A DNA stretch of 64,000 nucleotides from Burkholderiales bacterium (lineage in GTDB: Bacteria > Pseudomonadota > Gammaproteobacteria > Burkholderiales > SG8-39): contig JBFWRS010000017.1 in assembly GCA_050248795.1 (NCBI GenBank), forward strand, positions 1,146-65,145, in the 5' to 3' direction. Shown here one piece after another: positions 1 through 64,000 of this stretch. The position numbers and the translations under genes are program-made. The first letter of the stretch is position 1, and every line of letters begins with the position of its first letter. The notes below the pieces were generated by a model, which was given only the letters and a program-made list of their open reading frames with translations, searched no databases and was not told the DNA's origin.

Positions 1-1
1 C

Positions 2-274
2 GCCGGCACGCTGTGCAAGGCGGCGCAGGTGCTGAAGGAGCAGGGCGCAAAGCGCGTGGTCGCGTACTGCACGCACCCGGTGCTTTCCGGCGGGGCGGTG
101 GCGCGGATCGCGGATTCGGACATGGACGAGCTGGTCGTCACCGACACGATTCCGCTAGGCGAGGATGCGCGCGCATGCGGGAAGATCCGGCAGTTGACGG
201 TGGCGGGGCTGCTCGCCGAAACCATACTCAGGATCTTCAACGAGGATTCGGTGAGTTCGTTGTTCATCGAGTAG
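2..274 (+). CDS. prs: ribose-phosphate pyrophosphokinase, C-terminal fragment (5' end lies outside the window)
   Basis: In-frame translation [32 protein letters not shown]...VVTDTIP matches the conserved Prs C-terminus. It sits upstream of rplY-pth-ychF, the usual synteny. Confidence 0.85.
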
Positions 275-349
275 GCGGACAACGGACAAGCCATCAACCA
301 TCCGTCTGTGCCCGGTCGCGGGCCTGGCGGATTCACGAAAGGAAGTGCA

Positions 350-1045
350 ATGAAATTCGATATCGAAGCGCGCAAGCGCGAAGCGCAGGGAACGGGTGCG
401 AGCCGCCGTCTGCGCAATGCCGGCAAGGTGCCCGGCATCGTCTATGGCGGGGACAAGGATCCGGTCAACCTGGAACTGAGCCAGAAGGACATGCTGCGCA
501 ACCTCTCGAACGAGAAGTTCCACGCATCCATCCTCACGCTCAAGGTGGACGGCGCGGCAGAATCGGTGCTGCTGCGCGCCTTCAACATGCATCCGTGGAA
601 GGCGCAGGTGCAGCACGTGGATTTCCAGCGCGTGTCCAAGGACCGCAAGATCCACATGAAGGTGCCGCTGCACTTCGTCAACGCCGAGACTTCGCCCGGC
701 GTGAAGCTGCAAGGTGGCCTCGTCAGTCACGTGATGAACGAGATCAACATCACCTGCTTCCCGGACGACCTGCCGGAGTACGTCGAGGTGGACCTGGGCC
801 AGATGTCGATCGGAAACTCGGTGCACGTCAAGGACCTGAGCCTGCCCAAGGGCGTCGAAGTGGTGCTGCACCGTGCGGAAAACCCGGTGGTCGCCTCGGT
901 ACTCGTGCCCAAGCTGATCACCGAGGAGGAGACGGCCGCCGCCGATGCGACGCCTGCCGCCGCCGACGTGCCCGCCACGGCGCAGGCCGCCCCCGAAAAG
1001 GCAGCGGAGGGCGACGCCGCCAAGGCCGCCGAGAAGAAGAAGTAA
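350..1045 (+). CDS. rplY: 50S ribosomal protein L25 / general stress protein Ctc
   Basis: MKFDIEARKREAQGTGASRRLRNAGKVPGIVYGG is a typical L25/Ctc N-terminus, and the tail is acidic and Ala/Lys-rich. I chose the ATG at 350, preceded by aggaag, over the upstream ORF start at 308. Confidence 0.9.
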   Translation: MKFDIEARKREAQGTGASRRLRNAGKVPGIVYGGDKDPVNLELSQKDMLRNLSNEKFHASILTLKVDGAAESVLLRAFNMHPWKAQVQHVDFQRVSKDRKIHMKVPLHFVNAETSPGVKLQGGLVSHVMNEINITCFPDDLPEYVEVDLGQMSIGNSVHVKDLSLPKGVEVVLHRAENPVVASVLVPKLITEEETAAADATPAAADVPATAQAAPEKAAEGDAAKAAEKKK

Positions 1046-1048
1046 GCC

Positions 1049-1624
1049 TTGCCGGGGATCCGCCTCATCGTCGGGCTGGGCAACCCCGGCAAGGACTACG
1101 AGCGCACGCGGCACAACGCCGGGTTCTGGTGCATCGAGCGCTTCGCTGCCGCCAATGGCATCGACATGCGCAAGGACACCAAGTACCAGGCGCTGGTCGG
1201 CCGGCATGCCGGCGGCGCGTGGCTGGTCATGCCGCAGACGTTCATGAACGGCAGCGGCAGGCCGGTGCACATGCTCGCGGGCTTCTTCAAGATCGCACCG
1301 GAAGAGATTCTGGTGCTGCACGACGAGCTCGACTTTCCCCCCGGCACGGCGAAGATGAAGCAGGGCGGCGGCATCGCCGGCCATAACGGCCTCCGCGACA
1401 TCTCGCAGCGCATCGGCAGCCATGATTACTGGCGGGTGCGCATCGGCATCGGCCACCCGGGAGACAAGCGGCAGGTCGAGCACTACGTGCTGCAGAAGCC
1501 GTCGCCGGAGGACCGCGCCGCGATCGAGCAGACGGTCGCGAAGACGGTCGAGATCCTGCCGCTTTGCCTCGCCGGCGACATGCAGAGCGCGATGCTGAAG
1601 CTGCATACGAAAGACAAGGCTTGA
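1049..1624 (+). CDS. pth: peptidyl-tRNA hydrolase
   Basis: The [22 protein letters not shown] motif is present and the synteny is right. The start is a TTG at 1049. Confidence 0.9.
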
Positions 1625-2715
1625 GCCTCAAATGCGGCATCGTCGGCTTGCCGAACGTCGGCAAGTCCACGCTCTTCAACGCGCTCACCAAGGCGGGGAT
1701 CGCGGCCGAGAACTATCCCTTCTGCACCATCGAGCCGAACGTCGGCATCGTCGAGGTGCCGGATCCGCGCCTGGCGAAACTTGCGGACATCGAAAAGCCG
1801 CAGAAGCTCATTCCCGCGGTGGTGGAGTTCGTCGACATTGCCGGGCTGGTCGCCGGCGCATCCAGGGGCGAGGGCCTCGGCAACCAGTTCCTCGCCAACA
1901 TCCGCGAGACCGATGCGATCGCGCATGTGGTGCGCTGCTTCGAGGACCCGAACGTCATCCACGTCGCCAACAAGGTCGACCCTGTCGCCGACATCGAGGT
2001 GATCAACACCGAGCTGGCCCTGGCGGACCTCGCGGCGGTGGAGAAGCAGTTGTCGAAGTCCACCAAGGTGGCGAAATCAGGCGGCGACAAGGAAGCGCAG
2101 CGCCTGGTCGCGGTGCTGGAAAAGGCGATGACGGCGCTGGACAAGGCGCAGCCGGTGAGGACGATCGACTGGTCGAAGGAGGAGCTCGTCGTGCTGCGGC
2201 CGCTGTTCCTCCTCACCATGAAGCCGACCATGTACGTGGCCAACGTCTCCGAACACGGCTTCAAGGACAACCCGCTGCTTGCCGCGGTGGAAGCGCATGC
2301 GAAGAAGGAAGGCGCACCGGTGGTGGCGATCTGCGCGGCGATGGAATCGCAGATCGCCGAGCTGAGCGACGAGGACAAGGCGATCTTCCTCGCCGACATG
2401 GGCATGGAGGAACCCGGCCTGAACCGCGTGATCCGCGCGGGCTACGCGCTGATGGGCCTGCAGACCTACTTCACCGCCGGTCCCAAGGAAGTGCGCGCCT
2501 GGACCGTGCCCGTGGGCGCCACCGCGCCGCAGGCCGCGGGCGTGATCCACACCGATTTCGAGAAGGGATTCATCCGCGCGGAAGTCACGGCCTACGACGA
2601 CTACGTCGCCTGCAAAGGCGAGCAGGGCGCCAAGGAGGCGGGCAAGCTCCGGGTCGAGGGCAAGGAGTACGTGGTGCGCGACGGCGACGTCATGCACTTC
2701 CGCTTCAACGTCTGA
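1621..2715 (+). CDS. ychF: redox-regulated ribosome-binding ATPase YchF
   Basis: [22 protein letters not shown] carries the P-loop and the C-terminus is TGS-like (...[14 protein letters not shown]). The TTG start at 1621 overlaps the pth stop (TTGA). The resulting 364 aa fits YchF. Confidence 0.9.
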
Positions 2716-2725
2716 TCGACGTACC

Positions 2726-3547
2726 ATGGCGGCCATGCGTACCGCCCTGATCGCGCTGCTGGCACTGGTGCTTCCGCAGATGTCGGCGGCGAGCGAGCTG
2801 CCGATCTTCGACGCCCACGTGCACTACTCGCACGATGCCTGGGACAACCTGCCGCCGAAGGACGCGATCGCGATTCTGCGCAAGGCGGGGGTGAAGCGGG
2901 CGCTGGTATCGAGCTCCGGCGACGACGGCCAGCAGCGCCTGTTCATCGAGGCGCCGGACATCATCCTGCCGTCGCTGCGGCCGTATCGTTCGCGCGGCGA
3001 GATCGGCAGCTGGGTGCGCGATCCCAGCATGCCCGGCTACCTCGAAGAGCGGTTGAAGAAATACCGCTACGTCGCCATCGGCGAATTCCACCTCTACGGC
3101 GCGGATGCCGACCTGCCGGGGCCCCGGCGCATGGTGGAACTCGCGCGCCAGTACAAACTCTATCTGCACGCGCATTCGGATGCCGACGCGGTGGAACGCC
3201 TGTTCCGGCAGTGGCCCGAGGCGCGCATCCTGTGGGCGCACTCCGGCTTCGACCAGCCAGCCAACGTGCGCGAGATGCTCAAGAAACATCGCAAGCTGTG
3301 GTGCGACCTTGCGTTCCGCACCGACCACGGCTCGGGCGGCAAGCCGCCGCCGGAGTGGCGCGCGCTGTTCCTGGAGTTTCCTGACCGCTTCACGGTCGGC
3401 TCCGACACCTTCACGCCGGAGCGCTGGCACTACATCCCCGAACACGCGAGGTGGTCACGCCAATGGCTGTCGGACCTGCCGAAAGACGTTGCCGAGCAGA
3501 TCGCCTGGAAGAACGGCGAGCGCCTGTTCGGCGGCATGCTGCGCTAG
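2726..3547 (+). CDS. secreted amidohydrolase-family (TatD/amidohydrolase_2-like) metal-dependent hydrolase
   Basis: The N-terminus looks like a signal peptide (ALIALLALVLPQMSAAS). Metal-ligand-like motifs follow: FDAHVHY, GEFHLYG, LHAHSD, WAHSGF and VGSDTF. Confidence 0.6.
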   Translation: MAAMRTALIALLALVLPQMSAASELPIFDAHVHYSHDAWDNLPPKDAIAILRKAGVKRALVSSSGDDGQQRLFIEAPDIILPSLRPYRSRGEIGSWVRDPSMPGYLEERLKKYRYVAIGEFHLYGADADLPGPRRMVELARQYKLYLHAHSDADAVERLFRQWPEARILWAHSGFDQPANVREMLKKHRKLWCDLAFRTDHGSGGKPPPEWRALFLEFPDRFTVGSDTFTPERWHYIPEHARWSRQWLSDLPKDVAEQIAWKNGERLFGGMLR

Positions 3548-3897
3548 CCGCGCTGCTTGCGGCCGCCAGCGCAGCGACCACGCTTGCGTGCGAGCTGCCG
3601 GACGCGAAGCGCATCCAGGGCGCGAAGCACAGCATCGCCTATCGCACCGTGCCCGCGCGCATCAGCGTCGGCGAGCATTTCATGCTGGAGATTGCGGTGT
3701 GTCCGGCGGCTGCCGAACTGAGGGCGAACGCGCACATGCCGGAACATCGCCATGGCATGAACTACCGCCCGACGCTCGCGCCGGCGGACGCGGGGCGCTA
3801 CCGCTCCGAGGGCTGGCTGTTCCACATGCCAGGACGCTGGGAGTTCGTGTTCGACGTGGGCGGCGAGCGGCTTACCGACAGCCTGCGGCTGGAGTGA
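3451..3897 (+). CDS. hypothetical exported YtkA/FixH-like Ig-fold protein with a His/Met-rich motif
   Basis: There is a hydrophobic signal-like stretch (AALAALLAAASAATTLA). The patterns AHMPEHRHGMNY and GWLFHMPGRWEFVFDV resemble YtkA-like metal-binding domains. The only in-frame ATGs (3451, 3463) overlap the upstream gene by 85-97 nt, so the start is uncertain. The stop overlaps the next gene's GTG (GTGA). Confidence 0.45.
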   Translation: MVTPMAVGPAERRCRADRLEERRAPVRRHAALAALLAAASAATTLACELPDAKRIQGAKHSIAYRTVPARISVGEHFMLEIAVCPAAAELRANAHMPEHRHGMNYRPTLAPADAGRYRSEGWLFHMPGRWEFVFDVGGERLTDSLRLE

Positions 3898-5084
3898 AGC
3901 GGCTCGTCGGCATCCTGCTCGCGTGCATGGCAGGATCAGCCGCGGCGCAACTGCTCGACTACAGTGCAGCCGAGTTGCGCAGCATCCTGCGGCACGGACC
4001 GTGGCCTGCAGCGTGGTCGCCGGATCCGTCGAATCGCCTCTCCGGCAACGCGCAGGCAATCGACTGGGGACGGCAGTTGTTCTTCGAGCCGCGGCTGTCG
4101 AAGGGCGGCGCGGCACCCTGCGCGCGCTGTCACCTGCCGGCGCGAAGCTGGCAGGACGGCCTGCCGCGCGGCCATGGCCTCGAGCCGGGCGATCGCAACA
4201 CGCTCAGTCTCCTGAACGTGCGCTACCAGCGCTGGTTCGGCTGGGATGGCGCCGGCGACTCGCTGTGGGCGCAAAGCATCCGCCCGATCATCGATGCGCG
4301 CGAAATGGGCCTCTCGCCCGGCGAGGTGGCCGCGCTGGTACGCGGCGATGCACAGCACGCCTGCGGCTACGAGAAGTCCTTCGGCGTGCCTCCCCCTGGC
4401 GACGACGAGGCGCTGCTCGCCGGCGTCGGCAAGGCGCTGGCGGCGTTCCAGGAGACGCTGGTCTCCGCGCGCACGCCCTTCGACGACTTCAGGGATGCGC
4501 TGGAACGCGGCGACCGCGCCGAGGCCGCGCGCTATCCGCTGGATGCCCAGCGCGGCCTGCGCATCTTCGTCGGCAGGGGCGCCTGCAACCTCTGCCATGT
4601 CGGCCCGACGTTCAGCAACGGCGAATTCGACGACATCGGCGTACCGTTCTTCATCGCACCGGGCAAGGTGGATCCAGGGCGTCACGGCGGCATCGTGCGC
4701 CTGCGGCAGAACCCGTTCAACCTGCTCGGGCGCCATAGCGACGATGCCACGCGCGCGAGCGCGACGCGCACGCGCCATGTCGCGCTCGAGCACCGCAACT
4801 TCGGCGAGTTCAAGGTGCCGGGTTTGCGCAACGTCGCGCAGACCGCGCCCTATACGCACCACGGTCGGCTCGCCACGCTGGAGGACGTGATCCGGCACTA
4901 CTCCGACATGGATCCCGATCGCATCCATTCGGACGGCGTGGCGATCCTGCGACCTTTGAAGCTCGACGCGGGCGGGATGCGCGACCTCGCCGCGTTCCTC
5001 GCATCTCTCAGCGAGCGCGAGCCCGCGCCGCTGGCGCCGCCGCTCAGGCGTGCGTGCGGATCTCCGCCACCGCTTCGGGATTGA
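3894..5084 (+). CDS. di-haem cytochrome c peroxidase family protein (CCP/MauG-like)
   Basis: A GTG start is followed by signal peptide VKRLVGILLACMAGSAAAQ. Two CxxCH haem motifs are present (CARCH and CNLCH), along with NTLSLLNV and WDG family motifs. The 659-aa ORF beginning at 3105 is an upstream extension artefact. Confidence 0.8.
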   Translation: MKRLVGILLACMAGSAAAQLLDYSAAELRSILRHGPWPAAWSPDPSNRLSGNAQAIDWGRQLFFEPRLSKGGAAPCARCHLPARSWQDGLPRGHGLEPGDRNTLSLLNVRYQRWFGWDGAGDSLWAQSIRPIIDAREMGLSPGEVAALVRGDAQHACGYEKSFGVPPPGDDEALLAGVGKALAAFQETLVSARTPFDDFRDALERGDRAEAARYPLDAQRGLRIFVGRGACNLCHVGPTFSNGEFDDIGVPFFIAPGKVDPGRHGGIVRLRQNPFNLLGRHSDDATRASATRTRHVALEHRNFGEFKVPGLRNVAQTAPYTHHGRLATLEDVIRHYSDMDPDRIHSDGVAILRPLKLDAGGMRDLAAFLASLSEREPAPLAPPLRRACGSPPPLRD

Positions 5085-6984
5085 CCAGGGAGCTGAGGTC
5101 GCCCGGGTCCTCGCCCAGGTAGGCTGCGCGGATGACGCGGCGCATGATTTTCAGGTTGCGCGTCTTCGGCAGGTCGGACACCAGCAGCACCGCCTTCGGC
5201 CTGAAAGGCACGCCGAGTCCGTGCACCACCACGCGCGACAGTTCGTCCTGTAGCGCCGCGGTGGCCTCAATGCCCGCTTTCAGGCTGCACACCAGCACCA
5301 GCGCCTGGCCCTTGATCGGATCGGGCACGCCGATCGCCGCCGCCTCGCCGAGCTTGCGGGTGCCCATCAGCAAGGCCTCGATCTCGGCCGGGCCGGTGCG
5401 CTTGCCCGCGATCTTCAGCGTGTCGTCCGAGCGACCCCAGATGTACCAGTGCCCGTCCGGGTCGCGGCTGGCGAAGTCGCCGTGGTGCCAGATGCCCGGC
5501 CAGGTGCTCCAGTAGTTGGCGATGTAGCGTTCGTCGTCGTGCCACAGGCTGCGCGTCAGCCCCATGGTTGGGCGGCGCATCACCAGCTCGCCCACGGTGC
5601 CTGCAGGCACCGGGCGTCCGGCCTCGTCGACCACGTCCGCGCCGGTGCCGGGCACCGGTGTGTTGAATGCGCAGGGCTTGAGCGGACGCAACAGGCAACA
5701 GGCGAGGATGCCCATCATCTCGGTGCCGCCGGAGAAGTTCAGCAGCGGCACGCGGCGCCCGCCGACGCGCTCGAACAGCCACGCCCAGGCCTCCGGCGTC
5801 CACGGCTCGCCGCTCGACACCATCACGCGCAGTGCGGCAAGGTCATGCGACTTCCATGGTTCGCTGCCTTGTGCCATGAAGGTCCTGATGGTCGTCGGCG
5901 CGACGCCGAGGTAACTCACGCGGTGCTCGGACGCGAGGCGCCACATGCGATCGGCGTCGGGAAAGTTCGGCGCGCCTTCGACCAGCACCAGCGTCGCGCC
6001 GACGATGGGCGTGGTGAACACGATCAGCGGACCCACCACCCAGCCCATGTCCGACATCCACAGCATCCGGTCCTCGGGCTTCAGGTCCATGCAGATCGCG
6101 AGGTCGAGCACGATCTTCGCCGGGAAGCCGGCATGCGCATGCACCACGCCCTTGGGCTTGCCGGTGGTGCCCGAGGTGAACACCAGCAGGTACGGGTCGT
6201 CCGCGCCCATCTCCTCGGTGGGCGCATCATCCGGCTGCGCGGCGACCAGGTCGTGCCACCAGTGGTCGCGGCCGGTACGCATCGATACCGGGTTGCCGGC
6301 GCGCTTCAGCACGATGACGTGTTCCAGCGCCGGCGCCTGCGCGGCCGCCTCGTCGACGATGGCCTTCGCATCCACCGGCTTGCCGCGGCGCGAGGTGCCG
6401 TCGACGCATACCAGCGCTTTTGCGCGGCCCAGCTCCAGCCGCGACAGCATCGCATCCGCGCCAAAGCCGGAAAAGAGCGGCATCACGATGGCGCCGATCT
6501 TCGCCGCGGCCAGCATCGAGATCATCGCCTCGGGCACGTTCGGCAGGTAGATCGCCACCACCTCGCCGCGGCCGATGCCGAGCGCGCGCAAGGCGCCGGC
6601 GAAGCGGCAGACTTCGCGATCCAGCTCGCGGTAGCTGAAGCTCGCACGCGCTCCATCTTCGCCCTCCCAGGCGAGCGCCTGCTTGTCCCAGGTGGGCGTG
6701 CCGCGCCAGCGGTCGAGCGCGTTCAGCACCACGTTGGTGGTGCCGCCCACGCACCAGCGCGTCCACGGCGCGCCGCGCGACTCGTCCAGCACGCGCTCGT
6801 ACCGCCGATAGAAGCGCCAGTCCAGGTGCCTCAGCAGCGCGTCGTAGAACCGTGCAGGTTCGGCGTCCGCCCGCCGCAGCAGTTCGTCAAGGTCGCGGAC
6901 GCCGATCGCGGCGATGAACCGCGTCAGGTTCGCCTGCGCGAGCGTGCCGGCATCAGGCTCCCAGGCATAGGAACCTGCGGACAC
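5044..6984 (-). CDS. AMP-dependent acyl-CoA synthetase (acetyl/acetoacetyl-CoA synthetase-like)
   Basis: The AMP-binding signature LVFTSGTTGKPKGV is present, as are the WMSDMGW and GDFASRDPDGHWYIWGRSDDTLKIAGKR motifs. I chose the GTG start at 6984, just downstream of the desaturase stop. The start is approximate. Confidence 0.75.
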   Translation of the reverse strand: MSAGSYAWEPDAGTLAQANLTRFIAAIGVRDLDELLRRADAEPARFYDALLRHLDWRFYRRYERVLDESRGAPWTRWCVGGTTNVVLNALDRWRGTPTWDKQALAWEGEDGARASFSYRELDREVCRFAGALRALGIGRGEVVAIYLPNVPEAMISMLAAAKIGAIVMPLFSGFGADAMLSRLELGRAKALVCVDGTSRRGKPVDAKAIVDEAAAQAPALEHVIVLKRAGNPVSMRTGRDHWWHDLVAAQPDDAPTEEMGADDPYLLVFTSGTTGKPKGVVHAHAGFPAKIVLDLAICMDLKPEDRMLWMSDMGWVVGPLIVFTTPIVGATLVLVEGAPNFPDADRMWRLASEHRVSYLGVAPTTIRTFMAQGSEPWKSHDLAALRVMVSSGEPWTPEAWAWLFERVGGRRVPLLNFSGGTEMMGILACCLLRPLKPCAFNTPVPGTGADVVDEAGRPVPAGTVGELVMRRPTMGLTRSLWHDDERYIANYWSTWPGIWHHGDFASRDPDGHWYIWGRSDDTLKIAGKRTGPAEIEALLMGTRKLGEAAAIGVPDPIKGQALVLVCSLKAGIEATAALQDELSRVVVHGLGVPFRPKAVLLVSDLPKTRNLKIMRRVIRAAYLGEDPGDLSSLVNPEAVAEIRTHA

Positions 6985-6989
6985 GCCGC

Positions 6990-8003
6990 TCAGGCCGTGA
7001 CGGCGCGCGGCGCGCGATCGGCGAAGATTTTCGCCAGCGTGCTGCCGAACGGCATCACCTCGGCGCCCTCCAGCAGGCCGTGCTTCAGCATCTCGCGGTG
7101 CAGCTCGGGCAGGTGGTAGTGCGGCACCGACGCATAGAGGTGGTGCTCGATGTGGTAGTTGACGCGATGCGGGAAGAGAAGCCACTCGATGAGCGGCGCG
7201 GCCAGGTTGGTGCGCGCGGCGGTCAGCGGGGAGGAAAAATCGGTGGTTGCGCCGTGCTCAGCGATCGCGCGCAGCCGCAGGATCGCCTGCACCACGGTCG
7301 CCAGCGGCAGGATCCACAGCAGCAGGTACTGCACGAGGTAGCCGCTCGCCGCGGCGAGCGCGAACGCGGCGACCTGGAAGCCGATCACCGCGTTGCGGTC
7401 GGAGAGCGCCTCGGCACGCAGGCGCGCCGAGCTGTCGTTCAGCGGGCGCATGGCAACGTTGGTTTCGGTGTTCAGCGCCGGCGCGCCGCCGAGGAAATAG
7501 GCGTAGGTCTTCCACGCCGTGAACCCGGTGAGGTCCTTCGCCAGCTTCTTTGCCAGGTAGAGCCTGCCGCGCGGGTAGCCGCCGTGCAGCGCGGTGTCCG
7601 GGTCCGCGGGCCCGTAGAGGTTATTGTGGTGCAGCCGGTGGATGACGCGGTAGGTGCGCATCGACAGCCCCTGCACCGTCGCGCAGGCGCGGCCGACCAG
7701 GTCGTTCAGCCAGCGCGATTCGAACAGCCGGTAGTGCGCGGCGTCGTGCGCGAGCACGAACAGCGCATGTTGCCGCGTGCCGATCAGGATCACGCAGGGA
7801 ACCACCACCCATGGCGTCCACCATGTGAGCGCCACCGTGATCAGCGTGCCGAGGACGAGGACTTCCTGCGCCACCGACCACGCCGAACGCCACGGCGAAA
7901 TGCGAGACAGTCGCTGGACGATCTCCGCCGGCAGCGCGCGGCGGAAATCGTCCTTGAACTCCTCGCCCCGGGTTACAGCCCCCGGCGCTACAGGCCCATG
8001 CAT
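6990..8003 (-). CDS. membrane fatty-acid desaturase family protein
   Basis: All three histidine boxes are present (HDAAH, HRLHH, HIEHH), with hydrophobic segments between them. Confidence 0.75.
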   Translation of the reverse strand: MHGPVAPGAVTRGEEFKDDFRRALPAEIVQRLSRISPWRSAWSVAQEVLVLGTLITVALTWWTPWVVVPCVILIGTRQHALFVLAHDAAHYRLFESRWLNDLVGRACATVQGLSMRTYRVIHRLHHNNLYGPADPDTALHGGYPRGRLYLAKKLAKDLTGFTAWKTYAYFLGGAPALNTETNVAMRPLNDSSARLRAEALSDRNAVIGFQVAAFALAAASGYLVQYLLLWILPLATVVQAILRLRAIAEHGATTDFSSPLTAARTNLAAPLIEWLLFPHRVNYHIEHHLYASVPHYHLPELHREMLKHGLLEGAEVMPFGSTLAKIFADRAPRAVTA

Positions 8004-9469
8004 ACGTACTTGATCTCGACGTACTCCTCGATGCCGTACTTCGAACCCTCGCGGCCGAGGCCGGACTGTTTCATGCCGCCGAAGGGCGCGACTTCCGAGG
8101 TGATCAGGCCGCTATTGACGCCGACCATGCCGTAGTCCAGCGCCTCGGCCACCTTCCAGACGCGGCCGATGTCGCGGCTGTAGAAGTAGGCGGCGAGCCC
8201 GTACTCGGTGTCGTTGGCGAGCTTCACCACTTCCTCGTCGGTCCTGAAGCGGAAGATCGGCGCCACCGGGCCGAAGGTCTCTTCACGGAAGATCTTCATG
8301 CTCGGCTTGGCCTCGGTGATCACCGTGGGTTCGTAGAACGTGCCGCCGCGCGCATGGCGCTTGCCGCCGGTGAGAAGCTTGCCGCCACCCTTGGTTGCAT
8401 CGGCGACGTGCTCCTCGACCTTGGCGAGCGCCGCTGTGTCGATCAGCGGACCCTGCGTGACGCCGGCCTCGGCGCCCTGTCCGACCTTCAGCGCCTTCAC
8501 CTTTTCGGCCAGCTTGGCGGCGAATGCGTCGTAGACCTTGTCGTGCACGAAAAGGCGATTGGCGCAGACGCAGGTCTGGCCGCTGTTCCGGTACTTGGAG
8601 ATCATCGCGCCTTCCACCGCGGCGTCGATGTCCGCGTCGTCGAAGACGATGAAGGGCGCGTTGCCGCCCAGTTCCAGCGAGATCCGCTTCACCGTGTCCG
8701 CGCTCTGGCGCATCAGCAGCCTGCCGACCTCGGTGGAACCGGTGAACGAGATCTTGCGGACGGTCGGGTTGGCGCACAGCTCGCCGCCGATCGCCGGCGC
8801 GTCGCCGGTGACGATGTTCAGCACGCCTTTCGGGAAGCCGGCGCGCTCGGCGAGTTCGGCCAGCGCGAGCGCGGAGTAGGGCGTCTGCTCGGCAGGCTTC
8901 AGCACGATGGTGCAGCCGGCGGCGAGGCCGGGCGCGACCTTGCGCGTGATCATGGAATTGGGAAAGTTCCACGGCGTGATCGCGGCGCACACGCCCACCG
9001 GCTGCTTGACGACGACGACGCGCTTGTCCGCCCAGGGCGTCGGGATGGTGTCGCCGTAGATGCGCTTGGCGTCCTCGGCGCACCACTCGATGTATGCGGC
9101 GCCGATGGTGATCTCGCCCTTGGCCTCGGCCAGCGGCTTGCCCTGCTCGGTGGTGAGGATGAGCGCCAGGTCGTCGACGTTGGCGAGGATCAGGTCATGC
9201 CACTTGCGCAGGATCGCCGAGCGTTCCTTCGCGGTCCTGGCACGCCAGCCGGCCAGGGCACGCTCGGCGGCTTCGATCGCGCGCCGGGTGTCCATCGCGC
9301 CCATGTCCGGCACCGAGCCGAGCACCTCGCCGGTAGCGGGGTTGTCCACCGTGAAGCTCCTGCCGCCTTCGGCGGAGGTCCAGGCCCCGTCGACATAGCA
9401 CTGTTCGCGGAAGAGTTTCGGGTCCTTCAGCGGGATGGCAGGAAGGCCTGCCTTGGAGGGGGCGTTCAT
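7988..9469 (-). CDS. gabD: NAD(P)-dependent succinate-semialdehyde dehydrogenase
   Basis: The sequence looks like an aldehyde dehydrogenase throughout (ITPWNFP, FTGST.VG, LELGGNAP, catalytic Cys in GQTCVCANR, EETFGPVAP). The SSADH-like N-terminus is LFREQCYVDGAW. I chose the ATG at 9469 (MNAPSK). Confidence 0.8.
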   Translation of the reverse strand: MNAPSKAGLPAIPLKDPKLFREQCYVDGAWTSAEGGRSFTVDNPATGEVLGSVPDMGAMDTRRAIEAAERALAGWRARTAKERSAILRKWHDLILANVDDLALILTTEQGKPLAEAKGEITIGAAYIEWCAEDAKRIYGDTIPTPWADKRVVVVKQPVGVCAAITPWNFPNSMITRKVAPGLAAGCTIVLKPAEQTPYSALALAELAERAGFPKGVLNIVTGDAPAIGGELCANPTVRKISFTGSTEVGRLLMRQSADTVKRISLELGGNAPFIVFDDADIDAAVEGAMISKYRNSGQTCVCANRLFVHDKVYDAFAAKLAEKVKALKVGQGAEAGVTQGPLIDTAALAKVEEHVADATKGGGKLLTGGKRHARGGTFYEPTVITEAKPSMKIFREETFGPVAPIFRFRTDEEVVKLANDTEYGLAAYFYSRDIGRVWKVAEALDYGMVGVNSGLITSEVAPFGGMKQSGLGREGSKYGIEEYVEIKYVCMGL

Positions 9470-9506
9470 GGCGGTTCTCCGGGGTCTGCTGGAAAACCGC
9501 ATTCTA

Positions 9507-9531
9507 GCGCCGCCGCGTCGCGCGGCGGCGC
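9507..9531 (-). terminator. GC-rich hairpin downstream of pstB (candidate pst operon terminator)
   Basis: An 11-bp perfect inverted repeat, GCGCCGCCGCG-tcg-CGCGGCGGCGC, lies between the pstB stop (9542) and the gabD start (9469). On the minus strand only a short, slightly displaced T run follows it. Confidence 0.45.
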
Positions 9532-9541
9532 CGGGGCGATG

Positions 9542-10378
9542 CTAGCCGAAGCGGCCAGTCACGTAGTCCTCGGTCTGCTTGTTCTTCGGATTGATGAAGA
9601 TGTTGTCGGTGAGGTCGAACTCGACCACCTCGCCAAGGTACATGTAGGCGGTGTAGTCCGACACGCGTGCGGCCTGCTGCATGTTGTGCGTGACGATCAC
9701 GATGGTGAGGGCTTCCTTCAACCCATGCAGCAGCTCCTCGAGCTTGGCCGACGATATCGGGTCGAGCGCGGACGCCGGCTCGTCCAGCAGCAGCACCTCG
9801 GGTTCCAGCGCCACCGCACGCGCGATCACCAGGCGCTGCTGCTGGCCGCCCGAGAGGCTCAGGCCGCTTTCCTGCAGCCTGTCCTTCACCTCGTCCCACA
9901 ATGCGGCGCCGCGCAGCGCTTTCTCGACGGTTTCGTCCAGGGTGCGGCGGTCGCGTATGCCCATGATGCGCAAGCCGTAAGCGACGTTCTCGTAGATGGA
10001 CTTCGGGAACGGATTCGGCTTCTGGAACACCATGCCGACCCGCCTGCGCAAGTGCGCCACGTTGAGGCTGCGGTCGTGGATGTCCTTGCCGTCCAGCCTG
10101 ATGTCGCCTTCGATGCGGCAGATGTCCACCAGGTCGTTCATGCGGTTGAAGCAGCGCAACAGCGTCGATTTGCCGCAGCCGCTGGGGCCGATGAACGCGG
10201 TGACGCGGTGACGCGGGATGTCCAGGTGGATGTTCTTCAGCGCCTGCGTGGGGCCGTAGTACAGGTTCAGGTTGCGCACCTGGATGCAGATGTCCTCGCT
10301 CGGGCGCGGGCCGGCGCCGTCCGGGCGTCCGATCTTCTGCATGTCGATGGCGTGCGTGGTGAATGCGGGCTGGTTCAT
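9542..10378 (-). CDS. pstB: phosphate ABC transporter ATP-binding protein
   Basis: Walker A is GPSGCGKST, the ABC signature is LSGGQQQR and Walker B is LLLDEP. The PstB-typical C-terminus [10 protein letters not shown] is present. Confidence 0.95.
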
Positions 10379-10433
10379 GTGCGGAATCCGTCGGTATGGG
10401 TGCTTCGTTCCATGGTGCGTGCGGGCATGGGCA

Positions 10434-12092
10434 TCAGACGCCTTCCAGGCCCTTCAGGCGCTCGCGCAGCCGGTTGCGCAGGGAAATCGCGGCCAGGTTC
10501 AGCACCACGATCACGATCACCAGCAGCAGCGCCGTGGCATAGACCAGCGGCCGGGCGGCCTCGACGTTCGGGCTCTGGAAGCCGACGTCGTAGATATGGA
10601 AGCCCAGGTGCATGAACTTGCGCTCCAGGTGCAGGTACGGGAAGTATCCGTCCAGTGGCAGGCTGGGCGCCAGTTTTACCACGCCCACCAGCATCAGCGG
10701 CGCCACTTCGCCTGCCGCGCGCGCCACGGCGAGGATCAGGCCGGTCATCATCGCCGGGCTGGCCATCGGCAGCACGGTGCGCCACAGCGTCTCGGCCTTG
10801 GTGGCCCCGAGCGCCAGGCTGCCTTCGCGGATGCTGCGGGGCACGCGCGACAGGCCCTCCTCGGTCGCCACGATCACCACCGGCAGCGTCAGGATGGCGA
10901 GCGTCAGCGACGCCCACAGGATGCCGGGGCTGCCCAGCGTCGGCGCGGGCAGCGCTTCCGGGAAGAACAGGTGGTCGATGCTGCCGCCGAGGAAGTAGAC
11001 GAAGAAGCCGAGGCCGAACACGCCGTAGACGATAGAGGGGACCCCGGCGAGGTTGTTCACCGAGATGCGGATCAGGCGTATCAGCTGGCCCTGTTTCGCG
11101 TACTCGCGCATGTACACCGCCGCCATCACCCCCAGCGGCGTCACCATAGCCGCCATCAGCAGCACCATCATCACGGTGCCGAATATGGCCGGGAAGATGC
11201 CGCCCTCGGTGTTCGCCTCGCGCGGGTCGTCGACGATGAAATCCCACAGCTTGCCGAAATAGAAGCTCACCTTGGCGAACACGCCCATGGCATTGGCCTG
11301 GTAGACGTCCGCCACCTTGGCGAGCGGCACCTCGACCGCCTTGCCGTCCATGACTTCGGCGACCAGCTTGTCGCGGTCCAGGTCCTTGCGCAGTTGCGCG
11401 AGGCGCTCCTGCAGCTTCGCGAACTCGGCCTTCCACAGCGCGCGCTCGCGCTCGATGGCGGCGCGGTCGGCGTCGGTGATCCGGTTGGATAGCTCCAGCT
11501 TGCGCTCGCGCAGCCGCAGCTGCTCGATCTTGTAGTTGATGTGACCGATGTCCTTCTTCTCGATGCGATGCGCCTCGTTGAACAGGCGCAATGCGCGCTC
11601 GAAGCGCTCGACCAGCACGGGCCAGGCCGCCTGCGCGCCCTCGGCCACCACCCTGTCGCCTTCCTTGACCGCCTTGAGGTGACCGTAGAAGTTGCCCCAC
11701 TCGCGGCGCTCGATCGTGACGATGTCCTTCGGGAACGTGATGTCGCCCATCAGCGAGCGCGGGTACCAGCGGAAATCGAAGCCGTAAACGTCGCGGTTGC
11801 CGAGCTTGAGCAGCAGGCGAGTGGTGAACACGTCCGTGCCCTCGATGCGGTATCCGGACTCGACCAGGCGCCGCACGGCCACCTCCTGCTCCTCGGCGAT
11901 TTCGCCGATCAGGCGGATTCGCTTGCCGTCCTTCTCGACGAACTGCATCTCTGCCACCGGCTTGGGCCAGAAATGCCCGAGGCCGCGGAACGCGGTAAGC
12001 CACAACACCGCGAACACCATGACCAGCGACAACGCTACCGCACCTGCAGTCATCCAGATCCACGGCGCGCCGGACTTGAACCAGTTGTTCAT
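10434..12092 (-). CDS. pstA: phosphate ABC transporter permease PstA (long form)
   Basis: The C-terminal permease core contains the EAA-like loop ([21 protein letters not shown]). It has a large extra N-terminal region and sits between pstC and pstB. Confidence 0.85.
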
Positions 12093-12108
12093 CTGCGTTT
12101 CGCCTCCG

Positions 12109-14382
12109 TCAGATCGAGCTGTAGCGCTCGCGCAGGCGCTGGCGCACCAGTTCGGCGAGCGTGTTCACGACGAAGGTGAAGCCGAACAGCACCAGCGCCG
12201 AGAGGAAAAGCACCCGGTAGTGAGTCGAGCCGACCGCGGATTCCGGGATCTCGACGCCGATGTTCGCCGACAGCGTGCGGAACCCGGTGAAGATGCTGAA
12301 ATCCATCACCGCGGTGTTGCCGGTGGCCATCAGCACGATCATCGTTTCCCCGACCGCGCGGCCCATGCCGATCATGATCGCCGAGAAGATGCCGGGGCTC
12401 GCGGTAAGCAGCACCACGAACAGCAGCGTTTGCCAGGGCGTGGCGCCCAGCGCGAGCGAGCCCGAGGTAAGGTGCCTGGGGACGCTGAAGATCGCGTCTT
12501 CCGCGATCGAGAATATCGTCGGTGTCACCGCGAAGCCCATGGCGATGCCCACGACCAGGGAATTCCTCTGCTCGAATGTGATGCCCATCTCGTTGCTGAG
12601 CCAGTGCGGCATGTCGCCGTTGAAGAACCGGCCCTCGACGACGTTGCCAAGGGCGAGCGCGATGTAGATGGCGAGGATCACCACCGGTATCAGCATCGCC
12701 GCCTCCCAGCCCGGTGGAACGCGGTTGGTGAAACCCGCCGGGATCAGGTGCCACGCATACGAGGCCAGCACGATCATCAATGGCATGACGACGAGGATGA
12801 GCAGGGTTCCGGCGAGGTTGTTCTCGACGAACGGCGCCAGCCACAGGCCCGCGAGGAAGCCGAGGATCACGGTGGGCAAGGCCTCCATGATCTCGATGGA
12901 CGGCTTGACGACCGTGCGCATGCGGGCCGACATGAAGTAGGCGGCGAAGATCGCGCCGAGCACCGCGAGCGGTACCGACACCAGCATGGCGTAGAAGGCG
13001 GCTTTCAGCGTGCCGAAGGTGAGCGGTGACAGGCTGAGCTTCGCCTCGAAGTCGGAAGTCGCTGCCGACGACTGCCACAGGTACTCAGGCTTGTTGTAGC
13101 CCTCGTACCAGACCTTTTCCCACAGCGCATGCCAGGAGATCTCGGGATGTTCGTTGTCGACGCGGGCATGGTGGAATGCGCCGCCGGCTTCCTCGATGAG
13201 GAGCGCGTTCGCACGGGGAGCGACCGTAGCCGACGCAATGGCCGTCTTTCCGAGCGCTTCGGTGTGCATCGTCCGCCGCGACGTCGCGTAATAGATGCCG
13301 ACGTTCCCCTTGTCGTCGCCGGCAAGGAACCCCTTGCGAAAGAACTCCGGCGTAATCAGCGTCACGCGGCCCGGGAGCGGGTCGAACGTGCGGATGCGAG
13401 TAAGGTTGAGGGTGTTCTGGCCGTCGTTCACCAGGAACCACTGCGCGAGCGAACCCTTCGAACTGCCGACGATCAGCGAGAACCCGCCGCTCAGGATCTC
13501 CAGCGCCGATATCGCGTCGTCCTCCGGCAGTACCTGCACCTTCTGCATGAACTTGGGCTGCGCCTTGTCTGTGATGTCGTACTGGCTGACGAATCGCGCG
13601 TCGTGCGCCACGTAGAGCTCGCGATGCTTGATGTCCACGATCAGCTTCGTGATCGGGCCGGTGACCGGGGCGAGTTCCGCGCCTTCGGATTCGAGCGTCA
13701 CTTCGCCGCTGATCAGGTTCTTCGTTGCGGTAAGCCCGCGCAGGACGAGGCGACCGTCTTCCGTCAGCGCGACGATCGTGGTGCCGTCCTTCTCGCCGTG
13801 CTGGACGCTGACCATCCGCAGTGCGCTGCCCTTGTCGTCGACGACGATCGGATCCTCGCCCACGGGGAACTCGAGCTTTGGCGTGATCGTGCGCTTGTCC
13901 TTGGGGAACGTGACTTCGTAGACCTGCTTGGCGAGCAGCACGCGGCCGTCGGACAGGCCATATGCCGTGACGTACTCGTGCGGGTCGCCGGCATCGAAGC
14001 TGGTGATCTTCGCGCCGGCCGGGACCTTCAGGCGGGTTTCGGCCATTGGGCGCCCATCCCGCATGTCGAAGAACATCACCCCGCCTGCGTCCGTGAAGCG
14101 CACGCCGACCTCGGCGAGTTCCTCGGCTGAAAGATGCACGGTCTTCTCGTCCTTGGGGCCCGGGCGCGGGTACTGCGTGGCGCCGTGCATGCCCGCCGGC
14201 ACGAACAGCGGCACCACCACGCTCGCAAGGTAGAAGAAGATCGTGCTGATGGCGACGATGACGCTGATGCCGCCGATGGTCATCATCTGGCGGAACAGCA
14301 TGTCCTTGGTCAGCCGCCTGGATAGGTGGCGCTCCGCGTGCAGGTCGAAACCGGAGGGAGATGTGGAGAGGGGCGTGCTCAT
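12109..14382 (-). CDS. pstC: phosphate ABC transporter permease PstC (long form with a roughly 430-aa N-terminal periplasmic domain)
   Basis: The C-terminal permease core contains [19 protein letters not shown]. One TM segment is followed by a long soluble domain before the permease. The gene follows pstS and the lipoprotein gene. Confidence 0.85.
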   Translation of the reverse strand: MSTPLSTSPSGFDLHAERHLSRRLTKDMLFRQMMTIGGISVIVAISTIFFYLASVVVPLFVPAGMHGATQYPRPGPKDEKTVHLSAEELAEVGVRFTDAGGVMFFDMRDGRPMAETRLKVPAGAKITSFDAGDPHEYVTAYGLSDGRVLLAKQVYEVTFPKDKRTITPKLEFPVGEDPIVVDDKGSALRMVSVQHGEKDGTTIVALTEDGRLVLRGLTATKNLISGEVTLESEGAELAPVTGPITKLIVDIKHRELYVAHDARFVSQYDITDKAQPKFMQKVQVLPEDDAISALEILSGGFSLIVGSSKGSLAQWFLVNDGQNTLNLTRIRTFDPLPGRVTLITPEFFRKGFLAGDDKGNVGIYYATSRRTMHTEALGKTAIASATVAPRANALLIEEAGGAFHHARVDNEHPEISWHALWEKVWYEGYNKPEYLWQSSAATSDFEAKLSLSPLTFGTLKAAFYAMLVSVPLAVLGAIFAAYFMSARMRTVVKPSIEIMEALPTVILGFLAGLWLAPFVENNLAGTLLILVVMPLMIVLASYAWHLIPAGFTNRVPPGWEAAMLIPVVILAIYIALALGNVVEGRFFNGDMPHWLSNEMGITFEQRNSLVVGIAMGFAVTPTIFSIAEDAIFSVPRHLTSGSLALGATPWQTLLFVVLLTASPGIFSAIMIGMGRAVGETMIVLMATGNTAVMDFSIFTGFRTLSANIGVEIPESAVGSTHYRVLFLSALVLFGFTFVVNTLAELVRQRLRERYSSI

Positions 14383-14415
14383 GGCGCGTGCCGGCAGTTG
14401 GAGGGGCGGCGAAGA

Positions 14416-14441
14416 AGGGGCCGAGGATTTCCCCGGCCCCT
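14416..14441 (-). terminator. intra-operon hairpin between the lipoprotein gene and pstC
   Basis: AGGGGCCG-(10 nt)-CGGCCCCT forms an 8-bp perfect stem in the 85-nt spacer. It is followed by only a weak T run on the minus strand, so it may be an attenuator or mRNA-stability element. Confidence 0.35.
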
Positions 14442-14467
14442 ATGTTGGTCGAAGCCGCGGGATTTGG

Positions 14468-15055
14468 CTACTTCATGCCGCGCAGGTTCTTGAACTTCTC
14501 AATCAGCTTGACCGGCTTGCCCGCCTTGGCGGTCTTCTTGTTGAGGGCATAGACGACGGTCTCGCCCTTCGGGCCGGTGCCGACTTCGGTGAAGGTGAGG
14601 ATCACCTCGCCGTGATCCATGTAGTCCTTGAAGTCCTTCCATTCGCCGAACACGTGGTAACGGCCGTTCTTTACCACCTCGCCGTAGAAGTCGACGCCGC
14701 CCGTCACCTTGCCGTCGAAGAAGAGCTCTCCCATGCTGGGCTGCTTCCTCTTCACGTCGTCACGGGTGATGCCGAAGACCACAGTCTTGCCGCCGGGGCC
14801 GGCGCCGATGCGCGCGCGCGTCAGCGCTACCTCGCCGTGCGCCATGTACGACAGGTATGTCTTCACGTCGCCAAAGGCCCACAGGCGGCCGTCTTTCGGG
14901 TAGACGACGAAGTAATGCGGTGCAGTTGAACCCTGGGCCTGCGTGGCGTGCGCCGACGCACTGCCGGAGCCGGTGTCGGTGGCGCAGCCCGCGATGCCGG
15001 CCGCCAGGCCCGCCGCGAGGGCGAGTCGGGTGATGCTGTTCAGTTGGATCTTCAT
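14468..15055 (-). CDS. hypothetical lipoprotein with an internal tandem duplication, embedded in the pst operon
   Basis: MKIQLNSITRLALAAGLAAGIAGC carries a lipobox, and an aaggag RBS sits upstream of the ATG at 15055. Two repeats of about 50 aa share Y..VV..GR...FG..K....YM.HGEV.LT...G.GP.G.TVV. Confidence 0.7.
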   Translation of the reverse strand: MKIQLNSITRLALAAGLAAGIAGCATDTGSGSASAHATQAQGSTAPHYFVVYPKDGRLWAFGDVKTYLSYMAHGEVALTRARIGAGPGGKTVVFGITRDDVKRKQPSMGELFFDGKVTGGVDFYGEVVKNGRYHVFGEWKDFKDYMDHGEVILTFTEVGTGPKGETVVYALNKKTAKAGKPVKLIEKFKNLRGMK

Positions 15056-15085
15056 GTGCCTGGTTCTCCTTGAGTGCACGTGGAT

Positions 15086-15112
15086 GCGGGGCGCGCTGCT
15101 GCCGCGCCCCGC
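15086..15112 (-). terminator. hairpin immediately downstream of pstS
   Basis: GCGGGGCGCG-ctgctgc-CGCGCCCCGC is a 10-bp perfect stem, 8 nt after the pstS stop. No U-tract follows. It probably acts as a partial terminator or stabiliser that lets pstS be expressed above pstCAB. Confidence 0.45.
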
Positions 15113-15119
15113 AGCCTGG

Positions 15120-16103
15120 CTACTTGCTCATCGCCGTGACCGCGTCGGCCGCCAGCTTGGCAGGCAGGGGCACGAAGCCGTCGCGCACCACCACCGTCTG
15201 GCCTTCCTTGGACAGCACCATCTTGAAGAACTCGCGCTCGAGCGGTGCCAGCGGCTGGTTGGGGCGCTTGTTCACATACACGTACAGCACGCGCGCCAGC
15301 GGGTACTTGCCGCTGATGGCGTTCGCGGCGTCGGGCTCGACGAACGCGGTGCTGTCCTTCGGGCCGAGCGGCAGGGCGCGCACGCCGGAGGTCTTGTAAC
15401 CGATGCCCGAGTAGCCGATCGCGTTCAGTCCCGAGGTCACGCTTTGCACTACCGAGGCAGAGCCCGGCTGTTCCTGCACCGTCTTGCGGAAATCGCCGCG
15501 GCACAGCGCGCGCGACTTGAAGTATCCGTATGTGCCGGAAACGGAATTGCGGCCGTAGATCGAGATCGCGCGGGTAGCCCAATCGCCGGTCAGCCCGAGT
15601 TCGCCCCAGCGATTCACTTCCGCCTTGCCGCCGCAACGGCGCGTGGCAGAGAACACGGCATCCACCTGCTGGATGGAAAGCCCCTTGATGGGGTTGTCCT
15701 TGTTCACGTACACCGCCAGTGCGTCGATCGCCACCGGCACCGCCATCGGCTTGTAGCCGTGGCGCTTCTCGAACGCCTCGATCTCCTTCGCATTCATGGC
15801 GCGGCTCATCGGCCCGAAGTTCGACGCGCCTTCAATCAGCGCCGGTGGCGCGGTGGACGAGCCGGCACCCTGGATCTGGATGTTGACGTTGGGGTAGAAG
15901 CGCTTGTACTCCTCGGCCCAGAGCGTCATGAGGTTGTTCAGCGTGTCGGACCCGACGCTGGTGAAGTTGCCGGAGACGCCGCTGGCCTTCTGGTAAGAGG
16001 GCAGGCCCGGGTCTACCTGCACGGCCTGCGCGAGCACTGCCTGGGACGCGAGCGTGGACGCTGCGACGAATCCCAGCATGGAAACGATTCGATTGAGACG
16101 CAT
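15120..16103 (-). CDS. pstS: phosphate ABC transporter substrate-binding protein
   Basis: A signal peptide is followed by PBP-like motifs ([41 protein letters not shown]). An aaaggag RBS is present and a Pho box lies upstream. Confidence 0.9.
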
Positions 16104-16174
16104 GTTGGATATAGCTCCTTTGGATACAACGAGATAGTGTTTACAGCCGCGCTTGGGGCTCGCTGTGGACAGGG

Positions 16175-16207
16175 ATTATTTCAGCGCCGTGTTACAGATT
16201 CGTGACG
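16175..16207 (-). promoter_or_regulatory. Pho box plus -10 element for pstS
   Basis: The minus strand reads CGTCAC-GAAT-CTGTAAC (7-4-7 Pho-box architecture, 16191-16207), then a 10-nt spacer, then AATAAT (16175-16180). Confidence 0.55.
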
Positions 16208-16235
16208 CTCCGGGGGCAAGGACGCGACGCTCAGG

Positions 16236-16269
16236 CTGTAACATCACGGTCACATTGAGTGCTTAGATT
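16236..16269 (+). promoter_or_regulatory. Pho box plus -10 element for phoU-phoB-phoR
   Basis: The plus strand reads CTGTAAC-ATCA-CGGTCAC (16236-16253), then a 10-nt spacer, then TAGATT (16264-16269). It is the mirror image of the pstS element 28 bp away. Confidence 0.5.
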
Positions 16270-16354
16270 CCGTGGACTCGGCTCCGCTGGCGCCAACGCG
16301 CGGCGGGAGCAGCGAACCCACACATGAAGGGCCGCACGGTCCGGGACGGAGAGC

Positions 16355-17065
16355 ATGAGCGCAGGCGAACACACCTCCAAGCAGTACGAGGCAGAACTCG
16401 ACGCCATCTGCACGCGGGTCTTGCAGATGGGCGGGCTGGTCGAAGCGCAGATCCGCGCAGCGATCGACGGATTTTCCAGCGGCGATTCGCAGCTGCTTGC
16501 GCGCGTGGTGGAGGACGACCATCGCGTCAACAGCTACGAAGTCTCCATCGACGAGGCCTGCGCGCACCTGATCGCGCGGCGCCAGCCGGCCGCGAGCGAC
16601 TTGCGCCTGATCATGGCGATCAGCAAGACGGTGACCGATCTCGAACGCATAGGCGACGAGGCGGAGAAGGTGGCGCGCATGTCCACGCTGATACACGAGC
16701 GCGGCATGCAGCCTGCGCATCGCTTCCCCGGCATCCGTCACGCCGCCACCGCGGCGATCGGCATGCTGCGCATGGCGCTGGACGCGTTCGCACGGCGCGA
16801 CGCGAATACGGCGGCAGAAGTGCTGACGCACGACGACGCCATCGACAACGAGTTCCGTTCGATCCTGCGCCAGCTGATCACCTTCGTCATGGAGGACCCG
16901 CGCATCATCTCCACCGCGCTCGAGATCGTCTGGATCGCGAAGGCCGTCGAGCGCATCGGCGATCATGCGAAGAACATGGCAGAGCAGGTGATCTACATCG
17001 TCAAGGGAACCGATGTCCGCCATACTGCAGTCGAAGACGTCAAGCGGGAAATCGGCGCGGTCTGA
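16355..17065 (+). CDS. phoU: phosphate signalling complex protein PhoU
   Basis: Duplicated PhoU repeats are present with E(R)IGD motifs (DLERIGDEAEKV and VERIGDHAKNM). The 236 aa length fits. Confidence 0.9.
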   Translation: MSAGEHTSKQYEAELDAICTRVLQMGGLVEAQIRAAIDGFSSGDSQLLARVVEDDHRVNSYEVSIDEACAHLIARRQPAASDLRLIMAISKTVTDLERIGDEAEKVARMSTLIHERGMQPAHRFPGIRHAATAAIGMLRMALDAFARRDANTAAEVLTHDDAIDNEFRSILRQLITFVMEDPRIISTALEIVWIAKAVERIGDHAKNMAEQVIYIVKGTDVRHTAVEDVKREIGAV

Positions 17066-17066
17066 C

Positions 17067-17759
<693 letters not shown>

Positions 17760-17764
17760 GCGCC

Positions 17765-19081
17765 ATGCGCCTGCGCGCCGGCAGGTTCCTTCCGGGACTG
17801 CTGCTGGCCGTGCTGGTCGCCGTACCCGCCGGCATGGTATTCGGCGCCGTGGCGGGCTGGGCGACTCTGGCGCTAGGGTTCGGCGTGCTGCTGTGGCGCA
17901 ACTACGCCAACCTGCTGGAGCTGCTCGACTGGGCGGCGCAGCCTCGGCTCAGCGACCCGCCGCAGGGCGAGGGGGTCTGGGCGGAAGTGTTCGATCACCT
18001 GCACCGGCACCGCCGCGCCAACCTGCGCCGCCGCCGCGAGCTCGCGACGCTGATGGTGCGCACGCGGCGCGCGGTCGAGGCGCTGCCCTACGGCGTTGCG
18101 CTGCTGGACGGCGACAACCGGCTGGAATGGTGCAACGAAGTCGCGCAGGAACACCTCGGCATCGACGCCGAACGCGACCGCGGCCAGCCGGTGCAGAATT
18201 TCGTGCGCCAGCCGGAGTTCTTCGAATACCTCGCGTCCGACGACCTTGCCGCAGGCGTGGTGCTGCGCACCGGCCCGCCCGGCGGGCGCAGCCTGTCAGT
18301 GCAGATCGTCGCGGTCGATGACGCGGCGCGCCTGCTGCTGTCGAACGACGTCACCGGCGCGGAGCGGCTCGAATCGATGCGGCGCGATTTCGTCGCCAAC
18401 GTCTCGCACGAGCTGCGCACCCCGCTCACGGTGCTCGCAGGCTTTCTCGAAACCATCCGCGACCTCGACCTGGACGCCCAGCGCGTGCACGACTACGTCT
18501 GCCTGATGGCGCCGCAGGCCGAGCGCATGAAGCGCATCATCGACGACCTGCTGACGCTGTCTTCGCTGGAGCACGCGCCGGCGCCGGCGCCCGAGCGCGT
18601 GCGCGTGCGGCTGCTGCTGGACCGCGTGATGGCCGAGGCGCGCATGCTGAGCGCGGGCCGGCACCAGCTGTCGCTGCAGGTGCAGGGCGAGCACGACGTC
18701 GCCGGCGCCGACAGCGAAATCGCCAGTGCGTTCACCAACCTGGTCACCAACGCCATCCGCTACACGCCCGCGGGCGGCGAGATCCGGCTGGCATGGAAGT
18801 CCTCGGCCGAGGGCGCGGAGTTCTCCGTGACCGACACCGGCATCGGCGTGCCGCCGGAGCACGTATCGCGGCTGACCGAGCGCTTCTACCGCGTCGACCG
18901 CAGCCGCTCGCGCGAAACCGGGGGCACCGGGCTGGGACTCTCGATCGTCAAGCACGCGCTGGCACGCCACAACGGCGTGCTGGAAATCGACAGCGAACCC
19001 GGCAAGGGCAGCTGCTTCACCGCGCGCTTCCCGGCCACCCGCCTGCTGGCCCGAGAAACCCCGCAGAAGGTGTCCGGCTGA
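17765..19081 (+). CDS. phoR: phosphate regulon sensor histidine kinase PhoR
   Basis: An N-terminal TM region and a PAS-like region are present. The H-box is FVANVSHELRTPLT, and the N, G1 and G2 boxes are visible (NLVTNAIRYT, DTGIGV, GTGLGLSIV). Confidence 0.9.
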   Translation: MRLRAGRFLPGLLLAVLVAVPAGMVFGAVAGWATLALGFGVLLWRNYANLLELLDWAAQPRLSDPPQGEGVWAEVFDHLHRHRRANLRRRRELATLMVRTRRAVEALPYGVALLDGDNRLEWCNEVAQEHLGIDAERDRGQPVQNFVRQPEFFEYLASDDLAAGVVLRTGPPGGRSLSVQIVAVDDAARLLLSNDVTGAERLESMRRDFVANVSHELRTPLTVLAGFLETIRDLDLDAQRVHDYVCLMAPQAERMKRIIDDLLTLSSLEHAPAPAPERVRVRLLLDRVMAEARMLSAGRHQLSLQVQGEHDVAGADSEIASAFTNLVTNAIRYTPAGGEIRLAWKSSAEGAEFSVTDTGIGVPPEHVSRLTERFYRVDRSRSRETGGTGLGLSIVKHALARHNGVLEIDSEPGKGSCFTARFPATRLLARETPQKVSG

Positions 19082-19084
19082 TGC

Positions 19085-19867
19085 TCAGAAGGTACCCGGA
19101 TACAGGCCGCCGTCCACGAGCAGGTTCTGCCCGGTGACGTAGCCGGCGCGGGCGCTGCACAGGAACGCGCAGTAGTCGCCGAACTCCTCGATGGTGCCGT
19201 GCCTGCCGGCGGGGATCGCCGCGATGTTGGCGGCGCGCGCGTCGTCGAAGCTCTTGTTGCCGCTCTTCGCCTGGAACTCGATGTTGCTCTTCAGGCGGTC
19301 GGTCCACATGCGCCCGGGCAGCAGGCCGTTGATGGTGACGTTGTGCATCGCGATCTTGCGCGCGATGCCGGCGACGAAGCCGGTGAGGCCGGTGCGCGCA
19401 CCGTTCGAGAGGCCCAGTTCCGCGATCGGCATTTTCACCGCGCTCGAGGTGATGTTGACGACGCGGCCGAACTTTCGCGCGATCATGCCGTCCACCGTGG
19501 CGCGGATCAGCTCGATCGGCGTCAGCATGTTGGCGTCCAGCGCCTTGATCCACTCGTCGCGGCCCCATTGGCGGAAGTCCCCGGGCGGCGGGCCGCCCGC
19601 GTTGTTGACCAGGATGTCCACCTGCGGGCAGGCGGCGAGCGCCTGCGCGCGGCCTTCCGGCGTGGTGATGTCGCCCATCACCGTTACGACCTTCGCGCCG
19701 GTCTCCTTGCGGATCTCCTCGGCGGTCGCTTCCAGCGCATCCTTGCCGCGCGCCGTGATGACGAGGTTCACGCCCTCGCGCGCCAGCGACACCGCGCAGC
19801 CCTTGCCCAGCCCCTTCGATCCCGCGCAAACCAGCGCGTGCTTCCCCCTGATTCCCATGTCCATCAT
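19085..19867 (-). CDS. SDR-family oxidoreductase
   Basis: An AGGAGG RBS precedes MMDMGIRGKHALVCAGSKGLGKG (Rossmann motif), and NNAGG is present. This is the C-terminal 260 aa of the artefactual 833-aa ORF. Confidence 0.75.
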   Translation of the reverse strand: MMDMGIRGKHALVCAGSKGLGKGCAVSLAREGVNLVITARGKDALEATAEEIRKETGAKVVTVMGDITTPEGRAQALAACPQVDILVNNAGGPPPGDFRQWGRDEWIKALDANMLTPIELIRATVDGMIARKFGRVVNITSSAVKMPIAELGLSNGARTGLTGFVAGIARKIAMHNVTINGLLPGRMWTDRLKSNIEFQAKSGNKSFDDARAANIAAIPAGRHGTIEEFGDYCAFLCSARAGYVTGQNLLVDGGLYPGTF

Positions 19868-20769
19868 CTGCCTCCTGAAGGTTTCAAGCTGACCAGCAGC
19901 ACGCCGCAGATTACCAGCACGCCGCCGAATGCCTGCAGGATGGTAAGCGGCTCGTCCAGGCCGAGCGAGCTGGTGATGGCGACGCTTACCGGGCCCACCG
20001 CACCCAGCAGCGCGAAGTGGTTGGCGCCGATGCGCTTCAGCGCTTCGGCGACCAGGAACACCGGCACCACGGTGCCGGCCACTGCCATGATGCCGATGTA
20101 CCACCAGACTTCCGCCGGCAGGTCCAGCGCCGACAGCGGCTCCAGCAGCAGGAACTGCAGCAGCACCGGCGCGGTGGACACGCACATGGTGTAGGCGGTG
20201 AAGCGCATCGAGCCGATGCGCTTCACCATGCTGCTTCCCATCACCAGGTACACCGCGTAGCAAAGGCCCGAAGCGAGCACCAGCGCGGCGCCGAGCAGGA
20301 ACAGGCGCGACTCCTCTTGCGCGCCGTGGTTGGACAGCACCAGCGCGACGCCGGCGTAGCTGACCACCAGCGCGACGAGTTCGCGTTGCGTCGGCCGCTT
20401 GCCGAGGAACATCGCCGACAGCAGCAGCACCAGCGTCGGGTAGAGGAACTGGATCAGCCGGCCCACGCCCGCGCCTATCCACTGCAGGCCGATGAAATCG
20501 AGGTAGCTGGCGGCGTAGTAGCCGACCATGCCGAGGCCGAACACCGCGGCCCAGTCGCGCTTGGTCAGCCTCGGCTCGTCGCGGCGCAGCCACCATGCGA
20601 TCACGGCGAAGAACGGCAGCGACAGCATCATGCGCAGGAAGATCAGCGTCGTCGGGCTGACCGCCGCCGCCTCGTAGGACAGCTTGATCAGGATCGGCCG
20701 CATCGAGAAGCCGAGCACGCCGGCGAGGCCGAAGGCGATGCCCCAGGCGCGCAAGGAACCGCTGTTCAA
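19864..20769 (-). CDS. EamA/DMT-family transporter
   Basis: The protein is hydrophobic with about 10 TM segments and shows EamA-like duplicated halves. It overlaps the SDR start by 4 nt. Confidence 0.7.
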   Translation of the reverse strand: MNSGSLRAWGIAFGLAGVLGFSMRPILIKLSYEAAAVSPTTLIFLRMMLSLPFFAVIAWWLRRDEPRLTKRDWAAVFGLGMVGYYAASYLDFIGLQWIGAGVGRLIQFLYPTLVLLLSAMFLGKRPTQRELVALVVSYAGVALVLSNHGAQEESRLFLLGAALVLASGLCYAVYLVMGSSMVKRIGSMRFTAYTMCVSTAPVLLQFLLLEPLSALDLPAEVWWYIGIMAVAGTVVPVFLVAEALKRIGANHFALLGAVGPVSVAITSSLGLDEPLTILQAFGGVLVICGVLLVSLKPSGGR

Positions 20770-20787
20770 GGGGGGCCGGGCGCCAGG

Positions 20788-22302
20788 CTAGCGGCGCTTG
20801 CCGCCGAGGATCGAGCCGAGGATGCCGCGGAAGATCTCGCGGCCGACCTGCGAACCTATCGAGCGCGCCGCGCTCTGCGCCGCGGCGGCGAGCACGCCGG
20901 TGGATTGCCTGCCGCCGCGCGGCCCGGTGCGGCCGAAGAGGATGTCCGATACCGCGCCGCCTATGCCGCCGCCGCTGCCGCCCGCCGCTCCCGGTTGCGC
21001 ATCGGGCGCGCCGGCCGGCATCGTCGCCGCGGTGCGCGCCTTCAGCTTCTCGTATGCCGATTCGCGGTCCACGAGCTTCTCGTAGTGGCCGAAAATCGCC
21101 GAGGATTCGATCACGCGCCTGCGCTCGGTGTCGCTCAGCGGCCCGAGCTGGCTGCCCGGCGGCACTACCAGCGCACGCTCGGTGACGCTGGGGCGGCCCT
21201 TCGCGTCGAGGAAGGACACCAGCGCCTCGCCCACGCCCAGTTCGGTGATCGCATCGGCGATCTTCAGCTTCGGGTTCGGCCGCATGGTTTCGGCCGCCGC
21301 CTTCACCGCCTTCTGGTCCTTGGGCGTGAAGGCGCGCAGCGCATGCTGCACGCGGTTGCCGAGCTGGCCAAGCACCGATTCTGGAATGTCCATCGGGTTC
21401 TGCGTGACGAAGAACACGCCCACGCCCTTGGAGCGGATCAGCCGCACCACCTGCTCGATCTTCTCCAGCAGCGCCTTGGGCGCGTCGTCGAACAGCAGGT
21501 GCGCCTCGTCGAAGAAGAAGACGAGCTTTGGCTTGTCGGCGTCGCCCACCTCGGGCAACTGCTCGAACAGCTCGGCGAGCAGCCACAAGAGGAACGTGGC
21601 GTAGAGCTTCGGCGAGTTCATCAACTGGTCCGCGGCGAGGATGTTCACGACGCCGCGGCCCTTGTCGCCGGTCTGTATGAGGTCGGCGATGTTCAGCATC
21701 GGCTCGCCGAAGAACTGCTCGCCGCCCTGGGTTTCGAGCGCGAGGATGCCGCGCTGGATGGCACCGATCGAAGCGGCGGAGACGTTGCCGTAGCCGGTGG
21801 TGAACTGCGCCGCGTTCTCGCCCACGAACTGCAGCATCGCGCGCAGGTCCTTCAGGTCCAGCAGCAGCAGGCCCTGGTCGTCGGCGATCTTGAACACCAG
21901 GTTCAGCACGCCTTCCTGGGTGCCGTTCAGGCCGAGCAGGCGCGCGAGCAGCAGCGGCCCCATGTCGGAAACCGTCGCGCGCACCGGGTGCCCGCTCTTG
22001 CCGAACACGTCCCAGAACACCACCGGGCAGGCGTCGTAGGCGAGATCGAGCTTCAGTTGCGTCGCGCGCTCGGCGACTTTGGCATTCGAGCCGCCGGGCT
22101 TGGCGAGTCCGGACAGGTCGCCCTTCACGTCCGCCATGAACACCGGCACGCCGATGCCCGACAGCGCCTGCGCGAGCGCCTGCAGCGTGACCGTCTTGCC
22201 GGTGCCGGTGGCGCCGGTGATCAGGCCATGGCGATTCGCCAGCGCCGGCAGCAGGTGTGCTTCGAGCTTTTCTGTCTTGGCGACGAGCAGAGGGGCGACC
22301 AT
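20788..22302 (-). CDS. HerA-like/DUF853 (YjgR-type) P-loop ATPase
   Basis: [25 protein letters not shown] carries Walker A and [11 protein letters not shown] carries Walker B. The overall layout is YjgR-like, with a Gly-rich C-terminus. Confidence 0.75.
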
Positions 22303-22319
22303 GCAGCTAAAATTATCGC

Positions 22320-23048
22320 ATGGCAGGTCATTCCAAATGGGCGAACATCCAGCACCGCAAGAACCGGCAGGACGCCAAGCGGGGCAAGATCTTCACGCGC
22401 CTGATCAAGGAAATCACGGTAGCGGCGCGCCTGGGCGGCGGCGATCCCGGGTCGAATCCGCGCCTGCGCCTTGCGCTGGACAGGGCGCGCGAGGCGAACA
22501 TGTCCAAGGACTCGACGCAGAACGCGATTGCGCGCGGCACCGGCACGCTGGAGGGCGTGAACTACGAGGAGATCCGCTACGAGGGCTACGGCATCGGCGG
22601 CGCCGCGATCATCGTCGATTGCCTGACCGACAACCGCGTGCGCACGGTCGCCGAAGTGCGGCACGCATTCGCCAAGAACGGCGGCAATCTCGGGTCGGAC
22701 GGCTCGGTGGCGTTCATGTTCAGGCATTGCGGCCATTTCGTCTTCGCGCCGGGTGCGAGCGAGGAAAAGCTGATGGAGGCGGCGCTCGAGGCGGGCGCCG
22801 AGGACGTCATCGCCAACGATGACGGCTCGATCGAGGTGGTGTGCGCGCCGGGCGACTTCCACGCCGTGCAGGCGGGGCTGGAGAAGTCCGGCCTGAAAGC
22901 CGATGCGGCCGAGATCACCATGAAGCCCGCCAGCGAGATCGCGCTTGCCGGCGAGGACGCGGCGCGCATGCGCAGGCTGCTGGACGCGCTGGAAAACCTC
23001 GACGACGTGCAGGCGGTCTACACCAACGCGGCGCTGGACGAATCTTGA
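22320..23048 (+). CDS. yebC: YebC/PmpR-family transcriptional regulator
   Basis: [26 protein letters not shown] is a diagnostic N-terminus, and the gene lies upstream of ruvCAB. Confidence 0.9.
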
Positions 23049-23575
23049 GCGCGGCACTGCGGATACTCGGCATCGACCCAGGTCTGCAGGTCACCGGATT
23101 CGGCGTCATCGACAGGCGCGGCAGCGGCCTTGCCTACGTCGCCAGCGGCTGCGTCAGGACCGGCAGCAGGCGCGAATTGGCCGACCGCCTGAAAGCCATC
23201 TTCGAAGGGCTTGCGGAAGTCATCGCCGAGCATCGCCCGCGCGAGGCCGCGGTGGAAAAGGTATTCGTCAACGTCAACCCGCAATCGACGCTGGCGCTCG
23301 GCCACGCGCGCGGTGCCGGCATCCTCGCCGCGGTGGTGGCGGGGCTGCCGGTGTCCGAGTACACCGCGCTGCAGGTGAAGCAGTCGGTGGTTGGTGCCGG
23401 ACACGCGAAGAAGGAGCAGGTGCAGGCGATGGTGAAGCGGCTGCTTGCGCTGCCCGGCGAGCCGGGCGCCGACGCCGCCGATGCGCTCGCCTGCGCGATC
23501 TGCCATGCGCATGCCGGCCATATCGGCGCGCTGTCCACGCGCGGCTACCGCATCAAGGGCGGGAGGCTGGTGTGA
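23045..23575 (+). CDS. ruvC: crossover junction endodeoxyribonuclease RuvC
   Basis: [17 protein letters not shown] is present, and the C-terminal region carries [11 protein letters not shown]. The TTG start overlaps the yebC stop. Confidence 0.9.
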
Positions 23576-24150
23576 TCGGGAAGGTCACCGGCAAGCTCGT
23601 GGCGAAGAATCCGCCGCAGGTGATCGTCGACGTGGGCGGGATCGGTTACGAGATCGACGTGCCGATGAGCACTTTCTACAACCTGCCTGCCACCGGCGAA
23701 GCGGTGTCCCTTTTCACGCACCTGGCGGTGCGCGAGGACGCGCACACGCTGTACGGCTTCGGTTCGCAGGAGGAGCGCAGCGCGTTCCGGCAGTTGATCC
23801 GCATATCCGGCGTCGGCGCACGCACCGCGCTATCGGTGCTGTCGGGGCTGTCGGTGGCCGAGCTCGCGCAGTCGGTGACCATGCAGGACACGGCACGGCT
23901 GACCAAGGTACCCGGCATCGGCAAGAAGACCGCCGAGCGGCTGCTGCTGGAACTGAAGGGCCGGCTCGCGGATACGCTGCCGGGCGCGGGCGAGGCGCGC
24001 GCCGCCGGCAGCGCCGCGGACATCCTGAACGCGCTGCTGGCGCTGGGCTACAGCGACAGGGAGGCGCTCGCGGCGGTGAAGTCGCTGGCGCCGGGCATTG
24101 CGGTGGCCGAAGGCATACGCGCGGCGCTCAAGTCATTGGCAAAATCCTGA
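23572..24150 (+). CDS. ruvA: Holliday junction branch migration complex subunit RuvA
   Basis: [27 protein letters not shown] is present, as are the HhH motifs ([22 protein letters not shown]). The start overlaps ruvC with GTGA. Confidence 0.9.
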
Positions 24151-24151
24151 C

Positions 24152-25183
24152 ATGGCTGTAGAGAACGACAGGCTGATCTCCGCGAAACCGGCTTCCGCGC
24201 AGGAAGAGCGGATCGAGAACTCGCTGCGCCCGGCGATGCTGGCCGAGTATGTCGGCCAGGAGAAGGCGCGCGGCCAGCTCGAAATCTTCATCCAGGCCGC
24301 GCGCGGGCGCAGCGAGGCGCTGGACCACGTGCTGCTGTTCGGCCCGCCCGGGCTGGGCAAGACCACGCTCGCGCACATCGTCGCGCGGGAAATGGGCGTC
24401 AACCTGCGCCAGACCTCCGGCCCGGTGCTCGAGCGCCCCGGCGACCTCGCCGCCATCCTCACCAACCTCGAGCCGCGCGACGTCCTCTTCATCGACGAGA
24501 TCCACCGCCTGTCGCCGGTAGTCGAGGAAATCCTCTACCCGGCGCTCGAGGACTACCAGATCGACATCATGATAGGCGAGGGGCCGGCGGCGCGATCGAT
24601 CAAGCTCGACCTGCCGCCGTTCACGCTGGTGGGCGCCACCACGCGCGCGGGCATGCTGACCAACCCCTTGCGCGACCGCTTCGGCATCGTCGCGCGGCTG
24701 GAGTTCTACAGCGAGCTCGAACTCGCCACCATCGTGCGGCGCTCGGCCGGGCTGCTCGAGGTCACGCTGGCGGACGAAGGCGCGGCCGAGATCGCGCGCC
24801 GCTCGCGCGGCACGCCGCGCATCGCGAACCGCCTCCTGCGCCGCGTGCGCGACTATGCGCAGGTGAAGGCGGACGGCACGGTGACGCGGCCGGTGGCCGA
24901 AGCCGCGCTGCAGATGCTCGATGTCGATGCGCTCGGCTTCGACGTCATGGACCGCAAGCTGCTGCTCGCGGTGATCGACAAGTTCTCCGGCGGGCCGGTG
25001 GGCCTGGAGAACCTCGCGCACGCGATCGGCGAGGACATCGATACCATCGAGGACGTGCTCGAGCCCTACCTGATCCAGCAGGGCTACCTGCAGCGCACGC
25101 CGCGCGGCCGCGTCGCCACGCTGGCGGCTTACCGGCACTTCGGGCTGGTCGCGCCCGCGGGCATGCGGGACCTGCTCTCGTGA
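24152..25183 (+). CDS. ruvB: Holliday junction DNA helicase RuvB
   Basis: Walker A is [11 protein letters not shown], followed by [11 protein letters not shown] and [16 protein letters not shown]. Confidence 0.95.
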
Positions 25184-26313
25184 ACGACGACGAGGGAGCC
25201 GAGCGGCTCCCGGCGTTCTGGCACGCGGTGTACGCGATGACGCCGCGCACGCCGGTGACGCATGCCATCATCGCCTTGAACGTCGCCGTTTTCGTCGCGC
25301 TGCTGTTCGCCGGCTCGGGCTTCCTCAGGGGTTCACCCGACGTGCTGCTGGCGTGGGGCGCGAACGCCGGCCCGGCGACGCTCGATGGCGAGCCGTGGCG
25401 GCTCCTTGCCAGCATGTTCCTGCACTACGGCGTCGTGCACCTCGCCTTCAACATGTGGGCTTTCCGCGATGCAGGCCGCCTGGTGGAACGCCTGTACGGC
25501 AACGGCGCGTTCCTCGGCATCTATCTTTTCGCCGGCATCTGCGGCGGACTCGCCAGCGTGTGGTGGAACGCGCCGCGCGTGGTGAGCGCGGGTGCTTCCG
25601 GCGCGATCTTCGGCGTCTACGGCGCGCTGCTTGCGTACTCGATGGCGCAGAAAGGCTCGGTGCCCAAGGCGGTGATCGGCAGCATCAGCGCGAGCGCGGC
25701 GGTGTTCGTCGCGTTCTCGCTTTTCGTCGGTGCGCTGCTCACCGGCATCGACAACGCGGCGCACCTGGGCGGGCTCGTGGGCGGCTTAATGGCGGGACTC
25801 GTGCTGGCGCATCCGATCGCCGTGCCGATCGGCGCCGCACGCCTGGCGCTGAGCGCCGCCGTCGCGCTGGCAGCGCTCGCCGCACTGTGGACGGCGCTGC
25901 CGCCGCCTGCCTACACGTACCGGGACCAGCTTGCCGCCGAGCGCGCGGTGCGTGCCTTCGTCGCCGAGGAAGCGGCCACGGTGCGGCTGGCACGCGACAT
26001 CCTCGATCCCCTGAAGCGCGGCGAGCTGGCGCCCGCCGCCGCCGCTGACCGCCTCGAAGCGGAAGTGGTGCCACGATGGGAGGCGGCGCACCGGCAGCTC
26101 ACCGCGGTGAGGCTCGACGATACCGCGCCGGCGGCCAGGCGGCTGCAGATCATGGTGCGCTATACCGCGCTGCGGCGCGAGATGCTCTCCGAACTGGCGC
26201 AGGGTCTGCGCAACGACGACAGGCTGCGCCTGGAGCATGCCAACGCGCTCGCCGCGGAAAGCCACCGCCTGCTCGACGAACTGCAGCGCAGCCGGCAGGA
26301 GCCGACGCGATGA
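25180..26313 (+). CDS. rhomboid-family intramembrane serine protease with a roughly 170-aa C-terminal helical extension
   Basis: The motifs [12 protein letters not shown], the catalytic GASGAIFG and [10 protein letters not shown] are present, within a multi-TM protein. It has a GTGA overlap with ruvB and an ATGA overlap with ybgC. Confidence 0.8.
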
Positions 26314-26720
26314 AAACCCTTTCCGTGCCGGTGCGCGTTTACTACCAGGACACGGACGCGGGCGGCGTGGTGTTCCACGCCCAGTACCTGGCGTTCATGG
26401 AGCGCGCGCGCACCGAACTGTTGAACGAGGCGGGGATAGACCTGGCGCGGATGGCGGATGAGACCGGCGCGATATTTTTCGTGCACGAGGTGCGGATGAA
26501 ATTCCTGCGCCCCGCGCTGCTGAACGAGCGCCTTTCGGTGAGCGCCGAAGTGGTTAGAATGGGCCGCGCAAGCATCGTATTCCGCCAGCGGGTTGAACGC
26601 GACGGCGAATTGCTGGTCGAAGCCGAGGTCGGCGTCGCCACGGTGCACCGGCAGACCCGCAGGCCGGTGCGCATGCCGCAGGCGGTGACGGATGCATTCG
26701 TAACGACGGGAGCAGCATGA
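26310..26720 (+). CDS. ybgC: tol-pal associated acyl-CoA thioesterase YbgC
   Basis: VRVYYQDTDAGGVVFHAQYLAFMERAR is a 4HBT hotdog motif, and the gene sits directly upstream of tolQ. Confidence 0.9.
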   Translation: MKTLSVPVRVYYQDTDAGGVVFHAQYLAFMERARTELLNEAGIDLARMADETGAIFFVHEVRMKFLRPALLNERLSVSAEVVRMGRASIVFRQRVERDGELLVEAEVGVATVHRQTRRPVRMPQAVTDAFVTTGAA

Positions 26721-27397
26721 CAGTCACGCAGGACATGGATCTGTGGACGCTGATCGTCAACGCGTCCTTCGTGGTGAAGGCGGTGATGGCGCTGCTCGGC
26801 GCGGTGTCCTTCATGTCCTGGATGTTCATCTTCCGCAAGTGGTTCGCGATCCGCACCGCGCGCGACCAGACCGAGCGCTTCGAGCGCGAGTTCTGGAGCG
26901 GCAACGACCTGTCGCTGCTCTACCAGGGCGCGGTGAACAACCGGCACTCCATCGGCAGCCTCGAGCGCATTTTCGAAGCGGGATTTCGCGAGTTCACCAA
27001 GCTGCGCGGCCAGCGCGGCAACGACGCCAACATCATGGTCGACGGCGCGCGGCGTGCCATGCGCGCCACCTACCAGCGCGAGATGGACCACCTCGAACGG
27101 CACCTGGCGTTCCTCGCCTCCACCGGGTCGGTGAGCCCGTACGTCGGCCTGTTCGGCACCGTGTGGGGCATCATGCATGCGTTCAGGGGCCTGGCGAACG
27201 TGCAGCAGGCGACGCTCGCGCAGGTCGCGCCGGGCATCGCCGAGGCGCTGATCGCCACCGCGCTGGGCCTTTTCGCCGCGATCCCCGCGGTGGTCGCCTA
27301 CAACCGCTTCTCGCACGACATCGACCGGCTCGCCATCCGCTTCGAGAGCTTCATGGAAGAGTTCTCCAACGTGCTGCAGCGCCAGGCCAGGGTATGA
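26717..27397 (+). CDS. tolQ: Tol-Pal system protein TolQ
   Basis: This is MotA/TolQ/ExbB family (GSVSPYVGLFGTVWGIM, IAEALIATALGL) at 226 aa. Confidence 0.9.
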   Translation: MTVTQDMDLWTLIVNASFVVKAVMALLGAVSFMSWMFIFRKWFAIRTARDQTERFEREFWSGNDLSLLYQGAVNNRHSIGSLERIFEAGFREFTKLRGQRGNDANIMVDGARRAMRATYQREMDHLERHLAFLASTGSVSPYVGLFGTVWGIMHAFRGLANVQQATLAQVAPGIAEALIATALGLFAAIPAVVAYNRFSHDIDRLAIRFESFMEEFSNVLQRQARV

Positions 27398-27403
27398 GGA
27401 ACA

Positions 27404-27453
27404 GGGGGAGCGGGCCCCTTCCGGTTGCGGCGGCGGAGCCTTCCCGCTCCCCC
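27404..27453. repeat. 11-bp perfect GC-rich inverted repeat in the tolQ-tolR spacer
   Basis: GGGGGAGCGGG (27404-27414) pairs with CCCGCTCCCCC (27443-27453) around a 28-nt loop, inside an atypically long 92-nt tolQ-tolR gap. Confidence 0.6.
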
Positions 27454-27489
27454 CGTACCCCCCTGGGCAACCGGAGCATGCGTTAAACG

Positions 27490-27903
27490 ATGCCGCGCCT
27501 GCACAGCAAACGCAGGCCGATGCACGACATCAACGTCGTGCCCTACGTCGACGTGATGCTGGTGCTGCTGGTGATCTTCATGGTCACCGCGCCGCTGGTC
27601 ACGCCCGGCGTCATCGACCTGCCTTCGGTGGGCAGCGCCGGGGCGCCGAAGATCGTGCCGCTGGAGGTCATCCTCACCGAGGACCAGAAGGTCTCGGTGC
27701 GCGAGCGCGACGCCGCCGGGCGCATCGTCAGCGAGCGCGCGGTGGCGCGCGGCGAGCTCGGCAAGCTGGTGAAGGACCCGAAGACGCCGGTGATGATCGC
27801 CGGCGACAAGAACGTGAAGTACGAGGCGGTGCTGCAGTTGATGGACGAGCTGCGCGCCAGCGGCGTCGAGCGCATCGGCCTGCAGGTGAAGCCGCGGCAA
27901 TGA
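27490..27903 (+). CDS. tolR: Tol-Pal system protein TolR (ExbD family)
   Basis: [23 protein letters not shown] is present at 137 aa. An alternative start is the ATG at 27520. Confidence 0.9.
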
Positions 27904-28679
27904 ACGCCACCGCCGACCCGGACCTGTTCGAGGAGCGCTACGAGCCGGGGCTCGCGCAGTCGGTGGCGCTGGCGTTCGCGGTGCACGTTGCGATTGCCTT
28001 CGTGCTGTTCTTCGGCGTGCGCTGGCAGAACCGGCCGTCGGACACGATTTCGGTGGAACTGTGGACGCCGCCGCCTGCGCCTGTGGTCGAGCGGCCCGAG
28101 CCGCCCAAGCCGCCGCCCAAGGTCGAGCCGGCGCCGCCGCCCAAGCCCGAGCCGGTGATCGAGAAGCCGGACATCGCGCTGAAGGCGCCGCCCAAGCCGA
28201 AGCCCAAGCCCGAGCCGGTGAAGAAGGTCGAACCCAAGCCCGAGCCGCCCAAGCCAAAGCCGGTAGTGAAACCGCGCGTCGACCCGATGCAGGCACGCAT
28301 GCGCGAGGAACTGGCGCGCGAGCAGCGCGCGCTCGCGCTGGAGGCCGAGCGGGCGCAGTTCCAGGACCAGTTGCGCCGCGAGGCGGCGGCGCGCGATGCC
28401 CGCGCGCTCGCCGGCTGGACCGACAAGGTGCGCGCCAAGGTGCGCGGCAACATGGTGATGCCCCCCGACGTGAAGGGCAATCCCGAGGCGATCTTCGACG
28501 TGGTGCAGCTTCCCACCGGCGAGGTGCTGAGCGCGAAGCTGAGGAAATCCAGTGGCCACCGCGCGCTGGACGACGCCATCGAGCGCGCGATCCTGAAATC
28601 CTCGCCGTTGCCCAGGCCCGACAGGCCGGAGCTTTTCACGCGTGCGTTCCAGCTGAAGTACAGGCCACGCGATGATTGA
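27900..28679 (+). CDS. tolA: cell envelope integrity protein TolA
   Basis: An N-terminal TM segment is followed by a Pro/Lys/Glu-rich linker ([18 protein letters not shown]...) and a charged helical region. The TolA C-terminal domain reads [22 protein letters not shown]. It has an ATGA overlap with tolR. Confidence 0.85.
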
Positions 28680-28692
28680 ATATAATCGGCCC

Positions 28693-29961
28693 ATGAGACG
28701 CTTCATCGCGGCGTTGTTGCTGTGGCTTGCCGCGTTCAGTGCCAGCGCGCAGCTTTCCATCGAAGTCACCGGCGCGGGCGGCAGCAGGATCCCCGTCGCC
28801 ATCGTGCCGTTCGCCGGCGAAGGCGGGGTGTCGCCGAGCATCTCCGCGATCGTGCGCGCCGACCTCGAGCGCAGCGGCCTCTTCCGCGCCATCGAGGCGC
28901 CGCCGATCGTTCCCGCGCCCACCGACGCCACCGCGGTGAACTACCCCGAGTGGCGCGCGCGGCTCGCCGACGCGCTGGTGCTCGGTTCGGTCGCGGCGCG
29001 GCCCGACGGCCGCTTCGAAGTGCGCTTCAAGCTGCACGACGTCGCCAAGGCGACCGACCTCTCGGGCGTTGCCTACACGCTGACAAAGGACCAGGTGCGC
29101 GCCACCGCGCACCGCATCGCCGATTACGTCTACGAGAAGCTCACCGGCGAAAAGGGCGTGTTCTCCACGCGCATCGCCTACGTGGTCAAGCGCGGCAACC
29201 GCTACGAGCTGCAGATCGCGGACGCCGACGGCGCCGGCGAGGAGACCGCGCTTGCGTCCTTCGAGCCGATCATCTCGCCGGCGTGGTCGCCTGACGGCCG
29301 GCGCATCGCCTACGTCTCCTTCGAGAACAAGAAGCCGGTGGTGTACGTGCATTCGCTGCTCGACGGCAAGCGCACGGTGGCGGCGAATTTCAAGGGCTCG
29401 AACTCCGCGCCGGCGTGGTCGCCCGACGGCAACCGGCTGGCGGTGGCGCTGTCGCGCGACGGCGGCTCGCAGATCTTCATGGTCAACGCCGACGGCAGCG
29501 GCGTGCGGCGGCTGACGAGTTCCAGCGGCATCGACACCGAGCCGCGCTTCTCGCCCGACGGCCAGCACATCTACTTCACCTCCGATCGCGGCGGCAGCCC
29601 GCAGATCTACCGCATGGGCGCGGGCGGCGGCGACGCGCAGCGCGTCACCTTCGACGGCACCTACAACGTGTCGCCCAGGCTGTCGCCCGACGGCAAGCGG
29701 CTTGCCTACGTGACGCGCAATGCCGGCAAGTTCCAGGTCGCGGTGCACGACTTCGCCACCCGCCAGACGCAGGTGCTGACCGACAGCGACCGCGACGAAT
29801 CCCCCAGCTTTGCGCCCAATGGGCGCATGATCCTCTTCGCCACCGTGATCGGCGGCCGCGGCGTGTTGTCCGCGGTGTCCGCGGACGGTAGCGTCAAGCA
29901 GCGCCTGACGACTTCGGCGGGCGATGTCAGGGAACCAGCCTGGGGCCCGTTCATCCAATGA
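28693..29961 (+). CDS. tolB: Tol-Pal system beta-propeller protein TolB
   Basis: Signal peptide MRRFIAALLLWLAAFSASA is followed by repeated P.WSPDG/SPDG propeller motifs. Confidence 0.95.
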   Translation: MRRFIAALLLWLAAFSASAQLSIEVTGAGGSRIPVAIVPFAGEGGVSPSISAIVRADLERSGLFRAIEAPPIVPAPTDATAVNYPEWRARLADALVLGSVAARPDGRFEVRFKLHDVAKATDLSGVAYTLTKDQVRATAHRIADYVYEKLTGEKGVFSTRIAYVVKRGNRYELQIADADGAGEETALASFEPIISPAWSPDGRRIAYVSFENKKPVVYVHSLLDGKRTVAANFKGSNSAPAWSPDGNRLAVALSRDGGSQIFMVNADGSGVRRLTSSSGIDTEPRFSPDGQHIYFTSDRGGSPQIYRMGAGGGDAQRVTFDGTYNVSPRLSPDGKRLAYVTRNAGKFQVAVHDFATRQTQVLTDSDRDESPSFAPNGRMILFATVIGGRGVLSAVSADGSVKQRLTTSAGDVREPAWGPFIQ

Positions 29962-29978
29962 TCCGAGAGGAATAGACC

Positions 29979-30536
29979 ATGCGCGCCATATTCGCAGCCA
30001 TCGCCGTAGCCGCCCTGCTCGCGGGCTGTTCGAGCACGCCGACCGACGAGCAGGACCCCGCCGGGGTCGAAGAGCGCAAGCCCGCGGCAGGCACCGGTGC
30101 CGCGTCGCAGCCGGTATCGAAGCCCGGCGTGTCCGGCGTCGACCTCACGGCGTCGAGGAAGTCCGCCGCCAGCGCGCTCACCGACCCGGGTTCGATCCTG
30201 TCCAAGCGCTCGATCTTCTACGACCTCGACAAGTACGACGTGCGCGACGAGTTCAAGCCGCTGGTCGAGGCGCACGCCAGGTACCTTCGCGACAATCCCA
30301 ACGCCAAGGTGCTGATCCAGGGCAACACCGACGAGCGCGGCAGCCGCGAATACAACCTCGCGCTCGGCCAGCGCCGTTCCGAAGGCGTCAAGCGCATGAT
30401 GCTGCTGCTCGGCGTGCGCGAGGCGCAGGTCGAAGCCGTCAGCCTCGGCGAAGAGAAACCGCGCGCTCAGGGCTCGAACGAAAGCGCATGGTCGCAGAAC
30501 CGCAGGAGCGACATCCTGCATTCGGGCGAGTTCTGA
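29979..30536 (+). CDS. pal: peptidoglycan-associated lipoprotein Pal
   Basis: The lipobox is LLAGCSS and the OmpA-like domain reads GNTDERGSREYNLALGQRRSE. Confidence 0.95.
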   Translation: MRAIFAAIAVAALLAGCSSTPTDEQDPAGVEERKPAAGTGAASQPVSKPGVSGVDLTASRKSAASALTDPGSILSKRSIFYDLDKYDVRDEFKPLVEAHARYLRDNPNAKVLIQGNTDERGSREYNLALGQRRSEGVKRMMLLLGVREAQVEAVSLGEEKPRAQGSNESAWSQNRRSDILHSGEF

Positions 30537-31321
30537 TGCGCCTGCGCGCCGCACGCGTTGCGGTGCTCGGCGCCGTGTTCGCCGCGGCACTTGCGGCACC
30601 GGCGCCCGCCTGGGCGATCTTCGGCGACGACGAGGCGCGCGCGCGCATCGACGCGCTGAGAAAAGAAGTCCAGGCGAGCCAGCGCGCCGTGGACGAACGC
30701 CTCGCCAAGCTGGAAGACCGCCGCGCGCTGCTGGACCTGGCGTCGCAGATCGAAGCGCTGAAAGCAGACATCGCCAAGCTGCGCGGACAGGTGGAAGTAC
30801 TGGTGAACCTGTCCGAGCAGGCGGAGAAGCGCCAGAAGGACCTGTACCTCGACATCGACACGCGCCTGAGGAAGCTCGAGCAGGTGCAGGAGGGCGCCGC
30901 CGCCGGCGGCACGCCACAGGCGGACGCGGGCATTCCCGCTGCGGAGACCAAGGCCTACGAAGCGGCGCTGAACCAGTTCAAGCTGGGCAACTACCCGATG
31001 GCGATTTCCGCGTTCCAGGGCTTCATGGTCACCTACCCCGGAAGCAAGCTCGCGCCCTCGGCACAGTACTGGATCGGCAATGCGCATTACGCGCGGCGCG
31101 ACTTCAAGCAGGCGATCGCCGCGCAGCAGCGCGTGGTGGCGCAATGGCCGGATGACCCCAAGGCGCCGGATGCGCTGCTGAACATGGCCTCGTCGCAGGA
31201 AGCAAGGGGCGACCGGCGCGGCGCGCGCAGCACGCTCGAAGCGCTGGTGACGAAGTACCCCGCGAGCCCCGCCGCGGCGAGCGCGAAGCAGCGGCTCGCG
31301 CAGTCGCCCGCCGGGCGTTGA
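30536..31321 (+). CDS. cpoB: cell division coordinator CpoB (YbgF)
   Basis: A signal peptide, a coiled-coil region and then a TPR-like C-terminus ([23 protein letters not shown]) are present. The gene follows pal with a TGATG overlap. Confidence 0.85.
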
Positions 31322-32025
31322 CCCTTCCGGAAGCCGTGCACGCGCCTGCGCGCGCGGTCGTGCTGCTTTCGGGCGGCCTGGATTCCGCTACCACGCTGGC
31401 CTGGGCGCGCGCCAAGGGCTTCGACTGCTACGCGCTGTCGGTGGACTACGGTCAGCGCCACGCCGCTGAACTGCAGGCGGCGCGCCGCGTGGCGCAGCGT
31501 TTCGGCGCCACCCAGCACCGCATCATCAAGCTGGACCTCGCGCAGTTTGGCGGTTCGGCGCTGACCGATGCGGCGATCGCGGTGCCGCAGGACGGCACCA
31601 CCGACGGCATCCCGGTCACCTACGTGCCGGCGCGCAACACCATCCTCCTTTCGCTGGCGCTCGGCTGGGCCGAGGTGCTGGGCGCGCAGCACATCTACGT
31701 CGGCGCGAACGCGGTGGACTATTCCGGCTACCCGGACTGCCGACCGGAGTACCTGCGCGCATTCGAGGCGATGGCGAACCTGGCGACGAAGGCGGCGGTG
31801 GAAGGGCGGCGCATCGAGGTGCGCGGGCCGCTGGTGGACCTGCCCAAGGCCGCCATCGTCAAGCTGGCGCTCGAGCTCGGCGTCGACCCGGCCGAGACCT
31901 TGAGCTGCTACCAACCTGACGCCGCGGGCCGCGCCTGCGGTCGCTGCGATGCATGCCGCATCCGCCTTGCCGGGTTCGCTGCCGCAGGGGTGGAGGACCC
32001 TGCCAACTATATTAGTATCCCCTGA
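31318..32025 (+). CDS. queC: 7-cyano-7-deazaguanine synthase
   Basis: The PP-loop is [12 protein letters not shown] and the C-terminal Zn cysteine cluster is [10 protein letters not shown]. The start is uncertain, either TTG at 31318 or GTG at 31336. Confidence 0.9.
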
Positions 32026-32037
32026 TGCAATTACGGT

Positions 32038-32060
32038 ACAAGAGGGCTCCGCCCTCTTGT
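32038..32060 (+). terminator. hairpin between queC and yeeE-like gene
   Basis: ACAAGAGGGC-tcc-GCCCTCTTGT forms a 10-bp perfect stem 12 nt after the queC stop. No T-tract follows, so its role as terminator or leader structure is open. Confidence 0.35.
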
Positions 32061-32080
32061 AACTCCCGGAAGCCAGACAG

Positions 32081-33202
32081 ATGCCAAGTGAAATTACTCC
32101 AGAACAGATCGCGCCGTACGTCGCCGGCGGCGCATTCCTGCTCGCGTTCATCTTCGGCGCCGTGGGCAACAAGACCAACTTCTGCACCATGGGCGCGGTG
32201 TCCGACTGGGTGAACATGGGCGACAAGGGCCGGCTGCGCATGTGGCTGCTGGCGATCGCGGTGGCGATCCTCGGCGCGAACGCGCTGCACCTGGCGGGCG
32301 TGGTCGACCTGGGCAAGTCGATCTACACCGCGCCGAATTTCACCTGGCTGTCGTACATCGTCGGCGGCTTCGTGTTCGGCATCGGCATGACGCTGGGTTC
32401 GGGCTGCGGCTCGAAGACGCTGATCCGCATCGGCGCCGGCAACCTGAAGTCGATCGTGGTGTTCGTGTTCCTCGGCATCGCCGCGTACATGACGCTGCGC
32501 GGCCTGTTCGGCGCGTTCCGCGTCGAGGTGCTCGAGAAGGCGGCGGTCACGCTCGCGGGCAGCCAGGACCTGCCCTCGATCCTCGTGCGGCTCGCGGGCG
32601 GCGCGCGCGAGACCTGGATCTGGGTGCTGTCTCTGGGCATCGCCGGCGGACTGCTCGCCTACATCTATGCGTCGAAGGAGTTCCGCGAGAACTTCGACTT
32701 CACGCTCGGCGGCGTGGTCACCGGACTGGTGGTGGTGGGCGGCTGGTACGTCTCCGGCAGGATCGGCTACCTGGCCGAGGACCCGCAGACGCTGCAGGAG
32801 GCCTTCGTCGCCACCAATACCGGCCGCATGGAGTCGTTTTCCTTCGTCGCGCCGATGGCCTTCAGCCTCGAATACCTGATGCTGTGGACCGACAAGTCGA
32901 AGATCATCACCTACGGCATCGCTTCCGCCGCCGGCGTGATCGCGGGCTCGGCGGCCTGGGCGCTGGCGACGAAGAGCTTTCGCTGGGAGGGTTTCCGCGA
33001 CGCCGAGGACACCGCGATGCACATGCTGGGCGGCATCCTGATGGGCTTTGGCGGCATCACGGCGCTGGGCTGCACCGTGGGGCAGGGAATCTCGGGCTTT
33101 TCGACCCTCGCGGTCGGGTCGATGCTCACCTTCGTGTCCCTGATCGCCGGCGCCGCGGCAACGATGAAGTGGCAATACTGGCGAATGATGCGCGAAGCCT
33201 GA
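32081..33202 (+). CDS. YeeE/YedE-family sulfur-compound (thiosulfate-type) transporter
   Basis: The protein is polytopic with the characteristic Cys-containing repeated motifs FCTMGA, GSGCGSK and ALGCTVGQG. Confidence 0.75.
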   Translation: MPSEITPEQIAPYVAGGAFLLAFIFGAVGNKTNFCTMGAVSDWVNMGDKGRLRMWLLAIAVAILGANALHLAGVVDLGKSIYTAPNFTWLSYIVGGFVFGIGMTLGSGCGSKTLIRIGAGNLKSIVVFVFLGIAAYMTLRGLFGAFRVEVLEKAAVTLAGSQDLPSILVRLAGGARETWIWVLSLGIAGGLLAYIYASKEFRENFDFTLGGVVTGLVVVGGWYVSGRIGYLAEDPQTLQEAFVATNTGRMESFSFVAPMAFSLEYLMLWTDKSKIITYGIASAAGVIAGSAAWALATKSFRWEGFRDAEDTAMHMLGGILMGFGGITALGCTVGQGISGFSTLAVGSMLTFVSLIAGAAATMKWQYWRMMREA

Positions 33203-33237
33203 TAAAATTCGCGCCTTTTCCGCGCCATTCAATCCTT

Positions 33238-33313
33238 GGGTCGTTAGCTCAGCTGGTAGAGCAGCGGACTTTTAATCCGTTGGTCGGCGGTTCGAATCCG
33301 CCACGACCTACCA
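33238..33313 (+). tRNA. tRNA-Lys (anticodon UUU)
   Basis: The 76-nt sequence folds as a cloverleaf. The acceptor stem is GGGTCGT/ACGACCT with a G-U at pair 1-72. AGCTCAGCTGGTAGAGC forms the D arm. The anticodon loop is cggaCTTTTAAtccg, GGTTCGAATCC forms the T arm, and a 3' CCA is encoded. Confidence 0.95.
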
Positions 33314-33321
33314 AATACTTG

Positions 33322-33355
33322 AAGCCCTTAGCGTGAGCTAGGGGCTTTTTCTTTG
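33322..33355 (+). terminator. rho-independent terminator after tRNA-Lys (overlaps the 3' end of the convergent regulator gene)
   Basis: AAGCCCTTAGC-gtga-GCTAGGGGCTT forms an 11-bp stem with one G-U pair, followed by TTTTTCTTT. The TAA stop of the minus-strand CDS (33328-33330) lies inside the stem. Confidence 0.7.
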
Positions 33356-34911
33356 GCGCGCTTGGCGACGCTGATGATCTCCTTGCGCACGTCGGTGATG
33401 TCGCGTGCGCGCGAGGCGCTGGCGCCGTCGCAGTGCTCGTGCCTCGGGCAGTGCGTGCTGCGTGGGCAGATGATGCGCGCGGGGTTGGCCAGCGCGTCGT
33501 TGACCCAGGCGATGTTCAGCACCGTGGCTGCGGCGCGGATGGCGTCGGCGGCGGCCTTCGGGATCCTTGCCTCGCCGTGATGCGCCATGCAGGCCTCGCC
33601 GATGCCGGCGACGACCTCCTCGGGATCGACGCTGTGCGAGCGTAGCGCCGGCGCGAGGTCCACGCCCACCGACAGCACGTGCGGGTTGCCGGCCATGTCC
33701 CTGGTGCGGCGCGAATGGCAGCAGTAAAGCAGCGACCGTTCGCCGTCGCGCAGCACCGAAATCTGCGAGCCGCGGTCCGGGCCGTGCTTTTCGTCCAGCA
33801 TGCGGAACACCGCCCAGTGCGGGCAGGGGTCGGTGACCTGCGCCATGTTTCCCCAGGGTAGCGGGATGCCATTGCCGCGGTAAACCGCGCGCAGGTAGCC
33901 GGGCGGGTAGGCGTCGAAATAGTGCCAGTAGGGATAGGGCGACACCTTGGTCATGCGCCGCATCACCACCGCGGGCGTCAGCTCGATCTTCTCGCCCGCC
34001 TCGACGCGGTACGACTCGCGCGTGAGGAACCTGCGGAACGGCACCTTGGGGCACAACAGCGCACCGGCGAAGAAGCTGCATTCGAAGTCGCGCCAGGCGT
34101 GCAGCACGTCCTGCGCGCTCATGCCTGCGGCGAGCTCCGCGCCCTCCGGGCTGCCGCCCATCTCGCCGCCGGTGGCGTGCGCGGACTTCAGCCCGTCGCC
34201 GTCGTGCAGCACCTTGTGCGCGAGGTGCGAGGCGAGGTCGAACTTCAGCCGCGCCGGGTCGTCCTGCAGCTCGCGATTCAGGTACACGGTGCGCGGCGAC
34301 TCGAAGAACGAGCGCACCATGCTGCGCAGCTCGCGGTCCTTGTCGCGCGCCAGCACCGGCTTGCGGTCGAACCAGCGCAGGGTGAGGCCGTGGTGCTTGC
34401 ACAGGCGCGTCAGGTCGTCGACGTCCAGCGGGAACCTGCGCTCGCCGATGCGCTCGGCGGCGCGCTCCAGGTCCGGGAAGTCGTTGCGCGACATCTCCTG
34501 GTGCGAGCGGATCAGCAGGTGCGCGAACTGCCGCCCGGTGGTGCCGGTCTGCGCAAGGAGCTCGGGGATCGCCGCCTGCAGCAGTTCCTTCGAGAAGAGG
34601 AACGCCGGCTCCAGCGGCACCCCGGCCGCGCCGCCGGCCTGCGGTGCCGTCGCGACCGGCTCGATGTCCGGATTGCCGTCGAGAAACCAGCCGGGTTCGC
34701 GCTGGAACAGCTTCGACAAGAGGCCGAGCACCTCGTCCGAGGGCACGCGCTTGCCGCTCTCGATCATGCTCAGGTACGACACCGACGGCGCGCCCTGCGA
34801 ATCCAGCTGGGCGCAGCGCGCCGACAGTTCCTCCAGCGTCAGGCCGTTGCGCTTGCGCAGCGCGCGCAGCTTGGTGCCGAGGAAGTGGCTCTTGCGGGTG
34901 TGCAGGGTCAT
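33328..34911 (-). CDS. XRE-family HTH regulator with an ImmA/IrrE-like (DUF955) domain and a Cys-rich C-terminal domain; ScfR/PrpR/RamB-like
   Basis: The N-terminal HTH is LGTKLRALRKRNGLTLEELSARC...YLSMIESGKR and the central region carries HLAHKVLH. The C-terminal cysteines are LLYCCHS and ICPRSTHCPRHEHC. I chose the ATG at 34911 (MTLHTRK). The upstream 69 codons of the ORF cross the AT-rich promoter region. Confidence 0.6.
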   Translation of the reverse strand: MTLHTRKSHFLGTKLRALRKRNGLTLEELSARCAQLDSQGAPSVSYLSMIESGKRVPSDEVLGLLSKLFQREPGWFLDGNPDIEPVATAPQAGGAAGVPLEPAFLFSKELLQAAIPELLAQTGTTGRQFAHLLIRSHQEMSRNDFPDLERAAERIGERRFPLDVDDLTRLCKHHGLTLRWFDRKPVLARDKDRELRSMVRSFFESPRTVYLNRELQDDPARLKFDLASHLAHKVLHDGDGLKSAHATGGEMGGSPEGAELAAGMSAQDVLHAWRDFECSFFAGALLCPKVPFRRFLTRESYRVEAGEKIELTPAVVMRRMTKVSPYPYWHYFDAYPPGYLRAVYRGNGIPLPWGNMAQVTDPCPHWAVFRMLDEKHGPDRGSQISVLRDGERSLLYCCHSRRTRDMAGNPHVLSVGVDLAPALRSHSVDPEEVVAGIGEACMAHHGEARIPKAAADAIRAAATVLNIAWVNDALANPARIICPRSTHCPRHEHCDGASASRARDITDVRKEIISVAKRAKEKAPSSR

Positions 34912-34930
34912 GGCCCGGGTGAATTCCGTG

Positions 34931-34972
34931 TGTGAAATTAACAATGTGAAATTTCTAATGTCAAATTTACCA
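34931..34972. repeat. three tandem 14-bp direct repeats (candidate operator)
   Basis: The three units are TGTGAAATTAACAA, TGTGAAATTTCTAA and TGTCAAATTTACCA, starting at 34931, 34945 and 34959, exactly 14 bp apart. They lie in the only AT-rich stretch of the window. Confidence 0.8.
34936..34964 (-). promoter_or_regulatory. sigma70-like promoter for the XRE/ScfR-like regulator
   Basis: The minus strand reads TTGACA (34964-34959), a 17-nt spacer, then TTAATT (34941-34936). The promoter lies entirely within the 14-bp repeats, about 25 nt upstream of the ATG at 34911. Confidence 0.55.
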
Positions 34973-35043
34973 CTATTCGGTGCCCATAATGCCTCGTGAC
35001 CGCGCCTGTGCCGGTCGCGCCTGCACCGGATGGAGGGTTCGAC

Positions 35044-36105
35044 ATGAAGCACGACATTCTCGTTCTGGGGGCCTCGTACGGTTCCCTGCTCGGCACCAAG
35101 CTGCTGATGGCCGGGCACCGCGTCACGCTGGTCTGTACCGCGGCAACCGCCGAACTGATCAACCGCGAAGGCACGCGGGTGCGCTTTCCGCTGCGCGGCC
35201 GCGACGGGCTGCTGGAAGTCGCGTCCGGATCGCTGCCGGGCGAGCTATGCGCAGCCGCGCCCGAAGCGGTGGACCCGCAGGACTACGACCTCGTCGTGCT
35301 CGGCATGCAGGAGGCGCAGTACGCCGGCGCCGGTGTGCGCGAGCTGATGGGCCGCATCGCCCGCGCGCGCAAGCCCTGCCTCGCCATCATGAACATGCCG
35401 CCGCTGCCCTACCTCGCGCGCATCCCGGGGCTGGCGACGCAGGCGCTGGAAGGCTGCTATGCCGATCCGGGGGTATGGGCGGACTTCGACCCGGCGATGA
35501 TCACGCTGGCGAGCCCGGATCCGCAGGCATTCCGGCCCCCGGGTGAGCCGAAGAACGTGCTGCAGGTCGGCTTGCCCACCAACTTCAAGGCGGCGAGGTT
35601 CGATGGCGAGGCGCCCACCGCGCTCTTGCGCGAGCTCGAAGCGGACATCGACGCGGCACGGCTGCACATGGGCGACGAGGAAATCGAGATCCCGGTGAAA
35701 CTGAAAGTGCACGAATCGGTGTTCGTGCCGCTGGCCAAATGGCCGATGCTGATCGCCGGCAACTACCGCTGCATCCGCGCCGACGAGATGATCCCGATCA
35801 AGGAGGCGGTGCATGGCAACGTCGCCAAGTCCCGCGAAGTCTACGACTGGGTGGCGAAGCTGTGCGGCAGGCTGGGCGCCGAGGCGGCCGACCTGGTGCC
35901 GTTCGACAAGTACGCCAAGGCCGCCGAGGGCCTGGGCAAGCCCTCGTCCGCCGCGCGCGCGCTGTTCTCCGGCGCGCAGCACATCGAGCGCGTGGACAGC
36001 CTGGTGCGCGGCATCGCTCGCCACCTGGGGCTGCACTCCGACGCGCTGCACGAGATCGTCACGCTGGTGGACGAGCGCCTGGGGCGCAACCGCCTGGCGC
36101 GCTGA
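35044..36105 (+). CDS. ketopantoate reductase (PanE/ApbA)-like NAD(P)-binding oxidoreductase
   Basis: A ggaggg RBS precedes MKHDILVLGASYGSLLGTKLLMAGHRV (Rossmann fold). The C-terminal region, GKPSSAARALFSGAQHIERVDSLVRGIA, resembles the PanE C-domain. The gene is divergent from the regulator. Confidence 0.5.
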   Translation: MKHDILVLGASYGSLLGTKLLMAGHRVTLVCTAATAELINREGTRVRFPLRGRDGLLEVASGSLPGELCAAAPEAVDPQDYDLVVLGMQEAQYAGAGVRELMGRIARARKPCLAIMNMPPLPYLARIPGLATQALEGCYADPGVWADFDPAMITLASPDPQAFRPPGEPKNVLQVGLPTNFKAARFDGEAPTALLRELEADIDAARLHMGDEEIEIPVKLKVHESVFVPLAKWPMLIAGNYRCIRADEMIPIKEAVHGNVAKSREVYDWVAKLCGRLGAEAADLVPFDKYAKAAEGLGKPSSAARALFSGAQHIERVDSLVRGIARHLGLHSDALHEIVTLVDERLGRNRLAR

Positions 36106-36117
36106 ACGGGGCGCCGA

Positions 36118-36873
36118 TCAGGCTTCGCCGGCATCTTCGCCGGCGGGCGCCTCGTCGATCGGCTGCGTCAGTTCCGGCCCGTGGTTGCGCGCGCTGTTGA
36201 CGCGCTTGTCGACGCGGTGCGCGCGCACCGCGTCGGCGGGCACCGGCTGCAGCAGCTCGCGTACCGCTTGCGCATCGGTCAACGCGGGGTCCAGCCAGGC
36301 GTCCTGGTTCGCGGCGGGCAGCGGGAACGGCATGCGGTCGTGGAAGCGGCCCACGGTTTCGTTCGCCGGCCCGGTGATGATGGCGCAGGATTCGACGACG
36401 CTGCCTTCGCGTTCCCAGCGGTCCCACACGCCGGCGAGCAGAGCGGTTTCGCCGCCCCGCGGATAAACGAACCACGGCAGGTTGCCGCTCGTCAGTTCCT
36501 GCCATTCGTACCAGCCGCTGGCGGGAACCAGGCAGCGGCGCCGCCTGAACGGCAGGCGGAAGCTCGCCGCGTCGGCGACGCCTTCGACGCGCGCGATGAA
36601 GCTGGTGAAGCGCACGCGCGGCTCTTTCGACCAGTGGGGCAGCAACCACCATTGCATGGGCACGATCTCGGGCACGCCGCCGGCAGCGGCGCGCACCACC
36701 GGCACATAGTTGGCCGGATTGCCCTGCTGCGGGGCGATGTTGTAGCGCGGCGGGAAGCTTTCCAGGTAGCGCTCGACGAAGCGCCGGATCAGCGCCTCCG
36801 CGCCGTCGTCGAGCGCCGACTTTTCCTGCCGCGACATCGACTTCGGCCCGTAGAGCGCATAGCGTCCGCACAT
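36118..36873 (-). CDS. SOS response-associated peptidase (SRAP/YedK, abasic-site DNA-protein crosslink family)
   Basis: MCGRYALYGP has the catalytic Cys2, and the motifs NIAPQQ and ASGWYEWQ are present. Confidence 0.85.
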   Translation of the reverse strand: MCGRYALYGPKSMSRQEKSALDDGAEALIRRFVERYLESFPPRYNIAPQQGNPANYVPVVRAAAGGVPEIVPMQWWLLPHWSKEPRVRFTSFIARVEGVADAASFRLPFRRRRCLVPASGWYEWQELTSGNLPWFVYPRGGETALLAGVWDRWEREGSVVESCAIITGPANETVGRFHDRMPFPLPAANQDAWLDPALTDAQAVRELLQPVPADAVRAHRVDKRVNSARNHGPELTQPIDEAPAGEDAGEA

Positions 36874-36931
36874 GCCGCGATGATAGCGGGGCGGCCTGCG
36901 GCAGGGTCGGCCCTACGGTAGAGTCCGCCCT

Positions 36932-38086
36932 GTGACGAGCGTTGCCCGCAAGATTGCGCTGCTGGTGCCAGAGCTTCCCACGCGGGAGGAGCTGGCGCCT
37001 TACCTCGATCGCATCGACGAATCGCACTGGTACACCAACTTCGGCCCGCTGGTGCGCGAACTCGAAGCAGCGATGGCCGTGCAGTTCTCCACCGGTGCGT
37101 CGGCGACGCAGCACGTGGTATCGGTGAGCAATGCCACGCTGGGGCTGGAACTGGCGATCCTCGCGCTGGAGTTGCCGGCGGGTAGCCGGGTGCTGGTGCC
37201 GGCGCTGACCTTCGTTGCCTCCGCCGCCGCGGTGATGCGCGCCGGCTGCGTGCCGGTGTTCTGCGACGTCGAGCCCGACACCTGGCTGCTGTCGCCACGC
37301 ATCGCCGAGGACGCGCTCAAGCGCGTGCGCTTCGATGCGGTGATGCCGGTGTCGACCTACGGCTGCCCGCAGCAGATGCCGGCGTGGGACGCGTTTGCCG
37401 AGCGCACCGGCATCCCGGTAGTGGTCGATGCCGCCGGCGCCTATGGCAACCAGCACGCGTCCGCGCGCTGCATCATCGTCTACAGCCTGCACGCCACCAA
37501 GGCACTGGCGGCGGCAGAAGGCGGGCTGGTGGTCAGCGCAGACGCGGCGTACGTCGAGCGGGTGAGGATACTGAGCAATTTCGGCATCGACCTGTCGACG
37601 GTATCCGAAGCCACCGCGGGTTCCACCGGCCTGGTCGGCTCGGCGGGCACCAACGGCAAGCTTTCCGAATATCACGCCGCGCTCGCGCTGGCGGCGCTGG
37701 CGCGCTGGCAGGCGACCTCGGCTCGGCGCATTGCGCTGCATGCGACGTATCTCGAGCAGCTGGCCGCGCAGTGCCCTTCGCTCATGCTGCAGGCGCGCCC
37801 GGCCGACGGCGTCTACTCCATCCTGCCGGTGCTGGTGCCGCCAGGGCGCAAGGCCGCCGATGCCTGGCGCGCGCTGCGCGAGCAGGGCATCGAAACTCGC
37901 CGCTGGTACTGCCCGCCGCTGCCTGAGCACCCGGCGTTCGCAGCGATGCCTGTCGCCGACCGGCTGGAAGTTGCGCAGGCGGTGGGCGAGCGGTTGATCG
38001 CGTTGCCGTTTCACGCCCGGCTTGCGGAGGGCGATCCTGCGGCGGTGTGCAGCGCGCTCGCAGGCTGGCTTGGCCGTTTCCGCTAG
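36932..38086 (+). CDS. DegT/DnrJ/EryC1/StrS-family PLP-dependent sugar aminotransferase
   Basis: The family layout is present: PYLDRIDESHWYTNFGPLVRELE, VLVPALTF, and YSLHATKALAAAEGG with the PLP lysine. The start is a GTG. Confidence 0.8.
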   Translation: MTSVARKIALLVPELPTREELAPYLDRIDESHWYTNFGPLVRELEAAMAVQFSTGASATQHVVSVSNATLGLELAILALELPAGSRVLVPALTFVASAAAVMRAGCVPVFCDVEPDTWLLSPRIAEDALKRVRFDAVMPVSTYGCPQQMPAWDAFAERTGIPVVVDAAGAYGNQHASARCIIVYSLHATKALAAAEGGLVVSADAAYVERVRILSNFGIDLSTVSEATAGSTGLVGSAGTNGKLSEYHAALALAALARWQATSARRIALHATYLEQLAAQCPSLMLQARPADGVYSILPVLVPPGRKAADAWRALREQGIETRRWYCPPLPEHPAFAAMPVADRLEVAQAVGERLIALPFHARLAEGDPAAVCSALAGWLGRFR

Positions 38087-38096
38087 ACTTCGCCGC

Positions 38097-40019
38097 GTGA
38101 GCGCACCCGCGAAGAAGGTCACGCCACCGACTGTCACGGTGGAGAACGTGCAGCTCGAGCGTTTCGAGACTCTGGTCTATTCGCGCCAGTACGAAGAGGC
38201 CGGGCGCGAGCTGCTGGGCAACCTCAAGCGCCTCAAGGTCGGCGGCGAGTTCGCCGGGCACGCCATGAGCGACGACACGCGCCCGCGCCTTTACTCCAGG
38301 TTCGCGGCGGCGATCACGGCGCTGATGGCCGACCCCGCGTTCCAGCTTTCGCAGGAAGGCTTCGACCTGCTGGCGGTCGAGCACGCGACGTTCCATGCGG
38401 TGTTCGCGGCCAGCGCTTTCGGCAACGCCGACCACCTGCTGCGCCAGTTCGGCCAGGTGGACGAAACGGACCACGGCAAGCTGCATTTCAGCAGCCCGCA
38501 GAACATCGTCAAGCTGCTGCTTGCGTACTCGCTGGATTCCGAACTCGACATCGACTTCGAGTCCGTGTTTCGCACCGCGCCGCGCCTGGCGCTGCCGGCG
38601 TTCCTCGGCATGCTGGCGCACATCGTGGTGCTGTCGCCGCGCGCGCATGCACGGCGCGAGAAACTGCTGACGCTCGGGCCGCTGTTCGAGCAGGTGGAGT
38701 TGCGCGAACACATGCTTGCGGCCATGTCGGATGCTTACATGTACTGCAGCTACGCCACGGCCGAGACCAAGCACGAGATGAAGCGTTCCTTCAACGCGAT
38801 GACGCGGCGCCTCATCGAGACGAGGATCAGCCTGCCGGCCATGCCCGCGGAGCGCAGGCTGAAGAAGCGCCCGACGATACTGGTGCCGATCGAGTGGTTC
38901 ACCTCGCTGCATGCGATGTACCGCTGTTACGCACCCTCGATCAGGCAGCTTCGGGAGAGGTTCAGGCTGGTCATGATCGGCCGGACTTCCGAAATGGACG
39001 AGGTGTCCAAGGAACTTTTCGACGAGACCATAGAACTGTCCGGTTCGAACGTTGCGCTGGCCGATGTCGTCGATCGCGTCACGAAGGTCAAGCCGGATGT
39101 CATTTTCTATCCGAGCGTGGGCATGGCGACCTGGTGGGTCGCGCTGTCCTCGGTCCGGTTGGCGCCTGTCCAGGTCGCGACCGTCGGCCATCCCGCGACC
39201 ACCCAGTCGGCGAACATCGACTACGTCCTTGTCGACGGGCTGTGGCCCGGTGACCCAAGCTGCTTCAGCGAGACGGTGGTCGTTCAGCGACCAGGCAGCA
39301 CCGCGTTCATCATGCGCGAGGACGCGTCGTTTCCGGAGCCGCAACTGCGCGAGCATCCGGCCGTGCTTCGCCTGGCGGTACCGGCGATGGCGTGCAAGAT
39401 CAACGCGCCGTTCCTGGAATGTTGCGTGGGGATCGCGCGCAAGGCCAGGCGGCCGCTCGAGTTCCACTTCTTCCCGAACATGATCGGCCTGACGCACTTC
39501 CAGATATCGCGCGAGATCCGGAAATGGCTGCCGAACGCGATCGTGCATCCGCGCAGCGACTACAACACCTACCTCGGGAACATGGCGCAGTGCGACGTGC
39601 ACCTGTCGACGTTTCCGTTCGGCGGGACCAACAGCAACATCGACTCGATGCGGCTCGGGATCCCGATGCTGACGCTGGAAGGACTGGAGGTGCACAGCCA
39701 GACCGACTCCGGGATGATGCGCCGCGTCGGCCTGCCGGAATGGCTGATTACGTACCACGCCGCGGAGTACGAGCGCGCCGCGCTGCGGCTCATCGCCAAC
39801 GACGCGGAACGAACCGGAATCGCGCGGCAGCTCATCGGCACCGACGTGTTCGCGCACTTCATGCGCGTGCCGGCGGACGTGCCCGAGACCGAGTTCCTCG
39901 ACGCCATGTGGTTCATCTACCGCAAGCACGAGAAGATCCAGGCGAGCGGAAGCCGCTACTGGCCGGTAGCCGCGCGGGAAGCGTTCGAGCGCGAGCCGGT
40001 GGCGGCCGGGTCGCGTTGA
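38097..40019 (+). CDS. GT41-family glycosyltransferase, HMW1C/NGT-like (non-TPR all-alpha N-terminal domain plus OGT/SPINDLY-type catalytic C-terminus)
   Basis: The C-terminal signature is VATVGHPATTQSANIDYVLVDG ... CDVHLSTFPFGGTNSNIDSMRLGIPMLTLEGLEVHSQTDSGMMRRVGLPEWLITYHAAEYERAALRL. The N-terminal 300 aa or so are helical with no obvious TPR periodicity. The GTG start is 10 nt after the DegT stop. Confidence 0.6.
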   Translation: MSAPAKKVTPPTVTVENVQLERFETLVYSRQYEEAGRELLGNLKRLKVGGEFAGHAMSDDTRPRLYSRFAAAITALMADPAFQLSQEGFDLLAVEHATFHAVFAASAFGNADHLLRQFGQVDETDHGKLHFSSPQNIVKLLLAYSLDSELDIDFESVFRTAPRLALPAFLGMLAHIVVLSPRAHARREKLLTLGPLFEQVELREHMLAAMSDAYMYCSYATAETKHEMKRSFNAMTRRLIETRISLPAMPAERRLKKRPTILVPIEWFTSLHAMYRCYAPSIRQLRERFRLVMIGRTSEMDEVSKELFDETIELSGSNVALADVVDRVTKVKPDVIFYPSVGMATWWVALSSVRLAPVQVATVGHPATTQSANIDYVLVDGLWPGDPSCFSETVVVQRPGSTAFIMREDASFPEPQLREHPAVLRLAVPAMACKINAPFLECCVGIARKARRPLEFHFFPNMIGLTHFQISREIRKWLPNAIVHPRSDYNTYLGNMAQCDVHLSTFPFGGTNSNIDSMRLGIPMLTLEGLEVHSQTDSGMMRRVGLPEWLITYHAAEYERAALRLIANDAERTGIARQLIGTDVFAHFMRVPADVPETEFLDAMWFIYRKHEKIQASGSRYWPVAAREAFEREPVAAGSR

Positions 40020-40027
40020 GCACCGGC

Positions 40028-40690
40028 ATGGCGACGCGCGTCCTCGTCATCGGATCGTCCGGGCACGCGGGGGTCGCCATCGATGCGATCGAGCGCTGCG
40101 GCCTCGAGGTCGCCGGGCTGGTCGACTCGTTCCGGCAGGCCGGCGAGTCGGCGTACGGCTACCAGGTAATCGGGCCTGAGGATGCCATTCCCGCCTTCCT
40201 GCAAAAGTACGAGGATTGCGCCGTGGCAATCGCCATCGGTGACAACTTCCAGCGCCGGCGGATGCGGCACAGGCTGCGGGAACTGGCGCCGCAACTGGGC
40301 GCCGTCACGGTGATCCACCCGCATGCGAGCGTCAGCGCGCGGGCGTCGATCGAAGACGGTGCCATGGTCTGCGCCGGCGCCATCGTCTGCGCCGGCGCTC
40401 GCGTGGGCGAGGGCTGCCTGCTGAACACCGGGGCGACATTGGACCACGACTGCACCATGGAGGCGTACTCGAGCCTCGGCCCCGGCGCGGTCGTGGGCGG
40501 CAGCGTGCGCATCGGCGAATGCAGCGCGGTGGGCATCGGGGCGACGCTGCGGCACGGCGTCAGCATCGGCGCGCACACCGTGATCGGTGCGGGCGCGGTT
40601 GTCGTGGGAGACATTCCGGCTCGGTGCGTCGCCTACGGCGTGCCTGCCCGCGCTGTCAGGGAGCGCCGGGCCGACGAGCCGTACCTCTGA
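40028..40690 (+). CDS. NeuD/PglD/VioB-family sugar N-acetyltransferase (left-handed beta-helix)
   Basis: The N-terminal Rossmann-like sequence is VLVIGSSGHAGVAIDAIE. Hexapeptide repeats follow (IEDGAMVCAGAIVCAGARVGEGCLLNTGATLDHDCTMEAYSSLGPGAVVGGSVRIGECSAVGIGATL). Confidence 0.8.
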   Translation: MATRVLVIGSSGHAGVAIDAIERCGLEVAGLVDSFRQAGESAYGYQVIGPEDAIPAFLQKYEDCAVAIAIGDNFQRRRMRHRLRELAPQLGAVTVIHPHASVSARASIEDGAMVCAGAIVCAGARVGEGCLLNTGATLDHDCTMEAYSSLGPGAVVGGSVRIGECSAVGIGATLRHGVSIGAHTVIGAGAVVVGDIPARCVAYGVPARAVRERRADEPYL

Positions 40691-40718
40691 CGCGGGATCG
40701 GTGCCGCCACCCGCAGCC

Positions 40719-41922
40719 ATGTCCCTCGTCAGCATCTGCATACCCACGTACAACAGGGCGGCGCTGCTCGCGAGGCACCTCGAGCACCTGTCCGGTTTCG
40801 GCCTGGAGATCGAGGTCGTCGTATCCGACAATGCGTCGAGCGACGACACGCGCGCGGTCGCGGAGTCGTTCGCGGGACGATTCCCGCGATTTCGCTACGT
40901 TCGCCTGCCGGGGCGCATGCATCCGCACCGATGCTGGGACTCCGCACTGCGGGGAGCGACCGGCGAGTACGTCTACGCGCTCGGGGATGACGACCTCGTC
41001 GTGGAGGAGGGCCTGGCGGAACTGCTCGCGTACATGCGCGCGCGGCCGAGCGTGCTGGCAGCGTTCGGCGCGCAGCAGTTGCATGATCTCGCGAGCGGAC
41101 GCTTCCTCGGCTATGCAAGGCGGACCGACGTGCTGGAGCATTACGGCGCGGCGGATCGCGCGGATGTTCGCGCGCTACTGGACGCTCGAGTTTCCGCTGA
41201 TGCGCCGCGATGTCTACCAGCGCGGTGTGCTGTTCGATCCGTTCCACCGATTCTTCCTGTGGTCATGGGTAGATGCTGTCCTGCGCCACGGCGAGCTGAT
41301 CGTCGCGCCGACAGTGATGTTCCAGCACTACCTTCACGACAAGCGGCTGACGCACGAGCAGGCGGTGGACCCGGAATGGATGTTCAAGGTCGCCAGCGAG
41401 ATCGAGTCGTTCGCGGCTACCCTTGACTGCGATGCGCCGACCCGCGCGCGGCTCGTGTCCTGGCAGTTGTCGCAGTGGTACCTGTTCCACTCGGGCCTGG
41501 CGGCTTCCGGCGCAAGCCAGTGCGGCGCGCGACTTTTCATCCGCAAGGGCATGGCTTACGATCCGGCGACTTTCCAGCCGCTCGCGGCCGAATGGGAACA
41601 GCGACACATCCTGCATGCGATGCTGGAACTGGTGCTCAGCAGGATCGAGCAGTACGGCGGCGTTCGCACCGTCGTGATCGAGGAAAGCGACATTGCCGCA
41701 TGGCTGGCCGGACAACTCGAGCGCGCCGGGCTCGGAACCGCGATCGAGCCCATGTCGGGGATTCTTTCTTCACGCCCGGACCGCGACAGCTACGTGCTCT
41801 TCAAGCACTATCCTGACAAGGACGCCGGCGTACTCGCGGAACTGGGGGGACGGCACTGTGCCTGCATGGACCTGCTGACCACACTGCGGCTGACGAATGC
41901 CGATCTGAACCTGACCGTATGA
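40719..41922 (+). pseudogene. GT2-family glycosyltransferase with an uncharacterised C-terminal domain, interrupted by a +1 frame change near 41130-41165
   Basis: The frame of 40719 gives MSLVSICIPTYNRAALL...VVVSDNASSDDT...YVYALGDDD (GT-A/DxD) and then degenerates into Arg/Pro/Ala junk. The next frame becomes protein-like from MFARYWTLEFPLMRRDVYQRGVLFDPF... through to the stop at 41922. The span of 1204 nt is 3n+1. Confidence 0.6.
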
Positions 41923-43283
41923 AAGGCCGGACCTTCATGCACCTGCTGCAACTCTTTCTTTCGGCGGCGCTCTTGCTTTCCGCACCGGCCCAGGGGGCGA
42001 TTCCTGCCGTTGCAATCCGCGACGGCCTTCCGACCCTGGCGCCGGTGTTGTCCAGAGTCACCCCCGCCGTAGTCAACATCGCGGTACTGCAGCAGTCCCC
42101 CGAGGCGCAGAACCCGCTGCTGCGCGATCCGTTCTTCCGGCGCTTCTTCGGGCTGCCGGAGCAGCAGCAGCCGCAGATTTCGGCAGGGTCGGGGGTGATC
42201 GTCGACGCGAAGAACGGCTACGTGCTGACGAACCACCACGTGGTGAAGGATGCGCGCGAAGTGCTGGTGACGCTGAAGGACAACCGGCGGCTGCCGGCGA
42301 AGCTGGTGGGGTCGGATGCCGGCACCGACATCGCGGTGCTGCGCATCGAGCCGGGGGAACTGGCGGAGGCGAAGTTCGGCGATTCGGACACGCTTCAGGT
42401 GGGCGACTTCGTCGTCGCCATCGGCAACCCCTTCGGCATCGGCCAGACGGTCACCTCGGGGATCGTCTCCGCGCTCGGGCGCTCGGGGCTCACGCAGGGA
42501 GCGTACGAGGACTTCATCCAGACCGACGCATCCATCAACCCCGGCAATTCCGGTGGCGCGCTGATCAACCTGCGCGGGGAACTGGTCGGCATCAACACCG
42601 CGATCATCGGCCCGTCTGGTGGCAACGTCGGCATAGGCTTTGCGGTGCCGGCAAACATGGCGCGGGCGGTGATGCGGCAGATCATCCGCTTCGGCGAGGT
42701 GCGCCGCGGCAGGCTGGGCGTCGTCATGCAGGACCTGACGCGGGACCTCGCGCGCAGCCTCGGCATCTCCGCGCGCACCGGGGTCGCGCTGACGCAGGTG
42801 ATTCCCGACTCGCCCGCCGCGCAGGCGGGACTGCGGATGGGCGATGTCATCACCGCGATCAACGGCCGCCAGGTACGGGGCTCTGCGGAACTGCGCGCGC
42901 AGCTCGGCGTCGTGCCGGTGGGCGAGACGGTGGAACTGCGCGTGCTGCGCGGCGCCGAAACGCGACAGGTGCGGGTACAGATCGGCGCAGTAGAGGCACG
43001 TGGGGGCGGCGGCAGCGAGCCGATACAACTGCTCGCGGGCGCCTCGATCGCGAATGCCGAGCGGCAGGTCGCGAACGGCAAGGAAGCGGTGGTCTACGTG
43101 ACCAAGGTCGCGCCGGGCAGCGCCGCGTTCAAGCACGGCCTGCGTGCCGGCGACATCATCCTCGGCGTCAACCGGCGGCGCGTCGCCAACGTCGAGGAGC
43201 TGATCGCCGCCATGCGCGTCGAGGGGCGCATCGCCATCCACGTCCAGCGCGGGGATTTCCAGCTGACGATAGTCGTCCGCTAA
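41919..43283 (+). CDS. DegP/DegQ-family periplasmic serine endoprotease (two PDZ domains)
   Basis: A signal peptide is followed by the trypsin-like triad context (LTNHHVV, DIAVLRI, GNSGGALINLRGELVGINTAI). The start overlaps the GT2 stop with ATGA. Confidence 0.85.
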   Translation: MKGRTFMHLLQLFLSAALLLSAPAQGAIPAVAIRDGLPTLAPVLSRVTPAVVNIAVLQQSPEAQNPLLRDPFFRRFFGLPEQQQPQISAGSGVIVDAKNGYVLTNHHVVKDAREVLVTLKDNRRLPAKLVGSDAGTDIAVLRIEPGELAEAKFGDSDTLQVGDFVVAIGNPFGIGQTVTSGIVSALGRSGLTQGAYEDFIQTDASINPGNSGGALINLRGELVGINTAIIGPSGGNVGIGFAVPANMARAVMRQIIRFGEVRRGRLGVVMQDLTRDLARSLGISARTGVALTQVIPDSPAAQAGLRMGDVITAINGRQVRGSAELRAQLGVVPVGETVELRVLRGAETRQVRVQIGAVEARGGGGSEPIQLLAGASIANAERQVANGKEAVVYVTKVAPGSAAFKHGLRAGDIILGVNRRRVANVEELIAAMRVEGRIAIHVQRGDFQLTIVVR

Positions 43284-43298
43284 AGCTGGCCACGGCCG

Positions 43299-44132
43299 TC
43301 AGGATCCCTGCGCCCTCTTTAGCGATGCGGCAAGCGCTGCTCGCTCCGCTTCGGGAAACTGGCTTGGGACTATGAAGCGCCGCCGTTGGACTGGTGGCAC
43401 GGCGTATGTGCGTGCCGCAACCTTGTTCATCGCCCAGACGCCGTTTTCCGACCACACGCGCCCGCCGAAGAAATCGCGCACCGCGGTGGTCACTCCGGGA
43501 TGGAACCGAGCGCCGGTGCGCGGATCCGCCATGAAATCGCTGCGGGGATTGGCACGCGCGAAATCCGCGTCACATTCGTCCAGTTGCAGCTCCAGATCGT
43601 CGCCGCAAAGGATGCCTCCAGTTCTTACGAGGCGCTCGGCAAGCGCGAGGTCTGTCCGCACGTCGTCGTGGTAGTGGCTTCCATCAACGTAGACGATGTC
43701 GAACGATTCCGCCTGAAGATACTGCTCGAACTCGGGAAGCGACCCCCGAACATGGCGGATGTTCACTCCTGACGCAGCAAAGCGAACGTTGTGGAGGAAC
43801 AGGTCGTACGCCAGCCCAGTACTCGCGAGGCCCTCCATCTGCAGATAGGGCCCGGCTTCGTTGCGCGCCGAGTCCTCGAAGTACGGCGCCCATGGGTCGA
43901 TGCAGACAACGGTGCCCTTTTCCGGGCAGAAAGCGGCGATCGCTTCGCTCCATGTCAATGCGCTGTGCCCAATCCAGGAGCCGACCTCCAGGATGTCGAC
44001 GCGCTGACGTTTGACCAGTGACACCAGGGAGGCGATCTCCGCATGTCTCGCGATCGTGCACTGACGCCCTGCCGTGCCGCCTTCGAAGTACGGCCCATCG
44101 GGAAACAGCTGCGCCAGGAATCGCCTCATCAA
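43299..44132 (-). CDS. class I SAM-dependent methyltransferase (Methyltransf_24/TylF-CmcI-like)
   Basis: Motif I is ILEVGSWIGHS, followed by VVCIDPW and IVYVDGSHYHDDV. It is convergent with degQ across a 15-nt gap. Confidence 0.65.
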   Translation of the reverse strand: MMRRFLAQLFPDGPYFEGGTAGRQCTIARHAEIASLVSLVKRQRVDILEVGSWIGHSALTWSEAIAAFCPEKGTVVCIDPWAPYFEDSARNEAGPYLQMEGLASTGLAYDLFLHNVRFAASGVNIRHVRGSLPEFEQYLQAESFDIVYVDGSHYHDDVRTDLALAERLVRTGGILCGDDLELQLDECDADFARANPRSDFMADPRTGARFHPGVTTAVRDFFGGRVWSENGVWAMNKVAARTYAVPPVQRRRFIVPSQFPEAERAALAASLKRAQGS

Positions 44133-44136
44133 TCGG

Positions 44137-46260
44137 CTACTCCCGCGCGCGCACGATCTTCTTCACGTCGGTCAGCCGGCGCAGCGCGCGCATCACGCGC
44201 GCCAGGTGGTCGCGATTGGCGACTTCGAGCACGAACAGCATCGTCGTGAAGACCGCGCGGTCGTCCTGCATGCTGATCGAATCGATGTTGGCGCCGGCTT
44301 CGGCGATTCCCGAGGCGACTTTTGCCAGCACGCCGCGCTGGTTGGACACGGTGACGCCGATCGCGGCCTGGAACAGGCGCTTTGGCGCGCGGTCCCATTC
44401 CACGTCTATCCACTGATCCGGCTCGTTCCGGCGCGAGCGCTCGGCGGTACGGCAGTCGGCGGCGTGGACGACCAGTCCCTGCCCCTTCTTCATCGAGCCG
44501 AGGATGCGATCGCCAGGGATCGGGCGGCAGCAGCTCGCGAGCTGCACCGCCATGCCCTCGGTGCCGCGTATGACGACGCTGCCCGCGGGCCTGGCCGCCC
44601 CGGGCTTCGCGTCCGGCGCCTCGCCGTGCTTCAGGAACTTGCGCGCGACCACGGCCGACAGGCGCTTGCCCAGCCCGATGTCCGCGAGCACTTCCTCCTT
44701 GGTGCGCGCGCCGCCGTCGCGGATGACGCGCTCCCAGGTCACCGGCTCGGTGTCGGCGAGCGACAGGCCGAGGGCCTTCAGCGCCTGGTCGAGCAGGCGC
44801 TCGCCCAGCGCCGCCGACTCCTCGTACTGCATGGTCTTGAGGAAGTGGCGGATGTTCGCGCGCGCCTTGCCGGTGCGCACGTACTGCAGCCACGCCGGGT
44901 TGGGCTTGGCGTGGCTCGCGGTGATGATCTCGACGCGGTCGCCGTTGCGCAGTTCGGTGCGCAGCGGCGCCAGCTCGCCGTTCACCTTGGCGGCGACGCA
45001 GCAGTTGCCGATGTCGGTGTGCACCTGGTAGGCGAAGTCGACCGCCGTCGCGCCGCGCGGCAGCGACAGGATCCTGCCCTTGGGCGTGAAGACGTAGACC
45101 TCGTCCGGAAACAGGTCCACCTTGACGTGCTCAAGGAACTCCTGCGGGTCGCCCGACTGGTTCTGGATGTCCAGCAGCGACTGCAGCCACTGGTGCGTCT
45201 TCAGTTGCAGGTCGGACAGGGAATCCGCGTCGTCCTTGTACATCCAGTGCGAGGCGACGCCGGCGTCGGCGATGCGGTGCATGGCCTCGGTGCGGATCTG
45301 CGCCTCGACCGGCAGGCCGTACGGCCCGATCAGCGCGGTGTGCAGCGACTGGTAGCCGTTCGCCTTGGGGATCGCGATGTAGTCCTTGAACTTGCCCGGC
45401 ACCGGCTTGTACAGCGCGTGCAGCGCGCCCAGCGCGAGGTAGCAGGCCGGCACGTCCTTGACGACGATGCGAAAGCCGTAGATGTCGTGCACCTCGGAGA
45501 ACGACAGGTGCTTCTCGATCATCTTGCGGTAGATGGAGTAGATGTGCTTCTCGCGCCCGGTGATGGTCGCCTGGATGCCGCTCTCGGCGAGCTTCAGCCG
45601 CACCTGTTCGAGCATCTTGCCGATCACCTCGCGCCGGTTGCCGCGCGCGGCCCGCGTGGCGCGAAGCAGCACGTCGTAGCGCAGCGGGTGCATGTTCGCG
45701 AACGCGAGTTCCTGCAGTTCGTGGAACAGCGCGTTCAGGCCGAGCCGGTTTGCGATCGGCGCGTAGATCTCTATCGTTTCCCGGGCGACGCGCCTGCGCT
45801 TGGCAGGCGACACGGCGGACAGCGTGCGCATGTTGTGCAGGCGGTCCGCGAGCTTGATCAGGATGACGCGCACGTCGCGTGCCATCGCCAGCAGCATCTT
45901 GCGGAAGTTCTCGGCCTGCGCGTCCTCGACCGACTGGAACTCGATCCGGGTGAGCTTGGAAAGCCCGTCGACCAGGTCGGCCACCGGCTTGCCGAAGGTG
46001 TCGGCGATCTCGGCCTTGGTGACCGAGGTGTCCTCCATGACGTCGTGCAGCAGCGCGGCCTGCAGCGCCTGGCTGTCCAGGTGCCAGTCGGCGAGGATCT
46101 CGGCCACCGCGATCGGGTGCGAGATGTAGGGCTCGCCGGACTGCCGGGTCTGCCCGGCGTGCGCGGCTTCCGAGAAGCGGTACGCCTCGGCTATGCGCGC
46201 GACATCCGCCGGCTTCAGGTATGCGAAGCGTTCCTCGTCGAGTGCATGCACGGCCGCCAT
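44137..46260 (-). CDS. spoT: bifunctional (p)ppGpp synthetase/hydrolase
   Basis: The HD domain reads HPIAVAEIL...LLHDVMEDT. The synthetase motif is YKPVPGKFKDYIAIPKANGYQSLHT, and TGS and ACT regions are present. Synteny with rpoZ-gmk supports the call. Confidence 0.9.
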   Translation of the reverse strand: MAAVHALDEERFAYLKPADVARIAEAYRFSEAAHAGQTRQSGEPYISHPIAVAEILADWHLDSQALQAALLHDVMEDTSVTKAEIADTFGKPVADLVDGLSKLTRIEFQSVEDAQAENFRKMLLAMARDVRVILIKLADRLHNMRTLSAVSPAKRRRVARETIEIYAPIANRLGLNALFHELQELAFANMHPLRYDVLLRATRAARGNRREVIGKMLEQVRLKLAESGIQATITGREKHIYSIYRKMIEKHLSFSEVHDIYGFRIVVKDVPACYLALGALHALYKPVPGKFKDYIAIPKANGYQSLHTALIGPYGLPVEAQIRTEAMHRIADAGVASHWMYKDDADSLSDLQLKTHQWLQSLLDIQNQSGDPQEFLEHVKVDLFPDEVYVFTPKGRILSLPRGATAVDFAYQVHTDIGNCCVAAKVNGELAPLRTELRNGDRVEIITASHAKPNPAWLQYVRTGKARANIRHFLKTMQYEESAALGERLLDQALKALGLSLADTEPVTWERVIRDGGARTKEEVLADIGLGKRLSAVVARKFLKHGEAPDAKPGAARPAGSVVIRGTEGMAVQLASCCRPIPGDRILGSMKKGQGLVVHAADCRTAERSRRNEPDQWIDVEWDRAPKRLFQAAIGVTVSNQRGVLAKVASGIAEAGANIDSISMQDDRAVFTTMLFVLEVANRDHLARVMRALRRLTDVKKIVRARE

Positions 46261-46296
46261 GCACTCAATTTAGCCCAGAACGGGCGTCGGGTGGTG

Positions 46297-46527
46297 CTAC
46301 AGCGGCGCGACCGTCCCGGGCGAATTCGGGTTCTTCTTCAGCACCTCGGTGCCGATCTTGCCGGTGGCGATCTCGCGCAGCGCGATCACCGTCATCTTGT
46401 CCTTGTTCGGCTCGACCAGCGGGGAGCTGCCGGCGCTGAGCTGGCGCGCCCGGTAGGTCGCTGCCAGCGTCAACTGGAAGCGGTTGGGGATGCGCTTGAG
46501 GCAATCGTCTACGGTGATGCGGGCCAT
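46297..46527 (-). CDS. rpoZ: DNA-directed RNA polymerase subunit omega
   Basis: [30 protein letters not shown] is diagnostic. I chose the ATG at 46527. Confidence 0.9.
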
Positions 46528-46537
46528 GGTGTGGATC

Positions 46538-47143
46538 CTATGCGGTTCTGAAGATTTCCGGGTGCCGGGAAAACTGCGTGGAGGTCTCGACGCGCGCGGC
46601 ACGGATGATCGCGATCAGGTCCCGTTTCGCTTCGTCGAAGTCTTTGTTAATTATAGCGTATTTGAACTCCAGCACGTGCTCGATTTCCTCCTTCGCGGCG
46701 GCCATGCGGCGGCCGATCACGGCGTCCGAATCCAGCGCGCGCGAGCGCATGCGGCGCTCCAGCTCCGCGAGCGAGGGCGGCATGATGAAGATGCCGACGC
46801 AATCCGGGTAGAGCTTGCGCACCTGCTGCGCACCCTGCCAGTCGATCTCCAGCAGCAGGTCCTGGCCGCACTCCAGTGTGTCGACGATGACCTTCTGCGA
46901 GGTGCCGTAGCGGTATCCGTGCACTTCCGCTGCCTCGAGGAACTCGCCTCGGCTGAGCATGGCGAGGAACTTCGCGTCGTCCACGAAGTGGTACTCGCGC
47001 CCGTTCGTCTCGCCGGGGCGCGGCGCGCGCGTGGTGTAGGACACCGACAGCCGCAGTTGCGGCATGTCGTGCAGCACTGCGTTGATGAGCGTGCTCTTGC
47101 CGGCGCCGGAGGGCGCCGTGATGACGAACAGAAGGCCTTTCAT
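46538..47143 (-). CDS. gmk: guanylate kinase
   Basis: The P-loop is [12 protein letters not shown], followed by [19 protein letters not shown]. Confidence 0.9.
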
Positions 47144-47150
47144 CGCACTC

Positions 47151-48017
47151 CTACTCTATGTTCTGGACCTGCTCGCGCACCTGCTCGACCAGGAGTTTCA
47201 GTTCCAGCGCGCAGTCCGCGAGCTTCGAGGATGCCGCTTTCGATGCGAGCGTGTTGGCTTCCCGGTTGAGTTCCTGCGCCAGGAAATCAAGGCGCTTGCC
47301 GGCCGCGCCGCCCTTTGCCAGTACGCGCTCGACTTCGTCCAGGTGGGTGCTGAACCGCGTGAGTTCCTCGTCCACGTCCGCCTTCAGCGCCAGCACGGCG
47401 ATCTCCTGCCGCAGGCGTTCCTCGTCCATCGCGCCGAGCGCCTCGCGCAGCCGCTCCGCCATGCGCACCCGTTGCGCGGCGATCGCCTCCGGCACCAGCG
47501 GCGCCGCGTCTGCGGCGCGCGCGCGCATGTCGGCGACCCGCGCCAGCAGCGCTGCCTTCAGTTTCGCGCCTTCGCGATTGCGCGACGCGCACAGTTCCTC
47601 CAGCGCGCGGCTGGCGCACCCGATCGCGGCGGCGTGAAGCTGTTCCTCGTCAGGCGCCTCTTCTGCCAGCACGCCGGGCCAGCGCAGCACGTCGGCGACG
47701 CCCAGGCTGCGCGCATCCGGCATCGCCTCGCGCACCTCCCCGGCGAGGCGGCGCAGCGTCGCCAGCGCCTCGGCGTTCATGGTCGCGGCGCGCGGCGCAG
47801 CCGTACGCAGGTTGAGCTGCAGCCGGCAATCGACCTTGCCGCGCAGGACTCGCGCGGCGATCAGCTCGCGCAGCGCGGGTTCCATTGCGCGCATCTCGTC
47901 GGGCACGCGGAACTGCAGGTCGAGGAAGCGCGAGTTGACCGAGCGCAGTTCGACCTGCAGGCTGCCCTGGGGCAGTTCCGCGTTTGCGCTCGCGTAGCCG
48001 GTCATGCTCTGGATCAC
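47151..48017 (-). CDS. yicC: YicC-family stress-induced protein
   Basis: MIQSMTGYA...ELRSVNSRFLD... is present, along with the C-terminal REANTLASKA and EQVREQVQNIE. Confidence 0.9.
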   Translation of the reverse strand: MIQSMTGYASANAELPQGSLQVELRSVNSRFLDLQFRVPDEMRAMEPALRELIAARVLRGKVDCRLQLNLRTAAPRAATMNAEALATLRRLAGEVREAMPDARSLGVADVLRWPGVLAEEAPDEEQLHAAAIGCASRALEELCASRNREGAKLKAALLARVADMRARAADAAPLVPEAIAAQRVRMAERLREALGAMDEERLRQEIAVLALKADVDEELTRFSTHLDEVERVLAKGGAAGKRLDFLAQELNREANTLASKAASSKLADCALELKLLVEQVREQVQNIE

Positions 48018-48110
48018 GGTGTGACGGAGTGCGCATTTGCCGGCGAAAACGCGGCGCTGCGCAGGGGTGGCTCCCGATTGCCAGAAGGCGGACGCGTATC
48101 ATACGGGCAG

Positions 48111-49067
48111 ATGGTGACCCAGGCCAACCAGCCCCTGCCGGAAGGCTGCCAGCTCCAGAACTACCGCATCCTGCGGGTGCTCGCCGCCGGCGGATTTTCC
48201 TTCGTCTACCTGGCCCACGACGAGAACGACGCGCCGGTCGCGATCAAGGAGTACCTGCCTTCGACGCTGGCGCTGCGCGGCAGCGGCAGCGGCAATGTAC
48301 CGAAGGTTCCCGACGAGAACCTCGCCGTCTACCGCTATGGCATGAAGTGCTTCTTCGACGAGGGCCGCGCGCTCGCCGGCCTGCAGCACCCGAACGTCAT
48401 CCGAGTGACGAACTTCTTCCGCGCCAACGAGACGGTGTACATGGTGATGCGCTACGAGCGCGGCCGCACCCTGCACGAGCACATCCACGCCAGGCGCGGC
48501 GCGCTGAAGGAATCGTGGATCGCGCACACGTTCATCACGCTGCTGGATGGGCTGCGCGAAGTGCATTCGAACAAGCTGCTGCACCTGGACATCAAGCCGG
48601 GGAACATCTACGTGCGGAACGACGGCACGCCGCTGCTGATCGACTTCGGCGCGGCGCGGCAGACGCTCACCAGCGAAGGCACGAAGCTGCCGCCGATGTA
48701 CACGCCGGGCTACGCTTCGCCCGAGCATCACGGCGTGCGCGAGAACCTCGGCCCGTGGAGCGACATCTACTCGGTGGGCGCGAGCATGTACGCCTGCCTG
48801 TCCGGCGCGGCGCCGCAGCCCGCCGACCAGCGGATGCTGAAGGACCGGCTCGAGCCCGCGCGCAGGCTGTGGAGCGGCAGGTACTCGAGCGACCTGCTCG
48901 ACACCATCGACTGGTGCCTGCGGCTCGATCACATGCAGCGGCCGCAGAGCGTGTTTGCGCTGCAAAAGGCGCTTACCGGCGAGAAGCCGCCCGAGCACCG
49001 CGGCGCCGCGCCGGTACTCGATCAGTTGAAGGGCGCGATCCTCAGGCTCGCAGGGCGCCGCGCGTGA
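48111..49067 (+). CDS. stand-alone Hanks-type Ser/Thr protein kinase (kinase domain only)
   Basis: The Gly-rich loop is LAAGGFSFVY, the catalytic lysine is in VAIKEY, the catalytic loop is LHLDIKPGNIYV, and DFG and SPE motifs are present (DFGAARQ, GYASPE). No TM segment or sensor domain is visible. Confidence 0.8.
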   Translation: MVTQANQPLPEGCQLQNYRILRVLAAGGFSFVYLAHDENDAPVAIKEYLPSTLALRGSGSGNVPKVPDENLAVYRYGMKCFFDEGRALAGLQHPNVIRVTNFFRANETVYMVMRYERGRTLHEHIHARRGALKESWIAHTFITLLDGLREVHSNKLLHLDIKPGNIYVRNDGTPLLIDFGAARQTLTSEGTKLPPMYTPGYASPEHHGVRENLGPWSDIYSVGASMYACLSGAAPQPADQRMLKDRLEPARRLWSGRYSSDLLDTIDWCLRLDHMQRPQSVFALQKALTGEKPPEHRGAAPVLDQLKGAILRLAGRRA

Positions 49068-49972
49068 AGTTCCGCCTCTTCCAGGACAGCCGCGTCGGGG
49101 CGCGCGCCTACAACCAGGACCGCATCGGCCACTGGCGCACCGGCGGCTCGCTGCTGCTCGTACTCGCCGACGGCATGGGCGGGCACCTGAACGGCGAGGT
49201 CGCGGCGCAGCTTGCGCTGGAATCGATGGCTGCGGACTTTCACGCGCGGGCGCGGCCGCTGCTGGGCAATCCGGAGCTCTTCATTTTCGATTCGATCCGC
49301 CGTGCCCATGCGAGCGTCGTCGAAAAGTCGGCGCTGCTCGGCCTGCCGGAAACACCGCGCACCACCATCGTCGCCTGCGCGGTGCAGGAGGGCTTCGCCT
49401 ACTGGGGGCACGTGGGCGATTCGCGTCTCTACCTGATCCGCAACGGGCGCATCGTTACGCGTACCAGGGACCATTCGCGGGTGCAGCAGCTGATCGATGC
49501 CGGGCGTATCCGCGAGGAGGCGGCCGCCGCGCACCCGGACCGCAACAAGCTGATGCAATGCCTGGGAAGCGACACCATGCCGCGGTTGGAGCCTACGGCG
49601 GTGGCGCGCCTCGCCCGGGACGACGTCCTGATGCTGTGCTCGGACGGCCTGTGGGGCCCACTCACGCAGCGCCAACTGCTGCATGCCTACGTGACGGCGG
49701 ACTTCGAGCGCGCATCGCGCGAACTGATGGCGCTGGCGGAAAAGCGCGCCGGCCCCCAGTGCGATAATGTGTCGATGATCGCGATGGCCTGGGGCGAGGA
49801 CGAAGTCGCCGCTGCCGAGGCCCCGCGCACGCTGCCCACCCACGAACTGCCCACGGACGTGCAGGACTTCACGGCGACCGATCCCGATTTCCTGCGCATG
49901 AGCGATGCGGAGATAGACCGGGCGGTGGACGAGATACGCACTGCGCTCAGAAGGAACCGGAAACCAGGATGA
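49064..49972 (+). CDS. PP2C-family Ser/Thr protein phosphatase
   Basis: The motifs [29 protein letters not shown] and LCSDGLW are present. The gene has a GTGA overlap with the kinase and an ATGA overlap with rph. Confidence 0.8.
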
Positions 49973-50685
49973 GACCCTCAGGACGCAACCCCGCGCAACT
50001 GCGGCCGGTGAAGATCACGCGCGGCTTCACGCGCCACGCCGAAGGCTCGGTGCTGGTCGAATTCGGCCAGACGCAGGTGCTGTGCACCGCGAGCGTCGAG
50101 GAGCGCGTTCCCGGCTTCCTCAAGGGGAAGGGGCAGGGCTGGCTCACCGCGGAATACGGCATGTTGCCGCGCGCGACGCATACCCGGTCGGACCGCGAGG
50201 CCGCGCGCGGCAAGCAGTCCGGGCGCACGCAGGAGATCCAGCGGCTGATCGGGCGCGCGCTGCGCGCGGTGGTGGACATGCGCGCGCTCGGCGAGCGTAC
50301 GGTGCAGATCGACTGCGACGTGCTGCAGGCCGATGGCGGCACGCGCACCGCGGCGATAACCGGTGCGTTCGTTGCTGCGCATGATGCCTTCACGTGGATG
50401 ATCGGCCGCGGCATGATCGCCGCCGCGCCGGTGCGTGATTTCGTCGCCGCGGTGTCGGTGGGCGTGTACCAGGGCGTGCCGGTGCTGGACCTCGACTACC
50501 CGGAAGATGCCGCCTGCGAGACCGACATGAACGTGGTGATGACCGGCGCGGGCCGCTATGTCGAAATCCAGGGCACCGCCGAGGGCGAACCGTTCACGCG
50601 CGAGCAGATGGACGCCCTGCTGGTGCTTGCGGCGCAGGGGATAGGCGAGCTGGTCGCGATGCAGAAGGCGGCGCTCGGCGCCTAG
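49969..50685 (+). CDS. rph: ribonuclease PH
   Basis: [41 protein letters not shown] and [15 protein letters not shown] are present. Confidence 0.95.
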
Positions 50686-50695
50686 GCTCGTGCAC

Positions 50696-51301
50696 ATGAA
50701 GCGCGTGGTGCTCGCCTCGGGCAATCCCGGCAAGTTGCGGGAGATACGCGCGATCCTCGCCCCGCTGGCGCTGGAGATCGTCGCGCAGAGCGAACTTGGC
50801 ATAGGCGAAGCGGAAGAACCCCACCACACGTTCCTGGAGAACGCGCTTGCCAAGGCGCGACATGCCAGCACCGCGAGCGGCCTGCCGGCAGTCGCCGACG
50901 ATTCCGGCCTGTGCGTGCCCGCGCTGGGTGGCGAGCCGGGCGTGCAGTCCGCCTACTACGCCGGGCGGCACGGCAACAGGGAGGAGCGCGACGCGCGCAA
51001 CAACGCGAAGCTGCTGGCGCAACTGTCCGGACGGACAGACCGCCGCGCCAGCTACGCCTGCGTCGTCGTGCTGGTACGCCATGCCGGCGATCCGCGGCCG
51101 ATCGTCGCCGAAGGCATCTGGCGCGGCGAGATCGCGCAGGCACCGCGGGGCGCAGGCGGCTTCGGCTACGACCCGCTGTTCCTGGTTTCCGGCAGCGGAC
51201 GCACTGCGGCCGAGCTCGATGCGGCGGCGAAGAATCGCATCAGCCACCGTGCAATCGCCCTGGCCGCGCTGATCGAGCGCCTGCGTGACGATTCCGATTG
51301 A
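50696..51301 (+). CDS. rdgB: dITP/XTP pyrophosphatase (RdgB/HAM1)
   Basis: VVLASGNPGKLREI, GFGYDPLF and SHRAIA motifs are present. Confidence 0.9.
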   Translation: MKRVVLASGNPGKLREIRAILAPLALEIVAQSELGIGEAEEPHHTFLENALAKARHASTASGLPAVADDSGLCVPALGGEPGVQSAYYAGRHGNREERDARNNAKLLAQLSGRTDRRASYACVVVLVRHAGDPRPIVAEGIWRGEIAQAPRGAGGFGYDPLFLVSGSGRTAAELDAAAKNRISHRAIALAALIERLRDDSD

Positions 51302-52454
51302 CCTGCCCGGAACGGTGCGGCTTGCGCTGCTGCCGCCGCTGTCGATCTATGTGCACCTGCCGTGGTGCGTGCGCAAGTGTCCGTATTGCGACTTCAACTC
51401 GCACGAGCAGAAAGGCGAACTGCCCGAGCAGGCGTACATCGACCGGCTGATCGAAGACCTGGAAGCCGTGCTGCCCGCGATATGGGGGCGGCGGGTGGGC
51501 AGTGTCTTCATCGGTGGCGGCACGCCGAGCCTGTTCTCGCCCGGCGCCATCGATCGCCTGCTTGCCGGCATCCGCGCCCGCGTCGCGCTCGAGCCCGACG
51601 CCGAGGTTACGCTGGAGGCGAACCCCGGCACCGTGGAATCGGCGCGCTTTCGCGGCTACCGGGCGGCCGGCGTGAACCGGATATCGCTCGGCATCCAGAG
51701 CTTCGACGACGCGATGTTGCAGTCGCTGGGCCGCATCCATGGTGGCGATGAAGCGCGCCGCGCCATAGACGCCGCGCTCGAGGCCTTCGACAACGTCAAC
51801 CTCGACCTCATGTACGGTCTGCCCGGCCAGACACTCGACATGGCGCGGGCGGACATCGCCGAGGGTACGCGCTTCGGCACGCCGCACGTGTCCGCGTACC
51901 AGCTGACGATCGAGCCGAACACGGCCTTCTACCGGCGCCCTCCCGCACTGCCGGGGCACGACCTCGCCGCCGACATGCAGCGCATGATCGAGGACCTGCT
52001 CGCGGCGGCGGGGTTCGCGCACTACGAGGTCTCCGCGTTCGCGAGGCCCGGATTCCGCTGCCGGCACAACCTCAACTACTGGGAGTTCGGCGACTACGTC
52101 GGCCTCGGCGCCGGCGCGCACGGCAAAGTGAGCTTCCCCGACCGCATCACGCGCCACGAGCGGGCAAAATCCCCGCGCGATTACCTTGCCGGCGAGGCGG
52201 TGGTGCGGGAGCGCATCGTGCCGGCGCAGGAACTGCCGTTCGAATTCATGCTGAATGCGCTACGGCTGGTGGAGGGATTCTCGCCCGCGACCTACCCGGC
52301 GCGCACCGGGTTGCCGCTGGCGACGGTCGAGTCACGCCTGCTCGCGGCCGAGGCCGGAGGCCTGCTCGAGCGCGACTGGAAGCGCATCGCGCCGACCGAG
52401 CGCGGGCGGCATTTCCTCAACGAACTGCTGGAAATCTTCCTCCCCGCCCACTGA
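51285..52454 (+). CDS. hemW: radical SAM haem chaperone HemW (HemN-like)
   Basis: The radical SAM motif is YVHLPWCVRKCPYCDFNS and the C-terminus is HemN-like. The GTG start overlaps the end of rdgB. Confidence 0.85.
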   Translation: MTIPIDLPGTVRLALLPPLSIYVHLPWCVRKCPYCDFNSHEQKGELPEQAYIDRLIEDLEAVLPAIWGRRVGSVFIGGGTPSLFSPGAIDRLLAGIRARVALEPDAEVTLEANPGTVESARFRGYRAAGVNRISLGIQSFDDAMLQSLGRIHGGDEARRAIDAALEAFDNVNLDLMYGLPGQTLDMARADIAEGTRFGTPHVSAYQLTIEPNTAFYRRPPALPGHDLAADMQRMIEDLLAAAGFAHYEVSAFARPGFRCRHNLNYWEFGDYVGLGAGAHGKVSFPDRITRHERAKSPRDYLAGEAVVRERIVPAQELPFEFMLNALRLVEGFSPATYPARTGLPLATVESRLLAAEAGGLLERDWKRIAPTERGRHFLNELLEIFLPAH

Positions 52455-52488
52455 GGACCGGCCAGCCGCAGTGGCGCGGCTTCTTGCG

Positions 52489-52953
52489 CTACTGCGGACC
52501 AGCCAGGGTGCGGATCTGGAATTTGCCGTCGTCGCGAAACAGCCAGGTCTCGGTGAAGGAGACATAGCCGTGGCCGCCGGTGACCGCGCCGCCCGGCTTT
52601 GGCAGGCTGCCTGCGCGCACCGACTGTATCGCGCGCGCTTCCAGGTCCTTGTAGCCGTTCGAGCGGAACAGCCTCACGGCGTACGGAAAGCCGAGGCGGT
52701 CAATTTCCACCTGCAGCACCACGACGGATTTCAGCACCTCGGGCAGCCTGCCGATGAACGTGTGCTCGGCGTTCGCATGCAGGATGGCGTGCGCCACCTG
52801 CTGCTTGTACTCCTCCAGCGAGCGCGCTTCCGCCGCTTCCGCCGGCAGGCGGGGCACCGGCTCAACGCGAGGGTCCGGCCCGCCCGGCGCGTCAGGCTGC
52901 GGCACGACGGCACATCCGGCGGCAAGGACGATGACCGGAATGAGCCGCTTCAA
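52489..52953 (-). CDS. hypothetical lipoprotein (possibly TonB-C-like fold)
   Basis: MKRLIPVIVLAAGC is a lipobox, and a Pro-rich linker is followed by a globular domain of about 90 aa. The start overlaps the stop of the upstream dehydratase by 4 nt. Confidence 0.5.
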   Translation of the reverse strand: MKRLIPVIVLAAGCAVVPQPDAPGGPDPRVEPVPRLPAEAAEARSLEEYKQQVAHAILHANAEHTFIGRLPEVLKSVVVLQVEIDRLGFPYAVRLFRSNGYKDLEARAIQSVRAGSLPKPGGAVTGGHGYVSFTETWLFRDDGKFQIRTLAGPQ

Positions 52954-54686
52954 TGGTTGTCCCTCGGCACCAGCGGGCCGCTGCCGCCGACGAGGAAATC
53001 CAGGTCCGCGCCCTGGTCAGCCTGCAGCACGTGGTCGAAGTAGAGCTTCCAGTAGCCTCGCGGCAGCGGCGCTTTGGGCGCGCGCCATTTCGCGCGCCGG
53101 CGCGCGAGCTCATCTTCCGGCACCAGCAGTTGCAGCCTGCGCTTCGATACGTCGAGCTCGATCATGTCGCCATTCTCGACCAGCGCGAGGGCGCCGCCGG
53201 CAGCCGCCTCGGGCACCATGTGCAGCACCACCGTGCCGTAGGCGGTGCCGCTCATGCGCGCGTCCGAGATCCTCACCATGTCGGTGACGCCTTTCCTCAG
53301 CAGCTTCGGCGGCAGCGGCATGTTGCCGACTTCCGCCATGCCGGGGTAGCCCTTGGGGCCGCAGTTCTTCAGCACCATGACGCACTTCTCGTCGATGTCG
53401 AGCTTCGGGTCGTCGATGCGCTTGTGGAAATCCTCGATGTTCTCGAACACCACGGCGCGGCCGCGGTGCTTCATGAGCCTGGGCGTCGCGGCCGAGGGCT
53501 TGATGATCGCGCCGCCAGGGCACAGGTTGCCGCGCAGCACGGCGATGCCGGTGTTTTTCTTGAACGGCTTTTTCATCGTGTGGATGACGTCGCGGTTGTG
53601 GCAGGGCGCGTCCTTGACGTTGTCCCAGATCGTGCTGCCGTTCACCGTCATCGCATCCTTGTGCAGCTTCCCGCTCGCGCCCAGTTCGCGCAGCACCACG
53701 GGCAGGCCGCCGGCGTAGCAGAAGTCCTCCATCAGGTACTTGCCGTTCGGCATCAGGTTGACGAGCGTGTGCACGCCGCGGCCCAGCCGATCCCAGTCTT
53801 CCAGCGACAGGTCCACGCCCAGCCGGCGAGCGATGGCGATCAGGTGGATCACGGCATTGGTCGAGCCGCCGATCGCAGCATTCGCGCGGATGGCGTTCTC
53901 GAACGCGCGCTTGTCGAGGACTTTCGAGATCGATACATTCTCCTTCACCAGCGCGACCGCGCGGCGCCCCGCCATGCGCGCCAGCACGTTCCGTCGCGCA
54001 TCGACCGCGGGGTACGCGGCATTTCCAGGCATGCCGATGCCCAGCGCCTCGACCATCGATGCCATCGTCGATGCGGTGCCCATGGTCATGCAATGCCCGT
54101 GCGAGCGATGCATGCACGACTCCCCCTCGTGAAACTCGGCGAGCGTGATCTTCCCGGCGCGCAGGTCCTCCGACATGGACCACACGTTGGTGCCGGAACC
54201 GATGTCCGTGCCGCGGTACTTGCCCGACAGCATCGGCCCGCCGGAGACCGCGATCGTCGGCAGGTCGACCGATGACGCGCCCATCAGCAGCGCGGGCGTG
54301 GTCTTGTCGCAGCCGACCAGCAGCACTACGCCGTCGAGCGGATTGGCACGGATCGATTCCTCGACGTCCATCGACGCAAGGTTGCGGTACAGCATGGCGG
54401 TGGGCCGCAGCAGGGTCTCGCCGAGCGACATCACCGGAAACTCGAGCGGGAATCCGCCCGCCTCCAACACGCCCGCCTTGACGTGTTCCGCGATGGTGCG
54501 GAAATGCGAGTTGCACGGCACGAGTTCGGAGTAGGTATTGCAGATGCCGATTACCGGCCGACCGTCGAACTGGTCCTGCGGAATGCCGCGATTCTTCGTC
54601 CAGCTGCGGTAGATGAAGCCGTAGATGTCCTGGCGGCCGAACCACTGCGCACTGCGCAGTCCGGAAGATTTCTTCTTGGTTGCCAT
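52950..54686 (-). CDS. IlvD/Edd-family dehydratase (sugar-acid dehydratase such as arabinonate/xylonate type)
   Basis: RSAQWFG....GRPVIGICNTYSEL.PCN, VGCDKTTPA and ESCMHRSHGHCMTMGTASTM match IlvD/Edd motifs. Confidence 0.8.
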   Translation of the reverse strand: MATKKKSSGLRSAQWFGRQDIYGFIYRSWTKNRGIPQDQFDGRPVIGICNTYSELVPCNSHFRTIAEHVKAGVLEAGGFPLEFPVMSLGETLLRPTAMLYRNLASMDVEESIRANPLDGVVLLVGCDKTTPALLMGASSVDLPTIAVSGGPMLSGKYRGTDIGSGTNVWSMSEDLRAGKITLAEFHEGESCMHRSHGHCMTMGTASTMASMVEALGIGMPGNAAYPAVDARRNVLARMAGRRAVALVKENVSISKVLDKRAFENAIRANAAIGGSTNAVIHLIAIARRLGVDLSLEDWDRLGRGVHTLVNLMPNGKYLMEDFCYAGGLPVVLRELGASGKLHKDAMTVNGSTIWDNVKDAPCHNRDVIHTMKKPFKKNTGIAVLRGNLCPGGAIIKPSAATPRLMKHRGRAVVFENIEDFHKRIDDPKLDIDEKCVMVLKNCGPKGYPGMAEVGNMPLPPKLLRKGVTDMVRISDARMSGTAYGTVVLHMVPEAAAGGALALVENGDMIELDVSKRRLQLLVPEDELARRRAKWRAPKAPLPRGYWKLYFDHVLQADQGADLDFLVGGSGPLVPRDNH

Positions 54687-54687
54687 G

Positions 54688-57027
<2,340 letters not shown>

Positions 57028-57055
57028 GCGGCAGCCTTCGCGAAGCGTTTCCGTT

Positions 57056-58471
57056 TCAGGCGGGCGGCGCGCGCAGGTGGAAGTCTGTTGCGCCCTGGTA
57101 GGCGTGGCCGAGCGTGAACAGCGTTGCCTCGTCGAAGGGCCGGCCAAGCAACTGCATGCCCACGGGAAGTCCGGACGCCGAGAATCCAGCCGGGACTGAC
57201 AGGGAAGGCACGCCGAGGAAGTTCACCGGGCGCGTCAGCCGCGTGATGCGCGCGAAGAGCGGGGCCATGTCCGGGCTGCCGCCCACGTCCGCCGCGGCGA
57301 TGCTCGGCGTCTGCAATCCCACAGCGGGTGCGTGCAGCACGTCGACTTTGGCGAACACCCGGTCGCAGAACGCCTGCAGCGCCACGCCGCGCAGGCGCAG
57401 GCTGTCGACGTATGCGGTGGCGGGCAGGACGAACCCCGCTTCGACGCGCGCGCGCACCTGCGGCGAATAATCCTGCGCACGCTGCCGCAGCTCCCTCGCG
57501 TGCACTGCCGCGGCTTCCGCCGAGATGATGATCGCAGCCGCCGCGTTCCAGGGTTCGATATCGGGCAGGTCAACCTCGACCACCTTCGCGCCCAGCCGGC
57601 GGAATGTCTCCAGCGACGCTTCCATCAGCGCCGCGATGCCGGCATCGCAGCCATCGTAGAAATACTGCTTCGGCTTGCCGATGACCAGACCCGCTACCGG
57701 GCGTGCCAGGCGCGCCATGTAGTCCGGCACGCTGCGCGCGTCCGCCACCGGATCGCGCGGATCCGGCCCGGCGAGCGCCGACAGCAGCACGGCGCAGTCC
57801 TCGACGGTGCGCGCAAGCGGCCCCACCGTGTCCAGCGAATAGGACAGCGGCAATGCACCTGCGCGCGAGACGCGGCCGTAGGTAGGCTTGGCGCCGGAGA
57901 CACCGCAAAAGGTGGCCGGCAACCGGATCGAGCCCGCGGTGTCCGAGCCCAGCGCGGCGAAGTTGGCGCGCGCCGCCACCGAACTGCCCGAGCCCGACGA
58001 GGAGCCGCCGGTGACGTAGTCCGGGTTCCACGGATTGCGGCAGTGCCCGTGGTGGTAGTTGTGGCCGGTGGGGCCGAATGCGCATTCGGCGAGGTTGAGT
58101 ACGCCGAACTGGATCGCGCCGGCGGCATCGAGCCGTTCCAGCGCGGTCGCCGTGCTCGTCGCCGGCCGCTCGGACCAGATCCTGCCGCCGAAGCTCGAGG
58201 CGACGCCCTTGCGGCCGTACATGTCCTTGTGCGCCATCGGCACGCCGTGCAGCGGGCCACGCAGGTGGCCGCGCGCCAGATCCCTGTCGGCGAGCTGCGC
58301 CGCTGCCAGCGCGGCCTCGTCGTCGAGGCGCAGGAAGGCGTTGAGTTTCGGCTGCACCGCATGTGCACGCGCGAGCACGGCTTCCATGGCCTGTACCGCG
58401 CTCGTGCGGCGCTCGCGGATTGCCGCGGCGAGGCCGGCGCAGGACAGTTCCAGCAGCTCACCGTCGTTCAC
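57056..58471 (-). CDS. amidase-signature family amidase (GatA/AtzE-like)
   Basis: The amidase signature GGSSSGSGSSVAA is present, with a KD context (PMAHKDMY). The GTG start overlaps the stop of the small upstream ORF (GTGA). Confidence 0.8.
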   Translation of the reverse strand: MNDGELLELSCAGLAAAIRERRTSAVQAMEAVLARAHAVQPKLNAFLRLDDEAALAAAQLADRDLARGHLRGPLHGVPMAHKDMYGRKGVASSFGGRIWSERPATSTATALERLDAAGAIQFGVLNLAECAFGPTGHNYHHGHCRNPWNPDYVTGGSSSGSGSSVAARANFAALGSDTAGSIRLPATFCGVSGAKPTYGRVSRAGALPLSYSLDTVGPLARTVEDCAVLLSALAGPDPRDPVADARSVPDYMARLARPVAGLVIGKPKQYFYDGCDAGIAALMEASLETFRRLGAKVVEVDLPDIEPWNAAAAIIISAEAAAVHARELRQRAQDYSPQVRARVEAGFVLPATAYVDSLRLRGVALQAFCDRVFAKVDVLHAPAVGLQTPSIAAADVGGSPDMAPLFARITRLTRPVNFLGVPSLSVPAGFSASGLPVGMQLLGRPFDEATLFTLGHAYQGATDFHLRAPPA

Positions 58472-58665
58472 GGGGCATTCCTGCGCTGCGCTGCGACGAA
58501 GCCGGAGGGTTCGTCGGCGAACTCCAGGCCTGCGAACGCGGCCGCGGACTGCTCGAGCAGGCGGGAGGCGGATTCCGCGGTCACGGCGGTTACGCCGGGT
58601 GCGGGCTGCACGCCCTGCGCGGCAAGCAGCAGGCCGGCGAGGTCCTGCGTGACGGTCTGCTTCAT
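58468..58665 (-). CDS. small (65 aa) hypothetical protein, possible AtzG/GatC-like amidase partner subunit
   Basis: The ORF is translationally coupled to the amidase and its composition is helical, Ala/Leu-rich and acidic at the C-terminus. I could not verify any family motif by eye. Confidence 0.4.
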   Translation of the reverse strand: MKQTVTQDLAGLLLAAQGVQPAPGVTAVTAESASRLLEQSAAAFAGLEFADEPSGFVAAQRRNAP

Positions 58666-58742
58666 CGGCGAAGCCTTGGCTACGAAACGGGCGATTCTAC
58701 GCCGCGGGCGCTTGGAGTAAGCTCGCCCGGAAAGGAGATTTC

Positions 58743-59990
58743 ATGGGCGTGAACATAGATGGCGCGCGGTTGTGGCAGTCGCTGATGGACCTGGCGAAGA
58801 TCGGCGCCACCGACAAGGGCGGCGTCAGGCGCATCACGCTAACCGAGGTCGACCGTCAGGGACGCGACCAGTTCGTGCGCTGGTGCGAGGACGCGGGCAT
58901 GTCGATCGCCGTAGACGGCATCGGCAACATCTTCGCGCGCCGCGCCGGCACCGACCCGGACGCCGCGCCGGTGGCGGTAGGCAGCCACCTCGATTCCCAG
59001 CCGTCCGGCGGGCGCTTCGATGGCGCCTACGGCGTCATGGCCGGACTGGAGCTCGTGCGCGCGCTGAACGATGCCGGCGCGCGCACCAGGGCGCCGATCG
59101 AAGTGATCGCATGGACCAACGAGGAAGGCTCGCGTTTCGTGCCGACCATGATGGGTTCGGGTGTCTATGCCGGCGTCTACGCGCTCGAATACGCGCTGCA
59201 GCAGAAGGACGTGGACGGGATCAGCGTGCGCGAGGCGCTGGAGAAGGTCGGCTATGCAGGCCCGGCGCAGCCGCACCGGCTGGGCGCCTACTTCGAGGCG
59301 CATATCGAGCAGGGCCCGGTGCTCGAGGAGACCGGCAATACCATCGGCGTGGTGCTGGGCGCGCTGGGGCAGCGCTGGTTCGACGTACGCATCAGCGGCC
59401 AGGACTCGCATGCCGGGCCGACGCCGATGGAAACCCGCAAGGACGCGCTGCTCGCGGCGAGCCGCCTGGTGCTCGAGGTCAATCGCATCGCCACCACGTT
59501 CCCGGACTATGCGCGCGGAACGGTGGGCTTCATGCAGGTGAAGCCGAACTCCCGCAATGTCGTGCCGGGCGAAGTGCGCATGACGGTGGACCTGCGCAAC
59601 GCGAAGGACGCCACGCTCGCGGCGATGGTCGACGAGCTGAAGAACAGCGCCGCCGCGATCGCCGCCCAGGGCCGCGTCGCGGTCGAGCTCGACGAAGTCG
59701 TCTACTTTCCGCCCAGCGAGTTCGCGCCCGACCTGGTGGCGCGCGTGCGCGAGGGCGCGCAGGTGCTGGGCTACCCGCATCGCGACATCGTCAGCGGTGC
59801 CGCGCACGACGCGGTCTACATGGCGCGCATCGCGCCGACCGCGATGGTATTCGTGCCCTGCGAGGGCGGCATCAGCCACAATGAGATCGAGAATGCCCGG
59901 CCGCAGGACATCGAGGCCGGTTGCAAGGTGCTGCTGCACGCGGTGCTGGGCCGCGCGGGCATCGTAGAATCCGCACAAATGGCGGCCTGA
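58743..59990 (+). CDS. M20-family Zn-dependent carbamoyl-amidohydrolase (allantoate amidohydrolase / beta-ureidopropionase / N-carbamoyl-L-amino-acid hydrolase type)
   Basis: An aaaggag RBS is present. Typical AmaB-family motifs are GGVRRITLT, VGSHLDSQPSGGRFDGAYGV, WTNEEGSRF and SGAAHDA. Confidence 0.8.
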   Translation: MGVNIDGARLWQSLMDLAKIGATDKGGVRRITLTEVDRQGRDQFVRWCEDAGMSIAVDGIGNIFARRAGTDPDAAPVAVGSHLDSQPSGGRFDGAYGVMAGLELVRALNDAGARTRAPIEVIAWTNEEGSRFVPTMMGSGVYAGVYALEYALQQKDVDGISVREALEKVGYAGPAQPHRLGAYFEAHIEQGPVLEETGNTIGVVLGALGQRWFDVRISGQDSHAGPTPMETRKDALLAASRLVLEVNRIATTFPDYARGTVGFMQVKPNSRNVVPGEVRMTVDLRNAKDATLAAMVDELKNSAAAIAAQGRVAVELDEVVYFPPSEFAPDLVARVREGAQVLGYPHRDIVSGAAHDAVYMARIAPTAMVFVPCEGGISHNEIENARPQDIEAGCKVLLHAVLGRAGIVESAQMAA

Positions 59991-60008
59991 GGGCCAGGGA
60001 GAAAGTCG

Positions 60009-61349
60009 ATGAACGATCGCGCACAATCCGAAGTGATGGACGGCACGCTGGAAAACTCCGCGTTCTTCATGCCGTTCTCGATGAACCGGCAGTTCAAGAA
60101 GTCGCCGCGCCTGCTGTCGCGCGCGGAAGGGATCTACTACTTCACGCCGGAGGGCCGCAAGATCATCGACGGCACCTCCGGACTGTGGTGCGTGAACGCG
60201 GGCCACTGCCGCAAGAAGATCGTCGACGCGGTGGCGAAGGGCGTGTCGACGCTGGACTTCTCGCCGCCGTTCCAGTCGGGCCACCCGATGGCGTTCGAGT
60301 TCGCCGACCGGATCCGCGAGCTGCTGCCCGAGGGCATGACGCGGGTGTTCTTCACCAATTCCGGCTCCGAATCGGTGGACACGGCGCTCAAGTTCGCCAT
60401 CGCCTACCACCGCATGCGCGGCGAAGGGCACCGCATCAGGCTGATCGGCCGAGAGAAGGGCTATCACGGCGTCAACTTCGGCGGCACCGCGGTGGGCGGG
60501 ATCGTCTCGAACCGCAAGATCTTCGGCGCGCTGGTGACCGGCGTGGACCATATGCGCCACACGCACGATCCTGAGCGCAACGCGTTCTCGCGCGGCATGC
60601 CGCAGCACGGCGTCGAGCTTGCCGACGACCTCGAGCGCCTGTGCCAGCTGCACGACCCGTCCACGATCGCCGCGGTGATCGTCGAGCCGGTGTCCTGCTC
60701 CGCGGGCGTGTACATCCCGCCGGTGGGGTACCTGAAGCGCCTGCGCGAGATCTGCGACCGCCACGGCATCCTGCTCATATTCGACGAGGTGATCGTCGCG
60801 TGGGGGCGCCTGGGCAAGCCGTTCGGCGCGCAGTTCTTCGACGTCACGCCCGACCTGATGACCACCGCCAAGGGCATCACCAACGCGACCATACCGATGG
60901 GCGCGGTGATGATGAAGGAGAAGATCTACGAGGCCTTCATGAGCGGGCCGGAGAACGCCATAGACATGCCGCACGGGTACACCTACTCGGCGCATCCGGT
61001 GGCCTGTGCAGCGGGACTGGCGACGCTGGAGGTCTACAAGGAAGAGGGCCTGCTGACGCGTGTCGGCGAGATCGCGCAGTACTGGGAAGACAAGGCGCAC
61101 GCGCTGAAGGGCCTGCCGAACGTGATCGACATCCGCAACATCGGGCTGATCGCGGCGATCGACCTGGCGCCGCGGCCGGGCGCGCCGGGCGCGCGCGCCT
61201 TCGAGGCGCACCTGAAGGCGTTCGAGAAGGGCGCCTACGTGCGCGTGGCGGGAGACGTGATCGCGCTGGCGCCGCCGCTGATCATCCAGAAATCCGAGAT
61301 CGACCCGCTGTTCTCGATCGTCGCCGACGTGCTGAAGTCGCTCGACTGA
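60009..61349 (+). CDS. class-III (omega) aminotransferase, beta-alanine/omega-amino acid:pyruvate type
   Basis: The motifs SGLWCVNAGH, FTNSGSESVDTALK, DEVIVAWGRLG and TTAKGITNA (PLP lysine) are present. Confidence 0.8.
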   Translation: MNDRAQSEVMDGTLENSAFFMPFSMNRQFKKSPRLLSRAEGIYYFTPEGRKIIDGTSGLWCVNAGHCRKKIVDAVAKGVSTLDFSPPFQSGHPMAFEFADRIRELLPEGMTRVFFTNSGSESVDTALKFAIAYHRMRGEGHRIRLIGREKGYHGVNFGGTAVGGIVSNRKIFGALVTGVDHMRHTHDPERNAFSRGMPQHGVELADDLERLCQLHDPSTIAAVIVEPVSCSAGVYIPPVGYLKRLREICDRHGILLIFDEVIVAWGRLGKPFGAQFFDVTPDLMTTAKGITNATIPMGAVMMKEKIYEAFMSGPENAIDMPHGYTYSAHPVACAAGLATLEVYKEEGLLTRVGEIAQYWEDKAHALKGLPNVIDIRNIGLIAAIDLAPRPGAPGARAFEAHLKAFEKGAYVRVAGDVIALAPPLIIQKSEIDPLFSIVADVLKSLD

Positions 61350-61356
61350 GCGACCG

Positions 61357-61383
61357 GCGGCGCCTTCCCCGGGAAGGCGCCGC
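61357..61383. terminator. bidirectional hairpin between the convergent aminotransferase and speD-speE genes
   Basis: GCGGCGCCTTCC...GGAAGGCGCCGC is a stem of about 12 bp, centred on 61370 in the 43-nt convergent gap. Confidence 0.5.
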
Positions 61384-61392
61384 GGCCGGGAA

Positions 61393-62652
61393 CTACTTCG
61401 CCGCCGCGCGCACCACGCCCAGGCGGCGGCTGCGCGGCTGCTGCTTCAGCCGCGGCGGATTGACCAGGTCGCGCACGTAGTTCGGCAGCGCAAACACGCC
61501 CTCGTGCGTTTCGCCGTTGTAGAACTGCAGCGCCTGCAGGCGCCGCGCCTCGATCCGGCGGTCGATCTCGTCGGCGGTGAAGGACTTGGGATCAAGCTTG
61601 TCGGAGCACACCGCCATCGCCCACTGCGCGCCATACAGCGGGATGTACATGGTGTACGGGCGCACGATGCGGAAGATCGCGTTCAGCCGCTGCGCGAGTT
61701 CGCCCACGCGCTCGGGACGCGCCACCGGCGCGCCGATGTGCAGCACGAGCGCGCCTCCGGGCGCGAGCGCGTGCCGGCAGGTCTGGAAGAACTCGGTCGA
61801 GTACAGCGCCTCGGCCGGGCCCATGGGGTCGTTCAGGTCCAGCGCGATGAGGTCGAACTTCTCGTTCGTGTCGCGGATGAACTTCATGCCGTCGCCGATG
61901 AGCACGCGCAGCTTCGGGTTGTCGAAGACGCCGTTGTGCACCGCGTGGAAATGTTCCTTCGCGACCTGGATCACGTCTTCGTCGATCTCGCACAGCGTCA
62001 CCTGCTCGACCGACGGGTGCTTCAGCGCCTCTTCCGCCGAGCCGCCGTCGCCGCCGCCGATGATCAGCACTTTCCTCGGCGCGGCATGCGCCGTCAGCGC
62101 CGGGTGGATCAGGTTCTCGTGGTAGACGAACTCCTCCTTCTCGGAGGTCATGTTGTACCCGTCGAGCCTGAACAGCTTGCCGTAGTGCGGCGTGTCGTAG
62201 ATCTGCATCTTCTGGTAGCGCGTCTGCCACTCGCCCACCATGCGGTCTGCCATGATGTAGAAGCCGGTGGAGTCGTTCAGCGGTTCCATCAGCAGGTGCC
62301 CGCCACGCGACACTTCATGGCGCGCGATCTCGGCCGGCTGGAAGTGCGCGATGATCGAGTCGAACAGCTGGCGCGCCTTCGCCGAGTTGTCGCCGCTGTA
62401 GTTGCAGACGTAGACATCCAGCGTCAGGCCCTGCTTCTCCGGCCAGGTGTGGATCGCCAGGTGGGATTCGGCAAGCACCACCGTGCCGGTGTAGCCCGAG
62501 CCCTCGAACTGGTGGAAGCTCACGTCCATGATCGTCAGGCCGGATGCATTGACCAGTTCGACGCACTTTGCCTCGAACGCCTTGCCGTCCAGCAGCACCT
62601 GCGGGTCGCAACGGCACCCGCCCAGATCGCCAATCAGATGCAGACCGTTCAT
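61393..62652 (-). CDS. fused S-adenosylmethionine decarboxylase proenzyme / spermidine synthase
   Basis: The N-terminal 110 aa or so match SpeD class 1 (HLIGDLGGC..., self-cleavage context VLAESHLAIHTWPE). The remainder matches SpeE (YHENLIHPAL, VLIIGGGDGGSAEE, DLIALDLNDP). A ggaggg RBS precedes the ATG at 62652. Confidence 0.85.
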   Translation of the reverse strand: MNGLHLIGDLGGCRCDPQVLLDGKAFEAKCVELVNASGLTIMDVSFHQFEGSGYTGTVVLAESHLAIHTWPEKQGLTLDVYVCNYSGDNSAKARQLFDSIIAHFQPAEIARHEVSRGGHLLMEPLNDSTGFYIMADRMVGEWQTRYQKMQIYDTPHYGKLFRLDGYNMTSEKEEFVYHENLIHPALTAHAAPRKVLIIGGGDGGSAEEALKHPSVEQVTLCEIDEDVIQVAKEHFHAVHNGVFDNPKLRVLIGDGMKFIRDTNEKFDLIALDLNDPMGPAEALYSTEFFQTCRHALAPGGALVLHIGAPVARPERVGELAQRLNAIFRIVRPYTMYIPLYGAQWAMAVCSDKLDPKSFTADEIDRRIEARRLQALQFYNGETHEGVFALPNYVRDLVNPPRLKQQPRSRRLGVVRAAAK

Positions 62653-62668
62653 GTCCGTGTCCCTCCAC

Positions 62669-62708
62669 AAACGAGAAAGCGCAGCCGGCCATGTGTTCCG
62701 GGCTGCGC
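62669..62708 (-). terminator. terminator-like hairpin plus T-run, about 16 nt upstream of the speD-speE start codon
   Basis: The minus strand reads GCGCAGCCCGG-aacacatgg-CCGGCTGCGC followed by TTTCTCGTTT, then GTGGAGGGACACGGAC-ATG. It lies in the 150-nt nudC to speDE spacer. Confidence 0.5.
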
Positions 62709-62802
62709 CTCTCCGTTACCGCCTCGCGGCGAAAAACCGAGTTGCTCGAGTTGGATCAATTCGTGCAATACCCCGCTTGGGCGATGTAGTCTGCCCGGTT
62801 AA

Positions 62803-63708
62803 TCAGATTGGGCGACGCAGATCCTCCGCTGTTTCCGAGACAACGGCATCGATCAAGCGTCGCGCGATCGAGATTTTGCTTGGAATTTTAGGTAATTGCA
62901 AGACATTGAACCATCTTGCATCCTCGATTTCCCCATCCTGCGGGTGGATATCCCCGGAGGCCCAGTCGCAGACGAACGCGATCATCACCGAATGCGGAAA
63001 CGGCCAGGGCTGGCTGGCGAAGTAGCGCAGCGCGCCCAGCCGGACGCCGACCTCCTCGAACACTTCCCGGCGCACGCATTGCTCCAGCGTTTCGCCCGGC
63101 TCGACGAAGCCGGCGAGCGCGCTGTACATGCCGGGCGGAAAGTGCGGGCTGCGCCCGAGCAGGATTTCGGGCCCGCGGCGCACCAGCGCCATCACCGCCG
63201 GCGCCAGCCGCGGATAGGCCGACAGCCTGCAGGCCGGGCAGATCCGCACGCGTTCCTCGGCCTTTGCGACCGTGGGTGTGCCGCAGCGACCGCAGTAGCG
63301 GTGCGAGCGGTCCCAGTCGATCAGTTGCAGGGCACGGCCTGCGAGCGAGAAATGCGCGTCGTCCAGCACCGAGAACAGCGTCCGCAGTCCCTCCCAGCTC
63401 ATCCCGCCAGGCGCAGGCGTTTCGGCTGGAACCTCCGCTGCCCAGCACGGCGTGCTGCCCAGCAGACCGAGATACAGCGTGCGCAGCGCGTCGGGCCAGC
63501 GGCCGTCGTGCTGCGCGAGCAGCGGCAGTTTCGCCCAGCTGGGCCGCGCCAGGACCCTGGGGTCGTCTCCGGGCTTCTGGCTGGGCGGTCCGATCTCGAC
63601 CAGGATGCGATCGCCGCGGAACACGAACCAGAAACCTTCACCGTCGGCGTCACCAACGACGCGGTGCTGGTAGTCCTGCGGTGACGAGAACGGCATCGGT
63701 TTCATCAT
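62803..63708 (-). CDS. nudC: NAD(+) diphosphatase (NADH pyrophosphatase)
   Basis: The zinc ribbon is CGRCGTPTVAKAEERVRICPACRLSAYPR, the Nudix box is GFVEPGETLEQCVRREVFEEVG, and SQPWPFPHS is present. Confidence 0.85.
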   Translation of the reverse strand: MMKPMPFSSPQDYQHRVVGDADGEGFWFVFRGDRILVEIGPPSQKPGDDPRVLARPSWAKLPLLAQHDGRWPDALRTLYLGLLGSTPCWAAEVPAETPAPGGMSWEGLRTLFSVLDDAHFSLAGRALQLIDWDRSHRYCGRCGTPTVAKAEERVRICPACRLSAYPRLAPAVMALVRRGPEILLGRSPHFPPGMYSALAGFVEPGETLEQCVRREVFEEVGVRLGALRYFASQPWPFPHSVMIAFVCDWASGDIHPQDGEIEDARWFNVLQLPKIPSKISIARRLIDAVVSETAEDLRRPI

Positions 63709-63738
63709 GGAGTGCGCAGTTTAAGCGACACCGTCCGC

Positions 63739-63744
63739 TATAAT
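63739..63744 (+). promoter_or_regulatory. candidate -10 hexamer upstream of tkt
   Basis: A perfect TATAAT lies 41 nt upstream of the tkt ATG in the nudC/tkt divergent spacer. No convincing -35 element is present. Confidence 0.3.
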
Positions 63745-63784
63745 CCGCGTTCCCCTCTTCACGAGTTCTCCCCGGCACTTTTCG

Positions 63785-64000
63785 ATGACAGCGCACGCAG
63801 CGGACCGCGAACTCGCCAACGCCATCCGCGCGCTGGCCATGGATGCCGTCCAGGCGGCGAACTCGGGGCATCCGGGCATGCCGATGGGCATGGCGGAGGC
63901 CGCGCTGGCGCTATGGGGGCGGCACCTCCGGCACAATCCGGCGAATCCGGCGTGGCCGAACCGCGACCGCTTCGTGCTGTCGAACGGCCACGGCTCGATG
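63785..64000 (+). CDS. tkt: transketolase, N-terminal fragment (continues beyond the window)
   Basis: [33 protein letters not shown]...[25 protein letters not shown] is the canonical Tkt N-terminus. Confidence 0.9.

Follow-up and report, generated by a model that had tools for sequence, protein, structure and literature searches.

All characterised members of the HMW1C/NGT fold class modify proteins (PMC10507012; PMC5303269; PMC11329713). The residue roles in nucleotide binding and catalysis used here were taken from PMC10507012, where Arg177 was essential in AaNGT. The rimO-ngt-agt locus of A. pleuropneumoniae is without an adhesin or transporter gene (PMC5303269). Islands for flagellin glycosylation have been described, as has the vioA/vioB/vioM logic (PMC4875605; PMC3927599), and the viosamine island of P. 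syringae is separate from the flagellar genes, away from fliC (PMC3927599).

Here, we analysed a 64-kb stretch of DNA (the window), which encodes an HMW1C-like glycosyltransferase amid amino-sugar genes. A first-pass annotation had called this locus an orphan, on the premise that HMW1C genes adjoin their substrates. The A. pleuropneumoniae locus shows that this premise is not general, and orphan status is not the unusual part, because substrate-less ngt loci are already known (PMC5303269).

Gene content and class of the glycosyltransferase

The first gene of the cassette encodes a DegT-family aminotransferase (36932-38086, + strand). On the same strand, it is followed after 10 nt by the gene for the HMW1C-like glycosyltransferase (38097-40019, 640 aa, GTG start), after a further 8 nt by that for a NeuD/PglB/VioB acetyltransferase (40028-40690), and after another 28 nt by a frameshifted GT2 glycosyltransferase gene (40719-41922). 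The last overlaps at an ATGA (41919-41922) with the gene for a DegQ/HtrA-type periplasmic protease (41919-43283, + strand). A Methyltransf_24 SAM-dependent methyltransferase gene (43299-44132, - strand) is convergent with the protease gene. Positions, gaps, overlap and convergence were reproduced as first annotated, and the family assignments were backed by Pfam for each gene.

Among the ORFs scanned across the window, there was no 4,6-dehydratase, nucleotidyltransferase, adhesin, flagellin or pilin gene, in agreement with the annotation. The same scan found no exporter or other flagellar gene, no Wzx, Wzy, ABC-2, initiating transferase (WbaP/WecA-type) or ligase, and no phage or IS genes flanking the cassette.

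The 640-aa protein matched HMW1C_N (6.8e-16) and HMw1_D2 in Pfam, and its residues 19-583 matched AaNGT (1.7e-86) and ApNGT (1.7e-84) with phmmer. By HMW1C_N and full-length homology to solved NGTs, it is a full-length HMW1C/NGT-class (GT41-related) enzyme, not one of the TPR-OGT class, as had been proposed. The Glyco_transf_41 score itself (23.2) was under the gathering score of 25. The architecture, an all-alpha N-domain followed by a GT-B domain, agreed with this class. An AF2 model (pLDDT 92.2) superposed on 3q3e/8p0q (ApNGT/AaNGT) with a TM of 0.87-0.91.

Cassette exchange at a fixed chromosomal site

The cassette occupied a fixed housekeeping site, between queC/SRAP and degQ-spoT. Compared with a sister genome (L063), the flanks were 91.5-93% identical and degT was 92-93% identical, though the glycosyltransferase was swapped: the two glycosyltransferases shared 74% identity and the two acetyltransferases 66%. 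The blastn segments placed the left recombination breakpoint at 38041-38110, where identity dropped from ~92% to 74%, and identity was back at ~92% from 41985. The order of the acetyltransferase differed in L063, and GT2 and the methyltransferase were not present there. A more distant genome (L007) was collinear through the whole cassette at 78%. The cassette is thus swapped by recombination between near-identical genomes, and its exchange at a fixed site resembles that of surface-glycan serotype loci.

DegQ (Trypsin_2 and two PDZ domains in Pfam) adjoined the SpoT gene in all relatives at the site, whichever cassette they carried. It is a conserved housekeeping flank at which the variable cassette ends on the right, not a functional member. 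The constant core was DegT and the glycosyltransferase only, the remaining genes being swapped between strains. The five-gene operon of the annotation is therefore not a conserved unit.

Amino-sugar enzymes and proposed pathway

The DegT-family protein (PF01041, 2.4e-71) retained the PLP-lysine motif SLHATK. Its closest NCBIfam and PDB relatives were DesI, PseC, ArnB and perosamine synthase, all under the equivalog cut-offs. This DegT/DnrJ/EryC1-family enzyme is a PLP sugar aminotransferase that is closest to C4 aminotransferases and probably acts at C4. The acetyltransferase, of the left-handed beta-helix family (PglD_N and Hexapep in Pfam), scored 197.8 bits against TIGR03570, exceeding the cut-off of 160.8. 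Its nearest solved relatives were PerB (8e-36), Neisseria PglB-ATD (1e-29), VioB (1e-27) and PglD (6e-18), all of which N-acetylate NDP-4-amino-4,6-dideoxyhexoses. Together, the two predicted activities would be in keeping with a PglE/PglD or VioA/VioB pathway that yields an N-acetylated 4-amino-4,6-dideoxyhexose, as the annotation had suggested. Such genes are found just as typically in O-antigen sugar pathways, which counts against a protein-glycosylation reading.

Starting from what was observed directly (the fold, the retained catalytic residues, the gene order, the conserved DegT-glycosyltransferase pair and cassette swapping), we favour, with somewhat better than even confidence, a strain-variable cassette acting in the cytoplasm, by which a 4-acetamido-4,6-dideoxyhexose is attached to a secreted protein whose gene lies elsewhere. 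An NDP-4-keto-6-deoxyhexose, supplied by enzymes encoded outside the window, would be transaminated at C4 by DegT, and the product would then be N-acetylated by the NeuD/PglB/VioB-family enzyme. The HMW1C-like GT-B enzyme, proposed to be inverting and metal-independent as is ApNGT, would move this sugar directly onto protein in the cytoplasm, before export. GT2, were it not frameshifted in this genome, would attach a second sugar, and methylation of the sugar may be the task of the Methyltransf_24 enzyme. The gene for the target protein would lie elsewhere in the genome; the likeliest target is a large TpsA-like adhesin, repetitive and secreted, and the second likeliest is flagellin. Because acceptor, dehydratase and nucleotidyltransferase genes are absent from the window, we infer both ends of the pathway. 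The donor sugar with its nucleotide, the protein acceptor and the linkage (Asn or Ser/Thr) are likewise inferences.

Gene neighbourhoods of homologous loci

Gene context was compared across 64 homologous loci, with evidence from relatives at 25-69% identity. A DegT homolog lay within 8 kb of the glycosyltransferase in 42 of them, with 8-10 nt gaps between the two genes. Such loci occurred in Beta- and Gammaproteobacteria, Planctomycetota, Gemmatimonadota and Myxococcota, and DegT was near the glycosyltransferase in 16 of the 19 phage or prophage loci examined. Conservation in 42 of 64 loci, in several phyla and on phage contigs, shows that DegT and the HMW1C-like gene are not paired by chance. 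The tie to an amino sugar is stronger than the annotation could have recognised.

The earlier description of the target as invisible held for the window, but not for the relatives. Their neighbours include protein types that known glycosylation systems modify. In the locus with the 69% identical enzyme (L103), a gene for an adhesin-like repeat protein (at least 3313 aa) lay 1.6 kb upstream of the glycosyltransferase gene; the gene of the 57% identical enzyme (L069) adjoined TpsB and TpsA, and that of the 41% identical enzyme (L067) was within a pseudopilin/secretin operon. Flagellin was near the glycosyltransferase in more distant loci (15 loci, 29 genes), whose enzymes were 25-37% identical to the window protein; other flagellar neighbours were FliS, FliD, FlaG, FlgK, FlgH, FlgI and FleQ. 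The cassette points to a large, unstudied HMW1C/NGT branch, probably decorating adhesins or flagella with unusual sugars.

The cassette could instead be a detached flagellin-glycan island of the viosamine-island type, with the HMW1C-like enzyme as the flagellin glycosyltransferase. We hold this to be unlikely but credible. Flagellin was the commonest non-sugar neighbour, and the flagellar islands of three cultured genomes (Marinobacter koreensis, Halioxenophilus aromaticivorans and Idiomarina piscisalsi) contained no recognisable glycosyltransferase besides the HMW1C-like one. The gene content matches known islands and the vioA/vioB/vioM logic (PMC4875605; PMC3927599), and the P. syringae island likewise lies away from fliC (PMC3927599). 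However, the flagellar-linked members are only distantly related to the window protein and have another signature at the acceptor site (Glu or Ile / x / Asn). The window protein and the adhesin-linked L103 have the same one, Ile/Ser/Asp. The closest off-site relatives (69%, 57%) are adhesin-linked instead, and the window is without a flagellar gene.

Somewhat more doubtful is an acceptor that is a polysaccharide, LPS core, lipid or small molecule, with the cassette as a detached surface-polysaccharide piece. DegT, NeuD-type acetyltransferase, GT2 and methyltransferase genes are common in O-antigen and capsule loci, as are epimerase, radical SAM, AMP-binding/ACP and GFO_IDH_MocA genes. At the cassette's own site, none of the relatives carried a protein-substrate gene nearby, and strain-level cassette exchange is typical of O-antigen loci too. 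Against this, the O-antigen-type export, polymerisation, initiation and ligation genes that were not found among the scanned ORFs of the window were not recurrent in the 64 loci either, and these loci showed no Wzx/Wzy or exporter pattern, the context that the annotation had named as speaking against its claim. Only 16 ORFs with at least seven predicted transmembrane segments lay within 8 kb of the glycosyltransferase in the 64 loci, and none of these was recurrent except the Sulf_transp flank gene of the beta-MAG site. The recurring neighbours were flagellin, TpsA/giant adhesins and pseudopilins, the flagellin islands of the three cultured genomes had no other recognised glycosyltransferase, and characterised members of the fold class all act on proteins (PMC10507012; PMC5303269; PMC11329713).

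Donor and acceptor sites

The nucleotide-binding and catalytic core was conserved family-wide as well as in the window protein, which kept H272, R276, G364, H365, K434, Y492, N512 and D516. The donor pocket differed from that of glucose-specific NGTs: Ser277 was replaced by Ala in 65 of 69 sequences, Thr437 by Met, His494 by Arg, and Gln468 by Asn or Met, depending on the alignment. The acceptor triad of AaNGT, Arg177/His214/Asp215, corresponded to Ile/Ser/Asp, with D212 as the Asp215 equivalent. Since the triad is only partly retained, the peptide-binding mode is uncertain. N-linkage at N-X-S/T is not to be assumed, because the acceptor dyad is only half conserved. No enrichment of N-X-S/T sequons was seen in the flagellins next to the glycosyltransferase gene (mean z 0.21), the adhesin of L103 (50 vs 43.6 +/- 5.6) or the TpsA of L069 (12 vs 10.9).

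These sites also bear on a canonical NGT, which would N-glucosylate adhesin N-X-S/T Asn from UDP-Glc like ApNGT/HMW1C, the amino-sugar genes being unrelated. The full-length homology, the fold shared with ApNGT and AaNGT, the retained Lys434, Asn512, Asp516, His272, Gly364-His365 and D212, and the adhesin-type proteins adjoining L103 and L069 are consistent with it. Yet the protein reached about one third of the cut-off of the NCBIfam NGT equivalog (334 vs 1000 bits), Ile replaces the essential Arg177 (PMC10507012), and the pocket has Ala, Met and Arg for Ser277, Thr437 and His494. The closely spaced DegT pairing in 42 of 64 loci is hard to square with unrelated pathways, and we judge this explanation improbable.

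GT2 and the convergent methyltransferase

GT2 matched Glycos_transf_2 (7e-21) on its N-terminal part, and its C-terminal domain was non-Pfam. It had been taken for a single intact ORF, but could not be translated as one. In a MAFFT alignment with the intact ortholog (L007:9706-10911, 401 aa, 70% nucleotide identity, single 2-nt gap), two bases were absent between ~41158 and 41159 (41150-41165, + strand), in a CGCGCG context, GATCGCGCGGATG. The N-part (frame of ORF 40587-41426) and the C-part (frame of ORF 40519-41922) are therefore out of frame with each other. The -2 frameshift marks GT2 as a pseudogene or else reflects an assembly error; GT2 would be the extending transferase and is probably inactive in this genome. 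Overall, the first-pass observation was confirmed in part and its interpretation supported in part; the frameshift, DegQ, the operon and orphan status went against it.

The frameshift means that the cassette may be decaying, but a non-functional mobile-cassette remnant, possibly phage-derived, is very improbable: phage-borne relatives are common and carry their own dehydratase, which the cassette lacks, and the nearest sister clade in a star-like NJ tree (no bootstraps) includes a prophage locus (L066), whereas DegT, glycosyltransferase and acetyltransferase are intact ORFs with conserved catalytic motifs and the codon-position GC of coding genes, L007 carries an intact cassette of this type, phage and IS genes are absent from the flanks, and the two missing bases could reflect a mistake in the assembly.

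The convergent methyltransferase (PF13578, 4e-15) is a possible sugar O-methyltransferase and is tentatively placed with the cassette. No ortholog was at this position in L063, L002, L064 or L102; orthologs were confined to L001 and L007, the pair of loci with an 84-87% identical glycosyltransferase.

Organization of the cassette and its surroundings

The cassette lies in a window of about 68% GC, and its genes had the order and spacing reported by the first-pass annotation. Every family assignment given here was confirmed by Pfam. A DegT-family aminotransferase gene (36932-38086, +) is followed, 10 nt past its stop codon, by the GTG start of the gene for a 640-aa HMW1C-like glycosyltransferase (window GT; 38097-40019, +). 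After gaps of 8 and 28 nt come a gene for a 220-aa hexapeptide acetyltransferase (40028-40690, +) and a GT2 gene starting at 40719 (+), with a Glycos_transf_2 match in its N-terminal part. The ATG of degQ (41919-43283, +) overlaps the previous stop codon as ATGA, and a Methyltransf_24 gene (MT24; 43299-44132, -) is convergent.

The five-gene operon proposed earlier held as to positions and spacing, but not as to GT2 being a single intact ORF, its N- and C-terminal parts being in different frames. Aligned with its intact ortholog of 401 aa in L007, a more distant relative, GT2 showed a single 2-nt gap at ~41158/41159, inside CGCGCG. GT2 is therefore a pseudogene or carries an assembly error, and the gap could stem from slipped-strand loss or from a sequencing or assembly error. 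The frameshift site (41150-41165) is a short CG-dinucleotide run (TCGCGCGG), too short for a phase-variation call. A scan of 36000-44600 gave no promoter-like sites and a single terminator-like site, below shuffle expectation; at 68% GC, neither result is informative on operon structure.

The scanned ORFs on both sides were housekeeping genes. Those on the upstream side were tolQ/R/B-pal, queC, SRAP and the genes for a sulphur transporter and an HTH-DUF3612 regulator; on the downstream side lay spoT, gmk and, among others, the genes for a Ser/Thr kinase and RNase PH. Consistent with the earlier statement that the window holds no adhesin, autotransporter, flagellin, pilin, 4,6-dehydratase or nucleotidyltransferase gene, the ORFs scanned across the 64 kb contained no flagellar, pilus, adhesin, dehydratase or nucleotidyltransferase gene. 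These ORFs also included no Wzx/Wzy, ABC-2 or other exporter, initiating phosphoglycosyltransferase or chain-length regulator. Neither an oligosaccharyltransferase (PglB/PglL/PglO) nor lipid-carrier steps were among them, only PglE-like and PglD-like steps. A 369-aa ORF at 34996-36105 was ruled out as a substrate, having only a weak ApbA-like NAD-binding match and being conserved only in the sister genome (L063).

The glycosyltransferase belongs to the HMW1C/NGT class

A phmmer search against PDB sequences matched residues 19-583 of the window GT to the characterised cytoplasmic N-glycosyltransferases (NGTs) AaNGT (1.7e-86) and ApNGT (1.7e-84) and to an ApNGT mutant (1.7e-83), with ~30% identity to ApNGT and AaNGT over the full length. 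TPR-type OGT and SPINDLY matched only ~70 residues of the C-terminal lobe. An AlphaFold2 model built from 34 homologs (pLDDT 92.2, pTM 0.91) gave Foldseek TM scores of 0.87/0.89 to 3q3e and 0.88/0.91 to 8p0q over ~620 columns, and of only ~0.5 to OGT and SPY. Pfam identified HMW1C_N (6.8e-16) and no TPR, and the N-domain superposed on the all-alpha domain of ApNGT. A TPR-type OGT or SPINDLY identity was thereby ruled out.

Membership in the HMW1C/NGT class, with a predicted all-alpha N-domain and a GT-B part, is secure, because the full-length phmmer matches and the superposition of the model point the same way. The class, the all-alpha N-domain and the lack of TPRs had all been anticipated from the sequence, and phmmer, HMW1C_N and the superposition agreed with them. 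The GT41 assignment fared unevenly: Glyco_transf_41 (PF13844) scored 23.2 bits, over residues 499-571 only and below its gathering threshold of 25, and it was HMW1C_N and the full-length homology to solved NGTs that bore it out.

Catalytic, donor and acceptor residues

The eight nucleotide and catalytic residues of AaNGT (His276, Arg280, Gly369, His370, Lys440, Tyr500, Asn520 and Asp524; PMC10507012) were all kept in the window GT (H272, R276, G364, H365, K434, Y492, N512 and D516), and each was shared by 57-68 of the 69 family members. In the donor pocket, the NGT residues Ser277, Thr437 and His494 were replaced by Ala, Met and Arg, and Gln468 by Asn (pairwise alignment) or Met (family alignment). 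The sequon-reading residues Arg177/His214/Asp215 of AaNGT corresponded to Ile/Ser/Asp, in a loop aligned with less certainty than the GT-B core. Exactly the same acceptor signature was found in a 69% identical relative (L103). The NCBIfam equivalog model for UDP-glucose:protein N-beta-glucosyltransferases (NF049992) gave 334.2 bits, its cut-off being 1000.

Unlike membership in the fold class, a function shared with the characterised N-glucosyltransferases is, judged by these comparisons, not secure. Indirect signs, namely S277A, T437M, H494R and the obligate DegT partner, speak against glucose transfer from UDP-Glc to the Asn of N-X-S/T. The Y. pestis enzyme HmwC, 41% identical to ApHMW1C and changed at the Thr438 position, reportedly O-GlcNAcylates Ser with UDP-GlcNAc (PMC11329713). 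HmwC departs from the UDP-Glc/Asn chemistry, so donor and acceptor are plastic within the fold class. For the window GT, N- and O-linkage are both possible, because in the alignment Asp215 is kept and Arg177 is not, and HmwC reportedly has O-GlcNAc chemistry. Sequon frequencies bear neither way on N-linkage: the mean z for N-X-S/T was 0.21 in 29 GT-adjacent flagellins, and sequons were not enriched in the L103 adhesin or in the TpsA protein of L069, a locus with a 57% identical relative.

Sugar synthesis and the proposed pathway

The acetyltransferase scored 197.8 bits with TIGR03570 (NeuD/PglB/VioB; cut-off 160.8) and matched PglD_N and Hexapep in Pfam. Its closest solved relatives were PerB, the acetyltransferase domain PglB-ATD of Neisseria, VioB and PglD, all of which N-acetylate NDP-4-amino-4,6-dideoxyhexoses. 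The DegT protein was nearest to DesI, PseC, ArnB and perosamine synthase, reached no equivalog cut-off and contained SLHATK, which we take to be the PLP-lysine motif. The acetyltransferase model and the solved relatives fit the N-acylated amino-dideoxyhexose route, in the logic of PglE/PglD or VioA/VioB, that the first-pass annotation had put forward.

The analysis establishes the fold, the catalytic residues, the order of the genes, DegT pairing across the family, swapping of the cassette and the lack of exporter genes among the scanned ORFs; we infer the donor sugar with its nucleotide, the acceptor and the linkage. The most probable course is as follows. DegT would transaminate an NDP-4-keto-6-deoxyhexose, the NeuD-type acetyltransferase would N-acetylate the product, and the result would be an NDP-4-acetamido-4,6-dideoxyhexose. 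The 4-keto-6-deoxy precursor must be supplied by genes outside the window, and the donor nucleotide may be dTDP, given RmlA/RmlB in flagellar relatives. The HMW1C-like GT would then move the sugar onto protein in the cytoplasm, ahead of secretion. GT2 would extend the glycan, although probably not in this genome, and MT24 may methylate the sugar. The most likely target would be a large secreted adhesin, and the next a flagellin.

Family size and gene neighborhoods

A database search returned 212 homologs of the window GT. When 1.84 billion representatives were scanned exhaustively with HMMER, 553 clusters (50% identity) had E <= 1e-30. Scores were at least 303 bits for the top 150 of them and roughly 290 for ApNGT and AaNGT, so at least 150 clusters are nearer to the window GT than these characterised enzymes, which thus make up a minority of the family. 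In a neighbor-joining tree (71 sequences, 620 columns, no bootstrap), which is star-like and hence provides leads only, ApNGT and AaNGT were nested in the environmental family beside an uncultured gammaproteobacterial pair, and were not basal. In the same unsupported tree, the sister group of the window clade included L066, a prophage locus, and L009, from a betaproteobacterial MAG. A plasmid search yielded no member of the window clade, all matches being either canonical NGTs linked to EtpC/TPS or proteins annotated as TPR that matched in the C-terminal part only.

We gathered 60 genome loci, further loci by exact-protein look-up, and 30 viral loci. For a neighbor survey of 64 non-redundant loci, all ORFs within 8 kb were clustered and Pfam was run on the cluster representatives. 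DegT was found near the GT in 42 of the 64 loci and LbH/NeuD acetyltransferases in 34. Flagellin was present in 15 loci (29 genes), with FliS, FliD, FlaG, FlgK, FlgH, FlgI and FleQ; counting FleQ, 18 loci had some flagellar-type gene, and all flagellin- or flagellar-linked loci were at most 40% identical to the window GT. RmlA, RmlB, WbqC, AMP-binding enzymes, GFO_IDH_MocA, FkbM methyltransferases and PhyH also recurred. In the flagellar glycosylation islands of Marinobacter koreensis, Halioxenophilus aromaticivorans and Idiomarina piscisalsi, the only recognisable glycosyltransferase gene was the HMW1C-like one. These members were 25-37% identical to the window GT and had a different acceptor-site signature.

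A consistent placement with Wzx/Wzy or an exporter, which would have favored a polysaccharide locus according to the first-pass annotation, was not seen across the 64 loci. A crude transmembrane screen found 16 ORFs with at least 7 predicted segments within 8 kb, none of them recurrent except a Sulf_transp flank gene of the betaproteobacterial MAG site.

Variation of the cassette among strains

In the lineage of the window, the cassette was always located between queC/sulphur transporter (or SRAP) and degQ-spoT. The five-gene context was not constant in relatives at this site, the content differing from genome to genome: PglD-GT2-B12 radical SAM-split transketolase in L001 and L102, DegT-PglD-GT-epimerase in L063, and AMP-binding-oxidoreductase-ACP-GT2-radical SAM in L064. 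Between the window and L063, SpoT was 99% identical at the protein level and the flanks, including DegT, 91.5-93% at the nucleotide level. The GT was 74% and the acetyltransferase 66% identical, the latter in a different order, and GT2 and MT24 had no counterpart in L063. The breakpoints lay at about 38041-38110 and about 41985. L007 was collinear with the window at 78% through the entire cassette. The drop from 92% in the flanks to 74% in the GT, together with the collinear L007, therefore indicates cassette exchange by recombination, as in surface-glycan serotype loci.

MT24 was limited to three genomes with mutual GT identities of 84-100% and was missing from L102, which otherwise shares the content of L001; its membership in the cassette is therefore tentative. 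Since strains swap the cassette at one fixed site, environmental Betaproteobacteria may have a protein glycan that varies in a serotype-like manner, with selection by phage or predators as a plausible driver.

In L001 (13916-17299) and L102 (13884-17292), GT2 is followed by a B12-binding radical SAM enzyme and a transketolase split into N and C halves, genes absent from the window. These additions suggest a C-methylated or two-carbon-branched sugar.

Relatives next to candidate substrates

Upstream of the L103 GT, at a distance of 1.6 kb, is the gene for a repetitive protein rich in Gly, Ala, Thr and Asn, which carries DUF5649 repeats, measures at least 3313 aa and is a candidate for the substrate class of the window GT. 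At this locus (L103:1-8362), the protein has beta-helix-like ITITNT/GNGTV motifs and 50 N-X-S/T. The HMW1C-like gene is followed by those for an unknown protein of 528 aa, an RmlD-like reductase and a GT2; L103 has no DegT.

Two tandem paralogs in L069 lay directly upstream of an ShlB-type TpsB and TpsA. In L069 (1-21884) and L065 (3218-13820), two tandem HMW1C-like paralogs occur with large TPR proteins, two or three in number; in L069, three of these have Glyco_transf_41 matches. These clusters also encode DegT, WbqC, LbH, several methyltransferases and PhyH dioxygenases, and a 1184-aa representative (P0121) looks like two HMW1C-like units fused.

In L067 (41% identical), DegT-GT-PglD was situated inside a pseudopilin/secretin operon. 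The DegT, HMW1C-like and PglD-like genes (L067:3908-14705) lie between pseudopilin/T2SS-K-like genes and the secretin, in an operon of the type II secretion or type IV pilus-like kind, an arrangement that suggests that this organism glycosylates a pseudopilin or pilin.

Phage relatives

Full-length HMW1C-like genes, with products 38-48% identical to the window GT, were detected in phage, prophage and IMG/VR contigs of up to ~67 kb (L066, L070, L071, L072-L087). Pfam revealed integrase, lysozyme, Phage-tail_3/Rcc01698_C and phiJL001 Gp84 domains in L066, L070 and L071. A recurring, somewhat variable cassette consists of LbH acyltransferase, Rieske oxygenase, DegT, (4,6-dehydratase), GT, (ACP), KAS III and SDR, and is located just upstream of a tail-fibre gene in several contigs. 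By analogy, its logic is that of the vioA/B/S/R/acp viosamine island. No isolated-phage counterparts were found in INPHARED (tblastn) and no family in PHROGs, so that the phage relatives are known from metagenomes alone. Candidates for the acceptor of the phage version are a host receptor, a virion protein or DNA.

In L071 (3081-6342) and L076 (4159-6500), the sugar cassette is immediately next to genes for 5-hydroxymethyl-dU hypermodification of DNA (HMUDK_hel kinase, thymidylate-synthase-like hydroxymethylase, HD phosphohydrolase), with a TET-associated glycosyltransferase (TAGT) in addition in L071. A complex amino-sugar DNA modification is a possibility there.

Comparison with known glycosylation systems

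Like ApNGT, AaNGT and H. influenzae HMW1C, the window GT has the same two-domain fold and the same nucleotide and catalytic residues, and would be soluble and cytoplasmic. Unlike them, it lacks Arg177 and His214 in the alignment, has an altered donor pocket and reaches a third of the equivalog cut-off. It is tightly paired with an aminotransferase and an N-acetyltransferase, whereas these enzymes draw on the housekeeping UDP-Glc pool.

The first-pass annotation had assumed that HMW1C-type genes sit beside their substrates, a rule that does not hold generally: in the rimO-ngt-agt locus of A. pleuropneumoniae, an HMW1C-like gene without an adjacent adhesin or transporter gene is followed by an extending glycosyltransferase (PMC5303269). 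This second glycosyltransferase parallels GT2 after the window GT. However, rimO-ngt-agt has no sugar-tailoring genes, its extender is an alpha-1,6-glucosyltransferase making dextran, and the locus is conserved, whereas the window cassette is swapped between strains.

The viosamine island of P. syringae and P. aeruginosa (vioA, vioB, vioM, vioT, vioS, vioR, acp) builds a flagellin glycan and, as the window cassette, combines a C4 aminotransferase, a VioB-type acyltransferase, a methyltransferase and a glycosyltransferase in a small island among housekeeping genes, away from fliC (PMC3927599). KAS III, ACP and reductase genes are absent from the window; in the phage relatives, KAS III, a ketoreductase and probably ACP would be the counterparts of vioS, vioR and acp. 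The viosamine transferase VioT has 1,173 aa and adds the sugar to rhamnose, whereas the 640-aa window GT, of the HMW1C class, presumably acts directly on protein.

Strain-variable flagellin islands of Enterobacteriaceae contain GT41 (COG3914/SPINDLY-type), DegT, NeuD, FkbM/AdoMet methyltransferases and fatty-acid genes (PMC4875605). The window cassette shares their content of glycosyltransferase, aminotransferase, N-acyltransferase and methyltransferase and their strain variability. These islands lie inside the flagellar locus, whereas the window cassette is not located by flagellin or flagellar genes; their GT41 proteins, in most cases fusions with methyltransferase domains, are described as being of the SPINDLY/TPR type, whereas the window GT has the HMW1C all-alpha domain and no TPR. 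Y. pestis HmwC differs in using housekeeping UDP-GlcNAc without dedicated sugar-synthesis partners, for a regulatory modification of cytoplasmic proteins and not as part of a surface-glycan cassette.

HMW1C-type N-glycosyltransferases are widely used in glycoengineering. To our knowledge, they are the simplest protein-glycosylating enzymes, and the only natural donors we know of for them are essentially UDP-Glc and UDP-Gal. An association of an HMW1C-type enzyme with flagellin, aminotransferases or phage was not found described in the searchable literature. Nor was a description found there of the combination seen here, an HMW1C-class enzyme hard-wired to amino-dideoxy-sugar synthesis and widespread across phyla and phages, of which the window copy, with its damaged GT2, is one ordinary family member.

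We consider it unlikely, if conceivable, that a large HMW1C-like branch puts N-acyl-4-amino-4,6-dideoxyhexoses, not glucose, directly on protein side chains in the cytoplasm. The residue could then be Asn, as a first N-linked amino-dideoxyhexose without a lipid carrier; giant adhesins and flagellins would be decorated, phage versions would re-decorate host receptors, virions or even hypermodified DNA, and the Pasteurellaceae N-glucosyltransferases would be a small derived offshoot. If true, a branch tied to amino-dideoxy sugars would widen the donor chemistry of one-enzyme protein glycosylation. The view of the family would change as well, with at least 150 clusters nearer to the window GT and flagellin, TpsA/giant adhesins, pseudopilins and phages as contexts.

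Other features of the window

A 440-aa ORF (61393-62715, -) with S-adenosylmethionine decarboxylase and spermidine synthase domains is a fused polyamine-synthesis enzyme. Two adjoining ABC permease genes (BPD_transp_1; 10434-14439, -) are unusually long, at ~576 and ~776 codons measured stop to stop, with an ABC ATPase alongside and a PBP_like_2 binding protein slightly further away. The pair look like long-form phosphate-type transporter permeases.
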